Source of the DNA: an uncultured Candidatus Saccharibacteria bacterium
GTDB taxonomy: Bacteria; Patescibacteriota; Minisyncoccia; Phycocordibacterales; CAIRYW01
DNA length: 64,000 nt
Direction of reading: 5' to 3'
Assembly: GCA_964446625.1 (NCBI GenBank)
Contig: CAYUPH010000004.1
Coordinates: forward strand, 7,838 to 71,837
Part shown: positions 1-64,000 of the stretch, piece after piece
Numbering within the stretch: the first letter of the stretch is position 1
How the letters are laid out: each line of letters opens with the position of its first letter
Program-made: the position numbers and the translations under genes
Notes under the pieces: generated by a model
Told to the model about the DNA's origin: nothing
The model's database searches: none
Seen by the model: the letters and a program-made list of their open reading frames with translations, nothing else

Positions 1-2580
1 AACAGTGTCTCCTGGAGTATAGGTTCCATCAGCACTTCCTGAGGTAAATGAAGTAAGTGTGGGAGCGGTCACATCGACATCTGCTGTGGTAAATGTATAG
101 TCAGAAGATGTCGCATAATTAAATGCCGCGTCACCAGAGGACACCTGAAAGTGGTAAGTGGTACTAGGCGTAAGTCCTGAGAGAATTATCTGGTGACTAG
201 AAGTCAAAGAAGAAGAGCTCGATGCTGTACCATATCCTGTTGTAGCTCCAAAATTAACTGTTGATGTTGAGTTTTCGTTTGTATTCCATGTAATTGTTGC
301 AGTTGTTGTCGTTGTTGAAGAGGCAACATTTGAAATCACAGGCGCAGTAGTGTCAGGAGCGGATAAAGTTGTAAGGGAGTATTCTGTTGAAGTAGATGTG
401 TTTCCATAAGCATCTCTCGACACAAGGGCAAAATAATAGAGCGTTCCACCTGAAAGACCTGTCATTGTGAGACTCTGCGATGTACGGAGCGCACTACTTG
501 AAGTTGAAGTAGTATAGACTCCACTTGTTGTTCCATACCAAATCGCTGAGTCTGCACTTTCGTCTGTTGTCCAATCCACTGTCGCTGTTGTAATTGCAGA
601 TGATGTTGCGACAGAAGATATAGCAGGGCTTACTCCATCAATAACAATTTCCTTATTGTCATTTAGGTTCACTCCCGGAGAAAAACTCACCATAGAATTA
701 TCATCTGCATCTTTTATTGTTCCTGAGACAGAAGAAACTGAAAGATCTAGGGAATTATCTCCTGCCTGCACAGTATAATTACAAGTTCCTGTAGTTGAGT
801 TGCTTACTGTAAATGTACAAGTTCTGTCTGTTGATCCAGTTTCAAGAGTCACTGTGACTAGACCAGTTGAAGTCACCGCTTCAGAAAAAGTAACATCTAT
901 ATCAATTACTTCTCCGACTCCATAGGTTCCATCTGCTTTATCAGAAGAAATATTTGTAATTGTTGGTGCTCCGGAAGTTGTTGTAAAAGTATAGTCTGTT
1001 GTAGTTGCGCTGTTTCCGGTGCTATCTGTAGCATATAAAGCAAAGTGATAAAGTGTGTTTGAGGTAAGTCCAGAAAGACTCACTGAATGCGTACTTGTTC
1101 CTGTTGAAGTAGAAGTGGTACCGTATGAAGTTGATAATCCGAAACGCGCAGAAGACGAAGCTGCTTCATCAGTGTTCCATGTGATTGTCGCGGTTGTTTC
1201 TCCTGTTGTTGAGGCAACACTTGAAATTGCAGGTGGAGTTGAGTCTCCGCCAGAAAGGTAATATACAAAGGCATCTGCAACGGCATTACTGTCTCCTGAG
1301 ACGAGGTTTGTTGCAGCGGAAAGGAAACCAACATATGTTCCATTTGGCGACATTGCAGTGTGTCCACTTGTCACATCGGCGTTTCCTAACGAATCATCAT
1401 TCGCATAGCTTGCAATTTTAGTAGTACCAAGTGTTCTATCACGAATAAAAATATCACCATGTGCATTTGTGTCTCCTGGTACAAGGTTTGTTGCGGTAGA
1501 ATAAAAAGTAACATATCGGCCACTATCTGAAATAGCCACACCTGCTCCAGAGAGAGCATTTGCCTGTGATTCATCGTCAGCAACCGATACCCTTTCCGTT
1601 GTTCCTAATGTACGGTCACGAACAAAAACATCAGCTATTCCGCCACTATCACCAGTAACAAGACTGTCTGAATCAGATACAAAAGTAACATAGCGCCCAT
1701 CAGAAGATATTGAAACTGTTGACCCTGTCACAATTCCTGAAGCAACCTCCGCTTCTCCATCTGAAACACTGATTCGCTCCGTAGTTCCAAGTGTTCGGTC
1801 ACGCAAAAACGTATCGTCGTTTCCATTCGAATCCCCTGCAACTAAGTTTGATGCAGCGGAGTTAAATGCTATGTAGCGCCCATCATCTGAAATCGCTACT
1901 CCTGTTCGTGTATTAGCATTCCCAAGACTTTCATCATCCGCAAGAGAAACTATCTCAGTAGTTCCAAGGGTCCTATCGCGCAAAAAAACATCTGTTTTTA
2001 CATTCGAATCTCCTGCAACAAGGTTTGTAGATACTGATTGAAAAACAATATATCGTCCATCTGGAGTCATTGCCAGAGTTACTCCGTTTACAGCACTGTT
2101 TCCATTTCCAATAGATTCGTCGTCACCAATAGAAACAATCTCTGTTGTTCCGAGTTGTCTGTCTCGAATAAATGCATCCGCTTTGCCGTTTCCGTCCCCA
2201 GCTACAAGGTTTGTGGCGTTTGATAAAAAAAGCACATACCTTCCATCTGGTGAAATTACTAAACGTCCAGAAGAATTACCAACATCTTGTTTTACTCCCG
2301 CTGTTGAAACGCTAATAAGCTCTGTAGTTCCAAGTGTTCGATCCCGAACGAAAACATCAGCAACAGTGTCACTATCTGTAGGCACCAGGTTTGTTGCAGT
2401 AGAAAGAAATGCTATGTAGCGTCCGTCTGAAGAAACAGCAAGAGTAATAGTTGCTGCATTTGCCTCAATTTCATCGTCTGCTAAAGAGACTCTTTCTGTT
2501 GCTGCAAAAAGAGAGAGTGGCTCAATTAGAAAAATTAATGCCAAAGAAAAAATCGCGATTTTGTTCGTTTGTTTAAACAT
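1..2580 (-). CDS. secreted surface protein, partial (C-terminal part lies beyond window start): signal peptide, ~6 PD40/TolB-like beta-propeller repeats, then >=4 Thr/Ser-rich FN3/Ig-like modules
   Basis: Minus-strand ORF opens at ATG 2578-2580 (MFKQTNKIAIFSLALIFLIEPLSLFAATERVSLADDEIEANAA...) and stays open to position 1 (verified by manual translation, no stops). Motif F-S-x-A-T-N-L-V-x-G-D-x-N-x-x-D-V/A-F-V/I-R-D-R-T-L-G-T-T-E repeated ~6x (PD40 repeat), then ~90-aa T/S-rich modules with conserved W and Y-H-F-A (FN3-like). Absent from ORF track only because it runs off the edge. Confidence 0.75.
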   Translation of the reverse strand, partial: MFKQTNKIAIFSLALIFLIEPLSLFAATERVSLADDEIEANAATITLAVSSDGRYIAFLSTATNLVPTDSDTVADVFVRDRTLGTTELISVSTAGVKQDVGNSSGRLVISPDGRYVLFLSNATNLVAGDGNGKADAFIRDRQLGTTEIVSIGDDESIGNGNSAVNGVTLAMTPDGRYIVFQSVSTNLVAGDSNVKTDVFLRDRTLGTTEIVSLADDESLGNANTRTGVAISDDGRYIAFNSAASNLVAGDSNGNDDTFLRDRTLGTTERISVSDGEAEVASGIVTGSTVSISSDGRYVTFVSDSDSLVTGDSGGIADVFVRDRTLGTTERVSVADDESQANALSGAGVAISDSGRYVTFYSTATNLVPGDTNAHGDIFIRDRTLGTTKIASYANDDSLGNADVTSGHTAMSPNGTYVGFLSAATNLVSGDSNAVADAFVYYLSGGDSTPPAISSVASTTGETTATITWNTDEAASSSARFGLSTSYGTTSTSTGTSTHSVSLSGLTSNTLYHFALYATDSTGNSATTTDYTFTTTSGAPTITNISSDKADGTYGVGEVIDIDVTFSEAVTSTGLVTVTLETGSTDRTCTFTVSNSTTGTCNYTVQAGDNSLDLSVSSVSGTIKDADDNSMVSFSPGVNLNDNKEIVIDGVSPAISSVATSSAITTATVDWTTDESADSAIWYGTTSGVYTTSTSSSALRTSQSLTMTGLSGGTLYYFALVSRDAYGNTSTSTEYSLTTLSAPDTTAPVISNVASSTTTTTATITWNTNENSTSTVNFGATTGYGTASSSSSLTSSHQIILSGLTPSTTYHFQVSSGDAAFNYATSSDYTFTTADVDVTAPTLTSFTSGSADGTYTPGDTV

Positions 2581-2691
2581 TCAAGAATAAAAGAGTGAAT
2601 AATGAGTGGGAGAGAATTATTTTCTTTCTACTATGACTGTATTTTTTCTTCCCGTTACTCAATTATACACCTTATTTTTAGTGACTCAAGT

Positions 2692-2724
2692 AAAAAAGCC
2701 CTGCATACTTACAGGGCTTTTTTG
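2692..2724. terminator. rho-independent terminator hairpin (AGCCCTG-loop-CAGGGCT) flanked by A-run and T-run, bidirectional
   Basis: aaaaaagccctgcatacttacagggctttttt; lies 17 nt downstream of the stop of the minus-strand gene 2741..4096. Confidence 0.7.
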
Positions 2725-2740
2725 AACTTGAGTGTAGCTT

Positions 2741-4096
2741 TTAGTATTCTACAAAAGCATCCGCAACTCCATTTGTATCCCCTGCTACAAGATTTGTTGC
2801 AGCAGAAAGGAATCCAAGATATCCCCCGTCTGGAGAAAGTGCAAGGTTTCCTATTTTGACTGAGTCATTAGCCTCAGAGCTATCATATGCAACAACTCGT
2901 CTTGTTGAAGAAGTACTTCGGTCTCGAACAAATACATCAATCTCTCCATTTGTATCCCCTGCTACAAGATTTGTGGCACTAGAAGAGAATGCAACAAGCT
3001 GTCCATCGGCAGACATTGCAACCCCATACTGAATTGCTCCATTTCCAATACTCTCATCGTCTGCAACAGAGACCATTTCTGTTGTTCCAAGAGTTCTGTC
3101 TCTTAGGAAAATATCTGTTGCAGAGTTTGTATCTCCTGCCACAAGATTTGTTCCATCAGAAGCAAATGTAACATAGCGTCCGTCTGATGAAATTGTTACA
3201 TTGTATCCAGTAATGTTGTCTCCATTAGACTCGGCTTCATTATCAGCAATACTTACTCGCTCAGTTGTTCCCAGCTGTCTGTCCCGCACGAAAGTATCGT
3301 TCCCTCCATTTGGGCTCCCTGCATTCGTGTCTCCTGTAACAAGGTTTGATGACCTTGAGTTAAAAGCAACATAGCGACCATCATCTGAAATTCCAAGCCC
3401 TGTTCGGGCATCCAAGTTACCCTGTGCTCCACCTGCTCCAACAGAGACTCTCTCTGTCGTGTTTGTCTGCCGATCTCGCACAAATACATCTGCGTAACCA
3501 TTTGTATCCCCTGCTACAAGATTTGTTGCTTTAGAGAGGAACGCAACATAGCGTCCGTCTCCTGAAATGACAACAGTTGCTCCGTCTACATCATCTTTAT
3601 TTCCTTGTGTTCCATCTGTTGCAACAGACACTCGCTCTGTTGTGTTTGTCTGTCGGTCTCGCACAAACACATCTATCTTTCCATTAGTATCCCCTGCGAC
3701 AAGGTTTGTTGCAGATGACATAAACGCAACATAGCGACCGTCATCTGAAATCGATACTCTAGTGTTAATTGATTTGTTCTGCTGTACTCCAGCAGATGAA
3801 AGAGTTACTCTTTCTATGTCCCCAGTGTTTCTGTTTTTGACAAACACGTCTCCTACACCATTTGTATCCCCTGCAACAAGGTTTGATGCAGTAGAAAAGA
3901 AAGCAACGTACTCTCCATTTTCTGAAATAGAGATTGTTGTACTATATGCGTCAGCTTCTCCCCCTCCTCCTGTAAGGTTTGCTCTTTCAATAGCTCCAAA
4001 TGATGAAACTGGAAGAAGAGTGAGAGCAAGCGCACATAAAATTTTATAATATTTACTCATAAAAATTATTTTAAGGTTACTAATCGACAAGTTCAA
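2741..4096 (-). CDS. secreted PD40/TolB-like beta-propeller repeat protein (paralog of the partial gene at 1..2580)
   Basis: 451 aa; N-terminal signal peptide (KYYKILCALALTLLPVSSFGA); eight-plus repeats of ...Y-V-A-F-x-S-x-A-T/S-N-L-V-A-G-D-T-N-G-x-x-D-V-F-V-R-D-R-Q-T-N-T-T-E-R-V-S (PD40 signature DVFVRDR). Confidence 0.85.
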   Translation of the reverse strand: MNLSISNLKIIFMSKYYKILCALALTLLPVSSFGAIERANLTGGGGEADAYSTTISISENGEYVAFFSTASNLVAGDTNGVGDVFVKNRNTGDIERVTLSSAGVQQNKSINTRVSISDDGRYVAFMSSATNLVAGDTNGKIDVFVRDRQTNTTERVSVATDGTQGNKDDVDGATVVISGDGRYVAFLSKATNLVAGDTNGYADVFVRDRQTNTTERVSVGAGGAQGNLDARTGLGISDDGRYVAFNSRSSNLVTGDTNAGSPNGGNDTFVRDRQLGTTERVSIADNEAESNGDNITGYNVTISSDGRYVTFASDGTNLVAGDTNSATDIFLRDRTLGTTEMVSVADDESIGNGAIQYGVAMSADGQLVAFSSSATNLVAGDTNGEIDVFVRDRSTSSTRRVVAYDSSEANDSVKIGNLALSPDGGYLGFLSAATNLVAGDTNGVADAFVEY

Positions 4097-4214
4097 TTAT
4101 AGAAGGATAGTGATTTTATAAAAAGGTGAAAACTCTTATTTACTTGTTTTAGTATGACTTCATACTATAATCTAAAGGACCCGAAAGGGTCTTAGAAGCT
4201 TAATAATTAAAACT

Positions 4215-5084
4215 ATGAAATATAAAGCACTACTCGCTTTGGCACTCACCCTCTCAGGAACAGGTGTTGCAGGAGCATATGATACAGGCTCATTTACAGT
4301 TGGAAGTGGAGACAAACAAGTTAAGGTTGACCTGGATGCGGCAGCAAATGTGAACCTAAAAAATGGAACTGGGGCAGGTACCGTAAATGTCACAAATACT
4401 AACGGAGGAGTAAATGTAAAAACAAATGTCTCTGTGGATGGAAAACCTTATACAGGAACAGTAAATGTTACTAATACAAATGGTACTATAAATGCAAATT
4501 ACACTGTAAATGGAGTGTCTGGCACAGTAAATGTTACTAATACAAACGGATCCCTTAAAGTTCTTCTTGATGGAAATAATCTAGACGATAACAGTCGAAG
4601 TGCTGTAATTAATCTGTCAGGAAACACAGTAGAGCTTATTAAAAGCGACGAAGACCTTTCTGCATATAACAATGTAGTAGTTAGTTCTTACTCTAACATC
4701 GAGGACGTAGAAACCGACGATAAGGAAGTGAGAGTGGTCTTTGACCAAGATGCTAAATTCCTTGGAGTTTTTGGAACAACTCTTAAGACAGAGGTTTCTG
4801 TTTCAAACGATGACAATACTGTGACAGTTCATACTCCATGGTATGGATTCCTCTTTACTAAATCTGTAAAGAAAGACGATCTTGAAAAATCACTTTCAGT
4901 AAATGTTTCAAAAAACGGATCAAATGGTAGGATTGAGGTTTCTCAAAACGGAAACTCTGGAAGCGTAAATGTACAAAATAGAGCAAAAACAGTAAGCGTC
5001 ATTACTTCAAAAGTAGGACAAACAGGCTCTGTCTCAGTTCAAAGTGGAGACAAAAAAGTAGACGTTAATCTAAGTAACTACTAG
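4215..5084 (+). CDS. secreted repetitive protein of unknown function (TVNVTNTNG repeats)
   Basis: 289 aa; signal peptide MKYKALLALALTLSGTGVAGA; five-plus copies of G-T-V-N-V-T-N-T-N-G; the second half (...GSVNVQNRAKTVSVITSKVGQTGSVSVQSGDKKVDVNLSNY) repeats the N-terminal theme (TVGSGDKQVKVDLD). Confidence 0.7.
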   Translation: MKYKALLALALTLSGTGVAGAYDTGSFTVGSGDKQVKVDLDAAANVNLKNGTGAGTVNVTNTNGGVNVKTNVSVDGKPYTGTVNVTNTNGTINANYTVNGVSGTVNVTNTNGSLKVLLDGNNLDDNSRSAVINLSGNTVELIKSDEDLSAYNNVVVSSYSNIEDVETDDKEVRVVFDQDAKFLGVFGTTLKTEVSVSNDDNTVTVHTPWYGFLFTKSVKKDDLEKSLSVNVSKNGSNGRIEVSQNGNSGSVNVQNRAKTVSVITSKVGQTGSVSVQSGDKKVDVNLSNY

Positions 5085-5130
5085 TCACCCACAAAAAAAC
5101 TCCGCTTTCGCGGAGTTTTTTTGTGGGTGA
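5085..5130. terminator. long perfect-stem bidirectional terminator between convergent genes
   Basis: tcacccacaaaaaaactccgc-tttc-gcggagtttttttgtgggtga: 21-bp inverted repeat with internal A/T runs; sits between stop of 4215..5084 (+) and stop of 5137..6261 (-). Confidence 0.8.
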
Positions 5131-5136
5131 CTTTTC

Positions 5137-6261
5137 CTAGAGTGCATCTATTGCGTCTTCTGCTCTATCTTCTGCTTCTTTTGCCAAATCCTCAGCCTCT
5201 TCATAGTCTTCGTCATCCAAAGCTTCTCTAGCGTCATCGAGGAGATCCTCTGCTTCATCTAGTAAATCCTCAGCTTCGTCCGTATCTTCATCGTCATCCT
5301 CAGCATCACTAATTTCTTGTTTTGCGTCTGAGATCGCTTCTTTTGCATCATCTATGGCATCTTCTGCATCTTCTTTATCATCTGATGCTTCTCCTATAGC
5401 GTCCTCTGCGTCATCAGCTTTGTCCTCCGCGTCCTTTGCCAAATCCTCTGCTTCATCATACTCCTCATCATCAAACCTATCCTCCGCTTCATCTAGTAAA
5501 TCCTCCGCTTCGGCAAGTAAATCCTCTGCTTCATCAACATCATCTCCGTTCCTATCTGCATTTTTGATTTTTGTTCGTACTTCGTCAATTCGATCATCAA
5601 CTTCGTTTATAAGCGTGTCAATTTCATCTTCCTGAGTTTCCCCTCCTGCATCTTGAAATGCTTCTTCTGCGATATCAAACGCATCTTCAGCTGAGCTTAT
5701 TGCCTTCGAATAGTTTCCATCAAAATACTTCTGTACTGCATTAAAAAGTTCTGCTTTTGCGTCATCAATATCATCATCTACATTGCTTCCATCATTGTCG
5801 TCAGCTTCATCCTCTGCTTCTTCAATTTGATCAATTGCTTTAGTTATAGCTTTCTCTGCTTCCCTTTGTTCGCTTGATTTTGAAGGAGTAGTAGTGACGA
5901 CAACTGGAGTGTTTGGAACTTGTACGGGGACTCCGCCAAACAGTCTCTGGTAAAACTCTCTCGAAGCGGGTCCAAAATATCCACTCGCTGGTGTAAGTTT
6001 GTTTGCAGCTTGCCACCGTGCGAGCGCTTGTTTTGTTAGTTGACCAAACTTTGTTGTTTCAAGTCCGCTGGACCCAGGGCCTGTGCTCGAAATCCTATAT
6101 CCTGAGCTATTTAAAAACTTTTGGAGACACCGAACATCTTCTCCCACGTCGTTTATATCCAGGTTTCTCGCAAATACACAGCTGGCAGCTTTCGCTGGAG
6201 CGGCACTAAGCAAGACTCCTAAAATAAACAAAGAAGAAAAAATTAATGAACTTTTTTTCAT
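5137..6261 (-). CDS. secreted protein: N-terminal peptidoglycan-binding (PG_binding_1-like) domain + long poly-acidic (D/E-rich) helical repeat region
   Basis: 374 aa; signal peptide; CLQKFLNSSGYRISSTGPGSSGLETTKFGQLTKQALARWQAANKL resembles PG-binding domain; C-terminal ~250 aa are >50% Asp/Glu with a long duplicated block DEAEDLLDEAEDxxDDEEYDEAEDLAK(D/E)AED... Confidence 0.7.
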   Translation of the reverse strand: MKKSSLIFSSLFILGVLLSAAPAKAASCVFARNLDINDVGEDVRCLQKFLNSSGYRISSTGPGSSGLETTKFGQLTKQALARWQAANKLTPASGYFGPASREFYQRLFGGVPVQVPNTPVVVTTTPSKSSEQREAEKAITKAIDQIEEAEDEADDNDGSNVDDDIDDAKAELFNAVQKYFDGNYSKAISSAEDAFDIAEEAFQDAGGETQEDEIDTLINEVDDRIDEVRTKIKNADRNGDDVDEAEDLLAEAEDLLDEAEDRFDDEEYDEAEDLAKDAEDKADDAEDAIGEASDDKEDAEDAIDDAKEAISDAKQEISDAEDDDEDTDEAEDLLDEAEDLLDDAREALDDEDYEEAEDLAKEAEDRAEDAIDAL

Positions 6262-6324
6262 ATCTTTTTATTATTTCGTTAATATATTTTACCTTCTAAT
6301 TATAATATAAACCCTTGCGAATTT

Positions 6325-6792
6325 CTAAGACTCCATTGCACGCCGGAGATCATCAATACTTAGCTTTGTCATCTGAAGCATGGCATTCATTGCCTTTTTT
6401 GCCTTTGCTCTATCACTATTTCCAATCATCTCGTCTAATTCTTTGGGAACAATTTGCCACGAGAGACCATACTTATCCTTCAGCCACCCACACTGCCCTT
6501 TTTCTCCACCTTCTGATAGCTTCTCCCAATACCAATCTACCTCCTCCTGCGTGTCGCAATTAACAAAAAGAGAAACCGCTTCACTAAACTTAAAGTGAGG
6601 TCCACCGTTTAGGGCGTGGAATTCCTGACCCGCAAGCTCGAAGCGTACCGAAAAAACTTTTCCATCTTCTTCATTTTTGTTAAGAGCAATAATTTTTGCA
6701 CTTTGTCCTCTTGCAGCAAAAATAGAAATATAAAAATTCATTGCTTCTTCTGCCTCAGTGTTGTACCAAAGAAATGGTGTGATTTTTTGCAT
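6325..6792 (-). CDS. PhnB-like / 3-demethylubiquinone-9 3-methyltransferase-domain protein (VOC/glyoxalase superfamily)
   Basis: 155 aa; ITPFLWYNTEAEEAMNFYISIF...GQCGWLKDKYGLSWQIVP matches the PhnB-like (PF06983) pattern; paralog of 23141..23620. Confidence 0.7.
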   Translation of the reverse strand: MQKITPFLWYNTEAEEAMNFYISIFAARGQSAKIIALNKNEEDGKVFSVRFELAGQEFHALNGGPHFKFSEAVSLFVNCDTQEEVDWYWEKLSEGGEKGQCGWLKDKYGLSWQIVPKELDEMIGNSDRAKAKKAMNAMLQMTKLSIDDLRRAMES

Positions 6793-6850
6793 AGTTTTGT
6801 TTTATTAAGCTTTCCTCCATCGTAACATAGATAAATTAAGATTTACTTAA

Positions 6851-6880
6851 AACAAAAAAACAGGCAGAGCCTGTTTTTTT
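6851..6880. terminator. rho-independent terminator (CAGGC-aga-GCCTG with flanking A/T runs)
   Basis: aaaaaaacaggcagagcctgttttttt; about 20 nt downstream (minus sense) of the small ORF 6901..7011 and therefore ends the two-component operon. Confidence 0.7.
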
Positions 6881-6900
6881 GTTGCTTTAAAGAAAGGAAA

Positions 6901-7011
6901 TTACTTTTTTTTCTTTGCAGCAATTTTAGCTCTCTTTACTGCAAGTCTTTTTTTTGTCTTGCGAGATCGAGAGGCTTTATTTTTGATGTCTTGTGATAAT
7001 CTTTTAGCCAT
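6901..7011 (-). CDS. 36-aa Lys/Arg-rich small ORF (MAKRLSQDIKNKASRSRKTKKRLAVKRAKIAAKKKK), unknown function
   Basis: Hand-translated; ATG 7009-7011, TAA 6901-6903; below the 60-aa cut-off of the ORF track; located between response-regulator gene and a terminator, 38 nt after the stop of 7050..7478. Confidence 0.35.
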   Translation of the reverse strand: MAKRLSQDIKNKASRSRKTKKRLAVKRAKIAAKKKK

Positions 7012-7049
7012 ACTTATATTATAGCCTCCTTTTACCTGGAAAGACAACT

Positions 7050-7478
7050 TTATTTTGTGGACACCCCCTCCTTCTCTCCTTCTGCAAGAATTTCTTCTGC
7101 TTTTTTCAAAATATCATGTAAAGAAAACTCAGACTTCACCATGTATGCTTTTGCTCCGTTTTCGAAGCAAAAATCAATATCGTCCTTTTGACTAAGACTC
7201 GACATAACAAGGACGGGTATAAGCGAGAAAGTGCTGTGCTCCTTGAGACTCTTCAAAAAATCAAAACCGTTTATTTTGCCAGGAACAATAAGGTCAAGAA
7301 GAATGAGGTGTGGAGTTTTTCTTTTAAGCTTTTCTCCTGCTTCCTCGAAATTCTCCGCAACAGACACATCAAAGCCCGAGGTACGAAAAGCATAGCAAAT
7401 AGGCTTTGAAATGAGCGCATCATCGTCAATGATGAGAATTTGTTTTTGTAGATTTTTAAGAGAAAAAGAGTAATCCAT
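7050..7478 (-). CDS. single-domain response regulator (CheY-like receiver) with short C-terminal extension
   Basis: 142 aa; ILIIDDD...LILLDLIVPGKINGFDFLK...VLVMSS...AKAYMVK: receiver-domain D-D-...-D/K landmarks. Confidence 0.8.
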   Translation of the reverse strand: MDYSFSLKNLQKQILIIDDDALISKPICYAFRTSGFDVSVAENFEEAGEKLKRKTPHLILLDLIVPGKINGFDFLKSLKEHSTFSLIPVLVMSSLSQKDDIDFCFENGAKAYMVKSEFSLHDILKKAEEILAEGEKEGVSTK

Positions 7479-7667
7479 TTATTTCTTTTCACTAAGAAGA
7501 GTATTTATTTCTTTGACTGCGCTTTTAATATGGGTCACAATCTCAGAATTTTTATCACTTTTCATTGAATAGTTTTTCTCAAGAAGTTCTATATAGAGAA
7601 GAATACTTGCTAGTTTTCCACGAACGTCATGAACCCATTTTTTGTTTTCTTCTCCTCTTTCTGACAT
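7479..7667 (-). CDS. stand-alone HisKA/DHp-like phosphotransfer-domain protein (62 aa from Met at 7665-7667)
   Basis: MSERGEENKKWVHDVRGKLASILLYIELLEKNYSM...: H-D-V-R-G-K-L-A-S-I matches the histidine-kinase H-box (H-E-L-R-T-P-L-x-x-I); ATG is 1 nt after the TAA of the upstream OmpR gene and its stop abuts the next receiver gene (translational coupling). ORF track lists a longer 7479..7709 version overlapping the upstream gene. Confidence 0.55.
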   Translation of the reverse strand: MSERGEENKKWVHDVRGKLASILLYIELLEKNYSMKSDKNSEIVTHIKSAVKEINTLLSEKK

Positions 7668-7668
7668 T

Positions 7669-8358
7669 TTATTTTCTTTGTGTGAACGAATCCCGAAGTC
7701 TATATCCAACTCCTCTCACCGTTTCAAGGATTCCCCCTTTGCCAAGCTTCATTTTTTTGCGAAGTCCATTTATATGAACATCTATAATGTTACTAAGAGA
7801 TGAAAAGTTAAAATCCCATGCATGGTCAAGGATTTGGTCTCGCGGAATTACTTTGTTCGGATAGCGCATCAGGTACTCAAGGACACTAAACTCCTTTAGT
7901 GTGAGTTTAATTTCCTCACCATCTTTATATACCTGCCGTGTTTGTGGGTTTAACACTATATCTCCCACAATGAGCTCCGAGTCTTGAACTGATTTTGGTC
8001 GCCGAAGAAGGGCCTGAAGCCTTGCAACAAGCTCGTTTACTGAAAAAGGTTTTGTAATATAATCATCCGCTCCGATGTTTAACGCAGCTACTTTTTCTTC
8101 AACATCACTTTCCCCTGAAAGCATCACAATTGGAGTATCGATTTTTGCTTCCCTTACCCTCTTACAAATTTCTTTTCCACTAATCTCTGGAATAAGCATA
8201 TCAAGAAGGATAATATCGTAAGAACCTCCATGAAGAAGGACATGCCTAAGCGCTTTTTCTGCTTCCAAAAAAACATCAACCGCAAACCCTTCGCCTTCAA
8301 GGACTTTTTTTATTCCTTCAGCAAAGATTGCATCATCATCGATAAGTATTATTTTCAT
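7669..8358 (-). CDS. OmpR/PhoB-family response regulator (receiver + winged-helix DNA-binding domain)
   Basis: 229 aa; MKIILIDDD...IILLDMLIP...DTPIVMLSGESD...ADDYITKPFSVNELVARL; C-terminal ...KLTLKEFSVLEYLMRYPNKVIPRDQILDHAW...GYRL trans_reg_C pattern. Confidence 0.9.
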   Translation of the reverse strand: MKIILIDDDAIFAEGIKKVLEGEGFAVDVFLEAEKALRHVLLHGGSYDIILLDMLIPEISGKEICKRVREAKIDTPIVMLSGESDVEEKVAALNIGADDYITKPFSVNELVARLQALLRRPKSVQDSELIVGDIVLNPQTRQVYKDGEEIKLTLKEFSVLEYLMRYPNKVIPRDQILDHAWDFNFSSLSNIIDVHINGLRKKMKLGKGGILETVRGVGYRLRDSFTQRK

Positions 8359-8397
8359 GGTTTAATTATAGAATTTGAACATTAAGTCTTCATGAAG

Positions 8398-8763
8398 CTA
8401 CTTTATATGAGTCTTTACTTTTGAGAGGAGTTCCTCGAGCTCAAATGGTTTAGGAAGAAAGTCATTGGCACCACACTCCTCTGCAATAACAGCAATATCT
8501 TTGTTTGCTGAGACCAAAATAATAGGCAAGTCCGCTGTATCTTTCTTCTTTTTTAGGTGTTCACACACTTTCTTTCCATCCACACCTGAGAGCCATATAT
8601 CAAGAAGAAGCAGGTTAGGAATATCCTTTTCGAGGTGAAGCGCATCCATTCCGTCCCTAGAAAGGAGAACCTCATACCCTTCGCTCTCGAGAATTATTCG
8701 TAACGCATCGGAAATAGCAGGATCATCCTCTGCTACCATGATTTTTTTTGGTTGCTCATTCAT
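8398..8763 (-). CDS. single-domain response regulator (CheY/Spo0F-like receiver)
   Basis: 121 aa; KKIMVAEDD...LLLLDIWLSGVDGKKV...LPIILVSA...GANDFLPKPFELEEL. Confidence 0.85.
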   Translation of the reverse strand: MNEQPKKIMVAEDDPAISDALRIILESEGYEVLLSRDGMDALHLEKDIPNLLLLDIWLSGVDGKKVCEHLKKKKDTADLPIILVSANKDIAVIAEECGANDFLPKPFELEELLSKVKTHIK

Positions 8764-8767
8764 ATTT

Positions 8768-10675
8768 TTACCAATCTAAAAGTTGCCTCTTTTTTTGCTT
8801 CTTTTTCGGAAGCTCAATAATAAATTTGGACCCTCGTCCTTCTTTGCTTTCTACCCAAATTCTTCCTTTTTCTTTTGTCATTATTTGCTTACAGATATAA
8901 AGCCCGAGTCCGAGTCCTGGATAAGTCTCTCTATCCTGGCCACTTACTCTAAAAAATCTCTTGAAAATCTTGTCCTGCATTGCAAGCGGAATTCCTAGAC
9001 CAAAATCTTCAACAGAAAGTTGTACTTTATCCCTGAGTTCAAGAACATTCGCGACAATCCTCCTTGAATCTGGAGAATACTTTATAGCATTTGTAAGTAG
9101 GTTCATTATAACCTGACCCATTCTATCCCTGTCACAGACAACCATTGCACTCGTGTCTCCTGTAAGAAGAATCTTGTGCTTATGTGTTGTTACCTGTACT
9201 TCATCTACAATCTCTTTTGCAAGATCGTAGAGATCACAAGTAACTGGTTCAAAAGTAAGCTTACCTCCTTCGATTTTTGTCACATCCAATAGATCGTTAA
9301 TAAGTTTTGAAAGGCGCCCGAGCTGTCCGTTTACTTTTCCAAGAACCTCAGCAGTTGCATTGTCTCCTCTCCCTTTGAGCTGTTTTTCAAGAAGTTGCGT
9401 GTAGGCCTTCACACTTGTTACAGGTGTACGAAGCTCGTGAGTAACAATACCCATAAACTCATCTTTTTGCTTTTCAATTCTCTTCTGCTCGGTTATATCT
9501 CTTTGAAGTCCCCACACTCGCAAAAGCTTGCCGTGCTCAATAATTGCGGACACATTGTTTATAAGATATTTCTTCTCTCCTTTTTTATCTGTTCGCATAA
9601 TGACATACTCCTGTAACTGGTAGTCACAGCGAATAAAGTCACGAATATGCTCTTTTATTTCTTCTTCAAAGTCCGAAGCGAAATCTCGAAGTTTCATTCC
9701 CACAAAGCTTTTTGTCTTTCCAATGCCATATATGATTCCCATAGCAGCGTTACATTCTGCCAGAATCGCATTGCGATAGATAAAGTTAATTTGTTTCTTT
9801 ACCGAAAGAGATATCGGCATTGGCTCTTCGAGCTCAAGTTGGTAAATACCTTCGGAACTGTGAGCAATAAATGCTTCGTATTTTTCTTTACTTGCAATAA
9901 GACTATCTTGTGTTTTTTTAAGATCACTAATATCTCTAAATGTTGCCGTTACTCCAATCACTCTCCCTTCTCTATCTTTGATTGCTGAAGCCGTAAGAGA
10001 TACATCAACTCTTCTTCCCCCCTTTGCAAGCTGAACAGTCTGAACACGAGGATGACTTTTTCCTTGTCGCATAAGTTCAAGGAACTTTCTGTGCTCATGC
10101 ATATTTTCATAAGGCACTAGCATTGCGAGGCGCTCTCCTATTGCCTCTTCTTTTTTATAGCCAAACATGTTTTCTGCACCTCTGTTCCAGGTCAAAATTT
10201 CTCCCTCTGTACTAAAACTGAGGATCGCGTCGCGTGAGGACTCAACAATTTCCGAAAGCCAGTTTCTTATCTTTTCTGTTTCGTGACGTTCTGTTGAATC
10301 ATAAAGGACGCCCGAGATTCGAACAGGAAACTTCCCCCGAACTTCCGCCACTCGTCCATAAATTCGAATCCATCTAATTTCTTCTGTATCACCTCTAATT
10401 ATGCGAAAATCACCTTCGAGACTTCCACTCTTTAACGCACCAGTAAGTTGCTTTTTAAAATATTTTCTATCACTTTCGTAAATTAACTTTATGAAGTCCT
10501 TCATTCCTCCTCGCCGGCTAGTAACTCGTACACCAAAAATATCAAAAAACTGTTTGTTCCACAGAATCTTGTCTGACGGAATATCCCAATCAAAGCTCGC
10601 TAATTCTGCTGCTTCGAGGGCCACCTGAAATCTCTTTTTAGGGTCATAATGAAATATGTCCTGCATATCCTGCAT
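8768..10675 (-). CDS. cytoplasmic multi-PAS sensor histidine kinase (HisKA + HATPase_c)
   Basis: 635 aa, no TM segments; several PAS-like blocks; H-box THELRTPVTSVKAYTQLL; N-box/G-boxes NLLTNAIKYSP...VEDFGLGIP...GLGLGLYICKQI. Confidence 0.9.
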   Translation of the reverse strand: MQDMQDIFHYDPKKRFQVALEAAELASFDWDIPSDKILWNKQFFDIFGVRVTSRRGGMKDFIKLIYESDRKYFKKQLTGALKSGSLEGDFRIIRGDTEEIRWIRIYGRVAEVRGKFPVRISGVLYDSTERHETEKIRNWLSEIVESSRDAILSFSTEGEILTWNRGAENMFGYKKEEAIGERLAMLVPYENMHEHRKFLELMRQGKSHPRVQTVQLAKGGRRVDVSLTASAIKDREGRVIGVTATFRDISDLKKTQDSLIASKEKYEAFIAHSSEGIYQLELEEPMPISLSVKKQINFIYRNAILAECNAAMGIIYGIGKTKSFVGMKLRDFASDFEEEIKEHIRDFIRCDYQLQEYVIMRTDKKGEKKYLINNVSAIIEHGKLLRVWGLQRDITEQKRIEKQKDEFMGIVTHELRTPVTSVKAYTQLLEKQLKGRGDNATAEVLGKVNGQLGRLSKLINDLLDVTKIEGGKLTFEPVTCDLYDLAKEIVDEVQVTTHKHKILLTGDTSAMVVCDRDRMGQVIMNLLTNAIKYSPDSRRIVANVLELRDKVQLSVEDFGLGIPLAMQDKIFKRFFRVSGQDRETYPGLGLGLYICKQIMTKEKGRIWVESKEGRGSKFIIELPKKKQKKRQLLDW

Positions 10676-10734
10676 ATTTATACTTATTTATTATCTACCT
10701 TTACTCATTAAAATTACATTAAATTGAAAGATTT

Positions 10735-13245
10735 TCAACCTCTTGCATATCTCCCAGATTGTGACCTGCGCCTACGAAATGCAACCACTCCAAAGCAAAG
10801 AATTGCAAAGAGAATGAATAAAAGAAGGTTTCGAAGATGGTACGCCTCTTCTGCAATAAGAAGCTCTGCAGGCTGGAGGTCCTCCGTGCTGGCACCAAGC
10901 ACAATACCTCCTCTGCCTGAAACCTGATCAGAGTGTGGATATGTAACATCTTCTTTATTTTCCTCTTCCGTATGTGTATCCTCTTCTACAAAATATATAA
11001 CACCCTTTGAGTCAAAATCTACCTTACTAATATTTTTTCCAGTAACAGTTGCCGCAAGGGTATATTCACCTCTTTTTGCTTCCGAAGAAAAATCAATATC
11101 ATACGACACTGTTACTTTTTCTCCTTTTTTTAGTTTCCCTATTGTAAATGGAACTGATTGAACAACATTTCCGTCTGGACCTCTTAACACATCATAAAGA
11201 AATACTTCTTCAGAACCTTCCTCCCCTGTATTTTCTAAAGTAAGTTCCTCTTTTACCTTAAGATTTTTTGCACTAACAGTCGCTGACCGTGTAAGTCTTT
11301 GGACATTTATAGTTGTCTCCGGAATAGGAACAGGCTCCTCTTCCTCTTCTTCCTCCTCATCTTCCTCATCATTATAATAAGTTTTACCAGAGGTTCGAAT
11401 AACAAGTGAGTCCGAATTATCATCACCATTGTCGTCAGTTTCTTTTGACGAAGCTTCAATTTTACTTTCAATCTCTTTTTCTGTTTCGTTCGTTAAAACC
11501 TCTGCTTCGTAAGATATTTCCACCGCTCCTCCTGCAGGAATTTCTGGAATATTCCAAAAGACACTTTCTCCTTCTGTAGTAAAGTCAGTATCCGCGTCTG
11601 TAATCCTTATATCATTCGAGTTGAAAGTATTTTTTAAGACTACATTTGTTGCTTTGGAGTCACCATTATTTATGACGCTCATGTGGTAGGTAACAGACGA
11701 ACCACTTTCAATTCGTCCTGGAGTATCCGCAATCCCGCCCACCCATAAATCAGGACGTCCAAAAGCAATGTTTCCTTTGAAATCTCCAAAAATATTTATA
11801 ATTGCCATGACCCAGTTTTTACTTACCACATTCGAGTTAGCAACATTGATTATGTTTGCCCCTACAAAAGAATCTCCTGTTGTAATTTGCGCACTGTCCT
11901 TTGCCTCAATATGATTGTCTCCAGTTAACGCAGTAACCGCTACATTGTTTTTTATACCTGCGTTATTTTCCCCTTCAAAATGAACTCCACCCACGCTCGG
12001 AGTACTTCCACTCGTTTTAGAAAAAAGAAAGACACCTCCTGGGCCAGCACTCCATGATAAATCATTTGGAGCACCAAAAACTTCACCCGCCCAATCTCCT
12101 TCTACTCGAAGTAAAATGGAGAACTGTTCATCACCAATTTCAGTTTGGTTTATTTTGTTAAAAACATTTACAGCAGAATGAGAAACACCTGTGTTTATGG
12201 TAGATGAAGCAGCGCCTTCCACTTCATTACCTCCCGAGTCAGAAACCGCATCTACCAAAGTTTCTACTTTTGCCTCGTTTTGTACTAGAGCATCCTCCGC
12301 GCTCTGTCCTCCACTGCGTAACGAACTAAGAAGGTTTGAAAAGTTTGGAAATACAATATCACCATTTACATCTTTAAATGCGTTAATAGTCACAAGAAGA
12401 TAATTAGTATCTACAACATTTGTATTAGCAAGGTTTACTAGATTGAGCCCAGCGTACGCATTGCCTGTTTTGATTTCTGCGTTCTCCGCCCCTTCAATTT
12501 CGTTTTCTCCGGAAACAGCCGCTACAGTCAAATTGTTTTCAATCGTCGCGTTGTTTGACACATTTACTTGTAGGTCTAAATCATTTTGCCCAAACGCTCC
12601 TGGAGACATTTTTCGAAAATCAATCGAATCATTTACATAGTCCAAAAAGTTTGAAAAATATATTACTCCTTCAGAATTAATAAAGTTCGTGTTTACTATA
12701 TTGAGTACATTTGCCAGTGCAACTGATTCACCTGTCAAAATTGTGGGAGTCGAGGTTGCTTCTGAATCATTTAAAACAGGAGTAGACGAAGCAATATTTT
12801 CTTCCACTTCATTTTGAAAAGAGGGTGTTGTGCTTGCTACTTCACCCTGTCCTCCCTCACTTTCTATTGGCGTGTTTTCTTCAGCTGGTGCTTCCTCATC
12901 TATGCTTGCTGGTGTTTCTACCTCACCGTTTGTCTCTGAAGATAATTCTTCATCTAAGGATTCTATATTCTTAGTCTCATCGTCATTTGGAGTAACTCCA
13001 TCCGCAGGAATTTCTTCTTCAGTTTCTTCTTCTGTGTTTACACTATCTTCAATTTGACTATTTAAACTTGGGTCATATTGATCAGAGGCAGTTACACTTT
13101 CTTCAGACGAAGCTTCTGCAGGAATTTCTTCTTCTGCATACAAAAAATACGGTGAAGAAATATTTACAAATAACAGAATTGCAAGGATGGCTGAAATGAA
13201 TTTTAAATTTGTTTTTCTTTTCATATTTTTATGCCCGTTTTCCAT
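10735..13245 (-). CDS. large secreted/surface protein: signal peptide, acidic low-complexity N-region, N-x-N-x-A-x-V repeats, DUF11-like domain, poly-Glu tract, C-terminal TM anchor with RRRR tail
   Basis: 836 aa; N-terminal hydrophobic segment FISAILAILLFVNISSPYFLYA; SVTYHMSVINNGDSKATNVVLKNTF resembles DUF11 conserved repeat; EEDEEEEEEEEEP; C-terminus LLLFILFAILCFGVVAFRRRRSQ resembles a sortase/exosortase-type sorting signal (hydrophobic helix + basic tail). Confidence 0.7.
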   Translation of the reverse strand: MENGHKNMKRKTNLKFISAILAILLFVNISSPYFLYAEEEIPAEASSEESVTASDQYDPSLNSQIEDSVNTEEETEEEIPADGVTPNDDETKNIESLDEELSSETNGEVETPASIDEEAPAEENTPIESEGGQGEVASTTPSFQNEVEENIASSTPVLNDSEATSTPTILTGESVALANVLNIVNTNFINSEGVIYFSNFLDYVNDSIDFRKMSPGAFGQNDLDLQVNVSNNATIENNLTVAAVSGENEIEGAENAEIKTGNAYAGLNLVNLANTNVVDTNYLLVTINAFKDVNGDIVFPNFSNLLSSLRSGGQSAEDALVQNEAKVETLVDAVSDSGGNEVEGAASSTINTGVSHSAVNVFNKINQTEIGDEQFSILLRVEGDWAGEVFGAPNDLSWSAGPGGVFLFSKTSGSTPSVGGVHFEGENNAGIKNNVAVTALTGDNHIEAKDSAQITTGDSFVGANIINVANSNVVSKNWVMAIINIFGDFKGNIAFGRPDLWVGGIADTPGRIESGSSVTYHMSVINNGDSKATNVVLKNTFNSNDIRITDADTDFTTEGESVFWNIPEIPAGGAVEISYEAEVLTNETEKEIESKIEASSKETDDNGDDNSDSLVIRTSGKTYYNDEEDEEEEEEEEPVPIPETTINVQRLTRSATVSAKNLKVKEELTLENTGEEGSEEVFLYDVLRGPDGNVVQSVPFTIGKLKKGEKVTVSYDIDFSSEAKRGEYTLAATVTGKNISKVDFDSKGVIYFVEEDTHTEEENKEDVTYPHSDQVSGRGGIVLGASTEDLQPAELLIAEEAYHLRNLLLFILFAILCFGVVAFRRRRSQSGRYARG

Positions 13246-13289
13246 TGAGCTCTCTTTTTTTAAAGAGAGCTCTTGGAAAAAAGGTTAAG

Positions 13290-14465
13290 TTATCTAGTCA
13301 CTCGAATGACTGATCGATTGCTTACTGTTATTACCTCAGCAGCAGAATCAGCTGTGCCAGTTCGGACTTCTCCTCCTCGGCCACCAATTCCTCCTCGACC
13401 TCCTTCACCTCCAGTAGATGATCCGGCTTGTCCAGATGCACCACTGACTGTTCCTGTTCCTCCATAACTTCCATCTCCTCCTGAAGCTCCTTCAGAGAGG
13501 TTTCCACCAGAGTTGGCCGCAACTCCGACAGAGTTTGCCGCACCCCCTCTATTTGTATTAGTCACCTCAAGAGAATCGTCACTTCCAACATATGTTCTTG
13601 TATAATCAAGTTCATAGTTATCGTGCTCTTCTGCAAACACATCTGTAGACTCTGTCTCAGTGTCTCTTACATCTGTGACGGTGTTTCTATCTTCACTTCG
13701 TGTGTCTCCTGTAGAACTTCCTGATTGCTGCCATGAGCTTTGGTCATTTGCTGAAGAAGAGCTACTAGACTCTGAGGCAGAGGAAGAGTTCGAATTAGTC
13801 GCTGAATCAGAGGATTCTGATTCGTTTGAAGAAGAGGAGTCTGTGTCCCCGTCGTCGTTTGTTGATGAACTACTGTTTCCACTGTTTGAAGATGAATTTC
13901 CTGCGGACTCATTTTGAGATGCGTTTTCTTCGTCACTGTGTGAAGAAGAACCTTGCCAACTGCTTTGAGTTTCATTGTTTGAATGACTTTCGTCTATTGA
14001 ATGAGAGTCGGTTGAATTGTCTGTACTCTCATGTGAATAATCGTGTGATCCACTTTGTGTTGATCCTGTATTAGATCGAACCCGAAGAGTTTCATTATAT
14101 TCGTCATCATCGCTACTATCTGTGACACTCACAGTAATATCAGATGAGTTCACATCGCTTTGTACAACTGCTGTACCAATTGCATTTCCAGTTGTAATCG
14201 AACCTCCGCTTCCTCCTTCACCACCCATGCCCCCAGCACCGGCAGTAGCAGAACCATTGTTTGAGGCAGACGCTGTGCCACCCCTCGCTCCATCACCTCC
14301 TCTGGCCCCCCGTGATATATTTCCTCCAGAGGATGCACTTACAGATACATTATTTGAAACAGTTGCTTCGTTACTGTTTGTAACTGTAACCGAGTCTGCA
14401 AGCGCAGGACCCGCTGTTGAAGCAACTAGTCCAAAGAGTGCAATTAAAGATAAAAATTTATTCAT
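13290..14465 (-). CDS. secreted Ser/Gly/Asp-rich low-complexity protein with duplicated N- and C-terminal beta-strand repeat modules
   Basis: 391 aa; signal peptide MNKFLSLIALFGLVASTAGPALA; N-terminal VTVTNSNEATVSNNVSVSASSGGNISRGARGGDGARGG... mirrored by C-terminal LEVTNTNRGGAANSVGVAANSGGNLSEGASGGDGSYGG...; centre is poly-Ser/Asp/Glu/Asn. Confidence 0.65.
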   Translation of the reverse strand: MNKFLSLIALFGLVASTAGPALADSVTVTNSNEATVSNNVSVSASSGGNISRGARGGDGARGGTASASNNGSATAGAGGMGGEGGSGGSITTGNAIGTAVVQSDVNSSDITVSVTDSSDDDEYNETLRVRSNTGSTQSGSHDYSHESTDNSTDSHSIDESHSNNETQSSWQGSSSHSDEENASQNESAGNSSSNSGNSSSSTNDDGDTDSSSSNESESSDSATNSNSSSASESSSSSSANDQSSWQQSGSSTGDTRSEDRNTVTDVRDTETESTDVFAEEHDNYELDYTRTYVGSDDSLEVTNTNRGGAANSVGVAANSGGNLSEGASGGDGSYGGTGTVSGASGQAGSSTGGEGGRGGIGGRGGEVRTGTADSAAEVITVSNRSVIRVTR

Positions 14466-14584
14466 ATATTTTTTGATTTAAACTAATGATAATTGCTGCA
14501 TTTGTAATGTTCGACCTTTCTCTGGCATACATTCTAAACAAAGAGCAATTAACTCCTTGTTAAGTGTTTTTTGAGAACTTAGTT

Positions 14585-15847
14585 TTACTGAACAATTCCA
14601 AGAAGTGGAATACGAAGCGGTCTACCTTCTTTATAAATTAGTTGAGGTGCTTTATATTTTTCTTTTGCATAAAAACTTTCTTCTTCCTGTTCACCAATAC
14701 TTGAAGCAAGCCTCATTGTTTCTCTGCCAAATCTTTTATCAATCGAATCAACTACAGAAAAAACTGCGATGTTCTTTTTGTTTTCTTCCACTTCTCCAAA
14801 CAAATCGAATGATGAAAATTCTTCAGGCAAAAGACCCGAGAGTGAAATCCCGGTTGCTCGATAAAGTTCTCCTCTTCTATAAACCTGATCAAAGTTTTCT
14901 TCAATGAGTTCCATAATTTTATTCGGGGTAGAAAGAGGAATAGAGAGAGCAAAATCAAAACTTCGGTACCGAAAATCGGATGTTTTCAGATAGAAGCGAA
15001 GATACCTTCCTTTTCTTCCATAAAGGCGCACTCTTTGACACACTTCTTCTGCGTGACAAGAAAGCTCCCTAAGGAGGATGTGTCTCTTGTTTGTGGCTGG
15101 GCGAAATGTTCCCGAAGAAATAACAGATTTATTTACATGTTTTTCATCTTTTTCTACTCTGTAACTAAAATTTCCGCGAAGCTCTTGCCATATATGAATA
15201 AGCGATAAAGAAATACGATTGCTATGGAGCCACCTCTCATCTTTTAGAGAAAAGTCGAAAGCTGTTTTGATCCCCTCACTTTGCAAAAACTTACTCGATG
15301 AAGGACCTACTCCCCACAGAGCTCCAACTGGTATATTCTTTAAAAACTCTTCTCTCCCAAAAAGCTCTACACTTGTAAAGCCTCCTGGCTTTCTGTATTT
15401 AGAAGCTGCTTTCGCCAGGACTTTATTTGGGCCGAGACCTACTCCAAAAGTGATACCGAGGCTTTCTTCTAACCTCTTTTTTATTTTTTGCGCTGTTTCT
15501 TCGTAAGGAACATTCTTTATAAAAGTAATATCCGCAAAGCACTCATCAATACTGTACTCTTCTACATGCGGAGTAAACTCGCGCACAATCGCATACATCC
15601 TTTCCGCAAAGATTGAGTACGTAAGATAGCTTGAGCTAACAACAACCACCTCAGGGCAAATTTTTTTTGCATCTGCAAGAGAAAGACCCCTTCCCAAACC
15701 CATCTTTTTTGCCTCGACACTCACAGAAGTAATCGCCCCTCTCTCTCCTCCTGTCAAAATCGGTTTTCCTTTGAGCCTAAAGTTCATCACCTGTTCAACA
15801 GAGGCAAAAAATGAGTCGCCGTCAAAATGAACAATTGCTCTTTTCAT
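14585..15847 (-). CDS. Y-family (DinB/UmuC-type) translesion DNA polymerase
   Basis: 420 aa; MKRAIVHFDGDSFFASVEQ...IDECFADIT: classic IMS/Y-family N-terminus (DxDxFFA, SIDE-C/A-F-xD). Confidence 0.85.
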   Translation of the reverse strand: MKRAIVHFDGDSFFASVEQVMNFRLKGKPILTGGERGAITSVSVEAKKMGLGRGLSLADAKKICPEVVVVSSSYLTYSIFAERMYAIVREFTPHVEEYSIDECFADITFIKNVPYEETAQKIKKRLEESLGITFGVGLGPNKVLAKAASKYRKPGGFTSVELFGREEFLKNIPVGALWGVGPSSSKFLQSEGIKTAFDFSLKDERWLHSNRISLSLIHIWQELRGNFSYRVEKDEKHVNKSVISSGTFRPATNKRHILLRELSCHAEEVCQRVRLYGRKGRYLRFYLKTSDFRYRSFDFALSIPLSTPNKIMELIEENFDQVYRRGELYRATGISLSGLLPEEFSSFDLFGEVEENKKNIAVFSVVDSIDKRFGRETMRLASSIGEQEEESFYAKEKYKAPQLIYKEGRPLRIPLLGIVQ

Positions 15848-15848
15848 T

Positions 15849-16418
15849 TTATCTATATGAGCGGAAAGTTCCGGTCACGACCCCAATCACTTGCCCTTCA
15901 GAAGGAGCTATGTGCGGATATTTTGGATTCGCAGCTTCTAGAAAAAAACCATGTTTATTTTTTCGGAGATATTTTAAAGTGTATCCATCTTCTGTAAGCG
16001 CAACAACAATATCTCCTACTTTCGCGTCTTTTCCCCTTTCAAAAATCACAATGTCTCCTTCGCAAATCCCTGCACCTTCCATAGAGTCTCCATCTACCTT
16101 AAGAAGGAAGCTGGAATTTTTGTCTCCGATAAGATATTCGCCAATACTAATCGTGTCTGCCACCTCCTCTTCTGCAGGAGTTGCAAAGCCTGCGCGAATT
16201 CTTCCAAGTAGGGGTAAGCTAAAAAAGTCACCTTTTGGAACAATTTTCCCTGTTTTATCTTTTTGAAGGACTCCCTCTTCTATAAGTTTCGAGACTGTAT
16301 AAAATGCACTACTCCTAGAAGAAAACCCGCAAAGGGTCATTATTTCTGAAATAGAAGGCATTCGCTTTTGCCTCCGCCAAAAAGAAAAGATTTTATTTTT
16401 ATATGTTTCAAGACTCAC
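15849..16418 (-). CDS. lexA: LexA-type SOS repressor (wHTH + S24 self-cleaving peptidase domain)
   Basis: 189 aa; N-terminal LexA-like wHTH (PSISEIMTLCGFSSRSSAFYTVSKLIEEGVL), hinge ...GRIRAGFATPA (Ala-Gly cleavage context), peptidase S24 motifs VDGDSMEGAGICEGDIVIF...K...; GTG start 2 nt upstream of polymerase gene (operon). Confidence 0.85.
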   Translation of the reverse strand: MSLETYKNKIFSFWRRQKRMPSISEIMTLCGFSSRSSAFYTVSKLIEEGVLQKDKTGKIVPKGDFFSLPLLGRIRAGFATPAEEEVADTISIGEYLIGDKNSSFLLKVDGDSMEGAGICEGDIVIFERGKDAKVGDIVVALTEDGYTLKYLRKNKHGFFLEAANPKYPHIAPSEGQVIGVVTGTFRSYR

Positions 16419-16431
16419 CTCTCTATTTTAT

Positions 16432-16445
16432 CGAACATTTGTTCG
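16432..16445. promoter_or_regulatory. Cheo-type SOS box (LexA operator) CGAACATTTGTTCG
   Basis: Perfect GAAC-N4-GTTC palindrome matching the Gram-positive LexA/DinR consensus CGAACRNRYGTTCG, 13 nt upstream of the lexA start codon. Confidence 0.8.
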
Positions 16446-16466
16446 ATAGTCAAAAAAGGTGCTATT

Positions 16467-17597
16467 TTAGTCCTTCCTGAGGCAAAGCTTCAGAATTGAA
16501 GCGAAAGTCCACAGCAAAAGCTTTGGATCATAAAAAGGAATTGAACTCCACCTTCCCTCTCTTCCAAGAACCCAGGATAATATTTCAGAGATTTTTCTGT
16601 TTCTCAAAGCCTCAAAAAAGGAGCGCCTAAAATGGAAAAGTGTCACTGGCTCTTTAGTAAACATCTTTTCCATGCCCACTTCATGTGTATTAAAAAAGTG
16701 TTTAAGAGGAAGAACAAAATCAACTCCAGCTTTTTTGGCAATCCGAAACCATGCCTGGGGGCGTGTATCAATTTCTACCAAGAAGTGTTTTTCTGTTTTA
16801 TCTTCTTTTATAAATGTCATGGAGGCAAAGCCGTGCAAAAACATTTTCTCCCCTATTTCTAGGAGAGTTTCTTCAATACAAGGTAAGTTTAAATAAAGTC
16901 TTTTTGTTGAAACCCCAAACTCCCCGCCTACGGTTTCTATTACTTTTGAGTAAGAAAAGGTAAGGAGTTTACCTTCTCTAAAGAGACACTCAACTGCGAT
17001 ATTATCTCCCTGTATATATTCTTGGAGAAGCATACTTGCATGATTCTTCTTAAGATCATTTACTTTCTTTTCAAGCTCTTCAAAAGAACCTGCGTAGTAA
17101 ACCCCTTTCCCACCACTGCTTTCATCTAACTTTATGAGAACAGGAAAAGATAAACCAAAACTATCTTTTTCTATCTTTTCCTTTACTGATAAAACAAGGA
17201 AATCTGGCTGGAGAATATCTGTTTCTAAAAGAGCTTCTGCTAAACCTATTTTTGACCCGATGATATTCCTATGAGCGAGCGAACTAAGGGGCAAGACACT
17301 TTGCGGGAGCGAAAACTTTTCTAAGTTTTCGTTTAAAAGGCGCAGAGTTGTGTCGTCGCAGGGAACCACTAGATCTGGGCAAATTCTGTCTATCTCGCAC
17401 TTTAGTGAAGACAAGAAATCGTCTTTGTCCTGGAAATTTTTACAGATTTTTTGAGAGTAATAGCTATTTTTTGTAAGCCATGAAAAAGGAAAACAAAAAA
17501 CATACACTTCATAACCTGCCTTTCTAAACAAAAAAGGTATTTCAGCCGAAATTTCTGAACCCCGATAATCAATTAGAAGAACCTTTCTTTTTTCCAT
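16467..17597 (-). CDS. ATP-grasp fold ligase-like enzyme, substrate unknown
   Basis: 376 aa; pre-ATP-grasp + ATP-grasp organisation (…LIKLDESSGGKGVYYAGSFEELE…MLLQEYIQGDNIAVECLF…FLVEIDTRP) reminiscent of D-Ala-D-Ala ligase/RimK/carboxylate-amine ligases. Confidence 0.6.
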   Translation of the reverse strand: MEKRKVLLIDYRGSEISAEIPFLFRKAGYEVYVFCFPFSWLTKNSYYSQKICKNFQDKDDFLSSLKCEIDRICPDLVVPCDDTTLRLLNENLEKFSLPQSVLPLSSLAHRNIIGSKIGLAEALLETDILQPDFLVLSVKEKIEKDSFGLSFPVLIKLDESSGGKGVYYAGSFEELEKKVNDLKKNHASMLLQEYIQGDNIAVECLFREGKLLTFSYSKVIETVGGEFGVSTKRLYLNLPCIEETLLEIGEKMFLHGFASMTFIKEDKTEKHFLVEIDTRPQAWFRIAKKAGVDFVLPLKHFFNTHEVGMEKMFTKEPVTLFHFRRSFFEALRNRKISEILSWVLGREGRWSSIPFYDPKLLLWTFASILKLCLRKD

Positions 17598-17598
17598 T

Positions 17599-17931
17599 CT
17601 AAGAAAAACCTACAAGAAGGAGACCAGAAAAGAGAGTCTCATAATACATAAGTATGCCAAGAAATATATAAAGAATGGCGATTCCAAGTCTTTTAAAGAA
17701 AAGGTTCTTTTGTTTTATTCCTGATATCAAAATATAAACACTCTTTATAGCCATCAAAAGAAAGACTATGAAGTTAAGACTCATAAAAACGTAAAATATC
17801 ACTTCTCGCACCCCGTCAGAAAAACTAACTTGTAGAAAAAGGAAAGACAAAATGAGACAGACAAAAGGCAAAAGAAAACCCGTAAGGAGCAAAATCTTAT
17901 TTGACCAAAAAATCTTTTTTATAAAATCCAT
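17599..17931 (-). CDS. small integral membrane protein (3 predicted TM helices)
   Basis: 110 aa hydrophobic ORF, stop 2 nt before ATP-grasp gene start. Confidence 0.55.
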   Translation of the reverse strand: MDFIKKIFWSNKILLLTGFLLPFVCLILSFLFLQVSFSDGVREVIFYVFMSLNFIVFLLMAIKSVYILISGIKQKNLFFKRLGIAILYIFLGILMYYETLFSGLLLVGFS

Positions 17932-17953
17932 GCCTAGTATTTTAACACAAGAA

Positions 17954-18385
17954 CTATAGTGTATGCGAATACTCTTTTACTAAGTCTTTTATCTTTTTCT
18001 CAAGTTCTTCTCGGACACTCTTTGTAAACTCATAACTCTGCCCTTTCGGGTCTGACACTTTCCAAAAAGTCACTTTTCCACTATTTGAAACCTCTTCAGG
18101 AATAGGATCATTCTCATCATATATAACCACAATCCTATCTGCATTTTGGATCATACTTGTTGTCACATTTTTTCTTAGACTATCACCGATTGGAAGTCCA
18201 ATTTCTTCCATAACCTCTAATACTTCCTTTGTTGCTGGTAAAAGATTTTGAAGCAATTCTTCCTTCCCTGAAAGTTTTGTTCCCGCTGAACAAACTTCAA
18301 AATCTTCTCCTCCTTCTCTTTTTAACAAAGCTTCTGCCATCTGACTTCTTGCAACATTTCCTCTACAGAGAAATAGAATATTCAT
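17954..18385 (-). CDS. low-molecular-weight phosphotyrosine phosphatase / ArsC-type arsenate reductase family protein
   Basis: 143 aa; N-terminal P-loop ILFLCRGNVARSQMAEAL = C-X5-R-S motif of LMW-PTP/ArsC family. Confidence 0.75.
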   Translation of the reverse strand: MNILFLCRGNVARSQMAEALLKREGGEDFEVCSAGTKLSGKEELLQNLLPATKEVLEVMEEIGLPIGDSLRKNVTTSMIQNADRIVVIYDENDPIPEEVSNSGKVTFWKVSDPKGQSYEFTKSVREELEKKIKDLVKEYSHTL

Positions 18386-18389
18386 ATAT

Positions 18390-18917
18390 TTATTTTTGTG
18401 CTTTTAATACCCAATTTCTTCCCCCAAAACAACATACTCTTTTCTTTCCTGCTTGAAGCATACTGATTGCCTTTGAAATATGCTTTTTTCTTGTTTCTTC
18501 ATTTTTAACTGCAACAAACCACAAAACCCAGTCCGCTTTTGCCTTCTCTGTTGTACTCTCCCAAGTGCCAAGAGCTTTTTGATTTTTAGACAGAGCTTGA
18601 AGCAAATCATTTGGTACAAGAACTTCTCTGTCTACCTCAAAAATTTCAACACTTATTTTTTCTCCTTCTTTGAGGCTCCCTAAAACTTTTGAAGAAGAAA
18701 AGATTTCAAGTGAAAGGGCTTTCCCTTCACTTTGAGCAATTTTTCCTTCAAAAACTGTACCTTCGGCTATCCCGAGGACATCGCTTTTCTTCTCTAATTT
18801 TTTTGCAATTTTTAAAGGAAGCGAAATACAAAATGAGACTGAATTTTTGACTGATTTTAGTTTTTCAACTTTTCCTACAAAAACAAAAGCTTCTGGGGTT
18901 TTACTCATAAAAACCAT
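18390..18917 (-). CDS. DUF1905 + YdeI/OmpD-associated family protein
   Basis: 175 aa; C-terminal ADWVLWFVAVKNEETRKKHISKAISMLQAGKK matches the YdeI (bacteriocin-protection) family signature. Confidence 0.55.
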   Translation of the reverse strand: MVFMSKTPEAFVFVGKVEKLKSVKNSVSFCISLPLKIAKKLEKKSDVLGIAEGTVFEGKIAQSEGKALSLEIFSSSKVLGSLKEGEKISVEIFEVDREVLVPNDLLQALSKNQKALGTWESTTEKAKADWVLWFVAVKNEETRKKHISKAISMLQAGKKRVCCFGGRNWVLKAQK

Positions 18918-18939
18918 TTTAGCACATTTTATCTCCCTT

Positions 18940-21159
18940 CTACTTCCACCAAATACCAGGTGAGTTTATTTTTTCGAGCAAAGCCCTTGTCTTTGGTCCG
19001 CAGTACCCAACCGCTGGAGCAATACTATTTTTCTGCTGAAAAGCTATAAGAGCAGTTTTTGTCTGAAGTCCAAACCAACCGGTTGGACCTGCGGGAATAT
19101 TAAATCCAAGAGAAATTAAAATCTGTTGTAACGCTTTTACATCCGCTCCACTACTTCCAAAAAGTAAATCTCGCGGTGGTAGAAGGGGCACATCATCTTT
19201 TTCTACAACTGGAGGAGTATCTTTAACTTTCTTTTTTGCTTTGCTTCCCGTACTTTGACTACGGCGCTCTTCTGCTGGCGAATCTTCCTCTTCAACTGGA
19301 GGATCTTCCTGGAGTTCGTATGCACCAAGGTCAGGTGCTGTGCCATAGATTCTATCTTCACCAGCATAATCATCTGCTGGCAAATTATCAAAAGCAAATC
19401 CCGCATTTATCACAAGTGAAGTAACTCCTGGTTCGTAGCTAACTCCCACATTTATGAGCGGATCAGAAGTAATCACATTGCTTTGAAAATAATTTGTGGT
19501 TATTCCATTTGTCGGTGAACATGTTGCAGTATCTCCTGTTAGACAAAACGCCTCAGGGACACTTCCCACTCTATTGTATTTAAAATTTACCTCACTCCAT
19601 GCTTCAAGATTAATTCCCACATCTCCACCTTGAGCTTCCCCATTGTCCCAAAAAATATTATTAAAAATATAATTAGCTCCCACCGCATCATTAAATCCAA
19701 AGTAGGCGCCTCCTCCCCCAGCGGCGCTATTGTTTATCACAGTGTTATGAAGAAAATCGATTCCTGCTCCCGCATCCTCTGTATAAAACTCAAAACCTCC
19801 TCCTTGAATTAGGGCACTATTTTCATCAAAAATATTGTTAACAACCCTTGCTTGATCTCCAATTTGAGCTAGAACAAGTCCGGCTCCACCTGCAGTTCCT
19901 CCCTCTGAGACATTTTGAATAAACTGATTCCCTTTTACCGAAAGCGTTCCGGCCATCTGAGAATATATATCAAGTCCTCCTCCACGCTCACCTGCAGTGT
20001 TGTCATGAAAGTTATTTTTGTAAACATTATGACTTTCTATATTTGCTCCAGCACCATCTGTTTGAATCATCACTCCCCCTCCTCTTCTGGCATTGTTATA
20101 TGCAATCGTATTGTCATGCATCTCAAGACCGTGGAGTGCGTAAACTTTTGCGCCACCTCCCACATCAGCCGAGTTTCCTGCCCCTTCAGTACCTAGCGTA
20201 TTGTATGCAACCGTTAGCAAACTACTTCCACCATCAATATCCGCCAGAAAACCTCCCCCTTCATTTCCTGATGCGTTTGAACTAAACTCATTTCCGAGAA
20301 TACTAATATTTTCACTATCTCCAAAACTCCTTGCATACACAGCTCCACCCGATCCATTTGCTTCATTTCCGGTGAAAGTGTTTCCCTCATCTTCGCTTCC
20401 GACAATTATGTCAGTATTTGTTCCACTTGCTGCAATATAAAGTGCACCTCCTTCGTCCCCCGCAATATTATTTTCAAAAATATTTTCCGTGAGGGTCATA
20501 TCTGAATCTCCTGTCACCATCGCCATATACGCTGCTCCTCCATCGCCTGCAGCATAGTTACCTCTAAAAGTATTTCCAGTAAGGTTTACAGGAAATGGAA
20601 CACCGAGAACAACTCCATAAATATAAAACCCCGACCCGTTGCCCGAATCTGCAAAGTTGTCGAGAAACATATTGTTCTCAATAGTTGCGTTTCCGAGAAG
20701 GTTTGTATTTATAATTACGAGTCCTCTTTGATTTTGTTCGAAATGGTTATCATGAATATTTATAGAGAAAGTTCCTCCATTGTCGTCTGACTCTATCCAA
20801 AGCCCTGCACCTCCAGATGCTTCTCTAAAAGTTATTTGGGACACTTCCACTCTTTCACCCGCTTCGATTTTAAGTGCATCCCCTCCTCCTGTGTTCCGGA
20901 TAAAAGTTGTACTCGTGCCTACACCTTGAATCGTGAGCGCATCAGGGAAATCACTATGATACAAAAATCCGTCTTCAGTATCATAGTTTCCTGCCTCAAG
21001 CATAATCACGTCATCATCAAAGTTTACACCCGCATTGTCGAGTGCTGCCTGAAACGAAGTAGCATCAAAAACTGTACTGATTGTTATTGCGCTCGCCTTC
21101 CCATATGAAAAAAGACTAAGTAAAATCAAAACTCCCGAAAATAGTATTTTCCTTAGCAT
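18940..21159 (-). CDS. secreted right-handed parallel beta-helix repeat protein with Pro-rich linker and C-terminal peptidoglycan-binding domain
   Basis: 739 aa; signal peptide; many N-N-I-F-x-x-N-x-A-x-x-G-G-A repeats typical of pectate-lyase-like beta-helix; ...EDPPVEEEDSPAEERR...PPVVEKDDVPLLPP linker; C-terminal GADVKALQQILISLGFNIPAGPTGWFGLQTKTALIAFQQKN PG_binding_1-like. Confidence 0.75.
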   Translation of the reverse strand: MLRKILFSGVLILLSLFSYGKASAITISTVFDATSFQAALDNAGVNFDDDVIMLEAGNYDTEDGFLYHSDFPDALTIQGVGTSTTFIRNTGGGDALKIEAGERVEVSQITFREASGGAGLWIESDDNGGTFSINIHDNHFEQNQRGLVIINTNLLGNATIENNMFLDNFADSGNGSGFYIYGVVLGVPFPVNLTGNTFRGNYAAGDGGAAYMAMVTGDSDMTLTENIFENNIAGDEGGALYIAASGTNTDIIVGSEDEGNTFTGNEANGSGGAVYARSFGDSENISILGNEFSSNASGNEGGGFLADIDGGSSLLTVAYNTLGTEGAGNSADVGGGAKVYALHGLEMHDNTIAYNNARRGGGVMIQTDGAGANIESHNVYKNNFHDNTAGERGGGLDIYSQMAGTLSVKGNQFIQNVSEGGTAGGAGLVLAQIGDQARVVNNIFDENSALIQGGGFEFYTEDAGAGIDFLHNTVINNSAAGGGGAYFGFNDAVGANYIFNNIFWDNGEAQGGDVGINLEAWSEVNFKYNRVGSVPEAFCLTGDTATCSPTNGITTNYFQSNVITSDPLINVGVSYEPGVTSLVINAGFAFDNLPADDYAGEDRIYGTAPDLGAYELQEDPPVEEEDSPAEERRSQSTGSKAKKKVKDTPPVVEKDDVPLLPPRDLLFGSSGADVKALQQILISLGFNIPAGPTGWFGLQTKTALIAFQQKNSIAPAVGYCGPKTRALLEKINSPGIWWK

Positions 21160-21207
21160 TACCTATAAAGTATAACAAAAGTTAAAAAAGAGAACGTGGG
21201 GATTCCT

Positions 21208-21531
21208 TTACTCTACCACTTCAATCGGGTAGACATCGGTCGCAGGTTCTTCGTAGGGGTGTACTGCTTTTATTGCCGCAAGAACGTCCTCAAGTTTCTC
21301 TGCTTCACAAACCGTTTCTATTCTTTCTTCTTCCACTTCTTCCAGTTTTCCCATTTGGCCAATTGTAGGGTTTGACCCTTCTCCTGGTTTAAAGCGTCCT
21401 GTTCCTTTTATTGAAAAAGTACAGTGTGTATAGTTTCCTATTTTTCCTGCTCCCGCTTTTCCAATCTCTTCCCTCAGAATATCAGCATGCGAAAGTGGAA
21501 CATACATTACAAGTTTGTATCGCTTTGCCAT
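21208..21531 (-). CDS. small PII/CutA-like fold protein (uncertain family)
   Basis: 107 aa; ends ...AIKAVHPYEEPATDVYPIEV similar to the HPYEVPE C-terminal motif of CutA/Nif3-insert PII-like proteins. Confidence 0.4.
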   Translation of the reverse strand: MAKRYKLVMYVPLSHADILREEIGKAGAGKIGNYTHCTFSIKGTGRFKPGEGSNPTIGQMGKLEEVEEERIETVCEAEKLEDVLAAIKAVHPYEEPATDVYPIEVVE

Positions 21532-21538
21532 AAAAAGA

Positions 21539-22537
21539 TTATTTTCCAGAGATATATTTTTTGTTTAGGTAGAAAGTGAAGTATCCAACACCCATCACAA
21601 GAAAGCCTGCGAGAATAAGAGCGAGTGACCAATCTATTGAATTTAAAAAGTATTTTGATGTCACTTTAAATGTGTGGGCCACAAGAAACACAGCGCCTAC
21701 TGCAAGCATAGCTCTACTTCGTATAAAGATACTTCCATAAAATGCTGCAAATATAAATCCAATGAATACAATATCAAACAAACCTCCAATCGCTATTCCT
21801 CCTCCAAGAATTGCCGTAGCGCCTAACCCATTAAATATCTCTCTTAGGAGTGAGCTATTACTACCTCTCACTCGTGCCAAAAACACATTGTCAAACCAAA
21901 AGCCAAGAGCGAGATAAACCACGCCGAGGATAATTGCTGCATACTTATAAATATCGAAATCATAGAGAGATAAGTCTCCTACTTTTGCAACTGCCGCCGA
22001 GTAACTCCAAGTAAAAAATGCAGTAGCAATGAAAACCAAAATCTCTTTTCTGTTTACAAAAAGTGCAGTTGAGTACATAACTCCAATCATAAGTCCTGTA
22101 AGCATATGAACCACAGGAGTTATTTTGATTCCAATCTCATCAAAAAGAATGAAAGCTCCTATCGGTGCCAAAATTGCAGAAACCATAAACAGAACACTCG
22201 AAAGTGTGCTTTGCTCTTCATCTTTTACAAAGAGAGCGACAACATATGTTCCAAATGACACACCAAGGGTGACAGCTATTCTCCCAATAAAACCAATATA
22301 ATTCCAGTTTTCAGTAATCATCACAATTACTCCAAGAAGGGCAACGATTCCTCCGATAAGATAAAAGACTTTTGTAAATCGAGATGAAGTGTTTTCTTCT
22401 GGGAGCGAAGCGCTCGCACTTTGAACCTTTGGTGTGGGTAGGGTATTTTCACCAAGAGTCTCTAAGATTTCCCCTTTTGAAACTACACCTGCACTTAATT
22501 GGGATTTTAAAAAAGCTAGAGTTTGTTCTTTATCCAT
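21539..22537 (-). CDS. integral membrane protein, N-terminal soluble segment + ~8 TM helices, unknown function
   Basis: 332 aa, highly hydrophobic after residue ~70. Confidence 0.6.
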   Translation of the reverse strand: MDKEQTLAFLKSQLSAGVVSKGEILETLGENTLPTPKVQSASASLPEENTSSRFTKVFYLIGGIVALLGVIVMITENWNYIGFIGRIAVTLGVSFGTYVVALFVKDEEQSTLSSVLFMVSAILAPIGAFILFDEIGIKITPVVHMLTGLMIGVMYSTALFVNRKEILVFIATAFFTWSYSAAVAKVGDLSLYDFDIYKYAAIILGVVYLALGFWFDNVFLARVRGSNSSLLREIFNGLGATAILGGGIAIGGLFDIVFIGFIFAAFYGSIFIRSRAMLAVGAVFLVAHTFKVTSKYFLNSIDWSLALILAGFLVMGVGYFTFYLNKKYISGK

Positions 22538-22543
22538 ATAATT

Positions 22544-23092
22544 TTATTTTACCCAACCAACTAGTCTAAAGTTACCGTAGTATGAATACCCATTCTCACC
22601 AACAATCCCTGGTAAATTCTTTTTTGCATTCCCTTTTGAAACCACATATCCATTTCTTCCGTTCGATCCGAAAATCTCAAAAATCCCATCATGGCTATAA
22701 TCATAAGTAACTACATACCCGTCTGGTGATGATGGTCCAGCATCATAAGAAAACTTTTGAGCATTCTCAAATGAAATTTCGTGAGAAGAATCTAGGTTTA
22801 CATCATAAAAATAAAGCTTTGGAATATCTCGCAGGGGAACAACATTGTCTCGAGGTGTAAGCGCCACTTTTACAATCTTTCCTTCTTTAACCTCGTAAGT
22901 ACTTTTGTACTCATTATTGTAAGCATAGTAATCAGTATTTTGAAAAACGTACACAAAGTTATGTGTAGGCTTTACAGAAAACGAAGGCAAAAGGACCGCA
23001 AGAGCTACCGCTCCTATAAAAATGAGAGGGAGCAAAATCGCAATAATAAGTGGCAAATGTTTGTTTTTCATAGTACAAACATTATACCACAT
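22544..23092 (-). CDS. membrane-anchored (N-terminal TM) extracytoplasmic protein, unknown
   Basis: 182 aa; single N-terminal TM (LPLIIAILLPLIFIGAVALAVLL), Tyr/Asn-rich ectodomain. Confidence 0.55.
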   Translation of the reverse strand: MWYNVCTMKNKHLPLIIAILLPLIFIGAVALAVLLPSFSVKPTHNFVYVFQNTDYYAYNNEYKSTYEVKEGKIVKVALTPRDNVVPLRDIPKLYFYDVNLDSSHEISFENAQKFSYDAGPSSPDGYVVTYDYSHDGIFEIFGSNGRNGYVVSKGNAKKNLPGIVGENGYSYYGNFRLVGWVK

Positions 23093-23140
23093 TAATAACC
23101 CTGAGTGCCTTCGACTTCGAAAATGTCTTTTGAGAGATAT

Positions 23141-23620
23141 TTATTCTCCCTTCCTTGCCGCATCAATTTTCGCAACATCAATTTTTTGCATCGTCATCAT
23201 TGCGTCGAACGCTCGCTTCGCTTCCTCCCCTCCAGCCACAAGCGCTTCAGTTAAAGTTTTTGGAGTTATTTGCCACGACACTCCCCACTTATCTTTGCAC
23301 CACCCGCATTCGCTTTCTTGTCCTCCATTTTGAACTATCGCATTCCAATACTTGTCAGTTTCCTCTTGGTCTTCTGTTGCAATCTGAAAAGAAAAAGCTT
23401 CAGTTTGCTTAAAAACGGGACCGCCGTTTAGTCCCATGCAAGGGATTCCACAGACTGTGAACTCAACCGTAAGAACATCTCCCTCTTTCCCTCCCGGAAA
23501 GTCGCTCGGTGCTTTAAAAACATTTATAAGTTTACTATTTGGAAAAGTAGCTTCGTAAAACTTCGCTGCCTCCTCCGCATCTTTTTCAAACCAAAGGCAA
23601 ATTGTATTTTTGTGTATCAT
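23141..23620 (-). CDS. PhnB-like / VOC superfamily protein (second paralog)
   Basis: 159 aa; ICLWFEKDAEEAAKFYEATF...ECGWCKDKWGVSWQITP; same family as 6325..6792. Confidence 0.7.
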   Translation of the reverse strand: MIHKNTICLWFEKDAEEAAKFYEATFPNSKLINVFKAPSDFPGGKEGDVLTVEFTVCGIPCMGLNGGPVFKQTEAFSFQIATEDQEETDKYWNAIVQNGGQESECGWCKDKWGVSWQITPKTLTEALVAGGEEAKRAFDAMMTMQKIDVAKIDAARKGE

Positions 23621-23679
23621 TTACCTATTGTAGCACAGGAAAGAAACCATTTTTAAAGCATGCACTCAAAAAATTAAAT

Positions 23680-24000
23680 TTATTTAACTTCGTACCCAAA
23701 TTCTTGAAGAACATTCATTAATTTTTTTCCACTAAATAAATTTCGAACTCGCACCATATCAATAGTTTGTTTATCTACACGATAATAAAATTCAACCCCT
23801 CGAAAGACTTTTTTTATTTCAGTAATATTTTCTTTCATTATTACAAACGAACCTCCTGGTAACAGAGTTCCTGGGCAAAAAAGTTTAATATACTCATTGC
23901 TAATCTCGATAGTAGCAAACGGCCAGCCTGATGAAACTAACACATTGGCACCATAAAAAGTAATCGAAGACGGACTAAATTGTATCAACTTTTTCTCCAT
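23680..24000 (-). CDS. hypothetical protein
   Basis: 106-aa ORF with no recognisable motif. Confidence 0.45.
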   Translation of the reverse strand: MEKKLIQFSPSSITFYGANVLVSSGWPFATIEISNEYIKLFCPGTLLPGGSFVIMKENITEIKKVFRGVEFYYRVDKQTIDMVRVRNLFSGKKLMNVLQEFGYEVK

Positions 24001-24039
24001 ATAATTATTATATCAAAATCGGTACAAATAACATGTTTT

Positions 24040-24741
24040 TTATATCTCCCCCTCCACCAACACAAGCAAATGGTCAGAGCCTTTCGAGCTACCCACCTCA
24101 AATGACATCCATTTTAAATCAGGGCTTACAAAAATATAATCAAGCTTTGTATCAATTTTTTGTGGTTTACAAACTGGACAGCCTTCGGGGTACACACTCC
24201 AAGTTGGAAGTCCTGCCACATCAGTATTAATATATTTTTCTTCCATCTTTGTAACTGGGTAGCTTCCTGGAACAGAATTAAAGTCCCCCATTACGATTCC
24301 TTTCTCTAATGGAAGAATTGTTGCTAAAGTATCCGCTTGCTCATTTTGAAGCGGAAGCGATTCTTGGTGTGTATGTTTCAAATGCACAGAAAAAACAGAG
24401 AGAACTTTTTCTCCAATTTGAATTTTTGCTTCCATAGCCCCTTTGCCTTTTCCCTCACGAAGCGGTCTCTCACTGGATTCTATAATCGGGTATTTACTAA
24501 ATATTCCTAGATTAAGCTTCACATGTTTTCCATTGTTATCTGTAAATTCAACATGAGGCATTACCACTCCTGCATACCCTTTGTTTTTCAAATATGTCAC
24601 GGTGTCTCGCGCAGGATCATTAACTACAATTTCTTGAAGAGCGATAATATCTGCGTCTGCCCCATCTAAAAACCTCACAACTTCACTAAAGTGACAGTCG
24701 TACCAAATATTCCATGATAATAGTTTGATTTTGTGTGGCAT
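24040..24741 (-). CDS. endonuclease/exonuclease/phosphatase (EEP) family protein
   Basis: 233 aa; KLLSWNIW...DADIIALQEI...VMGDFNS...SDHLLV: EEP catalytic landmarks. Confidence 0.8.
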   Translation of the reverse strand: MPHKIKLLSWNIWYDCHFSEVVRFLDGADADIIALQEIVVNDPARDTVTYLKNKGYAGVVMPHVEFTDNNGKHVKLNLGIFSKYPIIESSERPLREGKGKGAMEAKIQIGEKVLSVFSVHLKHTHQESLPLQNEQADTLATILPLEKGIVMGDFNSVPGSYPVTKMEEKYINTDVAGLPTWSVYPEGCPVCKPQKIDTKLDYIFVSPDLKWMSFEVGSSKGSDHLLVLVEGEI

Positions 24742-24750
24742 ACAGTTTGA

Positions 24751-25530
24751 TTAGTTTTGTTCTGGGTTAAATCCATAACACACCTGTATCTCTTCTTCGA
24801 GAGTGAAGTATGAACGATTCCCTAATTTTTGAGTCAGCACCCCTTTTACCTCACTCAAGAATTCTTTCTTGTCTTCTTCTGATAAAAGTTCATAAGTACC
24901 CGATGTGGTCTGAAGACCGACCCGCTCTTCTACTGTTGTGTTAAAAATTATTGGTATTCTTTCTGTTGAAACTTTTTCCAAACCGTTTTTATAAAAGAAG
25001 TTTGATATATATGTGAGGTCCCTAAGCTCAGAAGGTACTTTTACCCAGTTATATTTTCTGTAAATACTTGCTGGAATCTCATCTTCTTCTGGTATATCTT
25101 TTGTTGTTAGTGTCCAAAAGACGAAAAGTAATCCACCTGGTCGCAATACCCTTTTAATTTCAGATATCGCCCTCTCATTTACAAAAAAGTGAAAAGCGGT
25201 TCCGACAGTAACCACATCAAAATGACTGTCTGGAAACTGCAGATTTTCTACATCTGAAACTATGTAATCAATACTCAATTTTTTAAGCTGCGCCTGTTTC
25301 TTTGCCTCCTCAATCATGAGTGGATCATGGTCAGTGCCGGTTACTTTTAAACCAGTTTCCACTAAAGGTTCAGTAGACTTGCCTGTGCCGCAAGCTATAT
25401 CAAGGATACTGTTACTGCCTTTTGGGATTTGTTTTACCAACACATCAAAAAGCGCTTTGGGATAAGGCAGTCTGTATTTTGTATAGTTTGTTGCTTGGGA
25501 GCCAAACATTTTTTTGAATCTATCGAGCAT
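24751..25530 (-). CDS. class I SAM-dependent methyltransferase
   Basis: 259 aa; motif I ILDIACGTGKSTE, motif post-I ...VTGTDHD. Confidence 0.8.
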   Translation of the reverse strand: MLDRFKKMFGSQATNYTKYRLPYPKALFDVLVKQIPKGSNSILDIACGTGKSTEPLVETGLKVTGTDHDPLMIEEAKKQAQLKKLSIDYIVSDVENLQFPDSHFDVVTVGTAFHFFVNERAISEIKRVLRPGGLLFVFWTLTTKDIPEEDEIPASIYRKYNWVKVPSELRDLTYISNFFYKNGLEKVSTERIPIIFNTTVEERVGLQTTSGTYELLSEEDKKEFLSEVKGVLTQKLGNRSYFTLEEEIQVCYGFNPEQN

Positions 25531-25614
25531 TTTTATTTTAAAATTCTTTTATGTGAGGGTATTATAGCAGGAAATTAAGAAGAGGGTTTTCTTTATTCGA
25601 TTTAGAAATTAAAT

Positions 25615-25652
25615 ATTAAAAAAACTCCGGGAGGCATTACCCTCCAGGAGTC
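25615..25652 (-). terminator. rho-independent terminator of the PurM-like gene
   Basis: minus-sense: cgactcctggaggg-taatg-cctcccggagttttttt, 22 nt after the stop at 25674. Confidence 0.6.
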
Positions 25653-25673
25653 GTTCGGAAACAAGGAACTTTA

Positions 25674-26777
25674 TCATCGAACCGCCAGTGTCTCACCGGC
25701 ATATTCGATACCCTTCGGCCTGATCACGACTTTCTTGTCGCCGGCTTCGATGTGTCCGGCAACGAACGCTCGCAGACCGAGTTTCTTGGCGACGTCAATC
25801 ACTTGAGTTGCTTGAGCTTCGGTCACGTAGAGTGCAAACCCTGCACCCATGTTGAGGTTACCGTAGGCTTCAGTGTCATCGACCGGTCCATGCTGTTGCA
25901 GGAAGTCGAAGATCGGGAGCTGCTTCGGAAGCGTCTCGATGATATAGCTCCACGGATGCGTTGACCGCATAAGCTTGCGCCAGCCATGGCCGGTGACGTT
26001 CACCGCGTAGTGGATGTCCACTCCTGCGTTGATACAGTCTTCGACGAGGCCGACGTAGATGTGGGTCGGATCGAGAAGCGTTTCGCCATAGCTTCGGCCG
26101 TCGGAGAGTTTCGTGAGATACCCTTTCGGCAGCCCATCAGCAATCTTTCGCGCCAATGTGAGCCCATTAGCATGAATGCCAGAACTCTCGATAATGACAA
26201 TTGCGTCGCCGTGCTGAATTGGACCAGCAATGAGACGCTCCTTAGGTTCGACGATTCCCATCGCTGAACCAGAGAGAACAACCGTTCCCGGAATTACGAT
26301 ACCCCTTAGGGTCGGCGTTTCGCCTCCGCCCCAGGTGCAGCGTGCCAGATTGCATGCGTTCCCCCAACCCGTGACGAGGTCGCCCGTGCGGTTCGTGTCA
26401 TTGAACCAATCTGAAGTGCCACCTGCGACATGCATCGCCACTGACAGTGGCAGGGCTCCAACTGTAACCATGTCGTTAACAATCATCGCGACAGTGTCTT
26501 GTGCAATCTGATTGTAATACGACCTACCAGTCAGATCATACATTGCGTCCGCAACCAGGTTCTTAGTTCCGAGTCCTTCCTCGACATGAGCGAGGAAACC
26601 CCAGGGAGTTTCGATCAAGTAGGCACTTTCACCCCTCGATGGTGCGAATTCACAGAAGTCTCCACCGCCAAGGCGATTAATGTTTCCCGCAGTTCCCCGC
26701 GCAGCTTCCTGCGCTGCTACTTTGAAGGGGTCCATGGCACTGTAATTGACGCCAGTGCCTGCATAGGTCATTTTCAT
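25674..26777 (-). CDS. AIR-synthase-related (PurM-like) protein; compositionally foreign (GC ~55% vs ~38% background)
   Basis: 367 aa; PurM-like N- and C-domain organisation (…GGLGTKNLVADAMYD…IVNDMVTVGALPL…GGETPTL…VVLSGSAMGIV… HANGLTLARKI…VTGHGW…). Nucleotide composition is visibly GC-rich relative to both flanking genes. Confidence 0.75.
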   Translation of the reverse strand: MKMTYAGTGVNYSAMDPFKVAAQEAARGTAGNINRLGGGDFCEFAPSRGESAYLIETPWGFLAHVEEGLGTKNLVADAMYDLTGRSYYNQIAQDTVAMIVNDMVTVGALPLSVAMHVAGGTSDWFNDTNRTGDLVTGWGNACNLARCTWGGGETPTLRGIVIPGTVVLSGSAMGIVEPKERLIAGPIQHGDAIVIIESSGIHANGLTLARKIADGLPKGYLTKLSDGRSYGETLLDPTHIYVGLVEDCINAGVDIHYAVNVTGHGWRKLMRSTHPWSYIIETLPKQLPIFDFLQQHGPVDDTEAYGNLNMGAGFALYVTEAQATQVIDVAKKLGLRAFVAGHIEAGDKKVVIRPKGIEYAGETLAVR

Positions 26778-26960
26778 GATTGTTTTTCAAGTGAGCACAT
26801 TAAGCCGTGCTTTTGGCTCGCTGAAGATTTCAGCTCTATGGCAAGATTATTAGAAAATGGAGAATATTGCAACTAAATCATTGTAGATACTCACTAAAAA
26901 ATATTATTCCTTTTGTTTACGAGTAAATTGATAGAAAAAAGAAAATGACTTAGTATAAAT

Positions 26961-27743
26961 TTATTTTACTTTCAGCACATAGGTCTGTGCCATTGGTTCA
27001 ATATCATAATATCTTGCATGAGTCTCCTTATACTTATCGGAAACAGGTCTACAATCTTCAATTGTTTCAATCTCAAAATATTTATTAATAGTTTCTTTTA
27101 AAAATTCAGAGGTTTTATAGTAGTGGTAGAAAGTTCCATATTCTCCATTTTTCCCGTGATGGAATTCGTACCGCTCCCCGTTAGTCATATCCCTCCCAAC
27201 TTTTTTCAATTCGTATTTTGGGTTCAATGTTGTAAAGATATAATACGAGCCAGGTTTAAGGATTTTAGAAACATATGCCATATGTGCTGTGAAGTCTTCA
27301 AGAGACAAGTGCATCAGAAAGTTCCTCGATACACATAAATCCACTGACTGATTATCAAAGAGACCAAAATCTTTATCAATATGAGACTGTACAGAAGCAA
27401 TATTTTTAGGATTTCCTATATCATGAAAATAACGATTAGACTGATCAACAAGCTCCTCAGAACCCTCGACCCCAATATACAAAAGCGTATTGAAACGAGC
27501 ATGGTCAACATTGAAATTATTTTGAAATGCTGGTACGGAAGCTTTGTGCCCAAATAAAATCTGGATGCCCATAAGGTTAGTACCGCAACCAAAATCTACA
27601 ACTATTGATTTAGGGTGCTGGGAGAGAAAATTGAGTATGTGGGAATAAAGAGAGGGATTAATTACATAATCTAAACCAACATTACCTGCCTGCTCTAATT
27701 TTTCCCATAAACTCTCCCAATTCGTTTTTCCGTATTCATGCAT
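26961..27743 (-). CDS. class I SAM-dependent methyltransferase
   Basis: 260 aa; VVDFGCGTNLMG motif I. Confidence 0.7.
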   Translation of the reverse strand: MHEYGKTNWESLWEKLEQAGNVGLDYVINPSLYSHILNFLSQHPKSIVVDFGCGTNLMGIQILFGHKASVPAFQNNFNVDHARFNTLLYIGVEGSEELVDQSNRYFHDIGNPKNIASVQSHIDKDFGLFDNQSVDLCVSRNFLMHLSLEDFTAHMAYVSKILKPGSYYIFTTLNPKYELKKVGRDMTNGERYEFHHGKNGEYGTFYHYYKTSEFLKETINKYFEIETIEDCRPVSDKYKETHARYYDIEPMAQTYVLKVK

Positions 27744-27745
27744 AA

Positions 27746-28204
27746 TTATTTCTTTTCAGGGAGAAGATTCCACAACATATCAAACATGTCGATAAACACA
27801 TCAACAAGTACCGGGCTTTCAATCACTAACCCTAGCACAGTCTGATGAGGATTCATTATTAAGATCTTATCGTCTAAAATATCAATACTGCTCTTAAATT
27901 CATACGTATCAGGAACAGTCTTTACTTGACGATGTGGCAATGAAGCAACTTCGTACTTAAGACCATTTTCTTTAAAAATAACTTGTGTATCAACTGAGGC
28001 ATCATTCAATTTTTTTCTGAACTCTTGTAGAAATTCAGGGTTCACTGGAAGCCAATCCTCTATACTTGCGATTGCACGCCACTTTTTATATTTACCTACA
28101 TTCGAATTATAAAAACTTTCTAACTGATCTGATGTATTTAGTATCGAAATACCTTTCGACTCTTTCGAAGCTTGGTCGATAAGATTTTGTATTTGTTTAT
28201 CCAT
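27746..28204 (-). CDS. hypothetical protein
   Basis: 152 aa; 2-nt gap to the preceding methyltransferase gene (operon). Confidence 0.5.
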   Translation of the reverse strand: MDKQIQNLIDQASKESKGISILNTSDQLESFYNSNVGKYKKWRAIASIEDWLPVNPEFLQEFRKKLNDASVDTQVIFKENGLKYEVASLPHRQVKTVPDTYEFKSSIDILDDKILIMNPHQTVLGLVIESPVLVDVFIDMFDMLWNLLPEKK

Positions 28205-28371
28205 ATTCTTACATTCTAGCGTATTTATCGAATACCATATAATATTCCCAGCATCCTTTAATACTTTTCTAAATTACTGGTGTCTTTGAGCAAGAGCTGT
28301 TGTCGGTTAAGACTCTGCTTAGTTGATCTTGCTTTGTTTCGATTTACCAAAACAGTGCGCCTCGCCTGGAA

Positions 28372-28884
28372 TTACTTTACATAATTCGTCTCCAAATCCA
28401 TCTCTGTTTTCAATTCCAAAGCACGTTGCATAATATGATCCCCGATTTCTCCCCAGTCAAAATACTTCTTGTAGTCTTTAGGATCAATCAATTCAATCTT
28501 AGTCACGTCACCATCAGGATCATTTATAAAAGGACCATATGGTTCGACGATACATACCGACCGAGTCTGCGATACAACCCCTTTTGACTCAGTTATATCC
28601 TGACAACCAATGAAACGCTGTTTGAGTACATTCATATTTGTCTCCTCTTTCACTTCGCGCCGTACAGCCGTCCGAACGTCTTCACCCTCTTCTACTCCTC
28701 CGCCAGGCGGAGACCAATACCCTTTTGCATCCGAATATACCAAAACGAGCTTTTCTCCATGAAAACAATATGCATGAACTCCTTGGATTTTCTTCTTACC
28801 CCAATCACGCTCACTATTTATATCGTTATAGATAACAGGGAGTATTTCACCGGACCTATTTGTGAGGGTTGATTTAATTTCCAT
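28372..28884 (-). CDS. NUDIX hydrolase
   Basis: 170 aa; Nudix box GGGVEEGEDVRTAVRREVKEETNM (GX5EX7REUXEEXGU). Confidence 0.85.
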   Translation of the reverse strand: MEIKSTLTNRSGEILPVIYNDINSERDWGKKKIQGVHAYCFHGEKLVLVYSDAKGYWSPPGGGVEEGEDVRTAVRREVKEETNMNVLKQRFIGCQDITESKGVVSQTRSVCIVEPYGPFINDPDGDVTKIELIDPKDYKKYFDWGEIGDHIMQRALELKTEMDLETNYVK

Positions 28885-28941
28885 TAATTATAATTATATC
28901 ACTTTGGTAACTTTACTAAGTGCTGAGTCTTGAGTATATGT

Positions 28942-29265
28942 TTAGTCTCTGTTTTCAAAATGAAAAAGAGGATCCATACGTTCAACTAACTCCAAACTAC
29001 TTTCTCGCGCTTTCTTGTGATCTACGTCTATTGGATGAGGAGTTTCTGTGACAGCTTTTCGAGCCTTCTCAAAATCTTCAGCTTCCATGAAGTAAAAGAC
29101 CTCTAGACCATCATTTGAAATAAAACAGGACTCAGATACAACACCTTCATTTTTGAGAGTAGCAACAACTTCTTCCTTTCTACGTTTCAACTCCTCTGAC
29201 CAATCGAGCCAGATTTGTTTTGCATTAGGTTTAAATTGGAATTTAACTAATTTAACATTTGTCAT
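28942..29265 (-). CDS. hypothetical protein
   Basis: 107-aa ORF. Confidence 0.45.
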   Translation of the reverse strand: MTNVKLVKFQFKPNAKQIWLDWSEELKRRKEEVVATLKNEGVVSESCFISNDGLEVFYFMEAEDFEKARKAVTETPHPIDVDHKKARESSLELVERMDPLFHFENRD

Positions 29266-29349
29266 ATCTTTATTGTAACGTATTTCATGTGCAATATCCT
29301 AGTAGGGATTTGCTGCGGGTAAGGAAACAATTTTTAGTTGCATAGATTC

Positions 29350-30318
29350 TCATAACGTTGCGTCTGAATATCTTCCCTTATGCATATACTCATTCAAATC
29401 TAAAAGCTTAACGTTTTTACCGTGAACATTTAGAAAAATATTACCTTTTTGGTCAGTATGGCTATTACTTACAATAACTTTAGACTCTTCTTGTTCATCA
29501 ATGATTTGAGTAACAACAGCTCCTCCTATTCCCCCTTTCAAGTCATTACTAAATATCTTCCACCAAATATCTCCTATTAACTTTCCTTGGTCTTTATATC
29601 CATGTGTTTGGACATCGAATTCAAGAAGAGAAATAAGATCTTCAGAAATATCGTTCTTTGTTAATGTGTAGCACCCTGCTGAAACATATTGGCCCCATTC
29701 TGCCACTTTTACTGTTATTCCTTTTTTTGTGTCTACTCTTAATAAAAAAATATGTGAGTCCGCAACATTTAAAGTGTTTCTGCTATTTTCTATACACTCT
29801 TGTATTGGCCTAGGTATAGATAAGTTTTCACAAAAAGACTTTTTTTCTGGATTCTCTAATTCAACTTTTTTTATTAAAATCTGAACATATCTATCCAACG
29901 TGAGTTTTAATTTTGTTAAATTAATTATCTTTTTCTTTCTATTATTAGTCATACCTCCGAATATGAAATCCCCCACTCTATGAGTGTTTTTTGGATCTAA
30001 AAACCACTCATTGACAACATCTTTTGAAAAAAGCTCAATTTGATCTCTTAAAATTAGAATATCTGAACTAAGGATATTTGACTTAATGGCATACTTAACT
30101 TTTTGTGTAAAAAAATTCGCAAAATCAACTCTTCCTGCAACCGCAACAGCAATGGAATTTCCATCAGGCGCCAATCCTCGTTGCCCTATACCAGGACCAT
30201 GAATATTAACAATCTTTTTTACATCATCTCTGAACGTATTGGTAGAGGAAAAAGTAACTCTTGTATCAGAGATAAGGTAAAGTCTATTACTTAAGTTTAA
30301 TCCTGCAATAAGTGTCAC
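29350..30318 (-). CDS. hypothetical protein (322 aa); N-terminus MTLIAGLNLSNRLYLISDTRVT weakly reminiscent of Ntn-hydrolase/proteasome-beta-like starts
   Basis: Long ORF adjacent to tRNA-Gln; no firm motif. Confidence 0.5.
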   Translation of the reverse strand: MTLIAGLNLSNRLYLISDTRVTFSSTNTFRDDVKKIVNIHGPGIGQRGLAPDGNSIAVAVAGRVDFANFFTQKVKYAIKSNILSSDILILRDQIELFSKDVVNEWFLDPKNTHRVGDFIFGGMTNNRKKKIINLTKLKLTLDRYVQILIKKVELENPEKKSFCENLSIPRPIQECIENSRNTLNVADSHIFLLRVDTKKGITVKVAEWGQYVSAGCYTLTKNDISEDLISLLEFDVQTHGYKDQGKLIGDIWWKIFSNDLKGGIGGAVVTQIIDEQEESKVIVSNSHTDQKGNIFLNVHGKNVKLLDLNEYMHKGRYSDATL

Positions 30319-30503
30319 TTCAGTTAAATTTAATTTTTATTATCTAATTACGTAATATAATATAACCAAAAACAATTCTAGGTACAAGGATTTTAATACT
30401 TAACTCGAAGATTACCCCTACATTATATTAAGTACATAGAAAAATAAATTTTGATTTTTTTTATTAAAAAAGGTATCTTTAAAGACACAATTAAATATAG
30501 TAT

Positions 30504-30574
30504 TGCGGGTTCGTCTAATGGTAGGACACAGCACTCTGGATGCTGGTATTGGGGTTCGAGTCCCTGACCCGCAG
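30504..30574 (+). tRNA. tRNA-Gln (anticodon CUG)
   Basis: Hand-folded cloverleaf: acceptor TGCGGGT/ACCCGCA (U1:A72 as in bacterial tRNA-Gln), D-stem GTCT/GGAC, anticodon stem CAGCA/TGCTG, loop CT-CTG-GA, 4-nt variable, T-stem TGGGG/CCCTG with TTCGAGT loop, discriminator G; no encoded CCA. Confidence 0.8.
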
Positions 30575-30646
30575 CAAACACAACTTATTGAACAAATCTA
30601 GCTTTTATTGCCTAGACTGTTTTAATGTGGTACTCTTTCGCGAGTT

Positions 30647-30796
30647 ATGAAAAACCCTCCAAAATCTCGTAAAAAGCCTGCGCGTAAAAAAGCGAGGGTC
30701 GGGAGAAAAAAAAGAAGTCGTTTGAAACTTCTTCCAGGCCACTCTTCTGATGAAGAGGAAAACGGCGACCCAGGAAAGGGAGAAGAAAACGAATAA
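30647..30796 (+). CDS. 49-aa basic small ORF (MKNPPKSRKKPARKKARVGRKKRSRLKLLPGHSSDEEENGDPGKGEENE)
   Basis: Hand-translated; directly followed by a strong plus-strand terminator; below ORF-track cut-off. Could equally be untranslated 3' trailer of the tRNA transcript. Confidence 0.3.
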   Translation: MKNPPKSRKKPARKKARVGRKKRSRLKLLPGHSSDEEENGDPGKGEENE

Positions 30797-30826
30797 GCCG
30801 GTTGCGTAGCAACCGGCATTTTTTAT
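30797..30826 (+). terminator. rho-independent terminator (GCCGGTTGC-gta-GCAACCGGC + TTTTTT)
   Basis: gccggttgcgtagcaaccggcatttttt, plus orientation; ends the tRNA-Gln/small-ORF unit just before the convergent pyrG stop. Confidence 0.8.
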
Positions 30827-30828
30827 TC

Positions 30829-32478
30829 TTACTTTTTCTTTTTGAGACTCGCTTTTATAAAAGCGCTAAATAGTTTATGTGGTGCAAAAGGTCGTGCAAG
30901 AAATTCTGGGTGAAACTGAGTTCCAAGGAAAAACGGATGTTTGCTTTCAGGAAGCTCAGCAATTTCCATGAGTCTTCCGTCTGGGGATGTTCCCGAAAAG
31001 ACGAGTCCAGCTTTTTCAATTTGCTCTACATACTCTGGGTTTACTTCATAACGATGTCGATGTCTCTCTGAAACCTCCCCCACTCCATACGCTTTTTCTG
31101 CAATCGTTCCTTTCTTTAGAACTGCTGTGTAAGCACCGAGCCTCATAGAGTTTCCGTAGTCCCCTTTTGCAATTTTTTCTTTTTGGTCCGGCATAATATC
31201 AATCACAACCTTTGACGCTTTTGGATTAATCTCCGCTGTGTTAGCATCTTTCCAGCCAAGAACATTCCGAGCGTATTCAATTACAAGGAGTTGCATACCA
31301 TAGCAAAGTCCGAAGTAAGGAATTTTCTTTGTACGAGCAAACTCAATTGTTTTTATGAGTCCCTCGATTCCTGTTTCTCCAAAACCTCCCGGCACTACAA
31401 TTCCGTCATACCGACTGAGCACAGAAATCTTTTTTGGATCTTTTTCAAAATCTTTTGAGTTAAGAAAAGAGAGGTTTAGTTTTGCACCGTTTTCATACGC
31501 AGAAAACTTGAGCGCTTCAATAACTGAGATGTATACATCCGAGAGAACAAAATCTCCTGAATCAAAATACTTTCCTACAACAGCAATCTCAAGAGGTTTT
31601 TTTGCCTTTTGCTTTTTAGAGAGGAAGTTATTCCACTCGCTCATGTCTGTCTTTCTCTTTGGAAGTCCAAGAGTCTCTGTAAGAATGTCTCCGAGGTTAT
31701 CCTTCTCAAAATTTGCTGGCACCTCGTAAATACTTCCCGCATCCGGTGCAGAAATAATATGTGTGTCAGGGAGGTTACAAAAGACAGAGATTTTCTGCTT
31801 TCGTTTCTTGTCGAGTGGTGCACTACTTCGCGCAACGATAATATCTGCTTGAATACCCGTTGCATTAAGTGTACGCGACGCATACTGAGTTGGCTTTGTT
31901 TTCATTTCTCCAATGTTTGAAGGAGTTGGAAGGTAAGAGACCATTACAAAAGCAACATCTTTTGGTTTTTCTGTTTTAAGTATTCGAGCAGCCTCAAGGA
32001 AAATAATGTTCTGGTACTCGCCAACTGTTCCGCCAATTTCTATGAGAGTTACGTCTGCATCCTGTTTCTCTGACGCTTCTTTTATGCGTCTCAAAATTTC
32101 AAACGGAATGTCTGGCACCACTTCAACACACCTCCCTTTATACTCAAGGTTTCTTTCTCGACGAATTACCTCTTGGTACACTCGCCCAGTTGTCATGTAG
32201 TTTGTGCGAGTGAGGTTTTTCCCGAGAAACCTCTCGTAGTTTCCCATGTCCTGATCACACTCGTCCCCATCGTCCAAAACAAAAACCTCACCATGCTCCG
32301 TTGGGTTCATGGTGCCGGCGTCGACGTTAATATATGGGTCAGCTTTGAGCGCAGTGACTGAAAAACCTTTTGCTTTAAGTATTGCTGCTATTGAAGATGA
32401 TGTGACACCTTTCCCCACTCCTGACATCACACCTCCTACAACAAATATGTATTTCCGGTTTTTCTTCATTAGTTCCAA
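30829..32478 (-). CDS. pyrG: CTP synthase
   Basis: 549 aa; KYIFVVGGVMSGVGKGVTSSSIAAILKAKGF...; C-terminal glutamine amidotransferase G-L-C-Y-G-M-Q. Confidence 0.95.
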   Translation of the reverse strand: MELMKKNRKYIFVVGGVMSGVGKGVTSSSIAAILKAKGFSVTALKADPYINVDAGTMNPTEHGEVFVLDDGDECDQDMGNYERFLGKNLTRTNYMTTGRVYQEVIRRERNLEYKGRCVEVVPDIPFEILRRIKEASEKQDADVTLIEIGGTVGEYQNIIFLEAARILKTEKPKDVAFVMVSYLPTPSNIGEMKTKPTQYASRTLNATGIQADIIVARSSAPLDKKRKQKISVFCNLPDTHIISAPDAGSIYEVPANFEKDNLGDILTETLGLPKRKTDMSEWNNFLSKKQKAKKPLEIAVVGKYFDSGDFVLSDVYISVIEALKFSAYENGAKLNLSFLNSKDFEKDPKKISVLSRYDGIVVPGGFGETGIEGLIKTIEFARTKKIPYFGLCYGMQLLVIEYARNVLGWKDANTAEINPKASKVVIDIMPDQKEKIAKGDYGNSMRLGAYTAVLKKGTIAEKAYGVGEVSERHRHRYEVNPEYVEQIEKAGLVFSGTSPDGRLMEIAELPESKHPFFLGTQFHPEFLARPFAPHKLFSAFIKASLKKKK

Positions 32479-32552
32479 TTTTAAACCAACCTATTAATAC
32501 TTGTAAACACACACCCAGGTAGCACCACAAAAAAAGAGGTGCCGCTAGGGTT

Positions 32553-33473
32553 TTAGACTTTTAGATATTTTTTGACTGCCAAATAGCTAGAGAGAGCACC
32601 GATGAAAACTCCTGCAAGGAGAATAGACCCAAAGACTGAAAAGAAGTTTGAAAGGTAGTATGAAGCCACATTTACTCCTGTTCCGAGCCTTTCAGTATAA
32701 GGACCAGCCCAGTATGTAAGCGGTATAAGGAGAAAGAGTGCAATAAAAGATGAAATGACTCCGTACATAATTCCTCCCACAACAAACGGTCCTTTTATGT
32801 ATCTGTTTGAAGCACCAACGAGCTTCATAACAGCAATCTCGTCTCTTGCCATGTAAATGGTAAGACGGATTGTATTGAATGTAATCAAGATAGAAATGAG
32901 CGCAAAGAAAACAGCAATTGCGATTCCTAGGCGTCTTGACGCGTCGATCATACGAGAAAGTGAATCAATCGCAGTTTTGTTCCGTGAGTAGTTTACTTTG
33001 TCGATAATACTTGATGCACTTTGGCTTTTCTGCTTTTCGAGGAAGTCTGCAATACTCTCATACTGTGATGGGTCTTTTGCAATGATATTAAGTGTTGCTC
33101 CAAAAGGATTTTCCCCTACTTCATCCAGTGCTTGAAGTGTCAGCTCGTCGTCTTGGTGACGCAGTTTGAATTTCTCTAACTCTTCGTCTGCAGATGAATA
33201 AATTGAAGACGATACTTCTGGAATTGAATCAACTCTCTGTTTTAGCGCAGTAATCTCGTCTTCGCTTGCTGAAGTTACAAAGTAGACGTTTATATCTACT
33301 TTTTCCTGAAGCGTTGAAAGTGTTGAAGAAAGGATTGCTCTAGAGAAAAGAAGAGAAGAGATTACGAGGAGTGCAATCGTCATAATAAGAACAGACGCAA
33401 TAGACACCGACGCATTTCGCCAAAAGTTTACAAATCCTAGTCTCGATACTCTTTTTATATTTGTCCAAAACAT
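32553..33473 (-). CDS. ftsX: cell-division ABC transporter permease FtsX
   Basis: 306 aa; N-terminal TM, large periplasmic loop, C-terminal 3 TM; follows ftsE. Confidence 0.85.
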   Translation of the reverse strand: MFWTNIKRVSRLGFVNFWRNASVSIASVLIMTIALLVISSLLFSRAILSSTLSTLQEKVDINVYFVTSASEDEITALKQRVDSIPEVSSSIYSSADEELEKFKLRHQDDELTLQALDEVGENPFGATLNIIAKDPSQYESIADFLEKQKSQSASSIIDKVNYSRNKTAIDSLSRMIDASRRLGIAIAVFFALISILITFNTIRLTIYMARDEIAVMKLVGASNRYIKGPFVVGGIMYGVISSFIALFLLIPLTYWAGPYTERLGTGVNVASYYLSNFFSVFGSILLAGVFIGALSSYLAVKKYLKV

Positions 33474-33484
33474 TTTTTTATTTT

Positions 33485-34165
33485 TTACATTGAAAATCTA
33501 CCGTCTTTGTCGTCTCGCACAACTTTTCCTCCGTCCATTGTAATCACTCGTTTTTGAAGTGCATCGACGATTCCTTTGTTGTGAGTTGTGAGAACAATTG
33601 TTGTACCAAGGTCGTTAATTTTCTTTAGAATTTGAATAATCTCGTATGTTGAAACAGGATCAAGGTTTCCTGTTGGTTCGTCTGCAATAATCATGTCAGG
33701 CTGGTTTACAATTGCCCGTGCAATCGCTACTCTTTGCTTTTCTCCACCCGAAAGCTCGTGTGGGAAAGAAGAAATCTTTTTTGAAAGACCAACAAGCTCA
33801 AGAACATGGGGCACATCGCTTGCAATCTCTTCTTCGTCTCTTCCACAGGCTTCCATTGCGAAAGCAACATTTTCAAAAACTGTCAGGTGCGGTAGAAGAC
33901 GAAAATCCTGGAAAATAGTTCCGATTCTCCTTCGGTAATCTGTCAGCTGGTCCTTTTTTAACTTGTGCACATTTACAGACTCAAAAAAGACACCTCCTCC
34001 AGTCGGATTCTCTTCTCCCAGAATCATCTTGAGAAGAGTTGTTTTCCCTGCCCCCGAGTGACCCACAATAGACACAAACTCTTTTGGGTTTATTGTAAGT
34101 GACACTTCTGCAAGTGCGAGAGAGTTATTTGGATATACTTTTGTAACTTTATCGAAGTAAATCAT
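33485..34165 (-). CDS. ftsE: cell-division ABC transporter ATP-binding protein FtsE
   Basis: 226 aa; Walker [10 protein letters not shown], signature LSGGEKQR, Walker [12 protein letters not shown]. Confidence 0.9.
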
Positions 34166-34293
34166 AGTGAAGTAAAGTAGTTCTCTTTAACTGAAAAGCT
34201 AGAAAGGAATCTAAAACTACCCGTCTATTATACCAAAAAAAATTTAAAAAGCGCAAAGCAATTTTTAGTGAAGTAGAGAAGCGTTTTATGGTA

Positions 34294-35172
34294 TTAAAGA
34301 GTTTTTTCTGCCTCAATAAACGCATCAAGGTCTCCTTCTTCTAGAACTTTGTCCACATTACTTGTTTCGACATCGGTACGGTGGTCCTTCACCATCTTGT
34401 ATGGGTGAAGCACATACGAGCGAATCTGGCTTCCCCACTCGTTTTCCGTAGTCTTTGAAACTTGGTGTCCGCTCTCTCTAAGAATCCTCTCATCTTCGTG
34501 TCTCTTGTAAATTTTTGACTTCAGAAGCTCGAGAGCTTTTTCTTTGTTTTGAGCCTGGCTTCTTTCGCTTGCAACGTGCACAGAAAGTTTTGTAGGTAGG
34601 TGTGTTGCACGCACTGCAGTTTCTCGTTTGTTTACATTTTGTCCTCCTGGTCCTCCTGCTTTTGCGAATTCTACCTTGATTTCTGTTTCTGGAATTTCTA
34701 CATTCATTGATTTATCAAAACTCGGCACCACTTCTACCATTGCAAAAGAAGTTTGCCTAAGAGCTTTTGCATTAAACGGTGACTGTCGCACAAGCCGGTG
34801 AACCCCGCTTTCGTTTCGTAAGTTTGAATACACTCCACGCCCTACAATCTCGAAAGTAATGTTCCGATACCCGCCAAGATTATTTTCATTTTCGTCGAGC
34901 ACAAAAAGCGAGTACCCCTTTGCTTCTGCATAGTTTTTATACATTTCAAAAAGCATGCGTGCCCAATCTTCTGCGTCATCTCCTCCTGCTCCTGCGTATA
35001 TTGTAATCACCGCGTCCCCTGCTCCGTAGACACTTCCTGTTTCAAGAGCAGTTTTTAGATCTTGAAGCTCTTTTATAAGTGCTTGTGCCTTTTTTGGATC
35101 AGTCCAAAAATCCGCAGAGGCCATCGCCTCTTCTATCTCTTTTATTCTTTTTTCTTTTGCGTCTTTTTCCAC
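34294..35172 (-). CDS. prfB: peptide chain release factor 2 (short form, no frameshift leader)
   Basis: 292 aa; GGQ motif GGPGGQNVNKRETAVR; RF2-specific SPF tripeptide (VRQSPFNAK); begins at the position homologous to just after the E. coli frameshift site; a tRNA gene lies immediately upstream so there is no room for a 5' ORF1. Confidence 0.85.
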   Translation of the reverse strand: MEKDAKEKRIKEIEEAMASADFWTDPKKAQALIKELQDLKTALETGSVYGAGDAVITIYAGAGGDDAEDWARMLFEMYKNYAEAKGYSLFVLDENENNLGGYRNITFEIVGRGVYSNLRNESGVHRLVRQSPFNAKALRQTSFAMVEVVPSFDKSMNVEIPETEIKVEFAKAGGPGGQNVNKRETAVRATHLPTKLSVHVASERSQAQNKEKALELLKSKIYKRHEDERILRESGHQVSKTTENEWGSQIRSYVLHPYKMVKDHRTDVETSNVDKVLEEGDLDAFIEAEKTL

Positions 35173-35176
35173 AGGG

Positions 35177-35249
35177 AGCCAATGACCGGGATTGAACCGG
35201 TGACCTCGCCCTTACCATGGGCGTGCTCTACCAACTGAGCTACATTGGC
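35177..35249 (-). tRNA. tRNA-Thr (anticodon GGU)
   Basis: Minus-sense GCCAATG-TA-GCTC-AGTTGGTA-GAGC-A-CGCCC-AT-GGT-AA-GGGCG-AGGTC-ACCGG-TTCAATC-CCGGT-CATTGGC-T-CC; all stems perfect. Confidence 0.85.
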
Positions 35250-35283
35250 TTTCTGTATATACTAATTCAAAAACGGAGTTTTA

Positions 35284-35313
35284 CAAAAAAAGCCACCTTC
35301 CCGAGGGAGGTGG
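35284..35313 (-). terminator. rho-independent terminator (minus sense GCCACCTCC-ctcg-GGAAGGTGGC + TTTTTTT)
   Basis: Terminates a short minus-strand unit (35316..35499) upstream of tRNA-Thr. Confidence 0.7.
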
Positions 35314-35497
35314 CACAAGATTATTCGCATTCAACAATTACCAGGAGCCTTTCGTCCCCGAACAAAATTCAGGTTGCGTCCCAACCGGTCTGTTTTCTTT
35401 CCGTTGCAATAGGAGACTATATCGGGCGATTCGTTTTTCTTTTTTCTTTTCCGTTCGGCTCTGGCACGACTTATATCACCCTTTGAGTTTGGTCTTG

Positions 35498-35528
35498 ACA
35501 TAGAAAGAGCGGTCTTGATTGACCGCTC
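35498..35528 (-). terminator. terminator of hypothetical gene 35569..36006 (AGAGCGGTC-aatcaa-GACCGCTCT + T-rich)
   Basis: 9-bp perfect stem 40 nt after the stop codon. Confidence 0.6.
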
Positions 35529-35568
35529 TTTAGCTTAATCGCGCCCTGCAAAAAAATCAAGGGAAAAC

Positions 35569-36006
35569 CTATACCCCAAAAGTAATCTGGTCGTCAGCTT
35601 CGAGGTAGTCAAAAAGCGTTGTCTTTTCTGGGTCCAAGTTTAGTCGAGTACACTCTCCAAAAAACCAATCTTTCTTTTCGGGATTTGTACTGTAAGAGAA
35701 GTCAGTCTTAAAAGAGTTTGACCACGCTTCTACTTCTTCATCTGTTTTTGGGGTGCCGTTTTCCTTTACCCACTTTACTATGTCATCATCACTCGCACCT
35801 CCGGCAACAAAATCCTTGAAGGCTCCAGAATCAATACCTTTAAAATCAAAAAACATTCGGTCTACAGGACAGTTAAAATGATATTCACCAATAGTCCCCG
35901 CCACCTCTGCTCGGCACTTATCGATTGTTCTTCCTAAAATTGCAAAACCTCCTACTTTTTCGTAAGGGCTTCTTGGCGCTTCTTTTGTCAAATCTTTTGC
36001 GTTCAT
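35569..36006 (-). CDS. hypothetical protein (145 aa)
   Basis: Conserved-looking soluble ORF, no firm motif. Confidence 0.55.
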   Translation of the reverse strand: MNAKDLTKEAPRSPYEKVGGFAILGRTIDKCRAEVAGTIGEYHFNCPVDRMFFDFKGIDSGAFKDFVAGGASDDDIVKWVKENGTPKTDEEVEAWSNSFKTDFSYSTNPEKKDWFFGECTRLNLDPEKTTLFDYLEADDQITFGV

Positions 36007-36030
36007 GTTGTTTTTAATTAAACTATTAAA

Positions 36031-36435
36031 TTATTTTAAAATTGTTTTAAAAACTGTTTCGATATTGTTTTTATACTCTTTGATAAATAAATCACTTTCT
36101 TCTCTTTCTTCGTAGTGCCTGTATACAATTGTACAATCCGAAAGCGAACTAAGAAACTCATCGCAAAAAACATTGTCACTTCCTGCGAGGCCACACGAGA
36201 TTCTCTCTCCATTTTCTCCCACATAGACTGGCCACTCGTCTTCGGGTGAAGAAACATACTGCGAGATAACCCCTTTTGAAGAATCGCAAACAGCTATCTC
36301 ACCTGTAAGTACATAATCATTTGTTCCAATCCACACAAACCAACTGGCAATAACTATGACCACGCCCACAAAATAAAAGTAGGCTTTTGGCTGCGATTTC
36401 GACTTCTTTTTAAGAACTTTTTTGATTTTATTCAT
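36031..36435 (-). CDS. membrane-anchored Cys-containing hypothetical protein
   Basis: 134 aa; basic N-terminus, one TM (AYFYFVGVVIVIASWFVWIG), ectodomain with 4 Cys. Confidence 0.5.
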   Translation of the reverse strand: MNKIKKVLKKKSKSQPKAYFYFVGVVIVIASWFVWIGTNDYVLTGEIAVCDSSKGVISQYVSSPEDEWPVYVGENGERISCGLAGSDNVFCDEFLSSLSDCTIVYRHYEEREESDLFIKEYKNNIETVFKTILK

Positions 36436-37120
36436 CTCGTTTTCGCTCCATGTAGACAGAGACAGTTCGCCTCTTGTGAGGTTTTCCGTCCTTTACATGC
36501 TTATATGATTTTATCATTTTATGAATCTTGAAGTAAGGAGTAAAAAGTTCATAAATTTCACTGTCATCAAACACATGCTCTGCTACTTTGATTTTAGGGT
36601 GTATATAGGTGTTTGCTTCACCAGAAGGAAAATCGCGAAGAAGTCTTTTTGCATGTGCGTCACCGTCGAGCGAAAATGTTTTAAAAAAGAGCCACCCAAA
36701 CGGCTTCACCACTCGTGCGAGCTCTTTTACAAAATCTCCTCTTTCTTTTTCGCCAAGGAAATGCGAAGACATCATATCGAGGGCCACATCAACACTTTCA
36801 TCTGGAAGTGGAATATTTTTACCCAGTTCTCCTACTTCAAATGTAATTGGAAGCCCTTTCTTTTCAGCATTCGCCGCTCTGATTGCCTCTGCTGAAATAT
36901 CAAATCCATACCCTTTCATGTTTCCCTCTTTGCAAAGCGCAATGATATTGCGACCATTTCCGCATCCACAGTCAAGAACCATTCCTCCTTCCGGAAAAGG
37001 TGGCCATTCGGAATTTCGCAGCGCCCATTTTACAAAAGTCTCCATGTCCGAAGAGGGCTCAGTTGAAAGAATGAGGTGCGTTGCGTTTTTGTATTCTTTT
37101 TCCCAAAAAGATTTTGTCAT
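36428..37120 (-). CDS. class I SAM-dependent methyltransferase
   Basis: Motif I VLDCGCGNGRN; ATG at 37118-37120 (track extends to a TTG at 37132). Confidence 0.75.
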   Translation of the reverse strand: MTKSFWEKEYKNATHLILSTEPSSDMETFVKWALRNSEWPPFPEGGMVLDCGCGNGRNIIALCKEGNMKGYGFDISAEAIRAANAEKKGLPITFEVGELGKNIPLPDESVDVALDMMSSHFLGEKERGDFVKELARVVKPFGWLFFKTFSLDGDAHAKRLLRDFPSGEANTYIHPKIKVAEHVFDDSEIYELFTPYFKIHKMIKSYKHVKDGKPHKRRTVSVYMERKRDE

Positions 37121-37362
37121 TTTAAATTTCAATATTTTCCTCTGGAAGTCCCTTCTGCAGAAGGGCTGCGCTGTCGTACAAAGCGTCTATTTTTGCCGCC
37201 TCCTTTACCAAATGCACAGTAAAAAAGAAGAGGTAAATTGAAAACAGTAGACCAAAGAAAAGAAGCTGTTTTGTGTTAGTCACAACGCCATTTTAGCATA
37301 GTTTTGGCGGAGTTGGGGTTTGAATACAAAAAGGTACTAGGTGCTAATCAAGTGAGAACTAC

Positions 37363-37737
37363 TTATTGATTCCTATTCTTTTGAATAATATCAAATATTT
37401 CCAAATCTATAATTTTCAATTTTTGTCCCGGAAAAATCCAAAACCCTTTACATAACAAAACAGTAAATTCGTTTACTTTTTTTACATCTGCAAGTAGTAA
37501 AGATGAAGGTGTTTTTAAAGATTTAAGATCTGACTCTTTATAGAAAATTGAAAATGGTAAATTAGCAACAGCTGGCATATATCTATTTATGACTACCACC
37601 CTCTTATTTGTTACCACCACATCTTGACCAGAAAGTTTTTTATAACTGAGAAACGCGGTCTTTGTTACGACAACATCTTCGATTCTTTTTAGCTCAACTT
37701 CTCCAGGCAGAAGCTCAAAACTCAATATATTAGACAT
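37363..37737 (-). CDS. bacterial PH-domain (bPH_2/YdbT-like) protein
   Basis: 124 aa; GEVELKRIEDVVVTKTAFL...GQDVVVTNKRVVVINRY fits the bPH_2 pattern (…LTNkRl…). Confidence 0.45.
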   Translation of the reverse strand: MSNILSFELLPGEVELKRIEDVVVTKTAFLSYKKLSGQDVVVTNKRVVVINRYMPAVANLPFSIFYKESDLKSLKTPSSLLLADVKKVNEFTVLLCKGFWIFPGQKLKIIDLEIFDIIQKNRNQ

Positions 37738-37774
37738 AAATAAATACTACCGCAGTTTGCTCTTTTGTTCAATT

Positions 37775-37840
37775 ATGCGAATGAAGAGAATCTTTCCGAG
37801 GGCTCAAAACTTTTTCGTCAAAAAGTTTTAGCCTCTGCAC
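37775..37840. repeat. copy A of tRNA-Asp-flank module: degenerate tRNA-Asp 3'-end (atgcgaatgaagagaatc) + conserved 10-nt inverted-repeat element AAAACTTTTT-cgtc-AAAAAGTTTT
   Basis: Near-identical to 38774..38840 and 38476..38530. Confidence 0.7.
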
Positions 37841-37843
37841 TAG

Positions 37844-38368
37844 TTATATTTCTTTTAAAATATTCTCCAACTGAAATTTAACATCTCTTGACGAATCTAT
37901 AGTATAGTGTGGCTTTTCGATTTTTTCGTATATTTTTTTTATTTTAAGATGAGCATTCCACCCCACACCGTTCCCTTTTCTAAACCTTTCTTGTACACGC
38001 TTTTTTAAAATATCGTCTGGGCAAAATACATAAATAATGAAAAATTTAGCTCCATGCTTTTTTGCGGACTGAATCACTACTTCTCGATGCACTCTCTTTG
38101 AAAAAGCACCATCAATTATGATATTTTGTCCTGAAGCTAATGCTAAATCGGTCAACAATGAAAAAACGTTATAACAAATATTTAATTCTTTAATTGTCGG
38201 AGGTTTATCTTTACCAACAAAAGAAGGGTTTTTCAAAATATTTTTTAACGTTGAATCAACAGAAAAAACTTTTGCACCGATTTTATTACCAAATAAATTG
38301 GCGGTAGTAGTTTTTCCTGCCCCCACCTGTCCACAAAATATAAATAATGATTTTTTAATTTTTGTCAT
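37844..38368 (-). CDS. P-loop NTPase, AAA_33/zeta-toxin/polynucleotide-kinase-like small kinase
   Basis: 174 aa; Walker A FCGQVGAGKTTT, Walker B-like IIIDGAF; size and motifs like zeta-toxin/gluconate-kinase-type kinases. Confidence 0.6.
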   Translation of the reverse strand: MTKIKKSLFIFCGQVGAGKTTTANLFGNKIGAKVFSVDSTLKNILKNPSFVGKDKPPTIKELNICYNVFSLLTDLALASGQNIIIDGAFSKRVHREVVIQSAKKHGAKFFIIYVFCPDDILKKRVQERFRKGNGVGWNAHLKIKKIYEKIEKPHYTIDSSRDVKFQLENILKEI

Positions 38369-38475
38369 ATCATTAATAATTATAGCTTTAATTATTTTAT
38401 TAAACTACATTCTCATAATAAACAGAAGCACTAATCCAAAACACCTTTTCTATATACCTCACTTAATTCTATATG

Positions 38476-38790
38476 TGTAAAAGAACATTTCCCGCGACTC
38501 AAAACTTTTTCGTCAAAAAGTTTTAGCCTCCGCACCGCCTCACTTCCGAGCTTTGCTAAGCTCTAACTTTACATTAAAAGTGAAGGGGCTTGGTCACTCT
38601 CGCGGATATTTTTTTCGTCCTGTGGACTCAAAAATATCTCGCTCCCTCGACCCCCATTCGTCGTCTCTGATTTTTCGTTCCTCAAAATCAGGCTTCGCGA
38701 CGACTCAGTTCAAGTCCCTCATCGCGGTAAAACAAAAGTCACCGACTCCTTTCGGAGCCGGTTCCTTTGTTTTATGCGCGAGTGAAGGGA
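38476..38790. repeat. copy B (~310 bp) of tandem module, ending in an exact 15-nt copy of the tRNA-Asp 3' end (GCGCGAGTGAAGGGA, 38776..38790)
   Basis: Shares cccgcgactcaaaactttttcgtcaaaaagttttagcctc(c/t)gcac...cctcacttccgagctttgctaagctctaacttt...aaagtgaaggggcttg with copy C. Confidence 0.75.
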
Positions 38791-39049
38791 ATCTTTCCCG
38801 CGACTCAAAACTTTTTCGTCAAAAAGTTTTAGCCTCTGCACAGCCTCACTTCCGAGCTTTGCTAAGCTCTAACTTTGGCATCAAAAGTGAAGGGGCTTGA
38901 TCCTTACAGGATCAGTACACCTTTTGGTGATTTTGTTTCGTTCCTCACAAAATCAGCTCAAAAGGTTTTCAAGTCCCTTACGCAAGTGCCCCGCACTTGC
39001 TCACTCGCACAAAATAAAAAGCCGCCAAATTTGGCGGCTTTTTATTTTG
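38791..39049. repeat. copy C of tandem module, directly abutting the genuine tRNA-Asp gene; contains an inverted tRNA-like T-arm fragment (ggttttcaagtccctta) and a terminator hairpin
   Basis: Direct tandem repeat of copy B over its first ~110 nt; a diverged homolog lies at 59517..59800. Confidence 0.75.
39014..39047 (-). terminator. terminator of the tRNA-Met/tRNA-Asp transcript (GCCGCC-aaattt-GGCGGC + T-run)
   Basis: aaaagccgccaaatttggcggctttttatttt immediately 3' of tRNA-Asp (minus sense). Confidence 0.75.
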
Positions 39050-39123
39050 CGCGAGTGAAGGGACTTGAACCCTCGGCCTTCCGCGTGACAGGCGGACGCT
39101 CTAACCAGCTGAGCTACACCCGC
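39050..39123 (-). tRNA. tRNA-Asp (anticodon GUC)
   Basis: GCGGGTG-TA-GCTC-AGCTGGTTA-GAGC-G-TCCGC-CT-GTC-AC-GCGGA-AGGCC-GAGGG-TTCAAGT-CCCTT-CACTCGC-G; discriminator G as expected for tRNA-Asp. Confidence 0.85.
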
Positions 39124-39191
39124 ATAGGTGCTTGTCCAAAGAGGTCTTTAGACAAGAGAATTATACACAAAAATAGAAAAACTCAAAATTG

Positions 39192-39264
39192 TGTCGGGAG
39201 TGGGGATTGAACCCACGACCCCAGGCTTATGAGTCCTGTGCTCTACCAACTGAGCTATCCCGAC
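39192..39264 (-). tRNA. tRNA with CAU anticodon (elongator tRNA-Met or tRNA-Ile2), unusual A31*G39 mismatch
   Basis: GTCGGGA-TA-GCTC-AGTTGGTA-GAGC-A-CAGGA-CT-CAT-AA-GCCTG-GGGTC-GTGGG-TTCAATC-CCCAC-TCCCGAC-A; G1:C72 pair argues against initiator. Confidence 0.75.
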
Positions 39265-39278
39265 GAATTACAAAGATG

Positions 39279-39307
39279 ATATTACAAGAAAAATGCATTA
39301 TTTGCAA
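39279..39307 (-). promoter_or_regulatory. sigma70-type promoter for the tRNA-Met/tRNA-Asp operon (-35 TTGCAA, 17-nt spacer, -10 TAATAT)
   Basis: Minus-sense TTGCAAataatgcatttttcttgTAATAT, -10 ends ~15 nt before tRNA-Met 5' end. Confidence 0.6.
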
Positions 39308-39421
39308 AAAAATACAAAAAAATATATACTAGCCCCTACATACTGCGGGGTAGAGAAGTAGTATCTCGCAAGGCTCATAACCTTGAGGCCTCAGTGCAAT
39401 TCTGAGCCCCGCAACCAGTAT

Positions 39422-40102
39422 TTATATATAGAAGAACTCGTGAAAAACCTTCTTGTACATGCCGATAGCATCTTCGGCGTCTTTTTTTGTGAGCCGATAG
39501 TTTGAGCCACTGTGTGCAATCTCGTTTCGTATTTTGTGTGCTCGCCACGCTTCCGAAAGATGCGTAAAATCTGATGGCTCAATCTGCTTCAGTTTTTCTG
39601 CCACTCCCTCCCCTTCATAACCCATCTTGTCGAGCATTTCATTTAAAATAATATCGCAGTCAAGGATAGCCAGTCGCCAATCTGACTCAAGAGGAGACCT
39701 CATCTTTTCTTCTACCTTAATCCACGTTTTGTTTTTGACAGGCTCAGCTTTTAGTTTCTCTGGTCCAATAAGCGCAGCATCGTGCCCCGCATGCGAAGCG
39801 TGCCCTCCTCCATGTCCTCCGTGACCTCCATGACCGTGCAAGTTATTTAACTCATGTCTGAAGTAGAAAATGCCAAGAACGAACGCCATTGAAAGGAAAA
39901 TAGAAATTACTTGCCCTACATTGTAAACAGTAGAAAGAATTTTTGAAAATGAAGGAATGAGTGCAAAATTAAAATGCACTGCTCCAAGAAAATACTTTCC
40001 AACTGAAAGCAGAACAAAGAAAAGAAGAATCCAAAAGATAGCGTCAACAAATCCGTTTCCGCCTCCCCCTTCACCCCCTGCTGATTTTTTTTCATCTGCC
40101 AT
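39422..40102 (-). CDS. membrane-anchored HEPN-like (DUF4145-type) protein with His/Gly-rich linker
   Basis: 226 aa; Gly-rich N-terminus, 2 TM helices, HGHGGHGGHGGGHASHAGH metal-binding-like tract, C-terminal alpha-helical domain ending ...EAWRAHKIRNEIAHSGSNY = Rx4H HEPN motif. Confidence 0.6.
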   Translation of the reverse strand: MADEKKSAGGEGGGGNGFVDAIFWILLFFVLLSVGKYFLGAVHFNFALIPSFSKILSTVYNVGQVISIFLSMAFVLGIFYFRHELNNLHGHGGHGGHGGGHASHAGHDAALIGPEKLKAEPVKNKTWIKVEEKMRSPLESDWRLAILDCDIILNEMLDKMGYEGEGVAEKLKQIEPSDFTHLSEAWRAHKIRNEIAHSGSNYRLTKKDAEDAIGMYKKVFHEFFYI

Positions 40103-40130
40103 GGGTATATTTTACACCAAAAAATAATTT

Positions 40131-41531
40131 TTAGAGTGTTTCAAAATGATGTGCAAAATCAAGAAGAGTAAAATCGTCTTTGTATCCAGAAAGAAACTGA
40201 ATCGCAAGTGGAAGTCCCTCCTCGGTCTTGCCGCTTGGAACAGAAATCGCCGGCACTCCTGCCAAATCCGCTGGTGATGTAAACAAATCTTCTAAATACA
40301 TTGCAATTGGATCATTTGTTTTCTCTCCAATTTTAAATGCAGGCCCAACCGTTGTCGGCATTGCAATAATCTCTACTTCTGCAAATGCTTTTTCAAAATC
40401 TCTTTTGATAAGCTCTCGAATTTTTGTCGCCTTTCCATAATAAGAATCATAGTAACCTGACGAAAGGACATATGTTCCCACAAGAATTCTTCTTTTTACT
40501 TCTTTTCCAATAAGAGAGCTTCGTGTTTTCGTGTAGTCCTCAAGAAGGTCTCGTCCTTCTACTTTTTGACCGAACTTTACACCATCGTAGCGTGCCATGT
40601 TCGATGACACCTCAGCAGGAACAATGATGTAGTAAACAGGAATTGAATAATCGATATAAGGGAGAGACACATCAACAACAAGGTACCCCGCGTCTTCCAT
40701 CTTTTTTATTGAGTCCTTAAAATTTTGGAGGACCCTTGGATCAATTCCTCCTTTTTCTAGAAGCGCTTTACATACGCCAATCTTTTTTACTGCGCGTGTT
40801 TCGCTAGAGACATCTATGCTCGTAGCATCAAATCTGTCTTTTCCGCGGATAACATCGAAAACAATTTTTGCATCCTCTGCATTTTTTGCAAAAGGACCCA
40901 TATGATCAAGAGAAGATGCCATCGCCATGACTCCGTGCCGAGATACTGCACCGTAACTTCCTTTGTATCCCACAACTCCACAAAAGCTTGCTGGCTGGCG
41001 AATAGATCCTCCTGTGTCAGACCCAATTGCAAAAAGACAAAAGTCCGCAGCGAGCGCTGCCGCACTTCCTCCGCTTGATCCTCCAGCAACACGATTGGTG
41101 TCATGTGGATTTCGCACAACTCCGAAAGCAGAGTTTTCAGTCGACGCACCCATCGCAAACTCGTCCATGTTTGCTCGTCCAAGAAGTACCGCACCTGCTT
41201 CTGTAAGTTTTCTTCCTACTGTTGAGTCATATGTGGCGGTATATCCTTCAAGAATTTTAGAAGCTGAAGACGCTCTCTTGCTTTTGTATAAAAAGTTATC
41301 TTTTACAATATAAGGAATTCCAAGAAGAGGAAGTTTTTCTCCTGCTTTTATTTTTTTGTCTGCTTCCTCCGCGACAGAAAGCGCATCATCAAAAACCTCA
41401 AGAACTGCATTTAGATTTCCATTTTGCTCTGCGATTTTATCCAAAAAATACTTTGTGAGTTCTACACTCGTAAGCTCACCCTTATCTAGTTTTTCACGCG
41501 CTTCTTTGATTGTAAGATTAGAATAATCCAT
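40131..41531 (-). CDS. gatA: Glu-tRNA(Gln)/Asp-tRNA(Asn) amidotransferase subunit A
   Basis: 466 aa; amidase signature GGSSGGSAAALAA...SIRQPA. Confidence 0.95.
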   Translation of the reverse strand: MDYSNLTIKEAREKLDKGELTSVELTKYFLDKIAEQNGNLNAVLEVFDDALSVAEEADKKIKAGEKLPLLGIPYIVKDNFLYKSKRASSASKILEGYTATYDSTVGRKLTEAGAVLLGRANMDEFAMGASTENSAFGVVRNPHDTNRVAGGSSGGSAAALAADFCLFAIGSDTGGSIRQPASFCGVVGYKGSYGAVSRHGVMAMASSLDHMGPFAKNAEDAKIVFDVIRGKDRFDATSIDVSSETRAVKKIGVCKALLEKGGIDPRVLQNFKDSIKKMEDAGYLVVDVSLPYIDYSIPVYYIIVPAEVSSNMARYDGVKFGQKVEGRDLLEDYTKTRSSLIGKEVKRRILVGTYVLSSGYYDSYYGKATKIRELIKRDFEKAFAEVEIIAMPTTVGPAFKIGEKTNDPIAMYLEDLFTSPADLAGVPAISVPSGKTEEGLPLAIQFLSGYKDDFTLLDFAHHFETL

Positions 41532-41536
41532 TGTCT

Positions 41537-41821
41537 TTAGTTCAGAATTTTTTTAACTTTTACATACCCATTTTCTGTCGCTGGCGCTTCCGCAAGCAGG
41601 CTTTCACTCGTGCTTTCCAACACTCCGAGCAGAGCGTCCTCTCTGCTTACATTTCGAAGCTCTGGCACTTCCTTTCCTTCAACGTCTGTGAGTACATTAT
41701 TTATCTGTCCTACATACTCCAAAATAGCTCCAAGCTTTTCCTGCATGTCAGTTAGTTCTGCATCTTCAAACTCGAGCCGAGCCAGAGTTGCTAGTTTTTT
41801 TACCTCTTCTTTAGAAATCAT
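41537..41821 (-). CDS. gatC: Glu-tRNA(Gln) amidotransferase subunit C
   Basis: 94 aa; MISKEEVKKLATLARLEFEDAEL... typical GatC; immediately upstream of gatA. Confidence 0.85.
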   Translation of the reverse strand: MISKEEVKKLATLARLEFEDAELTDMQEKLGAILEYVGQINNVLTDVEGKEVPELRNVSREDALLGVLESTSESLLAEAPATENGYVKVKKILN

Positions 41822-41906
41822 AGGCTCAATTGTAGCACAGTTTTCCTTTTGTTTAAGGAGGGGTTTAGTTGACTAAGCATTCACTTTATGTTTTTATTCT
41901 GACAGC

Positions 41907-42524
41907 ATGAAAAAGTTCCTCAGCGCTTTGCGCAAACTGGGCCCATTCCTTATGGGCGTTATTCTCGGAGTGGACATGGGCATTGGCCTCATCGTCTTCT
42001 GGGTCTTTGGTGTCATCACCAAGGACGTAAGCATCACCAATCTGCTGTTTTGCGTCTTCATGGCGCATGCACCTGATGCAGATATGCTCCTATACATGGT
42101 TCCGCCCATAAGGAGAACATTATCCCTTCCAAGTCACCGAGTGATAGGGCACCACCCTGTGCTCATAATTCCCTTCTTCGTCATCCTTGGGATGTGGGTT
42201 ACAACCATGTTCCCAATAGAGAAGTGGGTTCTTCAGGGGATCATTCTCCTGGTCACCCACTTCATACACGACATGACAAACCGGAGCGGACTTCATCTTC
42301 TGTCTCCGTTCGATTGGACGAGATGGAGATTAAGTTCGCGAGGAATTCATGTTGTGACTGAAGAGGAACTAGATGAAGAATTCGGCGATGGCACAAAGTA
42401 TGGACAAGGAGGAGTGAGTGAGTTTGAGAACCGCACTGAGCCTTTATCCATCACTGGTGTCGCACTGGTGCTCACTGGTATCACCGGCACCCTCTTCTCG
42501 TTCCTTATCTTCCAGCACCACTGA
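41907..42524 (+). CDS. membrane-bound metal-dependent hydrolase, YdjM/DUF457-like; GC-elevated (~50%)
   Basis: 205 aa; multiple TM helices with His/Asp clusters (HAPDAD, HRVIGHHP, HFIHD); isolated plus-strand gene inside a minus-strand block; possible promoter TTGACT-17-TTTTAT at 41869..41897. Confidence 0.5.
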   Translation: MKKFLSALRKLGPFLMGVILGVDMGIGLIVFWVFGVITKDVSITNLLFCVFMAHAPDADMLLYMVPPIRRTLSLPSHRVIGHHPVLIIPFFVILGMWVTTMFPIEKWVLQGIILLVTHFIHDMTNRSGLHLLSPFDWTRWRLSSRGIHVVTEEELDEEFGDGTKYGQGGVSEFENRTEPLSITGVALVLTGITGTLFSFLIFQHH

Positions 42525-42540
42525 TAAGTGTGTGCTTTTT

Positions 42541-44574
<2,034 letters not shown>

Positions 44575-45225
44575 CTAGTATGTGGTTTTAATCGCTCGTT
44601 CGAAACGATTTTTATTTGATTTATCGCAAGTACTATACCCTCTTGAAACGACTGTTGTCTTGTACCCTCCTGTATAGTCACCGTAACTATCTGTTTCTGG
44701 GGTTTTGAGCACCTCTACATCAAAGCATATATTTTTGTCATTGTCTGCTGTCACCTCAAATTTAGTTAAAACTGAATTTCCGCTTGCTGCGCTACTTGGG
44801 TTGTGGAGAGCCGCGTCTCCAGTTCCTTCTGTATCAACAGTAAAATATATTGGAGCTCCTGCACTGTCTGTAAGGCACGAGTAGACTGCGGGCCTGTACC
44901 CTGCCCCCTCGTCACAGTACTCAATTCCAGAAATCGCACCACTTTCATCAAAACCGGGTTGTCCAAAAAATCTACCTCTACTTTTACAAGATGTTGTTGG
45001 ATCAGATGACACCTCTCCTCCGTAATTGTAATCAAGATAGAGAGCACACTCTGTTCCGGTGTCCGCAGCATAAAACGCGTGCTGACTTTCCCGACCAGCT
45101 GACGCAAGTGTGATTTGTTTTATTGTAATTCGCAGTATCGCAAGACCAATCGCAAGAACAAGACTTGCAACAAGGGATGCAAAGAGAATCGAGAAACCTT
45201 TTTTTGTTTGAAGTGACTTAAACAT
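44575..45225 (-). CDS. type IV pilus minor pilin/pseudopilin-like protein (degenerate prepilin leader)
   Basis: 216 aa; KKGFSILFASLVASLVLAIG N-terminal hydrophobic segment without Glu5. Confidence 0.6.
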   Translation of the reverse strand: MFKSLQTKKGFSILFASLVASLVLAIGLAILRITIKQITLASAGRESQHAFYAADTGTECALYLDYNYGGEVSSDPTTSCKSRGRFFGQPGFDESGAISGIEYCDEGAGYRPAVYSCLTDSAGAPIYFTVDTEGTGDAALHNPSSAASGNSVLTKFEVTADNDKNICFDVEVLKTPETDSYGDYTGGYKTTVVSRGYSTCDKSNKNRFERAIKTTY

Positions 45226-45226
45226 A

Positions 45227-45892
45227 TTATTCTCGTAGTTGCCAATTATACAACCTCTCTTTTATAACAAACTGCCGAGTGAGACTAAATACCCCGCCTG
45301 TACTCCAGCTCACTGTCGCTTCTACTGTTGCTGAGTTTTCTGCTGAGTCAGGAATAATCTTTACTACTCTTTTAAACTTTGTACCCTCTCCGCTCGAGTA
45401 GCTATACCTAGACATTTCATCGTTCACATCAAAAGCAAGTCGAAGAGGTGAACCACATTTACTACCACTACTACAAGGAACAAGAACATCAGTGTCTCCC
45501 ACCTCAACGCTACATCCATTCGTGTCGTCGATACACGCGCGCAAAGGATCAAGCCAGCTTCCAGAAACACCCCCAGCCGTTTTCAAATGCTCAATATATG
45601 CATTGTCTCTTGTGTTTCGCACAACTTCAAGAGCTTCTTGTCCAAGGTAATAAGCAGTAATTTCGTCCCTCGCATAAAAAGCCGAAGAAAGTCCTTTTGA
45701 AGCAATTTCCATTGGACCCACAATTGCAACGACAAGAATCGAGATTGCCACAAGAGTTTCAATCAAGGTGAAACCTTTTTTTAGCGAAAGAGTGTTTTGT
45801 AAAAATTTTCTTTTCATTTTATATATCAAGTTTTCTTTGTGAGACAAATGTTTGAATATTGAACTGCGCTCTCTGTCCTCCAATAAGCGCAC
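45227..45892 (-). CDS. prepilin-type N-terminal cleavage/methylation domain minor pilin
   Basis: 221 aa; KKGFTLIETLVAISILVVAIVGP class-III signal. Confidence 0.75.
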   Translation of the reverse strand: MRLLEDRERSSIFKHLSHKENLIYKMKRKFLQNTLSLKKGFTLIETLVAISILVVAIVGPMEIASKGLSSAFYARDEITAYYLGQEALEVVRNTRDNAYIEHLKTAGGVSGSWLDPLRACIDDTNGCSVEVGDTDVLVPCSSGSKCGSPLRLAFDVNDEMSRYSYSSGEGTKFKRVVKIIPDSAENSATVEATVSWSTGGVFSLTRQFVIKERLYNWQLRE

Positions 45893-46412
45893 TTCCTCGA
45901 ATCAAGATCAGGATTTGCGGTTGGGTTTCATCTGAACTATCTGTTCCGTTTACATAAAATTCTAGCTGTGAAATTTCTACCTGTTCCGAAGTCAGGTATT
46001 GCTTTTCTTCTCCCTCCACCTTTTTATAAATCCTTTTTACTGCACTGTCATACCCGTACTCTACATGGTACTCAGTATCCTCATCCTCAACAAACTGAGC
46101 GTATTGGTTTGAAACAAAAGTAACACTGCTCCCAGGGTTTGTTGGACAATCTCCAGAGCCATTACATTCATATCGGTATCCTGTGCGGAGGTCACGAACC
46201 ATGGTTTCAATTGAAAGGTTTAGGTTATTTAAAACCGAGTGATAAGCCTGCGCTCTCTTGTTTGCGCCTACAATTGCAAGAATGGCACCGAGTGTAATCA
46301 TCATTACAAGAGCAAAAATACCGAGAGCGACAATAATCTCAATCAAAGTGAAACCTTTTTTTACTGTGAAAGTATTTTTACTCATTTTAATTTGCTGCAA
46401 CAAGGCACTCAT
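45819..46412 (-). CDS. prepilin-type minor pilin
   Basis: 197 aa; KKGFTLIEIIVALGIFALVMM. Confidence 0.75.
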   Translation of the reverse strand: MSALLQQIKMSKNTFTVKKGFTLIEIIVALGIFALVMMITLGAILAIVGANKRAQAYHSVLNNLNLSIETMVRDLRTGYRYECNGSGDCPTNPGSSVTFVSNQYAQFVEDEDTEYHVEYGYDSAVKRIYKKVEGEEKQYLTSEQVEISQLEFYVNGTDSSDETQPQILILIRGSALIGGQRAQFNIQTFVSQRKLDI

Positions 46413-47058
46413 ACGAACAGGTGTCCGCTTCAGAGCAAATTGGTAATACAGAAATTTGTCCCACCGCTGTCACAGACACTACTCGACACTTGTCACCGAG
46501 TGAGGACTGAACCATGATTCTTGCCTCCGGAAAATTCCGAGCACCTGCCTCGGGCACTCTAATTCGCGCATCCAAATCTGGTTTCTTAAACACAATATCC
46601 AGGCTTCCGGGCAATTCTGTCCAGTTTCCTTCACCGTCGTAAACTGCATATGTTTTCACTTTTTGTTCTCTTGTAAGGGAAACAGCTTCTATTTCCTCTG
46701 TTGCATCATATGAAAAGTCTAGGTTTGCTTCTTTTCCATCAAGAAATGTCTTATACCCTCCCAAATCAGTAGCGTCAAAATGCACCCCGTAAGCAAGCCC
46801 TTGTGCTGGGTCCGAAATATCTGCTTCTCTTGAACCCACTCCAAACACTTGTGCTTCTCGAATTGAAAGCGCGACATCGTAGGCTGTATTTGAAATCAAA
46901 ATATCACTTGAAAAGCGCGACTGCTTAAAAAGTGTTGCACCGAGAACAATAAAAAAGATCGCAGACACCATAAGGAGCTCAATTAGTGAAAACCCTTTAT
47001 TCTTTTCTATTTTTTTAAAAGAAAGTTTTTCTTTCATACTAAAGGAAAAAGAAATCAA
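46387..47058 (-). CDS. prepilin-type minor pilin/pseudopilin
   Basis: 223 aa; NKGFSLIELLMVSAIFFIVLG. Confidence 0.75.
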   Translation of the reverse strand: MISFSFSMKEKLSFKKIEKNKGFSLIELLMVSAIFFIVLGATLFKQSRFSSDILISNTAYDVALSIREAQVFGVGSREADISDPAQGLAYGVHFDATDLGGYKTFLDGKEANLDFSYDATEEIEAVSLTREQKVKTYAVYDGEGNWTELPGSLDIVFKKPDLDARIRVPEAGARNFPEARIMVQSSLGDKCRVVSVTAVGQISVLPICSEADTCSYECLVAAN

Positions 47059-47854
47059 TAAAATCTTTTAGTCTAAAAAAGTCAAAAGAAAAAAGAAACT
47101 GGAGAAAGATACCGAGCGCCAAGAATGGCCCAAACGGAATCTCACTCTTTAAGTGAAGAGTTGTTCTTCTTTTTAGTTTGTCATAAATCATTTTAAGTAC
47201 AGCGACCGCTGCGCCAATCCAAAAACTAAGAACGACTGCGCTCACACCTCCCACAAAGCCAAGAAGCCAGCCGGCACCGAGCGCGATTTTGGCGTCACCA
47301 AAGCCCATTGCTCTTCCCCGAGAAAGGTACCAAATCGCTGCAAATGGAAGTGCGATAATCGGCCCCGCAAGAAGATGAAGCGATCCGTAAATTGTTTTGA
47401 AGTACCACGCATGGTGAGCAAAAATCATCCAAAAGAAACTCGCACCAATAAAAAAGTACACAGGAACATCTGGAATTATTTTGTGTTTAATATCATATGA
47501 GGAAATAACAATAAGAAGCGAAAAGATAAAAGCAAAAAAAGCAAACGGAATTAAAAGCAAAATACCGCCTGCAGAAAAACAAGTATAAATAGTTGCAAAG
47601 ACAAGACCAGTGATTCCCTCTACCAAAGGGTACTCGAGAGAAATTTTTGAGCTACACCCAGTACACTTTCCTCCCTGAAAGAAAAAGCTCAGAAGAGGAA
47701 TAAGTTCAAGAGGAGCAAGCTTCTTGCCACACGTGAAGCATCCACTCCGTCCGGTGAGTCGTCGTCCTGTTTTGTACCGGAGAACAACCACATTGAGAAA
47801 ACTTCCGATAATAGTTCCAAAGACAAATACAATAAGAATTGAAAGTGTTTGCAT
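47039..47854 (-). CDS. pilD: prepilin peptidase (A24 family) with N-terminal Zn-binding CxxC pairs
   Basis: 271 aa; CFTCGKKL...CTGC; multiple TM; catalytic Asp-containing SYDIKHKIIPD / GFGDAKIA. Confidence 0.9.
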   Translation of the reverse strand: MQTLSILIVFVFGTIIGSFLNVVVLRYKTGRRLTGRSGCFTCGKKLAPLELIPLLSFFFQGGKCTGCSSKISLEYPLVEGITGLVFATIYTCFSAGGILLLIPFAFFAFIFSLLIVISSYDIKHKIIPDVPVYFFIGASFFWMIFAHHAWYFKTIYGSLHLLAGPIIALPFAAIWYLSRGRAMGFGDAKIALGAGWLLGFVGGVSAVVLSFWIGAAVAVLKMIYDKLKRRTTLHLKSEIPFGPFLALGIFLQFLFSFDFFRLKDFIDFFFL

Positions 47855-47910
47855 AACTTTATTATACCTGTCCCGTCTTGATTATTAAAGAGGAAAAGAG
47901 GTCTTAAGAG

Positions 47911-48004
47911 GGCTTTTTATCTGAGCAGACCGGAATATTTTTCTCTGGAAAAATTTCCTCCGCCATGGGCCGAGCCTCGTCGGAGTTTTCTCAGATAAAA
48001 AGCC
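47911..48004. promoter_or_regulatory. 94-nt structured intergenic element: perfect 15-nt inverted repeat GGCTTTTTATCTGAG / CTCAGATAAAAAGCC enclosing nested palindrome TTTTTCtctgGAAAAA
   Basis: Located in the 158-nt gap between a pilin gene and pilD inside the pilus operon; no T-run after it (not a simple terminator). A TATAAT box sits 9 nt before the pilD ATG. Confidence 0.5.
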
Positions 48005-48012
48005 GAGGAGTT

Positions 48013-48423
48013 CTAATTAGGTCCGGATACCTTAAAGTTATTTGTAGAGTCCCCTGTCGAACAAGACTCGGTATTCGCACTGCTCGCAAGCTCCATTGTG
48101 ACTCCAATACAATACTTTCTTGTACCACTATTAAAGGTATATCCAAAAGGTTTACTGTCCTTTGGGTCTACCGGCGCCTCTTTTAGATAGTCTGGAACAA
48201 GTTCTGAGAGAGTATTTGGCCAAGATGACGCGTCGTCGATGTGCTCCTCGTGGTAGAGGTTAAGTGCATCTTCTACATCACGGAGTTTTGCGAGCCGAAC
48301 TCCGTCACGCGTTTTTGGTTTGCTGTCTCCAAGAGAATTTATAATAACCGCCGAAAAAATTCCGATTATTCCGATTGTGACAATAAGCTCAATTAGAGTG
48401 AAACCGCGCTTCATATTTAACAC
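48013..48423 (-). CDS. type IV pilin-like protein
   Basis: 136 aa; MKRGFTLIELIVTIGIIGIFSAVI. Confidence 0.8.
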   Translation of the reverse strand: MLNMKRGFTLIELIVTIGIIGIFSAVIINSLGDSKPKTRDGVRLAKLRDVEDALNLYHEEHIDDASSWPNTLSELVPDYLKEAPVDPKDSKPFGYTFNSGTRKYCIGVTMELASSANTESCSTGDSTNNFKVSGPN

Positions 48424-48812
48424 CCTGGAACTGGAAAACTTACTCCTGTCAGTCCAATGTCTGCTGTACAGGCTGTTGTTCCATCGCTTCCTACCGCTCC
48501 GTTTGTTGCCGTAAGGTTTACTGCAAAGTTTGTTTCTGGTCCGCTACAGTTTAGTAAAATCGTATCTTCGTTAAAAGCATATGTTGTCGCGTTTGAAGGA
48601 AAGTCAGCAGATGAAAGAGTGCTTCCGCTGTCGCATTTTGCAATAAGTGCTGGAGTAAGACCATCTACCTCAGATCTAAAAGCAGCTCGAAGTGCCTTAT
48701 TTCGCTGAGAGGATACACTCGCCGTAACCACTGCCGCAAAAATACCAACAATTGCAATCACAACCAGAAGTTCAATTAAAGTAAAACCAAATGAGAAATT
48801 ATTTTTTTTCAT
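48417..48812 (-). CDS. type IV pilin-like protein (start reassigned to internal Met: MKKNNFSFGFTLIELLVV...)
   Basis: Track ORF extends to 48896 through the upstream terminator; the class-III leader begins at Met29 (48812). Confidence 0.75.
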   Translation of the reverse strand: MKKNNFSFGFTLIELLVVIAIVGIFAAVVTASVSSQRNKALRAAFRSEVDGLTPALIAKCDSGSTLSSADFPSNATTYAFNEDTILLNCSGPETNFAVNLTATNGAVGSDGTTACTADIGLTGVSFPVPGC

Positions 48813-48880
48813 AAAATTAGTAAAATTATTTTTAAAAGACCTTTTTATCATATCAAATAGATAGTAAAAGTTCTCCCCAA

Positions 48881-48911
48881 ACAAAAAAACCGCCAAAGGG
48901 CGGTTTTTTTG
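48881..48911 (-). terminator. strong symmetric terminator/attenuator immediately after the first pilin gene (CCGCC-aaag-GGCGG flanked by A9 and T8)
   Basis: aaaaaaaccgccaaagggcggttttttt 20 nt downstream of the stop of 48931..49311. Confidence 0.75.
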
Positions 48912-48930
48912 TTTCTTTAGATAGAAGTAC

Positions 48931-49311
48931 TTAGCAACCTGTTGTATAAGTTACCCCTGTCTGTGTTACAGTAGCAACACATGTTGTTCCTCCTGAAGTT
49001 GCAGCACCGTTACTTGCTGTAATTGCAACTGAAAATGTACCGTCAGTATCACAGTCAGAATCAGCTCCGGATGGGAATGCTGTGAGTGCATCATAACTGC
49101 TTCCTCCAGGAAAATCTGAAGTCGCCAAATCTGCAGAATCACATTTTGTGATTAGAGATGGTACAAGAGAAGCTGTCTCTGCCTTGAAAGCTGCTACTTT
49201 AGCCTTTGTTCTTGTGGGACCTAGAGAAACTAGAACCACGCCAGAAAGGATTCCGATAATAGCAATCACAACGAGAAGCTCGATGAGTGTAAAACCTTTT
49301 TTTGTTGACAT
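48931..49311 (-). CDS. pilA: type IV major pilin candidate
   Basis: 126 aa; MSTKKGFTLIELLVVIAIIGILSGVV; followed by attenuator-like terminator (typical of major pilin genes). Confidence 0.75.
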   Translation of the reverse strand: MSTKKGFTLIELLVVIAIIGILSGVVLVSLGPTRTKAKVAAFKAETASLVPSLITKCDSADLATSDFPGGSSYDALTAFPSGADSDCDTDGTFSVAITASNGAATSGGTTCVATVTQTGVTYTTGC

Positions 49312-49499
49312 GAATTAATTTGTTAACTTTTTTCTAATAATAATCAATTGATTATGCCTTCTTTGTTTTTAAGTCCCCCAGAAGACGGAGAAAAGACTAG
49401 ATATTCGACCGCTTAATTTATTTAAAGCTTTAATTTAATTATAACAAAGTAAGGGGCGCCTCAAAGCGCCCCTGTGGAAAACTCTTTGTCTTCCCCTTC

Positions 49500-50705
49500 T
49501 TAAATTGATGAAGAAATGTTGTAGATAGGAATAAGAACCGACGCAAGAAGGAATGCAACACCAAGACCAAGGGACACAATCATCACCGGCTCGATAAGGT
49601 CAACAAGAGTATCCACTGCGTTCACAACCTCTCTTTGGTAGAACTTTGCAAGTGTTGAAAGAATATTTCCAAGCTCTCCTGTCTCTTCTCCAATTCGCGC
49701 CATCTGCACCATAATAGAAGGAATTTCTGGATAACGAGAGAACGCATCTGAAAGCGAACTACCTCCTTTTACAAGTTCAAGAGATTCTTTGAGAACATCT
49801 TCGTAAATTTTGTTGTCTACCACTTCTGCTGTTAGTTCAAGTACTTTTACCATTGGAATTCCTGATACAAGCATTGTATTCATGTTATCCGCAATTCGTG
49901 AGAGGTAAAGTCTTCGGAAAAGCGTTCCTACATATGGAATTCCAAGTTTTACTTCTGCCATTACCTTGCTTCCCTTCTCTCCTCTCGATATGTACCACAC
50001 ATACACCCCAGCAGCGAGAACAACCGCGAGGAAAATAAATCCGTAATCTTTTAGAAAATCACTGATACCAATAACTACTCGTGTGTAAATCGGTATCTCC
50101 TGTCCTGATTCTTTGATAATGACTGTGATCTTTGGAATTACAACTGTGAGCATAAGCGACATCACCACAATAAAAGTAAGTACCACAAACGCTGGGTAGA
50201 TGAGTGCGTTTCGTGCCTTACTTGTCACTGCGTAGTTTCGGTCAAGGTAGTCTGCGAGATACATAAATGTCTCATCGAGTTTTCCTGATTCTTCTCCTGC
50301 CCTAACCATGTTGACATAAAAAGGAGAAAATACTTTCGGATGCTTAGCCATCGCTTTGGAGATAGTCGCTCCTCCTTGAATATCGTCAGCAATTTCTGTT
50401 AGTTTTCTTCCGAGAACTTTGTTTTCAGTTTCTGTTGAGAGGAGTCTAAAAATTCGCAGTGCCGATACTTGGGCAGAGAAAAGAGTTGCGACTTGTCTTG
50501 AGAGGATAACAACATCTTTGTTTGAGACGTGGTCAAAAATCTTGAGGTTTCGATTGAGGCCTCCTCCCTCTTCTGCAAGAAAAATATTTTCAATTACAAA
50601 ACCTCGCTTTTGAAGCGCGTTAATAGCGGCGTCCTGACTTATTGCGTCAATTGTTCCTGAAACCTCCTGACTTGTTTCATTGATGGCCTTGTAATTAAAA
50701 AGCAT
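49500..50705 (-). CDS. pilC: type IV pilus assembly platform protein PilC (T2SS-F domain x2)
   Basis: 401 aa; duplicated GspF domains, 3 TM. Confidence 0.9.
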   Translation of the reverse strand: MLFNYKAINETSQEVSGTIDAISQDAAINALQKRGFVIENIFLAEEGGGLNRNLKIFDHVSNKDVVILSRQVATLFSAQVSALRIFRLLSTETENKVLGRKLTEIADDIQGGATISKAMAKHPKVFSPFYVNMVRAGEESGKLDETFMYLADYLDRNYAVTSKARNALIYPAFVVLTFIVVMSLMLTVVIPKITVIIKESGQEIPIYTRVVIGISDFLKDYGFIFLAVVLAAGVYVWYISRGEKGSKVMAEVKLGIPYVGTLFRRLYLSRIADNMNTMLVSGIPMVKVLELTAEVVDNKIYEDVLKESLELVKGGSSLSDAFSRYPEIPSIMVQMARIGEETGELGNILSTLAKFYQREVVNAVDTLVDLIEPVMIVSLGLGVAFLLASVLIPIYNISSSI

Positions 50706-50712
50706 TTTATTT

Positions 50713-51807
50713 TTACATTAGTCGCTCGAGCATCTTTGGGTTGATTGCAAATCGGTGCGCGTTTTCGATTGAAATTTCTCCTGCTCGCACAAGTTCAGCG
50801 AGGTATCGGTTCATATCAATCATTCCTGCTTCAGAACTTGTTTCGATTACAGTATTGATTTCGTGAACTCTTTTTTCTCGAATAAGGTTTGATACCGCTG
50901 AGTTTACAATAAGAAGCTCAAAAGCTGGGATTCGTCCGCCTGAAACTCTTGGAATAAGCCTTTGTGAAAAGACTCCAATAAGCGACGACGAAAGCTGAAT
51001 TCGAATTTGATCTTGCTGTCCTGGCGGGAACGAGTCAATAATTCGGTCAATTGTTTGTGATGCGTTGTTTGTGTGTAGTGTTGAGAAAACAAGGTGACCT
51101 GTCTCTGCGGCAGTTACAGCAGCTGCCATCGTCTCTGCGTTTCTCATTTCCCCTAGAAGGATTACATTCACATCTTCTCGAAGCACCGAAGTAAGCGCCT
51201 TTTCAAAATCTTCTGTGTCGGTGTGCACTTCTCGCTGATCAATAATTGATTTTTTTTGTTCGTAAATATACTCGATTGGGTCCTCGATTGTGATGATGTG
51301 CTCCGCTCTCTCTTGGTTAATGAGCTCAATCATAGAGGCAAGCGTTGTAGTCTTTCCTTGTCCCACTGGCCCAACCACAAGAAAGAATCCTTGTTTTTTT
51401 CGTGCAAATTCTGCAAGGATAGACGGAAGCTTTAGGTCCTCAAGAGTTTTAATTTGCTTTGGAATTAGACGAAGCGCAATAGATACATGGCCCTGCTGAA
51501 AATATGCGTTTCCTCGAAACCTAGCTCGTCCTTCATGATCGTATGAAAAGTCAGCTTCTTTGGTTGCGTAAAAAGCTTTTTTTCCTGCCTCATGAATAAG
51601 AAGTGTCAGGAGCGCATCTGTATCCTCTTTTTTTAACTCATCTTTTTTCATAAGAGGAAGAAGTGATCCGTTCACACGAATCGTCGGCTTTCGTCCTTCT
51701 GAAAGATGCAAATCAGAAGCACCTTCTTTTATGACGATGTCGAAGAGATCTTTTAGTTCTGCAGCATAGTCGAGAATTGCCATACTATTTTCCTGCTTCC
51801 GCAGCAA
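50713..51807 (-). CDS. pilT: type IV pilus retraction ATPase PilT
   Basis: 364 aa; Walker A GPVGQGKTTT, Asp box, Walker B, His box; PilT-size. Confidence 0.85.
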   Translation of the reverse strand: MLRKQENSMAILDYAAELKDLFDIVIKEGASDLHLSEGRKPTIRVNGSLLPLMKKDELKKEDTDALLTLLIHEAGKKAFYATKEADFSYDHEGRARFRGNAYFQQGHVSIALRLIPKQIKTLEDLKLPSILAEFARKKQGFFLVVGPVGQGKTTTLASMIELINQERAEHIITIEDPIEYIYEQKKSIIDQREVHTDTEDFEKALTSVLREDVNVILLGEMRNAETMAAAVTAAETGHLVFSTLHTNNASQTIDRIIDSFPPGQQDQIRIQLSSSLIGVFSQRLIPRVSGGRIPAFELLIVNSAVSNLIREKRVHEINTVIETSSEAGMIDMNRYLAELVRAGEISIENAHRFAINPKMLERLM

Positions 51808-52177
51808 TCTTAAGAACTTCTTTTAATACTTCAGATGGAATTGTTGTCGCTTTTACAATATATCCGTTTATACCAAACGCTTTTGCTCTATCAATATCGC
51901 TCTGCTGTCCTTGGTTTGAAAGAATTACCACAACCGCTTCAGGAGCAAGTTTGTCTTGTCTAATTTTTTCAAGGAGTTCCACACCATCCATCCCAGGCAT
52001 AACCACGTCCAGAATAATAATGTCTGGCTTCTCTCCTGCCTTTAATTTTTCGTACGCTTCTCTTGGATCGCTTACACCAGTCACCTGCATTCCTTCCTTT
52101 GTAAATTTCATGGTGTACATGTTAAGAAGGAACTTGTCGTCGTCTACTATGAAGATACTGTATTTTTTGTTTTCCAT
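51785..52177 (-). CDS. single-domain response regulator receiver embedded in pilus operon
   Basis: 130 aa; SIFIVDDD...IIILDVVMPGMDGVELL...VVVILSN...GINGYIVKA. Confidence 0.85.
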   Translation of the reverse strand: MENKKYSIFIVDDDKFLLNMYTMKFTKEGMQVTGVSDPREAYEKLKAGEKPDIIILDVVMPGMDGVELLEKIRQDKLAPEAVVVILSNQGQQSDIDRAKAFGINGYIVKATTIPSEVLKEVLKIAAEAGK

Positions 52178-52208
52178 ATTTTAATTATACAACTTTTTAA
52201 TTTGCAAT

Positions 52209-53930
52209 CTATGCCAAACTGTTTATTTCTTCAAAAGGAATCTCATGTTTAAGCGCTTTAATGATTGCATCTTCTTTCATAGTTGTCATACCGTCTTTTC
52301 GAACAATCTTCCAAATCTCATCTCCACTTGGTTTAGTGAGGATAACCCGCTCAAGGTCTTTTGTCGTTTTAAATACTTCAAATACTCCCATTCGTCCCCT
52401 TGTTCCCTTTGGACACTCTGCCGAAGAAACCGCCTGAAGGACAGTGTCCGCGCTTGGAACTTCTTTTTTGTATTCATCAGGAAGATCAGCAAACTGCTTA
52501 TCTATCATTGCCTTTAGGCTTCCCTCAACAGGCATTGGATTTCCTTCCCCACAAATTTTTGATACAAGTCTCTGCGCCATTGTAAGCACAAGAGTTGGCG
52601 CAATTAGGTAAGGATCAACTCCCATGTCTACAAGTCGAGGAATCACACCTACTGCATCGTTGGTGTGGATTGTTGAAAGTACAAGGTGACCCGTAAGGGC
52701 TGCTTGAACCGCAAGCTGAGCCGTTTCTTTGTCTCGAATCTCTCCCACCATGATCACATCAGGGTCCTGACGAAGTGTGGTACGAAGTCCGTTTGCAAAT
52801 GTGTACCCAATCTCTGGGTGCACTTGTGACTGGCTAATTCCTTCCACGTTGTACTCAACCGGGTCTTCTAGTGAAAGAACATTCATTGATTCTTTATCGA
52901 GCTCAGCCAACATCGCATAGAGCGTTGTTGTTTTTCCAGAACCCGTTGGTCCAGAAATAAGAATCATACCGTAAGGCTTTTTGATTGCCTCACGAATGAG
53001 TGCGAGGTCGCGTGGACGAAGATCAAGAGAATCTAGATTCTTTACTCCTTTTGTTTGATCAAGAATTCGCATTACCACCTTTTCTCCGTAGTATGTAGGA
53101 AAAGTAGACACACGAAAATCAACTTTCTTTCCTTCGATTTTTGCAGAAAATCTTCCGTCTTGAGGTTTTCTTTTTTCGTCGAGTTTCATGTTGCAAAGAA
53201 TTTTGATACGAGCAACAACAGCATTCAACACTTTGATTGGAAGTATGAGTGAAGTGTGAAGCGCTCCATCAAGTCGAAATCGAACACGAACCTTCTCCGC
53301 CATCGGTTCAATATGTACGTCCGACGCCTCTCCTTCAATAGCGTACCGAAGAATTGTTGCAACAATTTTTGTTACCGGCGCATCTTCGATAATGTTTGTC
53401 TGATTGATTTTAGTTGAAATATCTTCAACCGCAGTGTTTGCGAGAGCCTGCTCTTCTTCTGTAAGGTCTGACTCAAGGTCGCCAAGTGCTTTTGTTACCT
53501 CAACAGAGAGTCCTTTGTATGACTCCAGTACTTTTCCAAAATCCTCTTCTGTAATTACAAAAAGTTTGTAAGGAATATTGTTCTTCGAAGAGATAAAAGT
53601 CATTGCATTACGCGCGTCTAGGTTTTCTGGGTCAACAATTCCCACATGAAGTACACCGTCCTCTAGTGAGAGTGGAACTACTTTGTAGTAGACAGCCGAC
53701 TCCTCTGGAACATAATTTAGTATCTCGTTTGGAACAGTCTTAGTTCCTAGAGAGATTGATGGTATTCCTGTTCCAGCAGATTTTGCCTCAAGAATATCTT
53801 TACCCGAAATCCCTCTTCGAACAAGAATAGTTTCAAGACTCTCTCCTGATTCACTCGCCTCAGCAATAATCGAATCAGCATCGACTCGTGGTATGAGGTC
53901 TTTTTCAATTAGTGAGTCGAGAAGTCTCAT
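52209..53930 (-). CDS. pilB: type IV pilus assembly ATPase PilB (GspE family with N-terminal T2SSE_N domain)
   Basis: 573 aa; Walker A GPTGSGKTTT, tetracysteine-like region reduced, His box. Confidence 0.9.
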   Translation of the reverse strand: MRLLDSLIEKDLIPRVDADSIIAEASESGESLETILVRRGISGKDILEAKSAGTGIPSISLGTKTVPNEILNYVPEESAVYYKVVPLSLEDGVLHVGIVDPENLDARNAMTFISSKNNIPYKLFVITEEDFGKVLESYKGLSVEVTKALGDLESDLTEEEQALANTAVEDISTKINQTNIIEDAPVTKIVATILRYAIEGEASDVHIEPMAEKVRVRFRLDGALHTSLILPIKVLNAVVARIKILCNMKLDEKRKPQDGRFSAKIEGKKVDFRVSTFPTYYGEKVVMRILDQTKGVKNLDSLDLRPRDLALIREAIKKPYGMILISGPTGSGKTTTLYAMLAELDKESMNVLSLEDPVEYNVEGISQSQVHPEIGYTFANGLRTTLRQDPDVIMVGEIRDKETAQLAVQAALTGHLVLSTIHTNDAVGVIPRLVDMGVDPYLIAPTLVLTMAQRLVSKICGEGNPMPVEGSLKAMIDKQFADLPDEYKKEVPSADTVLQAVSSAECPKGTRGRMGVFEVFKTTKDLERVILTKPSGDEIWKIVRKDGMTTMKEDAIIKALKHEIPFEEINSLA

Positions 53931-53932
53931 GG

Positions 53933-54367
53933 TTATTTTGTAGTTGTTTTAGGTGCAGGTGTTTGAGACGTAGGCGAAGCGGTTTGAGAACCTGGAGCAG
54001 GAACTTCCTCTTCAAAACCAAGCTGTTCTACACTTGAACCAACAGAACCCTGCAGATCTCCTCCGAAAGGATTGTCTCGTCCTTTGTCTTCTTTTTCAAT
54101 TTTTTGTGAAAAGTCCACAAGACTTCGAAACACAGGGTCACTAAAAGAAAACTTGTCTTTAAAGTTTACACGTCTAAGGAGTGCAACAAGTCCAACCAAG
54201 TCTCGATATTCGTTTTTTACTCCAACCCCGGTAGAAGCGCCTGAAGTTGAAACCTTCTTCAAGCTTTCATCAGTATTTTCTGCAGGTTTCTTTAGGAACA
54301 TAGAATAACCTACAAAAGCGATGATGAGGGCAAAGAGTATAATGAGTGGAATTTTAAGTTTTTGCAT
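53933..54367 (-). CDS. membrane-anchored pilus-cluster protein, possible PilP analogue
   Basis: 144 aa; N-terminal TM, Pro/Thr-rich C-terminus; positioned where pilP normally sits. Confidence 0.45.
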   Translation of the reverse strand: MQKLKIPLIILFALIIAFVGYSMFLKKPAENTDESLKKVSTSGASTGVGVKNEYRDLVGLVALLRRVNFKDKFSFSDPVFRSLVDFSQKIEKEDKGRDNPFGGDLQGSVGSSVEQLGFEEEVPAPGSQTASPTSQTPAPKTTTK

Positions 54368-54376
54368 GTCTCTAGT

Positions 54377-54916
54377 TTATTGCTTTAACCAATATGTTTT
54401 GATTGTAACAGAAAAATCGTATGAATTATTTTGTGCTGCCTTAAATGAAAGATTTGTGACATCAACAATTCGAAGGCTCTGTTCTGCTTCTTTGAGGAAC
54501 TCAACAAAGCTTCCATAAGAAGATGTCACCTGGAAAGAAACAAGAATAGAACCGTATGCTTTCTTTGTAGGGTTTATGTTCTTGCTCGCTGTACTACTCT
54601 CTTCATCAATTTTAATTTTCTTGAGCTTCATACCGTGCTTGCTTGCAATACCGTTTAAATCAAGAACAAGCTGTACATTGTCCACATGATCTGGAAGAAG
54701 TTTTTCTAGAGAATCAAGATCATCTGGCTTAAAAGTTTTAAAATCATCCGCAAGATCAGATCGCCTTGCAAGAACATCTTGGGACTGTGCAAGTGTGTCT
54801 TGTAAACTTTTAACCTCCTCTTTCTGAGTTTTGATTTCTTGGTATTTTGGGTTAATAGCAAAGTAAAAGAGGCCTCCTGACACTACTATTAAAATGATTG
54901 CAACTACTCCTTTCAT
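54377..54916 (-). CDS. pilO: PilO-like type IV pilus assembly protein
   Basis: 179 aa; N-terminal TM + coiled coil + ferredoxin-like ectodomain arrangement. Confidence 0.7.
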   Translation of the reverse strand: MKGVVAIILIVVSGGLFYFAINPKYQEIKTQKEEVKSLQDTLAQSQDVLARRSDLADDFKTFKPDDLDSLEKLLPDHVDNVQLVLDLNGIASKHGMKLKKIKIDEESSTASKNINPTKKAYGSILVSFQVTSSYGSFVEFLKEAEQSLRIVDVTNLSFKAAQNNSYDFSVTIKTYWLKQ

Positions 54917-54917
54917 A

Positions 54918-55658
54918 TTATCTTGTTTGATTTACGTTTATATTTCCACTTTGTGTTCCCGTACTCGGTGCAACTGCACCTGCGCTTTGAGGTGAATCTT
55001 CTGATTCTGGAATGACAGGAGCTGTTTGCCCAGTCTGAGTTGGTGCAGTTTGAATATCTGAGGCCGACCTTTTTTGAGACTTGTAGTACACAAAGTCAGG
55101 TTTTATTTTTGTTGAAAAAGTGAAAACAACATTTCCTTTATCATTTAGATCAAGATTAGAAAAGATAGGATCAATCAGTCGTCGATTTTGTCCAAAAACA
55201 ACAGACTGGTACGCAACTGCGTTGTAACCCGACGCAATACCAGACATGCTAACGTTTGCTCCTGCTGGATCAAAACTGTACTCGTACTTGAAGTCATTGA
55301 AACGTACGCTCTTTAGAGTTTCTCTTTGAAGAAAGTCGAGGAATGCAGAGGCTGCTGTGTGGTTTTGTAGAAGCTCACTTGCAGTATCCATTCGAAGATC
55401 AAGCCTTGCATAGCTCCTGATTGTATCTTCTTCAAATGCTTTTATGTTTTTGTCGATATTTACTTTTATGTCTGCAATTTGCTTGTCTATAAAAGCTTTG
55501 TAACCAATGCACCCTGCAAAAATAACAAGTGTAAAGATAAAAATCAAAATACAAAGAGACAACAAAAGTCCCGCTGGCGAGCGCCTTGGTCTCGCAGGTC
55601 GAACGTCCGCATCTATTCCAGCTTTGGGTATAAAAGATGTTTGAAACTTCGTCTCCAT
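54918..55658 (-). CDS. pilN: PilN-like type IV pilus assembly protein
   Basis: 246 aa; short cytoplasmic N-tail, TM AGLLLSLCILIFIFTLVIFAG, ectodomain. Confidence 0.65.
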   Translation of the reverse strand: METKFQTSFIPKAGIDADVRPARPRRSPAGLLLSLCILIFIFTLVIFAGCIGYKAFIDKQIADIKVNIDKNIKAFEEDTIRSYARLDLRMDTASELLQNHTAASAFLDFLQRETLKSVRFNDFKYEYSFDPAGANVSMSGIASGYNAVAYQSVVFGQNRRLIDPIFSNLDLNDKGNVVFTFSTKIKPDFVYYKSQKRSASDIQTAPTQTGQTAPVIPESEDSPQSAGAVAPSTGTQSGNINVNQTR

Positions 55659-55779
55659 CCTTAAAATAATTTATCTAAAGTGTGCTAAAACTCACATTCT
55701 GCGACAAAGTCGCATACTTCTACTCTATTTTACAACAAACCACACGAAAAAGAATAGTGGAGAACTTTTTGTAGTCTAA

Positions 55780-56901
55780 TTAATCAAACTCCTGAAGCTT
55801 TCGGAGTGCAATTCCTACCGCCACTGCAAAATCGAGACCTGATTCTTTTAGAATCGGACGAAGGAACGCAGGAGTTTCCACTTTTGAAAAAGGGTCACCA
55901 ATAACAACTTCACCAGGAAGGCGTGCTTTTGCAAGATCAACAAAGCCTTTCATTCCTGCTCCCCCTCCAGTTAAGATTACTTTTCCAATATTTTTGCCGT
56001 ATTTCTTTTCGTACGCAAGAAGAAAACTCTCTGCTTCAGAAAATATAAAATCAATCGGTAGCGAAATAATATCAAGCACAGCTTTCTCTTCATCACTTCC
56101 ATCTCCTTTTAGATTTCGTTTTATTTTTTCTGCCTTTTCTGGTGGAACCTGGAGCCCTCCTGCAATTGCCAGTGTAAAATCCTGAGACCCCTTGTTTATG
56201 ACATGAGATTTTCGAATAATTCCTCTATCTACTATATATAGTTTTGCAACAGCGGCTCCTAGGTCCATTATCATGACGGGGTGAGCTTCTCTATCGACAA
56301 GTGAGCGGATTGCCGCAAACATTTCAATTTCAAAAAAACTTGTATCCACCATACTTCCCCGCACAACAGACGAATAGTTTTGAAGAACTTCGTTGTGAAT
56401 AGACACAACAAGGACCTCTGTCTTCTCTGGGCCTGCTGCCGCAATTCTTTTTTGAAGTGGCACTTCAAAATCAAAAGACTTGTCTTCTTCTTTTGGAATT
56501 ACCCACCAATCAAGAGCTACCTCACTAATTGGCACCGGAATATATTTTCGAGCTTCAATAGGAATCATCTCCCTGAGCTTTTCTTCGGAAAGTGCTGGCA
56601 TTTCAATAAGAGTCACAAGACTTGAACGCATTGGTATCGCAACACCAGCATGTGAAGTTGTCACATTTGCTTCTTTTATTAAATCTTTTACTACTTCTGC
56701 AATTTTTTCGGGGGGAAGGTTTGTTGCTTGTCCGATTGTAAGTCCAGCGTATGGACCAAGCGCAAGACTTCCGTAAGTTTTGAGAATCGCTTTCCCTTTT
56801 ACTTTTGCAAGCTGAACAACCTTAATCGCCGAAGAGCCGATATCAAGTCCTATGACATTTGTATCTGACTTTGAAAAAAAATTTTTAAAGGGATTGTCCA
56901 T
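55780..56901 (-). CDS. pilM: PilM (actin-like ATPase of the pilus inner-membrane platform)
   Basis: 373 aa; VIGLDIGSSAIKVVQL, ...GGGAGMKGF: actin/HSP70-fold landmarks. Confidence 0.85.
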   Translation of the reverse strand: MDNPFKNFFSKSDTNVIGLDIGSSAIKVVQLAKVKGKAILKTYGSLALGPYAGLTIGQATNLPPEKIAEVVKDLIKEANVTTSHAGVAIPMRSSLVTLIEMPALSEEKLREMIPIEARKYIPVPISEVALDWWVIPKEEDKSFDFEVPLQKRIAAAGPEKTEVLVVSIHNEVLQNYSSVVRGSMVDTSFFEIEMFAAIRSLVDREAHPVMIMDLGAAVAKLYIVDRGIIRKSHVINKGSQDFTLAIAGGLQVPPEKAEKIKRNLKGDGSDEEKAVLDIISLPIDFIFSEAESFLLAYEKKYGKNIGKVILTGGGAGMKGFVDLAKARLPGEVVIGDPFSKVETPAFLRPILKESGLDFAVAVGIALRKLQEFD

Positions 56902-56939
56902 ACTCGAAAACGTTTTGGCTATAGTATATCATATAAGGC

Positions 56940-57596
56940 ATGATAAAAGGTATTGTTTCTCGTAGTGTAAGGAAGTTTATTTTTGAATTTTTCTCTCTTT
57001 TCGAAGAAAATGCGCGCGGAGCCCATGGAACAGATGTTTTACTGAACGTTTTGTGGGAAAAATACATAAGACAAATGCAAATTGCAGAAAACATATTTGC
57101 ATTCCTCCCCTACGAAGAAGGAAAAGTGCGGAGCGCAATCCTCCAGATTAAAACAACAGGAAACCCGCTCATTATAGAAAATATTGTGAAAGAAATCTGG
57201 AGCGCATTTCTCCCTGAAGTGTCTCGTCTTACTGAGCTTTATGGTTTTTCTCCTAGCATTGTTCCAATTCCTCTTTACATAGGAAAACAAAAAGAAAAAG
57301 GATTTAATCATGCCGAGAAAATTGCCGAGGCTTTTTCTAATGTTTCCCACTACCCCCTTCTTACACATGTAGTTACAAAAAACCGAGATACAAAGAGACA
57401 ACATGACTTGTCCAAAAAAGAGCGCGAGTGGAATTTAAAAGACGCATTTTCTGTCACAGAAAATGCAAACATAGAAGGAAAGGATTTTCTACTTATTGAT
57501 GATGTGACCACAACTGGCGAAACAATGCTCGAGGTACTCTACACACTCCGCCGCGCTGGCGCGCGGCTTGTCGTCGGGGTTGCGCTCGCGCATTAG
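56940..57596 (+). CDS. comFC: ComF-family protein (phosphoribosyltransferase domain)
   Basis: 218 aa; PRTase motif DFLLIDDVTTTGETM; divergent from pilM. Confidence 0.7.
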   Translation: MIKGIVSRSVRKFIFEFFSLFEENARGAHGTDVLLNVLWEKYIRQMQIAENIFAFLPYEEGKVRSAILQIKTTGNPLIIENIVKEIWSAFLPEVSRLTELYGFSPSIVPIPLYIGKQKEKGFNHAEKIAEAFSNVSHYPLLTHVVTKNRDTKRQHDLSKKEREWNLKDAFSVTENANIEGKDFLLIDDVTTTGETMLEVLYTLRRAGARLVVGVALAH

Positions 57597-57620
57597 GTAA
57601 TTGCTCTAAAGCAAGGGGTT

Positions 57621-58235
57621 TTATTCCCCTTTTCTTGCAATCACCTGAATCCAATTAACTCGTCCCGAAGTAGTCACACTTTTCCAAACCACTTCTATTC
57701 CTGCTTTTTCTAAATAATTTTCCATTTCCGGCAAAGTAAAATAACTAAAAAATCTTTCATACTCATAACCATAATCATTTTCTTTTTTTACCTCTTCCGC
57801 GCTTTGCCGTTCGCGTATTTCCTTAACTGCAATATACAAAAACCCCTCGCGAGCAACTTTGTCTTTAAGTTTTTGAATTACTTCCCCAATTCTATTTTTA
57901 GGAATATGCAGGAGAACCGCTTGTGCAAACACACCATCAAAAGTTTTTTCTATTTGTGGGAGATTGTAAATATCCAAGACTTCAAAGTCCGCGCTAAGCA
58001 CTTCTTCCTTTGCAATTTGAATCATGCTTTCAGAAAAGTCGATTCCCGCTACTTTATAGCCCTTATCTAAAATGTATTTACTTTTTGTACCCTCTCCACA
58101 CCCAACATCCAAAATCTCCGAACCTTTTTCCAAAAGAGAAAGAAACTTTTCTGTTCCCTCAATCCACCATGTATCTTTCTGGTGGTCTCGGTGCCAATCC
58201 TTTGCGATTTTGTTGTAGGTATCCCTTAGGTTCAT
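57621..58235 (-). CDS. class I SAM-dependent methyltransferase
   Basis: 204 aa; ILDVGCGEGTKS motif I. Confidence 0.8.
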   Translation of the reverse strand: MNLRDTYNKIAKDWHRDHQKDTWWIEGTEKFLSLLEKGSEILDVGCGEGTKSKYILDKGYKVAGIDFSESMIQIAKEEVLSADFEVLDIYNLPQIEKTFDGVFAQAVLLHIPKNRIGEVIQKLKDKVAREGFLYIAVKEIRERQSAEEVKKENDYGYEYERFFSYFTLPEMENYLEKAGIEVVWKSVTTSGRVNWIQVIARKGE

Positions 58236-58302
58236 AGATTAACTTTTTATATTCACTCTCCCTTCTGATACTTTTAAAGATGCATACCCTAGAACACTAA
58301 CT

Positions 58303-58708
58303 TTACAGACCAAGTTCACGCTCGAGTTGTCTCAATCTTTCTTCGTCCGCTTCCTTTCTTACGTTTGTTTCTCTTCTTTTTTTCTCTTCTTCCTGTTCTG
58401 TTTCTTGCGCAAAAATATCAACTATTTCTCCCTTTTCATTCATTGTATATACCCCAGTTATATCCCCTCTTTCAACAACTCTTTTTTCCGCCACCGCCAA
58501 AGGAGCTTCAATTTTCAAGAAAATTCTGGTTTTTGTTTATTTTCACAACCTCAGCCATCAACTCTGAATCTCCTGCGGTTTGGTATACACCTGGCTCAAC
58601 AAAAATTTTCATTCCACAAACACCAACTTCAAATGAGTTATTGCTGTGTCGCTCATCTAGCCTTTGAGCTTGGCGTGGTATTGAATAAAAACTACTCTTA
58701 TTTATCAT
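58303..58708 (-). pseudogene. possible frameshifted gene (two adjacent same-strand ORFs 58508..58708 and 58303..58518 overlapping by 11 nt)
   Basis: 66-aa and 71-aa ORFs in different frames that read as one ~135-aa product if a single frameshift near 58510-58520 is corrected. Confidence 0.35.
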
Positions 58709-58946
58709 TGTGTAATTTTAACTTAATTATTGGTTCTTAAGTACTCGGGTCATGCCGATACTTTATTTTCTTGGTGGAGGCGGAGGGAGTTTTAAAACTT
58801 ATTTTTTACAAAAAGCTAGAGCATACGATTCATTCGGGTCGGTAAATATTCTTACATTTGGAAAAAATTTTTGAATATTTTCTTTAAACTTTTCTTTTGT
58901 GGAAATAGGAGTTTACCTAAGCAAGAGCTTTACATCTGAAACAAGA

Positions 58947-59462
58947 TTAGTCACTTTCTTGTGCTCGCAAAACCTTCTCTATATTACTAAAATCATTAAA
59001 AGATTTTGGCCCCTTTTCTCCCTTCTCAATATCTGCAATGTAAAAAATATCATCTTCAAGATAATTTGTTCTTATTTCTTTTCCAACACCATTGTAAAGA
59101 CACTGAATGCGGTGTTTTTCCGAAACTGATACATGTGTATCAGAAGAAGCACTCGCCATATCCCAATCTTCCTTTTTTATTTCTTTACACTCTCCTTTAT
59201 AAGTACCAAGATCAAACTTATATGCAAGAATTCTGTTACCAAAAAAACAATAAGAATTAGTGTGTAACACTATTCTTGTATAAGGTACTTCTAAATTATT
59301 ACCTGCTTCAATCCCAGGGTCTACAAACTTTTCGAAAGTGATACTATCAGACGGATCATCAGTTTGATCATCTTTACAACCCGATATGGTCCGAGGAATT
59401 TTATAAATTAGGATTCCCGCTGTAAGTACAAGGATTGCAATAGAAATAATAACTTTTTTCAT
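58947..59462 (-). CDS. secreted/lipoprotein-like hypothetical protein
   Basis: 171 aa; signal peptide with lipobox-like ...TISGC; 4 Cys. Confidence 0.55.
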   Translation of the reverse strand: MKKVIISIAILVLTAGILIYKIPRTISGCKDDQTDDPSDSITFEKFVDPGIEAGNNLEVPYTRIVLHTNSYCFFGNRILAYKFDLGTYKGECKEIKKEDWDMASASSDTHVSVSEKHRIQCLYNGVGKEIRTNYLEDDIFYIADIEKGEKGPKSFNDFSNIEKVLRAQESD

Positions 59463-59516
59463 AAGTTTGATTATACAATATTTTGTTCAAATTTAAACAT
59501 AAAGACCTCAACGTAG

Positions 59517-59800
59517 GGAGACGGAGGGATATTCGACCCTTACAGGGTCAGTACCCCGATTGGAGATTTTATTTCCTTTCAGTCATAAAATCTGCTCAAT
59601 CGGGCTTCGAATCCCAAATAATTCGGTCAAGAACATTTTTGTCGTCAGCCACTCCAAAAATTTCTCGACCCTGGATTTTCACCCACTTTTGCTAAAGCGG
59701 GTCCCGAAAATCCTTTCGAATCCCCCACGCAAGTGCGTTTAGCACTTGCTCGTCTCTCGCAAAATCAAAACCCGCTTTCGCGGGTTGGATTTTGCGGGCT
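59517..59800. repeat. diverged third copy of the tRNA-Asp-flank module, abutting the GC-rich island
   Basis: ccttacagggtcagtaccccgattggagattttatttcc...aaaatctgctcaa...acgcaagtgcgtttagcacttgctcgtctctcgcaaaatcaaaacccgctttcgcggg aligns with 38907..39040 (ccttacaggatcagtacaccttttggtgattttgtttcg...aaaatcagctcaa...acgcaagtgccccgcacttgctcactcgcacaaaataaaaagccgccaaatttggcgg); contains tRNA T-arm-like bits (ggcttcgaatccc, cctttcgaatccccc). Confidence 0.6.
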
Positions 59801-60010
59801 ACTCGGGTATGGTACCCACACTTCCAAGCAACATAAGGGTATTTTAGCGCGTTTTCCTAAAAGGATTTAGGGTTTGTGGGTCGGGGTCACTTTTTTGAGA
59901 ATGACACACTGGTCTGGACTTCTCGCCGTTTCCGTTCTCTGTTATCGGTTTCCCCAAATGCCAACAAATGCCAATTTTCGTGACGTAATTTTTTTAGATA
60001 TAATAGGAGC

Positions 60011-60724
60011 ATGACAGTCGGCGAATTGATATACCAACAAATGAAGGATGGGTACATTCCCACAGCCCCACTCTCGGATGGGTTTATTTCGGCTGTGACG
60101 AGGAGCGCCGAGGAATCCCAGAAACTCGTAGAGACGATGCGGATACCGATGGAGAATATGCAGAGGACGCTTGAAAGAATACGCCCAAGCCTTGAGGCGA
60201 TGAATAACATAATCCCGAGGAGCCTAGCAATAGCCCCATCATTTATTCCTTCCCTATACGAAGAGGAGGACGAAGATCTCATCATCCCCGCACTCAATGG
60301 ATCGGTTCAGGAGTATGTCGTGGAGGATGCGGATGTCACCCCAGCAAGGGTTGAGCGAGCGATTTCCTCCTACCTTCTTCCTGGCAACGCCCAGTGGGGT
60401 TCGCTCATGTTTCATTTTCTCGATGGACACACTGTCCGTGTCTCGCACCCAGACATGCCCACAAAGAAATTCACCTATACGGAAATGGGTTTTGTGAACG
60501 AGAAAACGATGCTACCGGACAGAAAATGGGAAATGCTTCGAGCGATTGCTGATCGCGGCGGCTCACTCACCAAAGACAGCTGGGATTATCGCTTCCACCG
60601 CAACATAAAGTACGAACTCAACGAGGGTCTCAAGCGATTCTTCGGCATGACCGAGAACCCAATTCCTCGATACACTCGTCGGGACGGATACATGACACTC
60701 TTTGTCATTCGCGGAGACCGATAG
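60011..60724 (+). CDS. hypothetical protein, first gene of the GC-rich island
   Basis: 237 aa; preceded by TATAAT and AGGAG RBS 6 nt upstream; tandem 10-mers AAATGCCAAC/AAATGCCAAT at 59956..59975 upstream. Confidence 0.6.
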   Translation: MTVGELIYQQMKDGYIPTAPLSDGFISAVTRSAEESQKLVETMRIPMENMQRTLERIRPSLEAMNNIIPRSLAIAPSFIPSLYEEEDEDLIIPALNGSVQEYVVEDADVTPARVERAISSYLLPGNAQWGSLMFHFLDGHTVRVSHPDMPTKKFTYTEMGFVNEKTMLPDRKWEMLRAIADRGGSLTKDSWDYRFHRNIKYELNEGLKRFFGMTENPIPRYTRRDGYMTLFVIRGDR

Positions 60725-60901
60725 TCATCCTAGAAAAAATGACGATGCAAAAGACCTTTCACCGCTTTGGTAAAAGGTCTTTTGTTTGAGCGCTGATTTT
60801 GTCATTCATCGTCATTCGTGCGCGGGAAATTGTCATTTCATCATCGGATGACGAATAGGGGTAGAAGAGCATTACTAAGACCCTCTTCTGAAATTAACCC
60901 C

Positions 60902-62197
60902 ATGGCAAAAGAAAAGATCATATGGTCGCCCGCCACTCGCAAGCTCGGCGACCTGATCAAGAACGGATACAATCCGCGAAAGTTAAGCGAGAACGAACGC
61001 AGGGACTTGGAGAAGTCCGTGCAGGAATTCGGCACGGTCGTCCCGATTGTCCTCAATATCGGCACAAGAGCCAACACCATCATCGGCGGCGAACAGCGCG
61101 TGAAGGTGTATGCAGACCTCGGCATCGAGGAGATCGAGTGTATGGTGCCGTCGAGAGAGCTGTCGCTCGAGGAGGAGCGCGAACTCAACCTTCGCCTCAA
61201 TAAGAATACTGGCTCGTGGGATGAGGAACTCCTCAAGGACTTCGACATGAACGTGCTTCTTGATGTCGGCTTCGGCGACGAAGAGCTTCAGAATCTCTTT
61301 GATGACGTTGACGTGGTCGACGACGACTTTGATGTCGAGAAGGCACTCAAGGAGACGATCACTCCTAAAGTTAAGACTGGTGAGATCTGGGAACTCGGTA
61401 AGCACCGATTGTTTGTCGGTGACTCGACCGATGGCGAGTTGGTACAGAAGCTCATGGCTGGCGACCTCGCCGACATCGTGTACTGCGACCCGCCATACAA
61501 CATCGGACTCGACTACTCAAAAGGTGTCGGCAACAAAGAAAAGTACCAAGGATCGTACTCCGGCAAGGATGACTCGAAGAAGGACAGCGAATACATGGAC
61601 TTCCTCAACAAGAGCATGGAAGTGGCGAAGAGCGTCTCGAAGAAAGATGCCCACCTCTTCTACTGGTGCGACTCCTCATACATCGGGATGGTGCAGAGTC
61701 TGTACGCCAAGCACAAGGTGAACGCGAAGCGCGTCTGCCTATGGCTCAAGAATAATCAGAACCCCACCCCGAAGATTGCCTTCAACAAGATGTACGAGCC
61801 GTGCGTGTACGGAACGATCGGCAAGCCGTACCTGAACACCGGCATGAACAACGCCAACGAAATCCTCAATCAGGAGGTCACCACCGGCAATCAGGTGCAT
61901 GACGAGATATTCGACATGATCGACATCTGGATCGAGAAGCGCGACAACGCCAAGGACTACCGCCATCCAACGCAGAAGCCCGTGACCCTGAACGAGAAGC
62001 CGTTCAAGCGATGCAGTGCGCCGCTCCACATTATCTTCAGCGGATTTGCCGGAAGCGGAAGTGACCTCATTGCGGCAGAGGAACTTGGTCGTGTGTGGCG
62101 TGGGGTCGAGAAGGATCTCATCTTCGCAACCATCGTGATCGACCGATGGGAGAAGTTTACCAACCTAAAGGCCAAGAAAATCCATGAAAGCAACTAA
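60902..62197 (+). CDS. ParB/Srx-like nuclease-domain - DNA methyltransferase (N6_N4_Mtase, beta-class) fusion protein
   Basis: N-terminus KIIWSPATRKLGDLIKNGYNPRKLSENERRDLEKSVQEFGTVVPIVLN = ParB N-domain; motif IV CDPPYNIG; motif I IFSGFAGSGSDLIAAEELGR near C-terminus. Alternative upstream starts (GTG 60818, ATG 60848) exist. Confidence 0.8.
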   Translation: MAKEKIIWSPATRKLGDLIKNGYNPRKLSENERRDLEKSVQEFGTVVPIVLNIGTRANTIIGGEQRVKVYADLGIEEIECMVPSRELSLEEERELNLRLNKNTGSWDEELLKDFDMNVLLDVGFGDEELQNLFDDVDVVDDDFDVEKALKETITPKVKTGEIWELGKHRLFVGDSTDGELVQKLMAGDLADIVYCDPPYNIGLDYSKGVGNKEKYQGSYSGKDDSKKDSEYMDFLNKSMEVAKSVSKKDAHLFYWCDSSYIGMVQSLYAKHKVNAKRVCLWLKNNQNPTPKIAFNKMYEPCVYGTIGKPYLNTGMNNANEILNQEVTTGNQVHDEIFDMIDIWIEKRDNAKDYRHPTQKPVTLNEKPFKRCSAPLHIIFSGFAGSGSDLIAAEELGRVWRGVEKDLIFATIVIDRWEKFTNLKAKKIHESN

Positions 62198-62933
62198 GGG
62201 AGAAATCTTCAAAGTCGGCGACCACATCATCGCTTGCGGCGACTCGCTCGACAAAGCATTTGTCGGCAAGGTCATCGGCAAGCACAAGGTGCGGGCAGTC
62301 GTCACCGACCCGCCCTACGGAGTCGCCTATGTCGAGAACAAGCAGGGGCTGGTGAAAATCAGTACGGACGAGACGAAAGCTATCGCAAACGATCATCTTC
62401 AGAGCGAGGAGGAATACGAGGACTTCACGCGCGGGTATCTTGGCGCGGTCATTCCGTATCTCACGGAATATAACGCCGTCTACATCTTCAATGCCGACCC
62501 AATGTTCCCAAGCCTTCGCTCAGGCATGAAAGCCGCAGGCTTCTACTACAGCCAGATGATTATCTGGATCAAGAACCAGCCCGTGATGAGCCGCAAGGAT
62601 TACCTCTCCATGTATGAACTCATCGCATATGGCTGGTTCGGCAAGCACAAGATGGAGCGGTCGAAGGCGCGGAATGTCATCTACCATCCTCGCCCTACCA
62701 AATCGAAACTGCATCCGACACAGAAGCCGGTCGGTTTGTTGCGGAAGCTCATCCCGAACTCCACGAAGGTCGGCGACATTGTGTATGACCCCTTCCTCGG
62801 AAGCGGTTCAACCGCCGTTGCGTGTGAGCACTTAGGTCGAAAGTGCATCGGCATCGAGCTTGATTCGGCGTATGTCGAAAGCGCGATCAAGCGTCTTGAA
62901 AAACTCACCGGCGAAAAGGCGGTGAAGGTATGA
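62184..62933 (+). CDS. DNA methyltransferase (beta-class N4-C/N6-A, DPPY family)
   Basis: 249 aa; motif IV VVTDPPYGV, motif I YDPFLGSGSTAVACEHLGRKCIGIELD; overlaps the upstream gene by 14 nt. Confidence 0.85.
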   Translation: MKATKGEIFKVGDHIIACGDSLDKAFVGKVIGKHKVRAVVTDPPYGVAYVENKQGLVKISTDETKAIANDHLQSEEEYEDFTRGYLGAVIPYLTEYNAVYIFNADPMFPSLRSGMKAAGFYYSQMIIWIKNQPVMSRKDYLSMYELIAYGWFGKHKMERSKARNVIYHPRPTKSKLHPTQKPVGLLRKLIPNSTKVGDIVYDPFLGSGSTAVACEHLGRKCIGIELDSAYVESAIKRLEKLTGEKAVKV

Positions 62934-62937
62934 GTGT

Positions 62938-63312
62938 ATGCAGGGAGATGACTTTTCCAAGGATCCGTACAAAAAGCAGGTCTACGAAACCTACGCTCTT
63001 TGGAAGTCCCTCCCTTCATTTCTCAAGGGACAGCCGAGAGTCGCGCTTGAGAAGTTCGGGATTGAAGAGGAAACGATGTTCGAGTTGTTGGCGATAAAGA
63101 CACAGCTCGACTTCTCACGAAAGTACGAGGTCGATACCGGCACGCTCTCTGACTGGAACAAGCGTCTTGAAAAAGACGGACTGGTCAAAGACTTGAACGC
63201 ATGGGCGCGCAAGCTCACGCCAAACGTCATGTTCGCCCTCTATAAGAACATCATCAAGAGCGGTCGAGCGCATGAAGTACGAGCATGGTTTGAGATCGTA
63301 GAGAATTACTAA
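62938..63312 (+). CDS. hypothetical protein (island)
   Basis: 124-aa ORF, 4 nt after preceding stop. Confidence 0.5.
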   Translation: MQGDDFSKDPYKKQVYETYALWKSLPSFLKGQPRVALEKFGIEEETMFELLAIKTQLDFSRKYEVDTGTLSDWNKRLEKDGLVKDLNAWARKLTPNVMFALYKNIIKSGRAHEVRAWFEIVENY

Positions 63313-63313
63313 T

Positions 63314-63508
63314 ATGGAAACGATTAAACTAGAAGAGATTAATACCATTCTCTCCGACACTCTCCGCAAGGTGGTGTCGCGGGAGATATCGCTCAAGCAG
63401 GCATCCATGATCGCCAAGCTTGCCTCGGCATTGTCGCGCAACATTGCCAACACCGAGCTGAAGGAACGGGTCGAGTTCCTCGAGAGTGTGCTCCAAAAGA
63501 CGAGATAA
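63314..63508 (+). CDS. small hypothetical protein (island)
   Basis: 64-aa ORF starting 1 nt after preceding stop. Confidence 0.45.
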   Translation: METIKLEEINTILSDTLRKVVSREISLKQASMIAKLASALSRNIANTELKERVEFLESVLQKTR

Positions 63509-63513
63509 CCTAT

Positions 63514-64000
63514 ATGAGAAACCTCAGCAACATCATCAAGCGTTCCAACCTCACCCCGTTCGAGCGGGTGGCGACATTGGTGCGTCACAACACTCATAAG
63601 CAGAAGACCGGCAAGGATTTGCTGACTGAAGCTCAGCTCCACAACCTCACTCAAGGATGGTCAGCCCAGAGAGGAGAAGCGAACGAGTACAACCGGTATC
63701 TTGAGATCGCTCGCTTAGAGAATTCAATGAGCATTGATGCGACGACTTTCTCGTATAAGTCTGAGCTGTCCGTAGTGCGCCAGCAGCGGGTACTCGCGTA
63801 CAGTCTTGAGAACATAAAGAAAGACAAGAAGTTCCATATTGAGATGATGATGGAGGGACTGACCGAGGAGGAGTGCCTCCGGTTTGCGCTCGCTCATACA
63901 TACCTTGATTACCGAGACACGCTTCATTTCTTCACGTTCGAGAACTTGCCGCTTGAAGTGCGGCAGGACTTGGCGCTTCTCGATGACTCGGTTGGTTTCA
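63514..64000 (+). CDS. hypothetical protein, 3'-partial (continues past window end)
   Basis: ATG 63514; open through position 64000 (MRNLSNIIKRSNLTPFERVATLVRHNTHKQKTGKDLLTEAQL...). Confidence 0.55.
   Translation, partial: MRNLSNIIKRSNLTPFERVATLVRHNTHKQKTGKDLLTEAQLHNLTQGWSAQRGEANEYNRYLEIARLENSMSIDATTFSYKSELSVVRQQRVLAYSLENIKKDKKFHIEMMMEGLTEEECLRFALAHTYLDYRDTLHFFTFENLPLEVRQDLALLDDSVGF

What the first reader, a model, noticed from the sequence alone, without database searches (positions are those of the whole stretch)
59517..64000. GC-rich (55-58%) phage-like island with a ParB-methyltransferase fusion and a second orphan methyltransferase, entered through a tRNA-flank homolog
At about 59.88 kb the composition jumps from about 38% to over 55% GC and gene orientation flips to plus with overlapping genes. 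The island encodes a ParB-nuclease-domain-DPPY-methyltransferase fusion and a second beta-class methyltransferase, both common phage/plasmid anti-restriction or epigenetic cargo, plus four hypothetical genes. Just upstream (59517..59800) is a diverged copy of the sequence that precedes tRNA-Asp at 38.9-39.05 kb, including tRNA T-arm-like fragments. This suggests the element used a tRNA-Asp-like attachment site. Tandem 10-mers AAATGCCAAC/AAATGCCAAT (59956..59975) and three GTCATTC repeats (60801..60840) look like operator or iteron sites. The integrase and the far end lie outside the window.
Basis: partly seen in the sequence, partly recalled or inferred. Interest (0 to 1): 0.55.

Follow-up and report, generated by a model that had tools for sequence, protein, structure and literature searches.

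The report
Mobile island inserted at tRNA-Ser
The GC-rich end of this window is the first 4.2 kb of a 12-14 kb mobile DNA island, one of a large family in ultra-small (CPR/Patescibacteria) bacteria that a serine recombinase inserts exactly at the 3' end of a serine-tRNA gene. It carries two phage-type DNA methyltransferases plus several proteins of unknown function.

Summary
GC steps from 0.40 to 0.52 (not 55-58%), genes switch to the + strand, and a ParB-MTase fusion and a second beta-class MTase are present. The boundary is not at about 59.88 kb. It is the tetranucleotide GCGG at 59794-59797.

A related metagenome contig (L107) has the same flank at 98% identity, running straight into an intact tRNA-Ser(GCT). 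This is an empty site. Identical contigs extending past the window show a DGR or metal-resistance cargo and a large serine recombinase, but no detectable phage structural gene.

Relatives of the recombinase occur at 558 or more places in GTDB species genomes, nearly all Patescibacteria. In 57 of 58 loci the first downstream tRNA is tRNA-Ser with its 3' end facing the recombinase. The same element (89.5% nt identity) also sits in a 63% GC host.

The "tRNA-Asp flank homolog" (59517-59793) is real but is host DNA. It is one copy of a structured unit found downstream of many CPR tRNA genes, not the att site.

The verdict is a real integrated element. The tRNA-linked idea is right in spirit, but the tRNA is wrong and "phage-like" is unsupported. 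How the element transfers is unknown.

The parts
59517..59793 (.). Host DNA: the 'X unit', a structured tRNA-3'-flank unit that was the trailer of tRNA-Ser(GCT) before insertion. It is homologous to 38884-39048 next to tRNA-Asp. It is not part of the island.
   Evidence: It is 98% identical to L107 233-398, where it abuts an intact tRNA-Ser(gct). The covariance model R1 scores it at 99.6 bits. Covariation was measured.
59616..59724 (.). Nested 109-nt extra segment inside the X unit: 99 nt plus a 10-nt duplication of TTCGAATCCC. It is absent from the empty-site contig.
   Evidence: The two L107 alignment blocks overlap by 10 nt and skip this stretch. It resembles the B-type units of L041 and L094.
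59769..59786 (-). Intrinsic terminator of the displaced tRNA-Ser gene (AACCCGCGAAAGCGGGTT followed by TTGATTTT).
   Evidence: Terminator scan. It holds the same position in L107, directly after the tRNA-Ser.
59794..59797 (.). GCGG, the core shared by attL and attR. The crossover lies inside it. It corresponds to tRNA-Ser positions 71-74.
   Evidence: Window ..GGATTTTGCGG|GCTACTCGGG against L107 ..GGATTTTGCGG|AGACGGAGGG. GCGG is the only shared core in nine attL/attR pairs.
59798..59905 (+). Left terminal region of the element (P' arm): GCTACTCGGGTATGGTACCCAC...TAAGGGTATTTTAGC.
   Evidence: Homology with the same element in a 63% GC host starts at the GCGG core, L002 7609 = window 59792. The consensus is conserved at 16 left ends.
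59954..59975 (+). Tandem direct 10-mers CAAATGCCAAC AAATGCCAAT upstream of the first gene. Candidate binding site for the p237 winged-helix domain.
   Evidence: Invariant in window, L094, L016 and L022 while the flanks diverge.
60011..60724 (+). p237, the first gene of the element. It has an N-terminal long helix, a disordered linker and a confident C-terminal domain with weak OmpR/PhoB-type winged-helix resemblance.
60748..60784 (+). Hairpin (16-nt arms) followed by a T-run. Terminator-like site after p237.
   Evidence: Inverted repeat I1, 94% complementary. Sequence read.
60826..60858 (+). Conserved operator-like block AAATTGTCATTTCATCATCGGATGACGAATA (GTCAT/ATGAC inverted repeat) upstream of the ParB-MTase gene.
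   Evidence: Invariant in four elements. Inverted repeats I3, I5 and I6.
60902..62197 (+). ParB-N-domain::beta-class N6A/N4C DNA methyltransferase fusion (431 aa).
   Evidence: Pfam PF02195 and PF01555. phrog_498 at E=6.5e-85. 340 phage records carry full-length homologs at about 30% identity.
62184..62933 (+). Second beta-class DNA methyltransferase (249 aa), overlapping the first by 14 nt. No restriction enzyme gene nearby.
   Evidence: PF01555 at 120 bits. Nearest solved relatives are CcrM, DpnA, MboIIA and N4C MTases.
62938..63312 (+). p124, a conserved core gene of unknown function.
   Evidence: No family hit. It co-occurs with the MTases and p496 in at least 11 related loci.
63314..63508 (+). 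p64, a conserved core gene of unknown function.
63514..64000 (+). N-terminal 162 codons of p496 (496 aa in the full contigs). This is the signature protein of the element core, with no known fold relative.

Best explanation
Window 59798-64000 is the left end of a 12-14 kb integrative element of a Patescibacteria (CPR) bacterium.

How it inserts. A large serine recombinase (443 aa), encoded about 7.7 kb beyond the window end, recombined an element site (attP) with the host site. The host site lies between a tRNA-Ser(GCT) gene and its terminator. The crossover is inside GCGG, which covers the last two acceptor bases, the discriminator and the next base. The tRNA therefore stays intact at the far (right) end. 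Its former trailer, the structured 'X unit' at 59517-59793, is left at the near (left) end.

What it carries. The core is p237, ParB-MTase, MTase, p124, p64 and p496. Variable cargo follows: a DGR in one version and a P-type ATPase set in another.

Inferred functions, not shown:
- The two orphan MTases most likely methylate the element's own DNA (and the host's), so that it survives restriction on entering new hosts.
- p237 is probably a winged-helix regulator that acts on the conserved tandem 10-mers.

Shown: the insertion site, the family-wide target, and presence in unrelated hosts. Unknown: how the element leaves one cell and enters another.
For: Empty site: L107 has the same X unit (97.9% and 98.8% identity) fused directly to an intact tRNA-Ser(gct). 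It diverges from the window exactly after GCGG.

The same junction is present in four independent assemblies.

Identical contigs continue into p496, two minus-strand genes, cargo, and a Resolvase+Recombinase+Zn_ribbon_recom protein.

At least 558 relatives of the recombinase occur in GTDB genomes, nearly all titled Patescibacteria lineages.

In 57 of 58 loci that have a tRNA within 7 kb downstream of the recombinase, the first is a minus-strand tRNA-Ser.

Nine loci with both ends show: attL = host terminator + GCGG + conserved P' arm, and attR = conserved P arm + GCGG + tRNA-Ser.

The element recurs at 89.5% nt identity over 7 kb in a 63% GC host. Homology starts at the GCGG core (L002 7609 = window 59792).

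The core module recurs with the recombinase in many loci.

ParB-fold::N6_N4 MTase fusions are known and are enriched in prophages (PMC12704722).
Against: The right end of this particular element could not be read. L002 stops at 20750, L102 stops at 12686, and one search found nothing.

No excised circle or attP junction was seen.

The left flank of L107 differs from the window, so L107 is a relative, not the same strain.

In one version (L001/L101) the recombinase gene is split into 161-aa and 269-aa ORFs, so that copy may be immobile. The window ends before the two versions diverge, so it is not known which one it is.

No replication, packaging or conjugation gene was recognised, so autonomy is unproven.

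MTase targets and the anti-restriction role are inferred from the family only.
Confidence: 0.85

Rival explanations
1. It is a prophage, or the integrated genome of a new small virus or a satellite. The unrecognised core proteins (p496, p124, p64, p237, the membrane protein p225) would be virion or packaging components.
For: ParB-MTase fusions, DGRs and serine integrases are typical phage cargo. p496 is a confident fold with no known relative. Distant p496 homologs sit on 7,448-bp circular contigs with a primase and a tyrosine integrase, so this protein travels with small autonomous replicons.
Against: No capsid, portal, terminase, tail or lysis family was found in Pfam, PHROGs or NCBIfam. There was no BFVD fold match. 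IMG/VR holds no close p496 relative. The smallest recombinase-bearing core segment seen (left end to recombinase stop in L094) is 8.8 kb with 10 genes, and that island extends further right.
Confidence: 0.2
2. One reading: the element entered through a tRNA-Asp-like attachment site, and 59517-59800 is the att remnant created by this insertion.
For: Real similarity to the tRNA-Asp flank. One family member out of 58 (L048) does sit at a tRNA-Asp.
Against: The same 59517-59793 sequence exists next to an intact tRNA-Ser in the empty site, so it predates the insertion. Its tRNA-derived ends match tRNA-Ser(gct), not tRNA-Asp. The window's tRNA-Asp 3' end starts GCGCGAG and lacks the GCGG core.
Confidence: 0.03
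3. The GC step is an assembly chimera joining two organisms.
For: The composition change is abrupt. Several assemblies break between 59561 and 59770.
Against: The junction is spanned identically in ERZ27282891, ERZ27283041, ERZ17987696 and JGI 3300015606. The breaks lie in the repeated X unit, left of the junction. The junction falls at a family-wide conserved att core.
Confidence: 0.02

Closest known systems
Integrative elements and phages that use large serine recombinases (for example Bxb1 or phiC31 integrases, and SCCmec CcrAB, which inserts at the 3' end of rlmH; from general knowledge)
   Same: The recombinase has the three-domain architecture (Resolvase, Recombinase, Zn_ribbon_recom) with best NCBIfam similarity to CcrB. 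The shared core is very short, with no long direct repeats. Insertion is at the 3' edge of a conserved gene and leaves it intact.
   Different: The target is the last bases of a tRNA gene, a niche normally used by tyrosine integrases (PMC4383910 abstract). The hosts are Patescibacteria. The accessory core genes have no known relatives.
tRNA-gene genomic islands of the Islander type (tyrosine integrase, displaced tRNA 3' fragment)
   Same: It sits at a tRNA gene, the tRNA remains functional, and the integrase gene lies toward the tRNA-proximal end.
   Different: It uses a serine rather than a tyrosine recombinase. The crossover is at positions 71-74, so no tRNA fragment is duplicated by this element. 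The tRNA-like fragment at 59517-59540 belongs to the older X unit.
ParB-CTPase-fold::N6_N4 methyltransferase fusions of prophages (PMC12704722)
   Same: Same domain pair in the same order, in a mobile-element context, with no partner restriction enzyme.
   Different: Only about 30% identical to the phage examples. Followed by a second, overlapping stand-alone MTase. NTP binding is untested.
Diversity-generating retroelements (bAvd + RT + TR/VR)
   Same: In the L002 version, all 17 TR/VR mismatches fall at TR adenines. bAvd and RT are present.
   Different: It lies outside the window and is optional cargo, absent from the L001 and L094 versions.
CIMEs and MITE-like gene-less derivatives of integrative elements (for the X units only; from general knowledge)
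   Same: Gene-less units of 100-250 nt, bounded by a displaced copy of the target's 3' end. They are stackable, and polymorphic between near-identical loci.
   Different: Each X unit also carries an inverted copy of its own tRNA's 3' end and a set of covarying hairpins. No cognate recombinase was identified.

Membership tests
Large-serine-recombinase integrative element | Encodes a recombinase with Resolvase, Recombinase and Zn_ribbon_recom domains | tested here: met
   L002 18231-19562, on contigs identical to the window: PF00239, PF07508 and PF13408; phrog_95 integrase at E=3e-64. It lies outside the window.
Large-serine-recombinase integrative element | Site-specific insertion with only a short shared core between attL and attR, and an identifiable empty attB | tested here: met
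   GCGG core in nine attL/attR pairs. Empty site L107 diverges from the window exactly after GCGG.
Large-serine-recombinase integrative element | Excised circular form or attP, and a recombination directionality factor | not tested
   No circular contig or attP junction was found in the contigs retrieved. A conserved 111-aa gene just upstream of the recombinase is only a candidate RDF.
Temperate phage (prophage) | Capsid, portal, terminase and tail genes | tested here: not met
   Absent by Pfam, PHROGs and NCBIfam for all ORFs of the L002 version. The p496 fold is unlike any PDB or BFVD entry. Divergent unrecognisable structural genes cannot be excluded.
Integrative conjugative or mobilisable element | Relaxase, coupling protein, type IV secretion genes or oriT | tested here: not met
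   No such Pfam family in any ORF of L002, L001 or L094.
tRNA-integrating island of the tyrosine-integrase type | Tyrosine integrase, plus a displaced tRNA 3' fragment generated by the insertion | tested here: not met
   The recombinase is of the serine type. The fragment at 59517-59540 pre-exists in the empty site.
Beta-class N6A/N4C DNA methyltransferase (PF01555) | Catalytic DPPY motif N-terminal to the SAM-binding FxGxG motif, with a Pfam hit above the gathering score | tested here: met
   78.2 and 120.3 bits against a 26.7 cut-off. The motifs VYCDPPY...FAGSGS and VVTDPPY...FLGSGS are read from the translations. The methylated base and target sequence cannot be determined with these tools.
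ParB-CTPase-fold fusion protein | ParB N-terminal domain, with nucleotide binding through the arginine patch | tested here: inconclusive
   PF02195 reaches only 26.4 bits against a 26.3 cut-off, but phrog_620 (ParB-like) gives E=5e-25. The motif reads GGEQRVK rather than GERRxRA. NTP binding is not testable here.
Diversity-generating retroelement | RT + Avd + TR/VR pair with adenine-specific mismatches | tested here: met
   17 of 17 mismatches are at TR adenines. bAvd E=1.7e-16 and RVT_1 E=1e-26. Present only in the L002, L003 and L004 versions, outside the window.

The most novel reading that the evidence does not exclude
The island belongs to a phylum-wide, so far undescribed lineage of Patescibacteria mobile elements with three features. 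A serine recombinase is retargeted to the last bases of tRNA-Ser. A conserved core (p237, p124, p64, p496, with no known folds) may encode a new kind of transfer or virion machinery. The elements cross between hosts of 39% and 63% GC.

Alongside it, the 'X units' would be a new class of gene-less, structured mini-elements. They insert into tRNA T-loops and into each other, and they copy the target's 3' end in both orientations.
Probability: 0.35. Interest if true: 0.75.

Novelty: new variant of a known kind. Interest (0 to 1): 0.55.

Why it matters
CPR/Patescibacteria have tiny genomes, no cultured genetics and few characterised mobile elements.

This work defines a recombinase family with a 4-nt core, a conserved attP, and a target present in every bacterium (tRNA-Ser). 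At least 558 natural variants are available. That makes it a ready candidate genetic tool for these organisms and for the serine-integrase toolbox.

The same element at about 90% identity in hosts of 39% and 63% GC is direct evidence for recent gene flow across distant CPR lineages. The cargo moved includes DGRs, metal-resistance genes and defence candidates.

The orphan core proteins and the tRNA-flank X units are concrete, testable unknowns.

Tried and rejected
1. Rfam at gathering and at E<=10, and ARAGORN, on 59300-60100. No tRNA, tmRNA or other family was found, so the tmRNA and intron-tRNA ideas for the X unit were dropped.

2. My first model was that 59517-59540 is the displaced tRNA end made by this element and that 59540-59790 is element DNA. 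I rejected it when homology with the L094 copy was found to start only at the GCGG core, and when the empty site L107 was found to contain the whole X unit.

3. Extending the window's own contig to its right end failed. The p236 homolog search did not return the exact protein. A 32-mer scan of metagenomes found nothing. The p64 look-up added only 575 nt.

4. Searching for long exact direct repeats between the element ends found few: L034 15 nt, L086 17 nt and L089 20 nt. These turned out to be X-unit copies, not the element's att.

5. p496 as terminase, portal or capsid: no support. No IMG/VR relatives.

6. p124 against the p122 of the 7.4-kb circles: no similarity.

7. Strand of the X unit: both strands fold equally well, z about -7, so this is not informative.

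8. Literature searches found no description of this element family or of the X units. Absence from the held library does not prove novelty.
Full report
**1. The observation**

Base composition changes sharply near the end of the window. Positions 1-59500 are 39.9% GC and 59792-64000 are 51.6% GC. In 2-kb bins the last two bins are 0.517 and 0.522, while no other bin exceeds 0.426.

From 60011 onward all convincing ORFs are on the + strand and tightly packed. One pair overlaps by 14 nt.

- The 431-aa protein (60902-62197) combines a ParB N-terminal domain with an N6_N4 methyltransferase domain.
- The 249-aa protein (62184-62933) is a stand-alone N6_N4 methyltransferase.
- Both match phage family phrog_498.
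- Both have DPPY before FxGxG, which is the beta-class order.
- The four other ORFs have no Pfam, PHROG or NCBIfam match. They are p237, p124, p64 and the start of a 496-aa protein.

The similarity between 59517-59800 and the sequence beside tRNA-Asp is real: 76.5% over 81 nt and 71.6% over 95 nt.

**2. Not a chimera; what lies beyond the window**

Exact-protein look-ups found the same DNA on contigs from several assemblies. The host/island junction is identical in ERZ27282891, ERZ27283041, ERZ17987696 and JGI 3300015606.

Several other assemblies break between 59561 and 59770. This stretch lies inside the repeated sequence left of the junction, not at the junction itself.

Downstream of the window the contigs carry:
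- the rest of p496;
- two minus-strand genes, p267 and the membrane protein p225;
- variable cargo;
- a 443-aa large serine recombinase with Resolvase, Recombinase and Zn_ribbon_recom domains.

One version (L002, L003, L004) has a diversity-generating retroelement. All 17 TR/VR mismatches fall at template adenines. Another version (L001) instead has a P-type ATPase, DUF305 and related genes, and its recombinase gene is split. The window ends before the two versions diverge.

No capsid, portal, terminase, tail, lysis, relaxase or replication family was detected.

**3. A large family with a fixed target**

The recombinase has at least 558 confirmed relatives (68-95% identity) in GTDB species genomes. 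Nearly all of the 80 loci listed have titles naming Patescibacteria lineages.

Of those 80 loci, 58 have a tRNA within 7 kb downstream of the recombinase. In 57 of them the first tRNA is a tRNA-Ser on the opposite strand, with its 3' end facing the recombinase. The modal gap is 112-126 nt. The one exception (L048) is a tRNA-Asp whose 3' end also begins GCGG.

The gene module ParB-MTase, MTase, p124, p64, p496 recurs upstream of the recombinase in many loci.

Sixteen loci share a conserved left terminus: nnGCGG(G/T)G....GGGT(T/A)(A/T)(A/G)GTACCCA...TAAGGGTATT.TAGC. It is always preceded by a host-specific terminator hairpin.

For nine loci with both ends available, the structure is as follows:
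- attL is host terminator + GCGG + P' arm.
- attR is P arm (..ATGGGTTGACTCCGATACTTAGTTGTCTTG) + GCGG + tRNA-Ser 3' end.
- Bases immediately left of GCGG differ between attL and attR in the same locus. The crossover must therefore lie within GCGG, which covers tRNA positions 71-74.

**4. Proof for this locus: an empty site**

From this model I predicted the uninterrupted host junction and scanned JGI metagenomes for CCCGCTTTCGCGGGTTGGATTTTGCGGAG. One contig matched (L107, 4,488 nt, 38.6% GC).

L107 positions 233-402 match window 59519-59615 at 97.9% and window 59715-59797 at 98.8%. The sequence then continues directly into an intact tRNA-Ser(gct) at 399-486.

- Window: ..GGATTTTGCGG|GCTACTCGGG
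- L107: ..GGATTTTGCGG|AGACGGAGGGATTCGAACCC

The island therefore starts at 59798 and the crossover is within 59794-59797. The tRNA-Ser(gct) genes next to the closest relatives of the element (L014, L015, L016) have the same 3' end.

L107 differs from the window to the left of the X unit, so it comes from a related organism rather than the same strain.

**5. The same element in a very different host**

A 97%-identical p496 led to contigs L094 and L095. There the element is 89.5% identical in DNA over 6,977 nt and 85.6% identical over 1,760 nt through the recombinase. It lacks the DGR. Homology begins at the GCGG core.

The flanking host DNA there is 63% GC and encodes LepA, MurJ, TPR, DUF192 and SWIB proteins. 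That junction is present in two independent assemblies.

The element itself is about 51% GC in hosts of 39%, 46% and 63% GC. Other family members range from 31% to 46% GC. The GC excess seen in the window is therefore a property of this sub-lineage meeting a low-GC host. It is not a property of the whole family.

**6. What the "tRNA-Asp flank homolog" is**

Window 59517-59793 is host DNA, which I call an X unit. Its plan is:
- a copy of the neighbouring tRNA's 3' end, in the same orientation as the tRNA and ending in the T-loop;
- two covarying hairpins, the first with a conserved TTACA loop;
- an inverted copy of the T-loop/T-stem, then a hairpin (ACGCAAGTG..CACTTGC), then an inverted copy of the acceptor strand;
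- CAAAAT, then a terminator, then the tRNA itself.

A covariance model built from three copies found further copies beside tRNA-Lys, tRNA-Arg (twice), tRNA-Val and tRNA-Ser genes in other CPR genomes. Each copy carries direct and inverted copies of its own neighbour's 3' end.

On 12 distinct sequences, 88% of cells pair, and 36 of 39 pairs show changes on both sides. No shuffle out of 500 reached the observed values, and the slid controls pair at only 32-50%. One caveat applies: the alignment was fitted to the model.

The window's copy contains an extra 109 nt (59616-59724). This is 99 nt plus a 10-nt duplication of TTCGAATCCC, and L107 lacks it. It resembles a second unit type seen in L041 and L094.

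Downstream of tRNA-Asp there are two stacked displaced 3' ends, at 38881 and 38776.

They predate the island and are not its att site. What they are remains unexplained. The options are gene-less mini-elements that target T-loops, remnants of other integrases' elements, or a structured RNA. There is no Rfam or ARAGORN match. Both strands fold equally well.

**7. Genes inside the window**

*ParB-MTase and MTase.* The ParB::N6_N4 MTase architecture is known and is enriched in prophages, with a proposed anti-defence role (PMC12704722). In the phage collection, 340 records have homologs at about 30% identity, and 210 of them cover at least 80% of the protein. The second MTase is nearest to CcrM, DpnA, MboIIA and N4C enzymes among solved structures. 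Neither MTase has a restriction partner nearby. Their targets cannot be assigned from sequence.

*Operator-like block.* A second invariant block with a GTCAT/ATGAC dyad (60826-60858) precedes the ParB-MTase gene.

*p496.* It folds confidently (pLDDT 89.3, pTM 0.81). It matches only generic helical bundles in the PDB and nothing in BFVD. Its family has 264 representatives among 1.84 billion proteins. Distant members sit on 7,448-bp circular contigs with a DnaG-like primase and a tyrosine integrase.

*p267.* It matches a PADLOC defence candidate, PDC-S48.

**8. Mechanism**

Shown:
- site-specific insertion at GCGG, at the 3' boundary of tRNA-Ser;
- association with a large serine recombinase;
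- a conserved attP;
- presence in unrelated hosts.

Inferred from the known behaviour of large serine recombinases:
- integration needs only the recombinase and two sites of about 50 bp;
- excision needs a directionality factor. The conserved 111-aa gene upstream of the recombinase is a candidate.

Inferred from the family:
- the MTases pre-methylate or maintain methylation of the element, so that it escapes restriction in new hosts.

Unknown:
- replication and cell-to-cell transfer. The options are a helper phage, an unrecognised virion, or uptake by the competence pili that CPR bacteria carry.

**9. Novelty**

The parts are known kinds: a serine-recombinase element, ParB-MTase, a DGR. The combination is not described in the literature I could search. 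That combination is a serine recombinase aimed at the last bases of tRNA-Ser, an orphan protein core, and a phylum-wide spread in Patescibacteria. I rate it a new variant of a known kind, of moderate interest. The X units are the stranger side-finding.

Noticed in passing
window 38776-39048 and 59517-59793; L107 1-99 and 229-398; L050 15282-15427; L039 12467-12601 and 20632-20762; L089 19664-19815; L041 12324-12414; L053 2614-2753: 'X units': gene-less structured units of about 130-280 nt lying immediately 3' of tRNA genes (Asp, Ser, Lys, Arg, Val) in CPR genomes. Each carries a direct and an inverted copy of its own tRNA's 3' end, plus covarying hairpins and a terminator. No Rfam family matches and no explanation was found.
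   Followed up: partly
window 59616-59724: An extra 109 nt inside the X unit (99 nt plus a 10-nt duplication of TTCGAATCCC), absent from the 98%-identical copy in L107. This looks like a recent insertion of a second mini-unit type into a T-loop-like sequence.
   Followed up: partly
window 37363-39048: Downstream of tRNA-Asp there are two stacked displaced copies of its 3' end (38881, 38776). Further copies of the 38789-38902 segment lie at 38483-38595 (93%) and 37761-37840 (85%), flanking two small genes (174 aa and 124 aa). This may be an accretion zone of small insertions.
   Followed up: partly
L002 14774-17665 (window coordinate = L002 + 52183, so outside the window): A complete DGR: a 302-aa target gene with a C-terminal VR, TR, bAvd and RT. 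All 17 VR/TR mismatches fall at TR adenines. It is present in only some versions of the element.
   Followed up: yes
L094 1-6000 and 6240-14998: The same element at 89.5% nt identity is inserted behind an X unit in a host of 63% GC. The region right of the recombinase is also low-GC cargo (C39 peptidase, MarR, RND efflux genes). The host was not identified.
   Followed up: partly
L097, L098, L099 (each 7,448 nt): Three contigs of identical length with permuted gene order, hence circular. They carry a distant p496 homolog (573 aa), a DnaG-like primase, PC4, a tyrosine integrase, and MerR and HTH_17 regulators. They appear to be a small replicon sharing the orphan core protein.
   Followed up: no
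L001/L101 13558-19717: An alternative version of the island in the same host context carries a P-type ATPase, DUF305 and a beta-propeller/DUF411 gene instead of the DGR. Its recombinase gene is split into 161-aa and 269-aa ORFs, so it may be an inactivated copy.
   Followed up: no
L002 12818-13621 (minus strand): The 267-aa cargo protein matches the PADLOC candidate defence family PDC-S48 (E=1.6e-12). Its neighbour is a three-TM membrane protein.
   Followed up: no
L048 1587-1771: This is the only locus of 58 where the recombinase sits next to tRNA-Asp rather than tRNA-Ser. That tRNA-Asp also begins GCGGA at its 3' end, so the 4-nt core is kept.
   Followed up: yes
window 52000-58300: The host flank encodes type IV pilus/competence-type genes (PilM, PilO, T2SSE ATPases, a ComF-like phosphoribosyltransferase). 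The 58.3-59.5 kb stretch just left of the X unit is unusually AT-rich (32-34% GC), with small unannotated ORFs.
   Followed up: no
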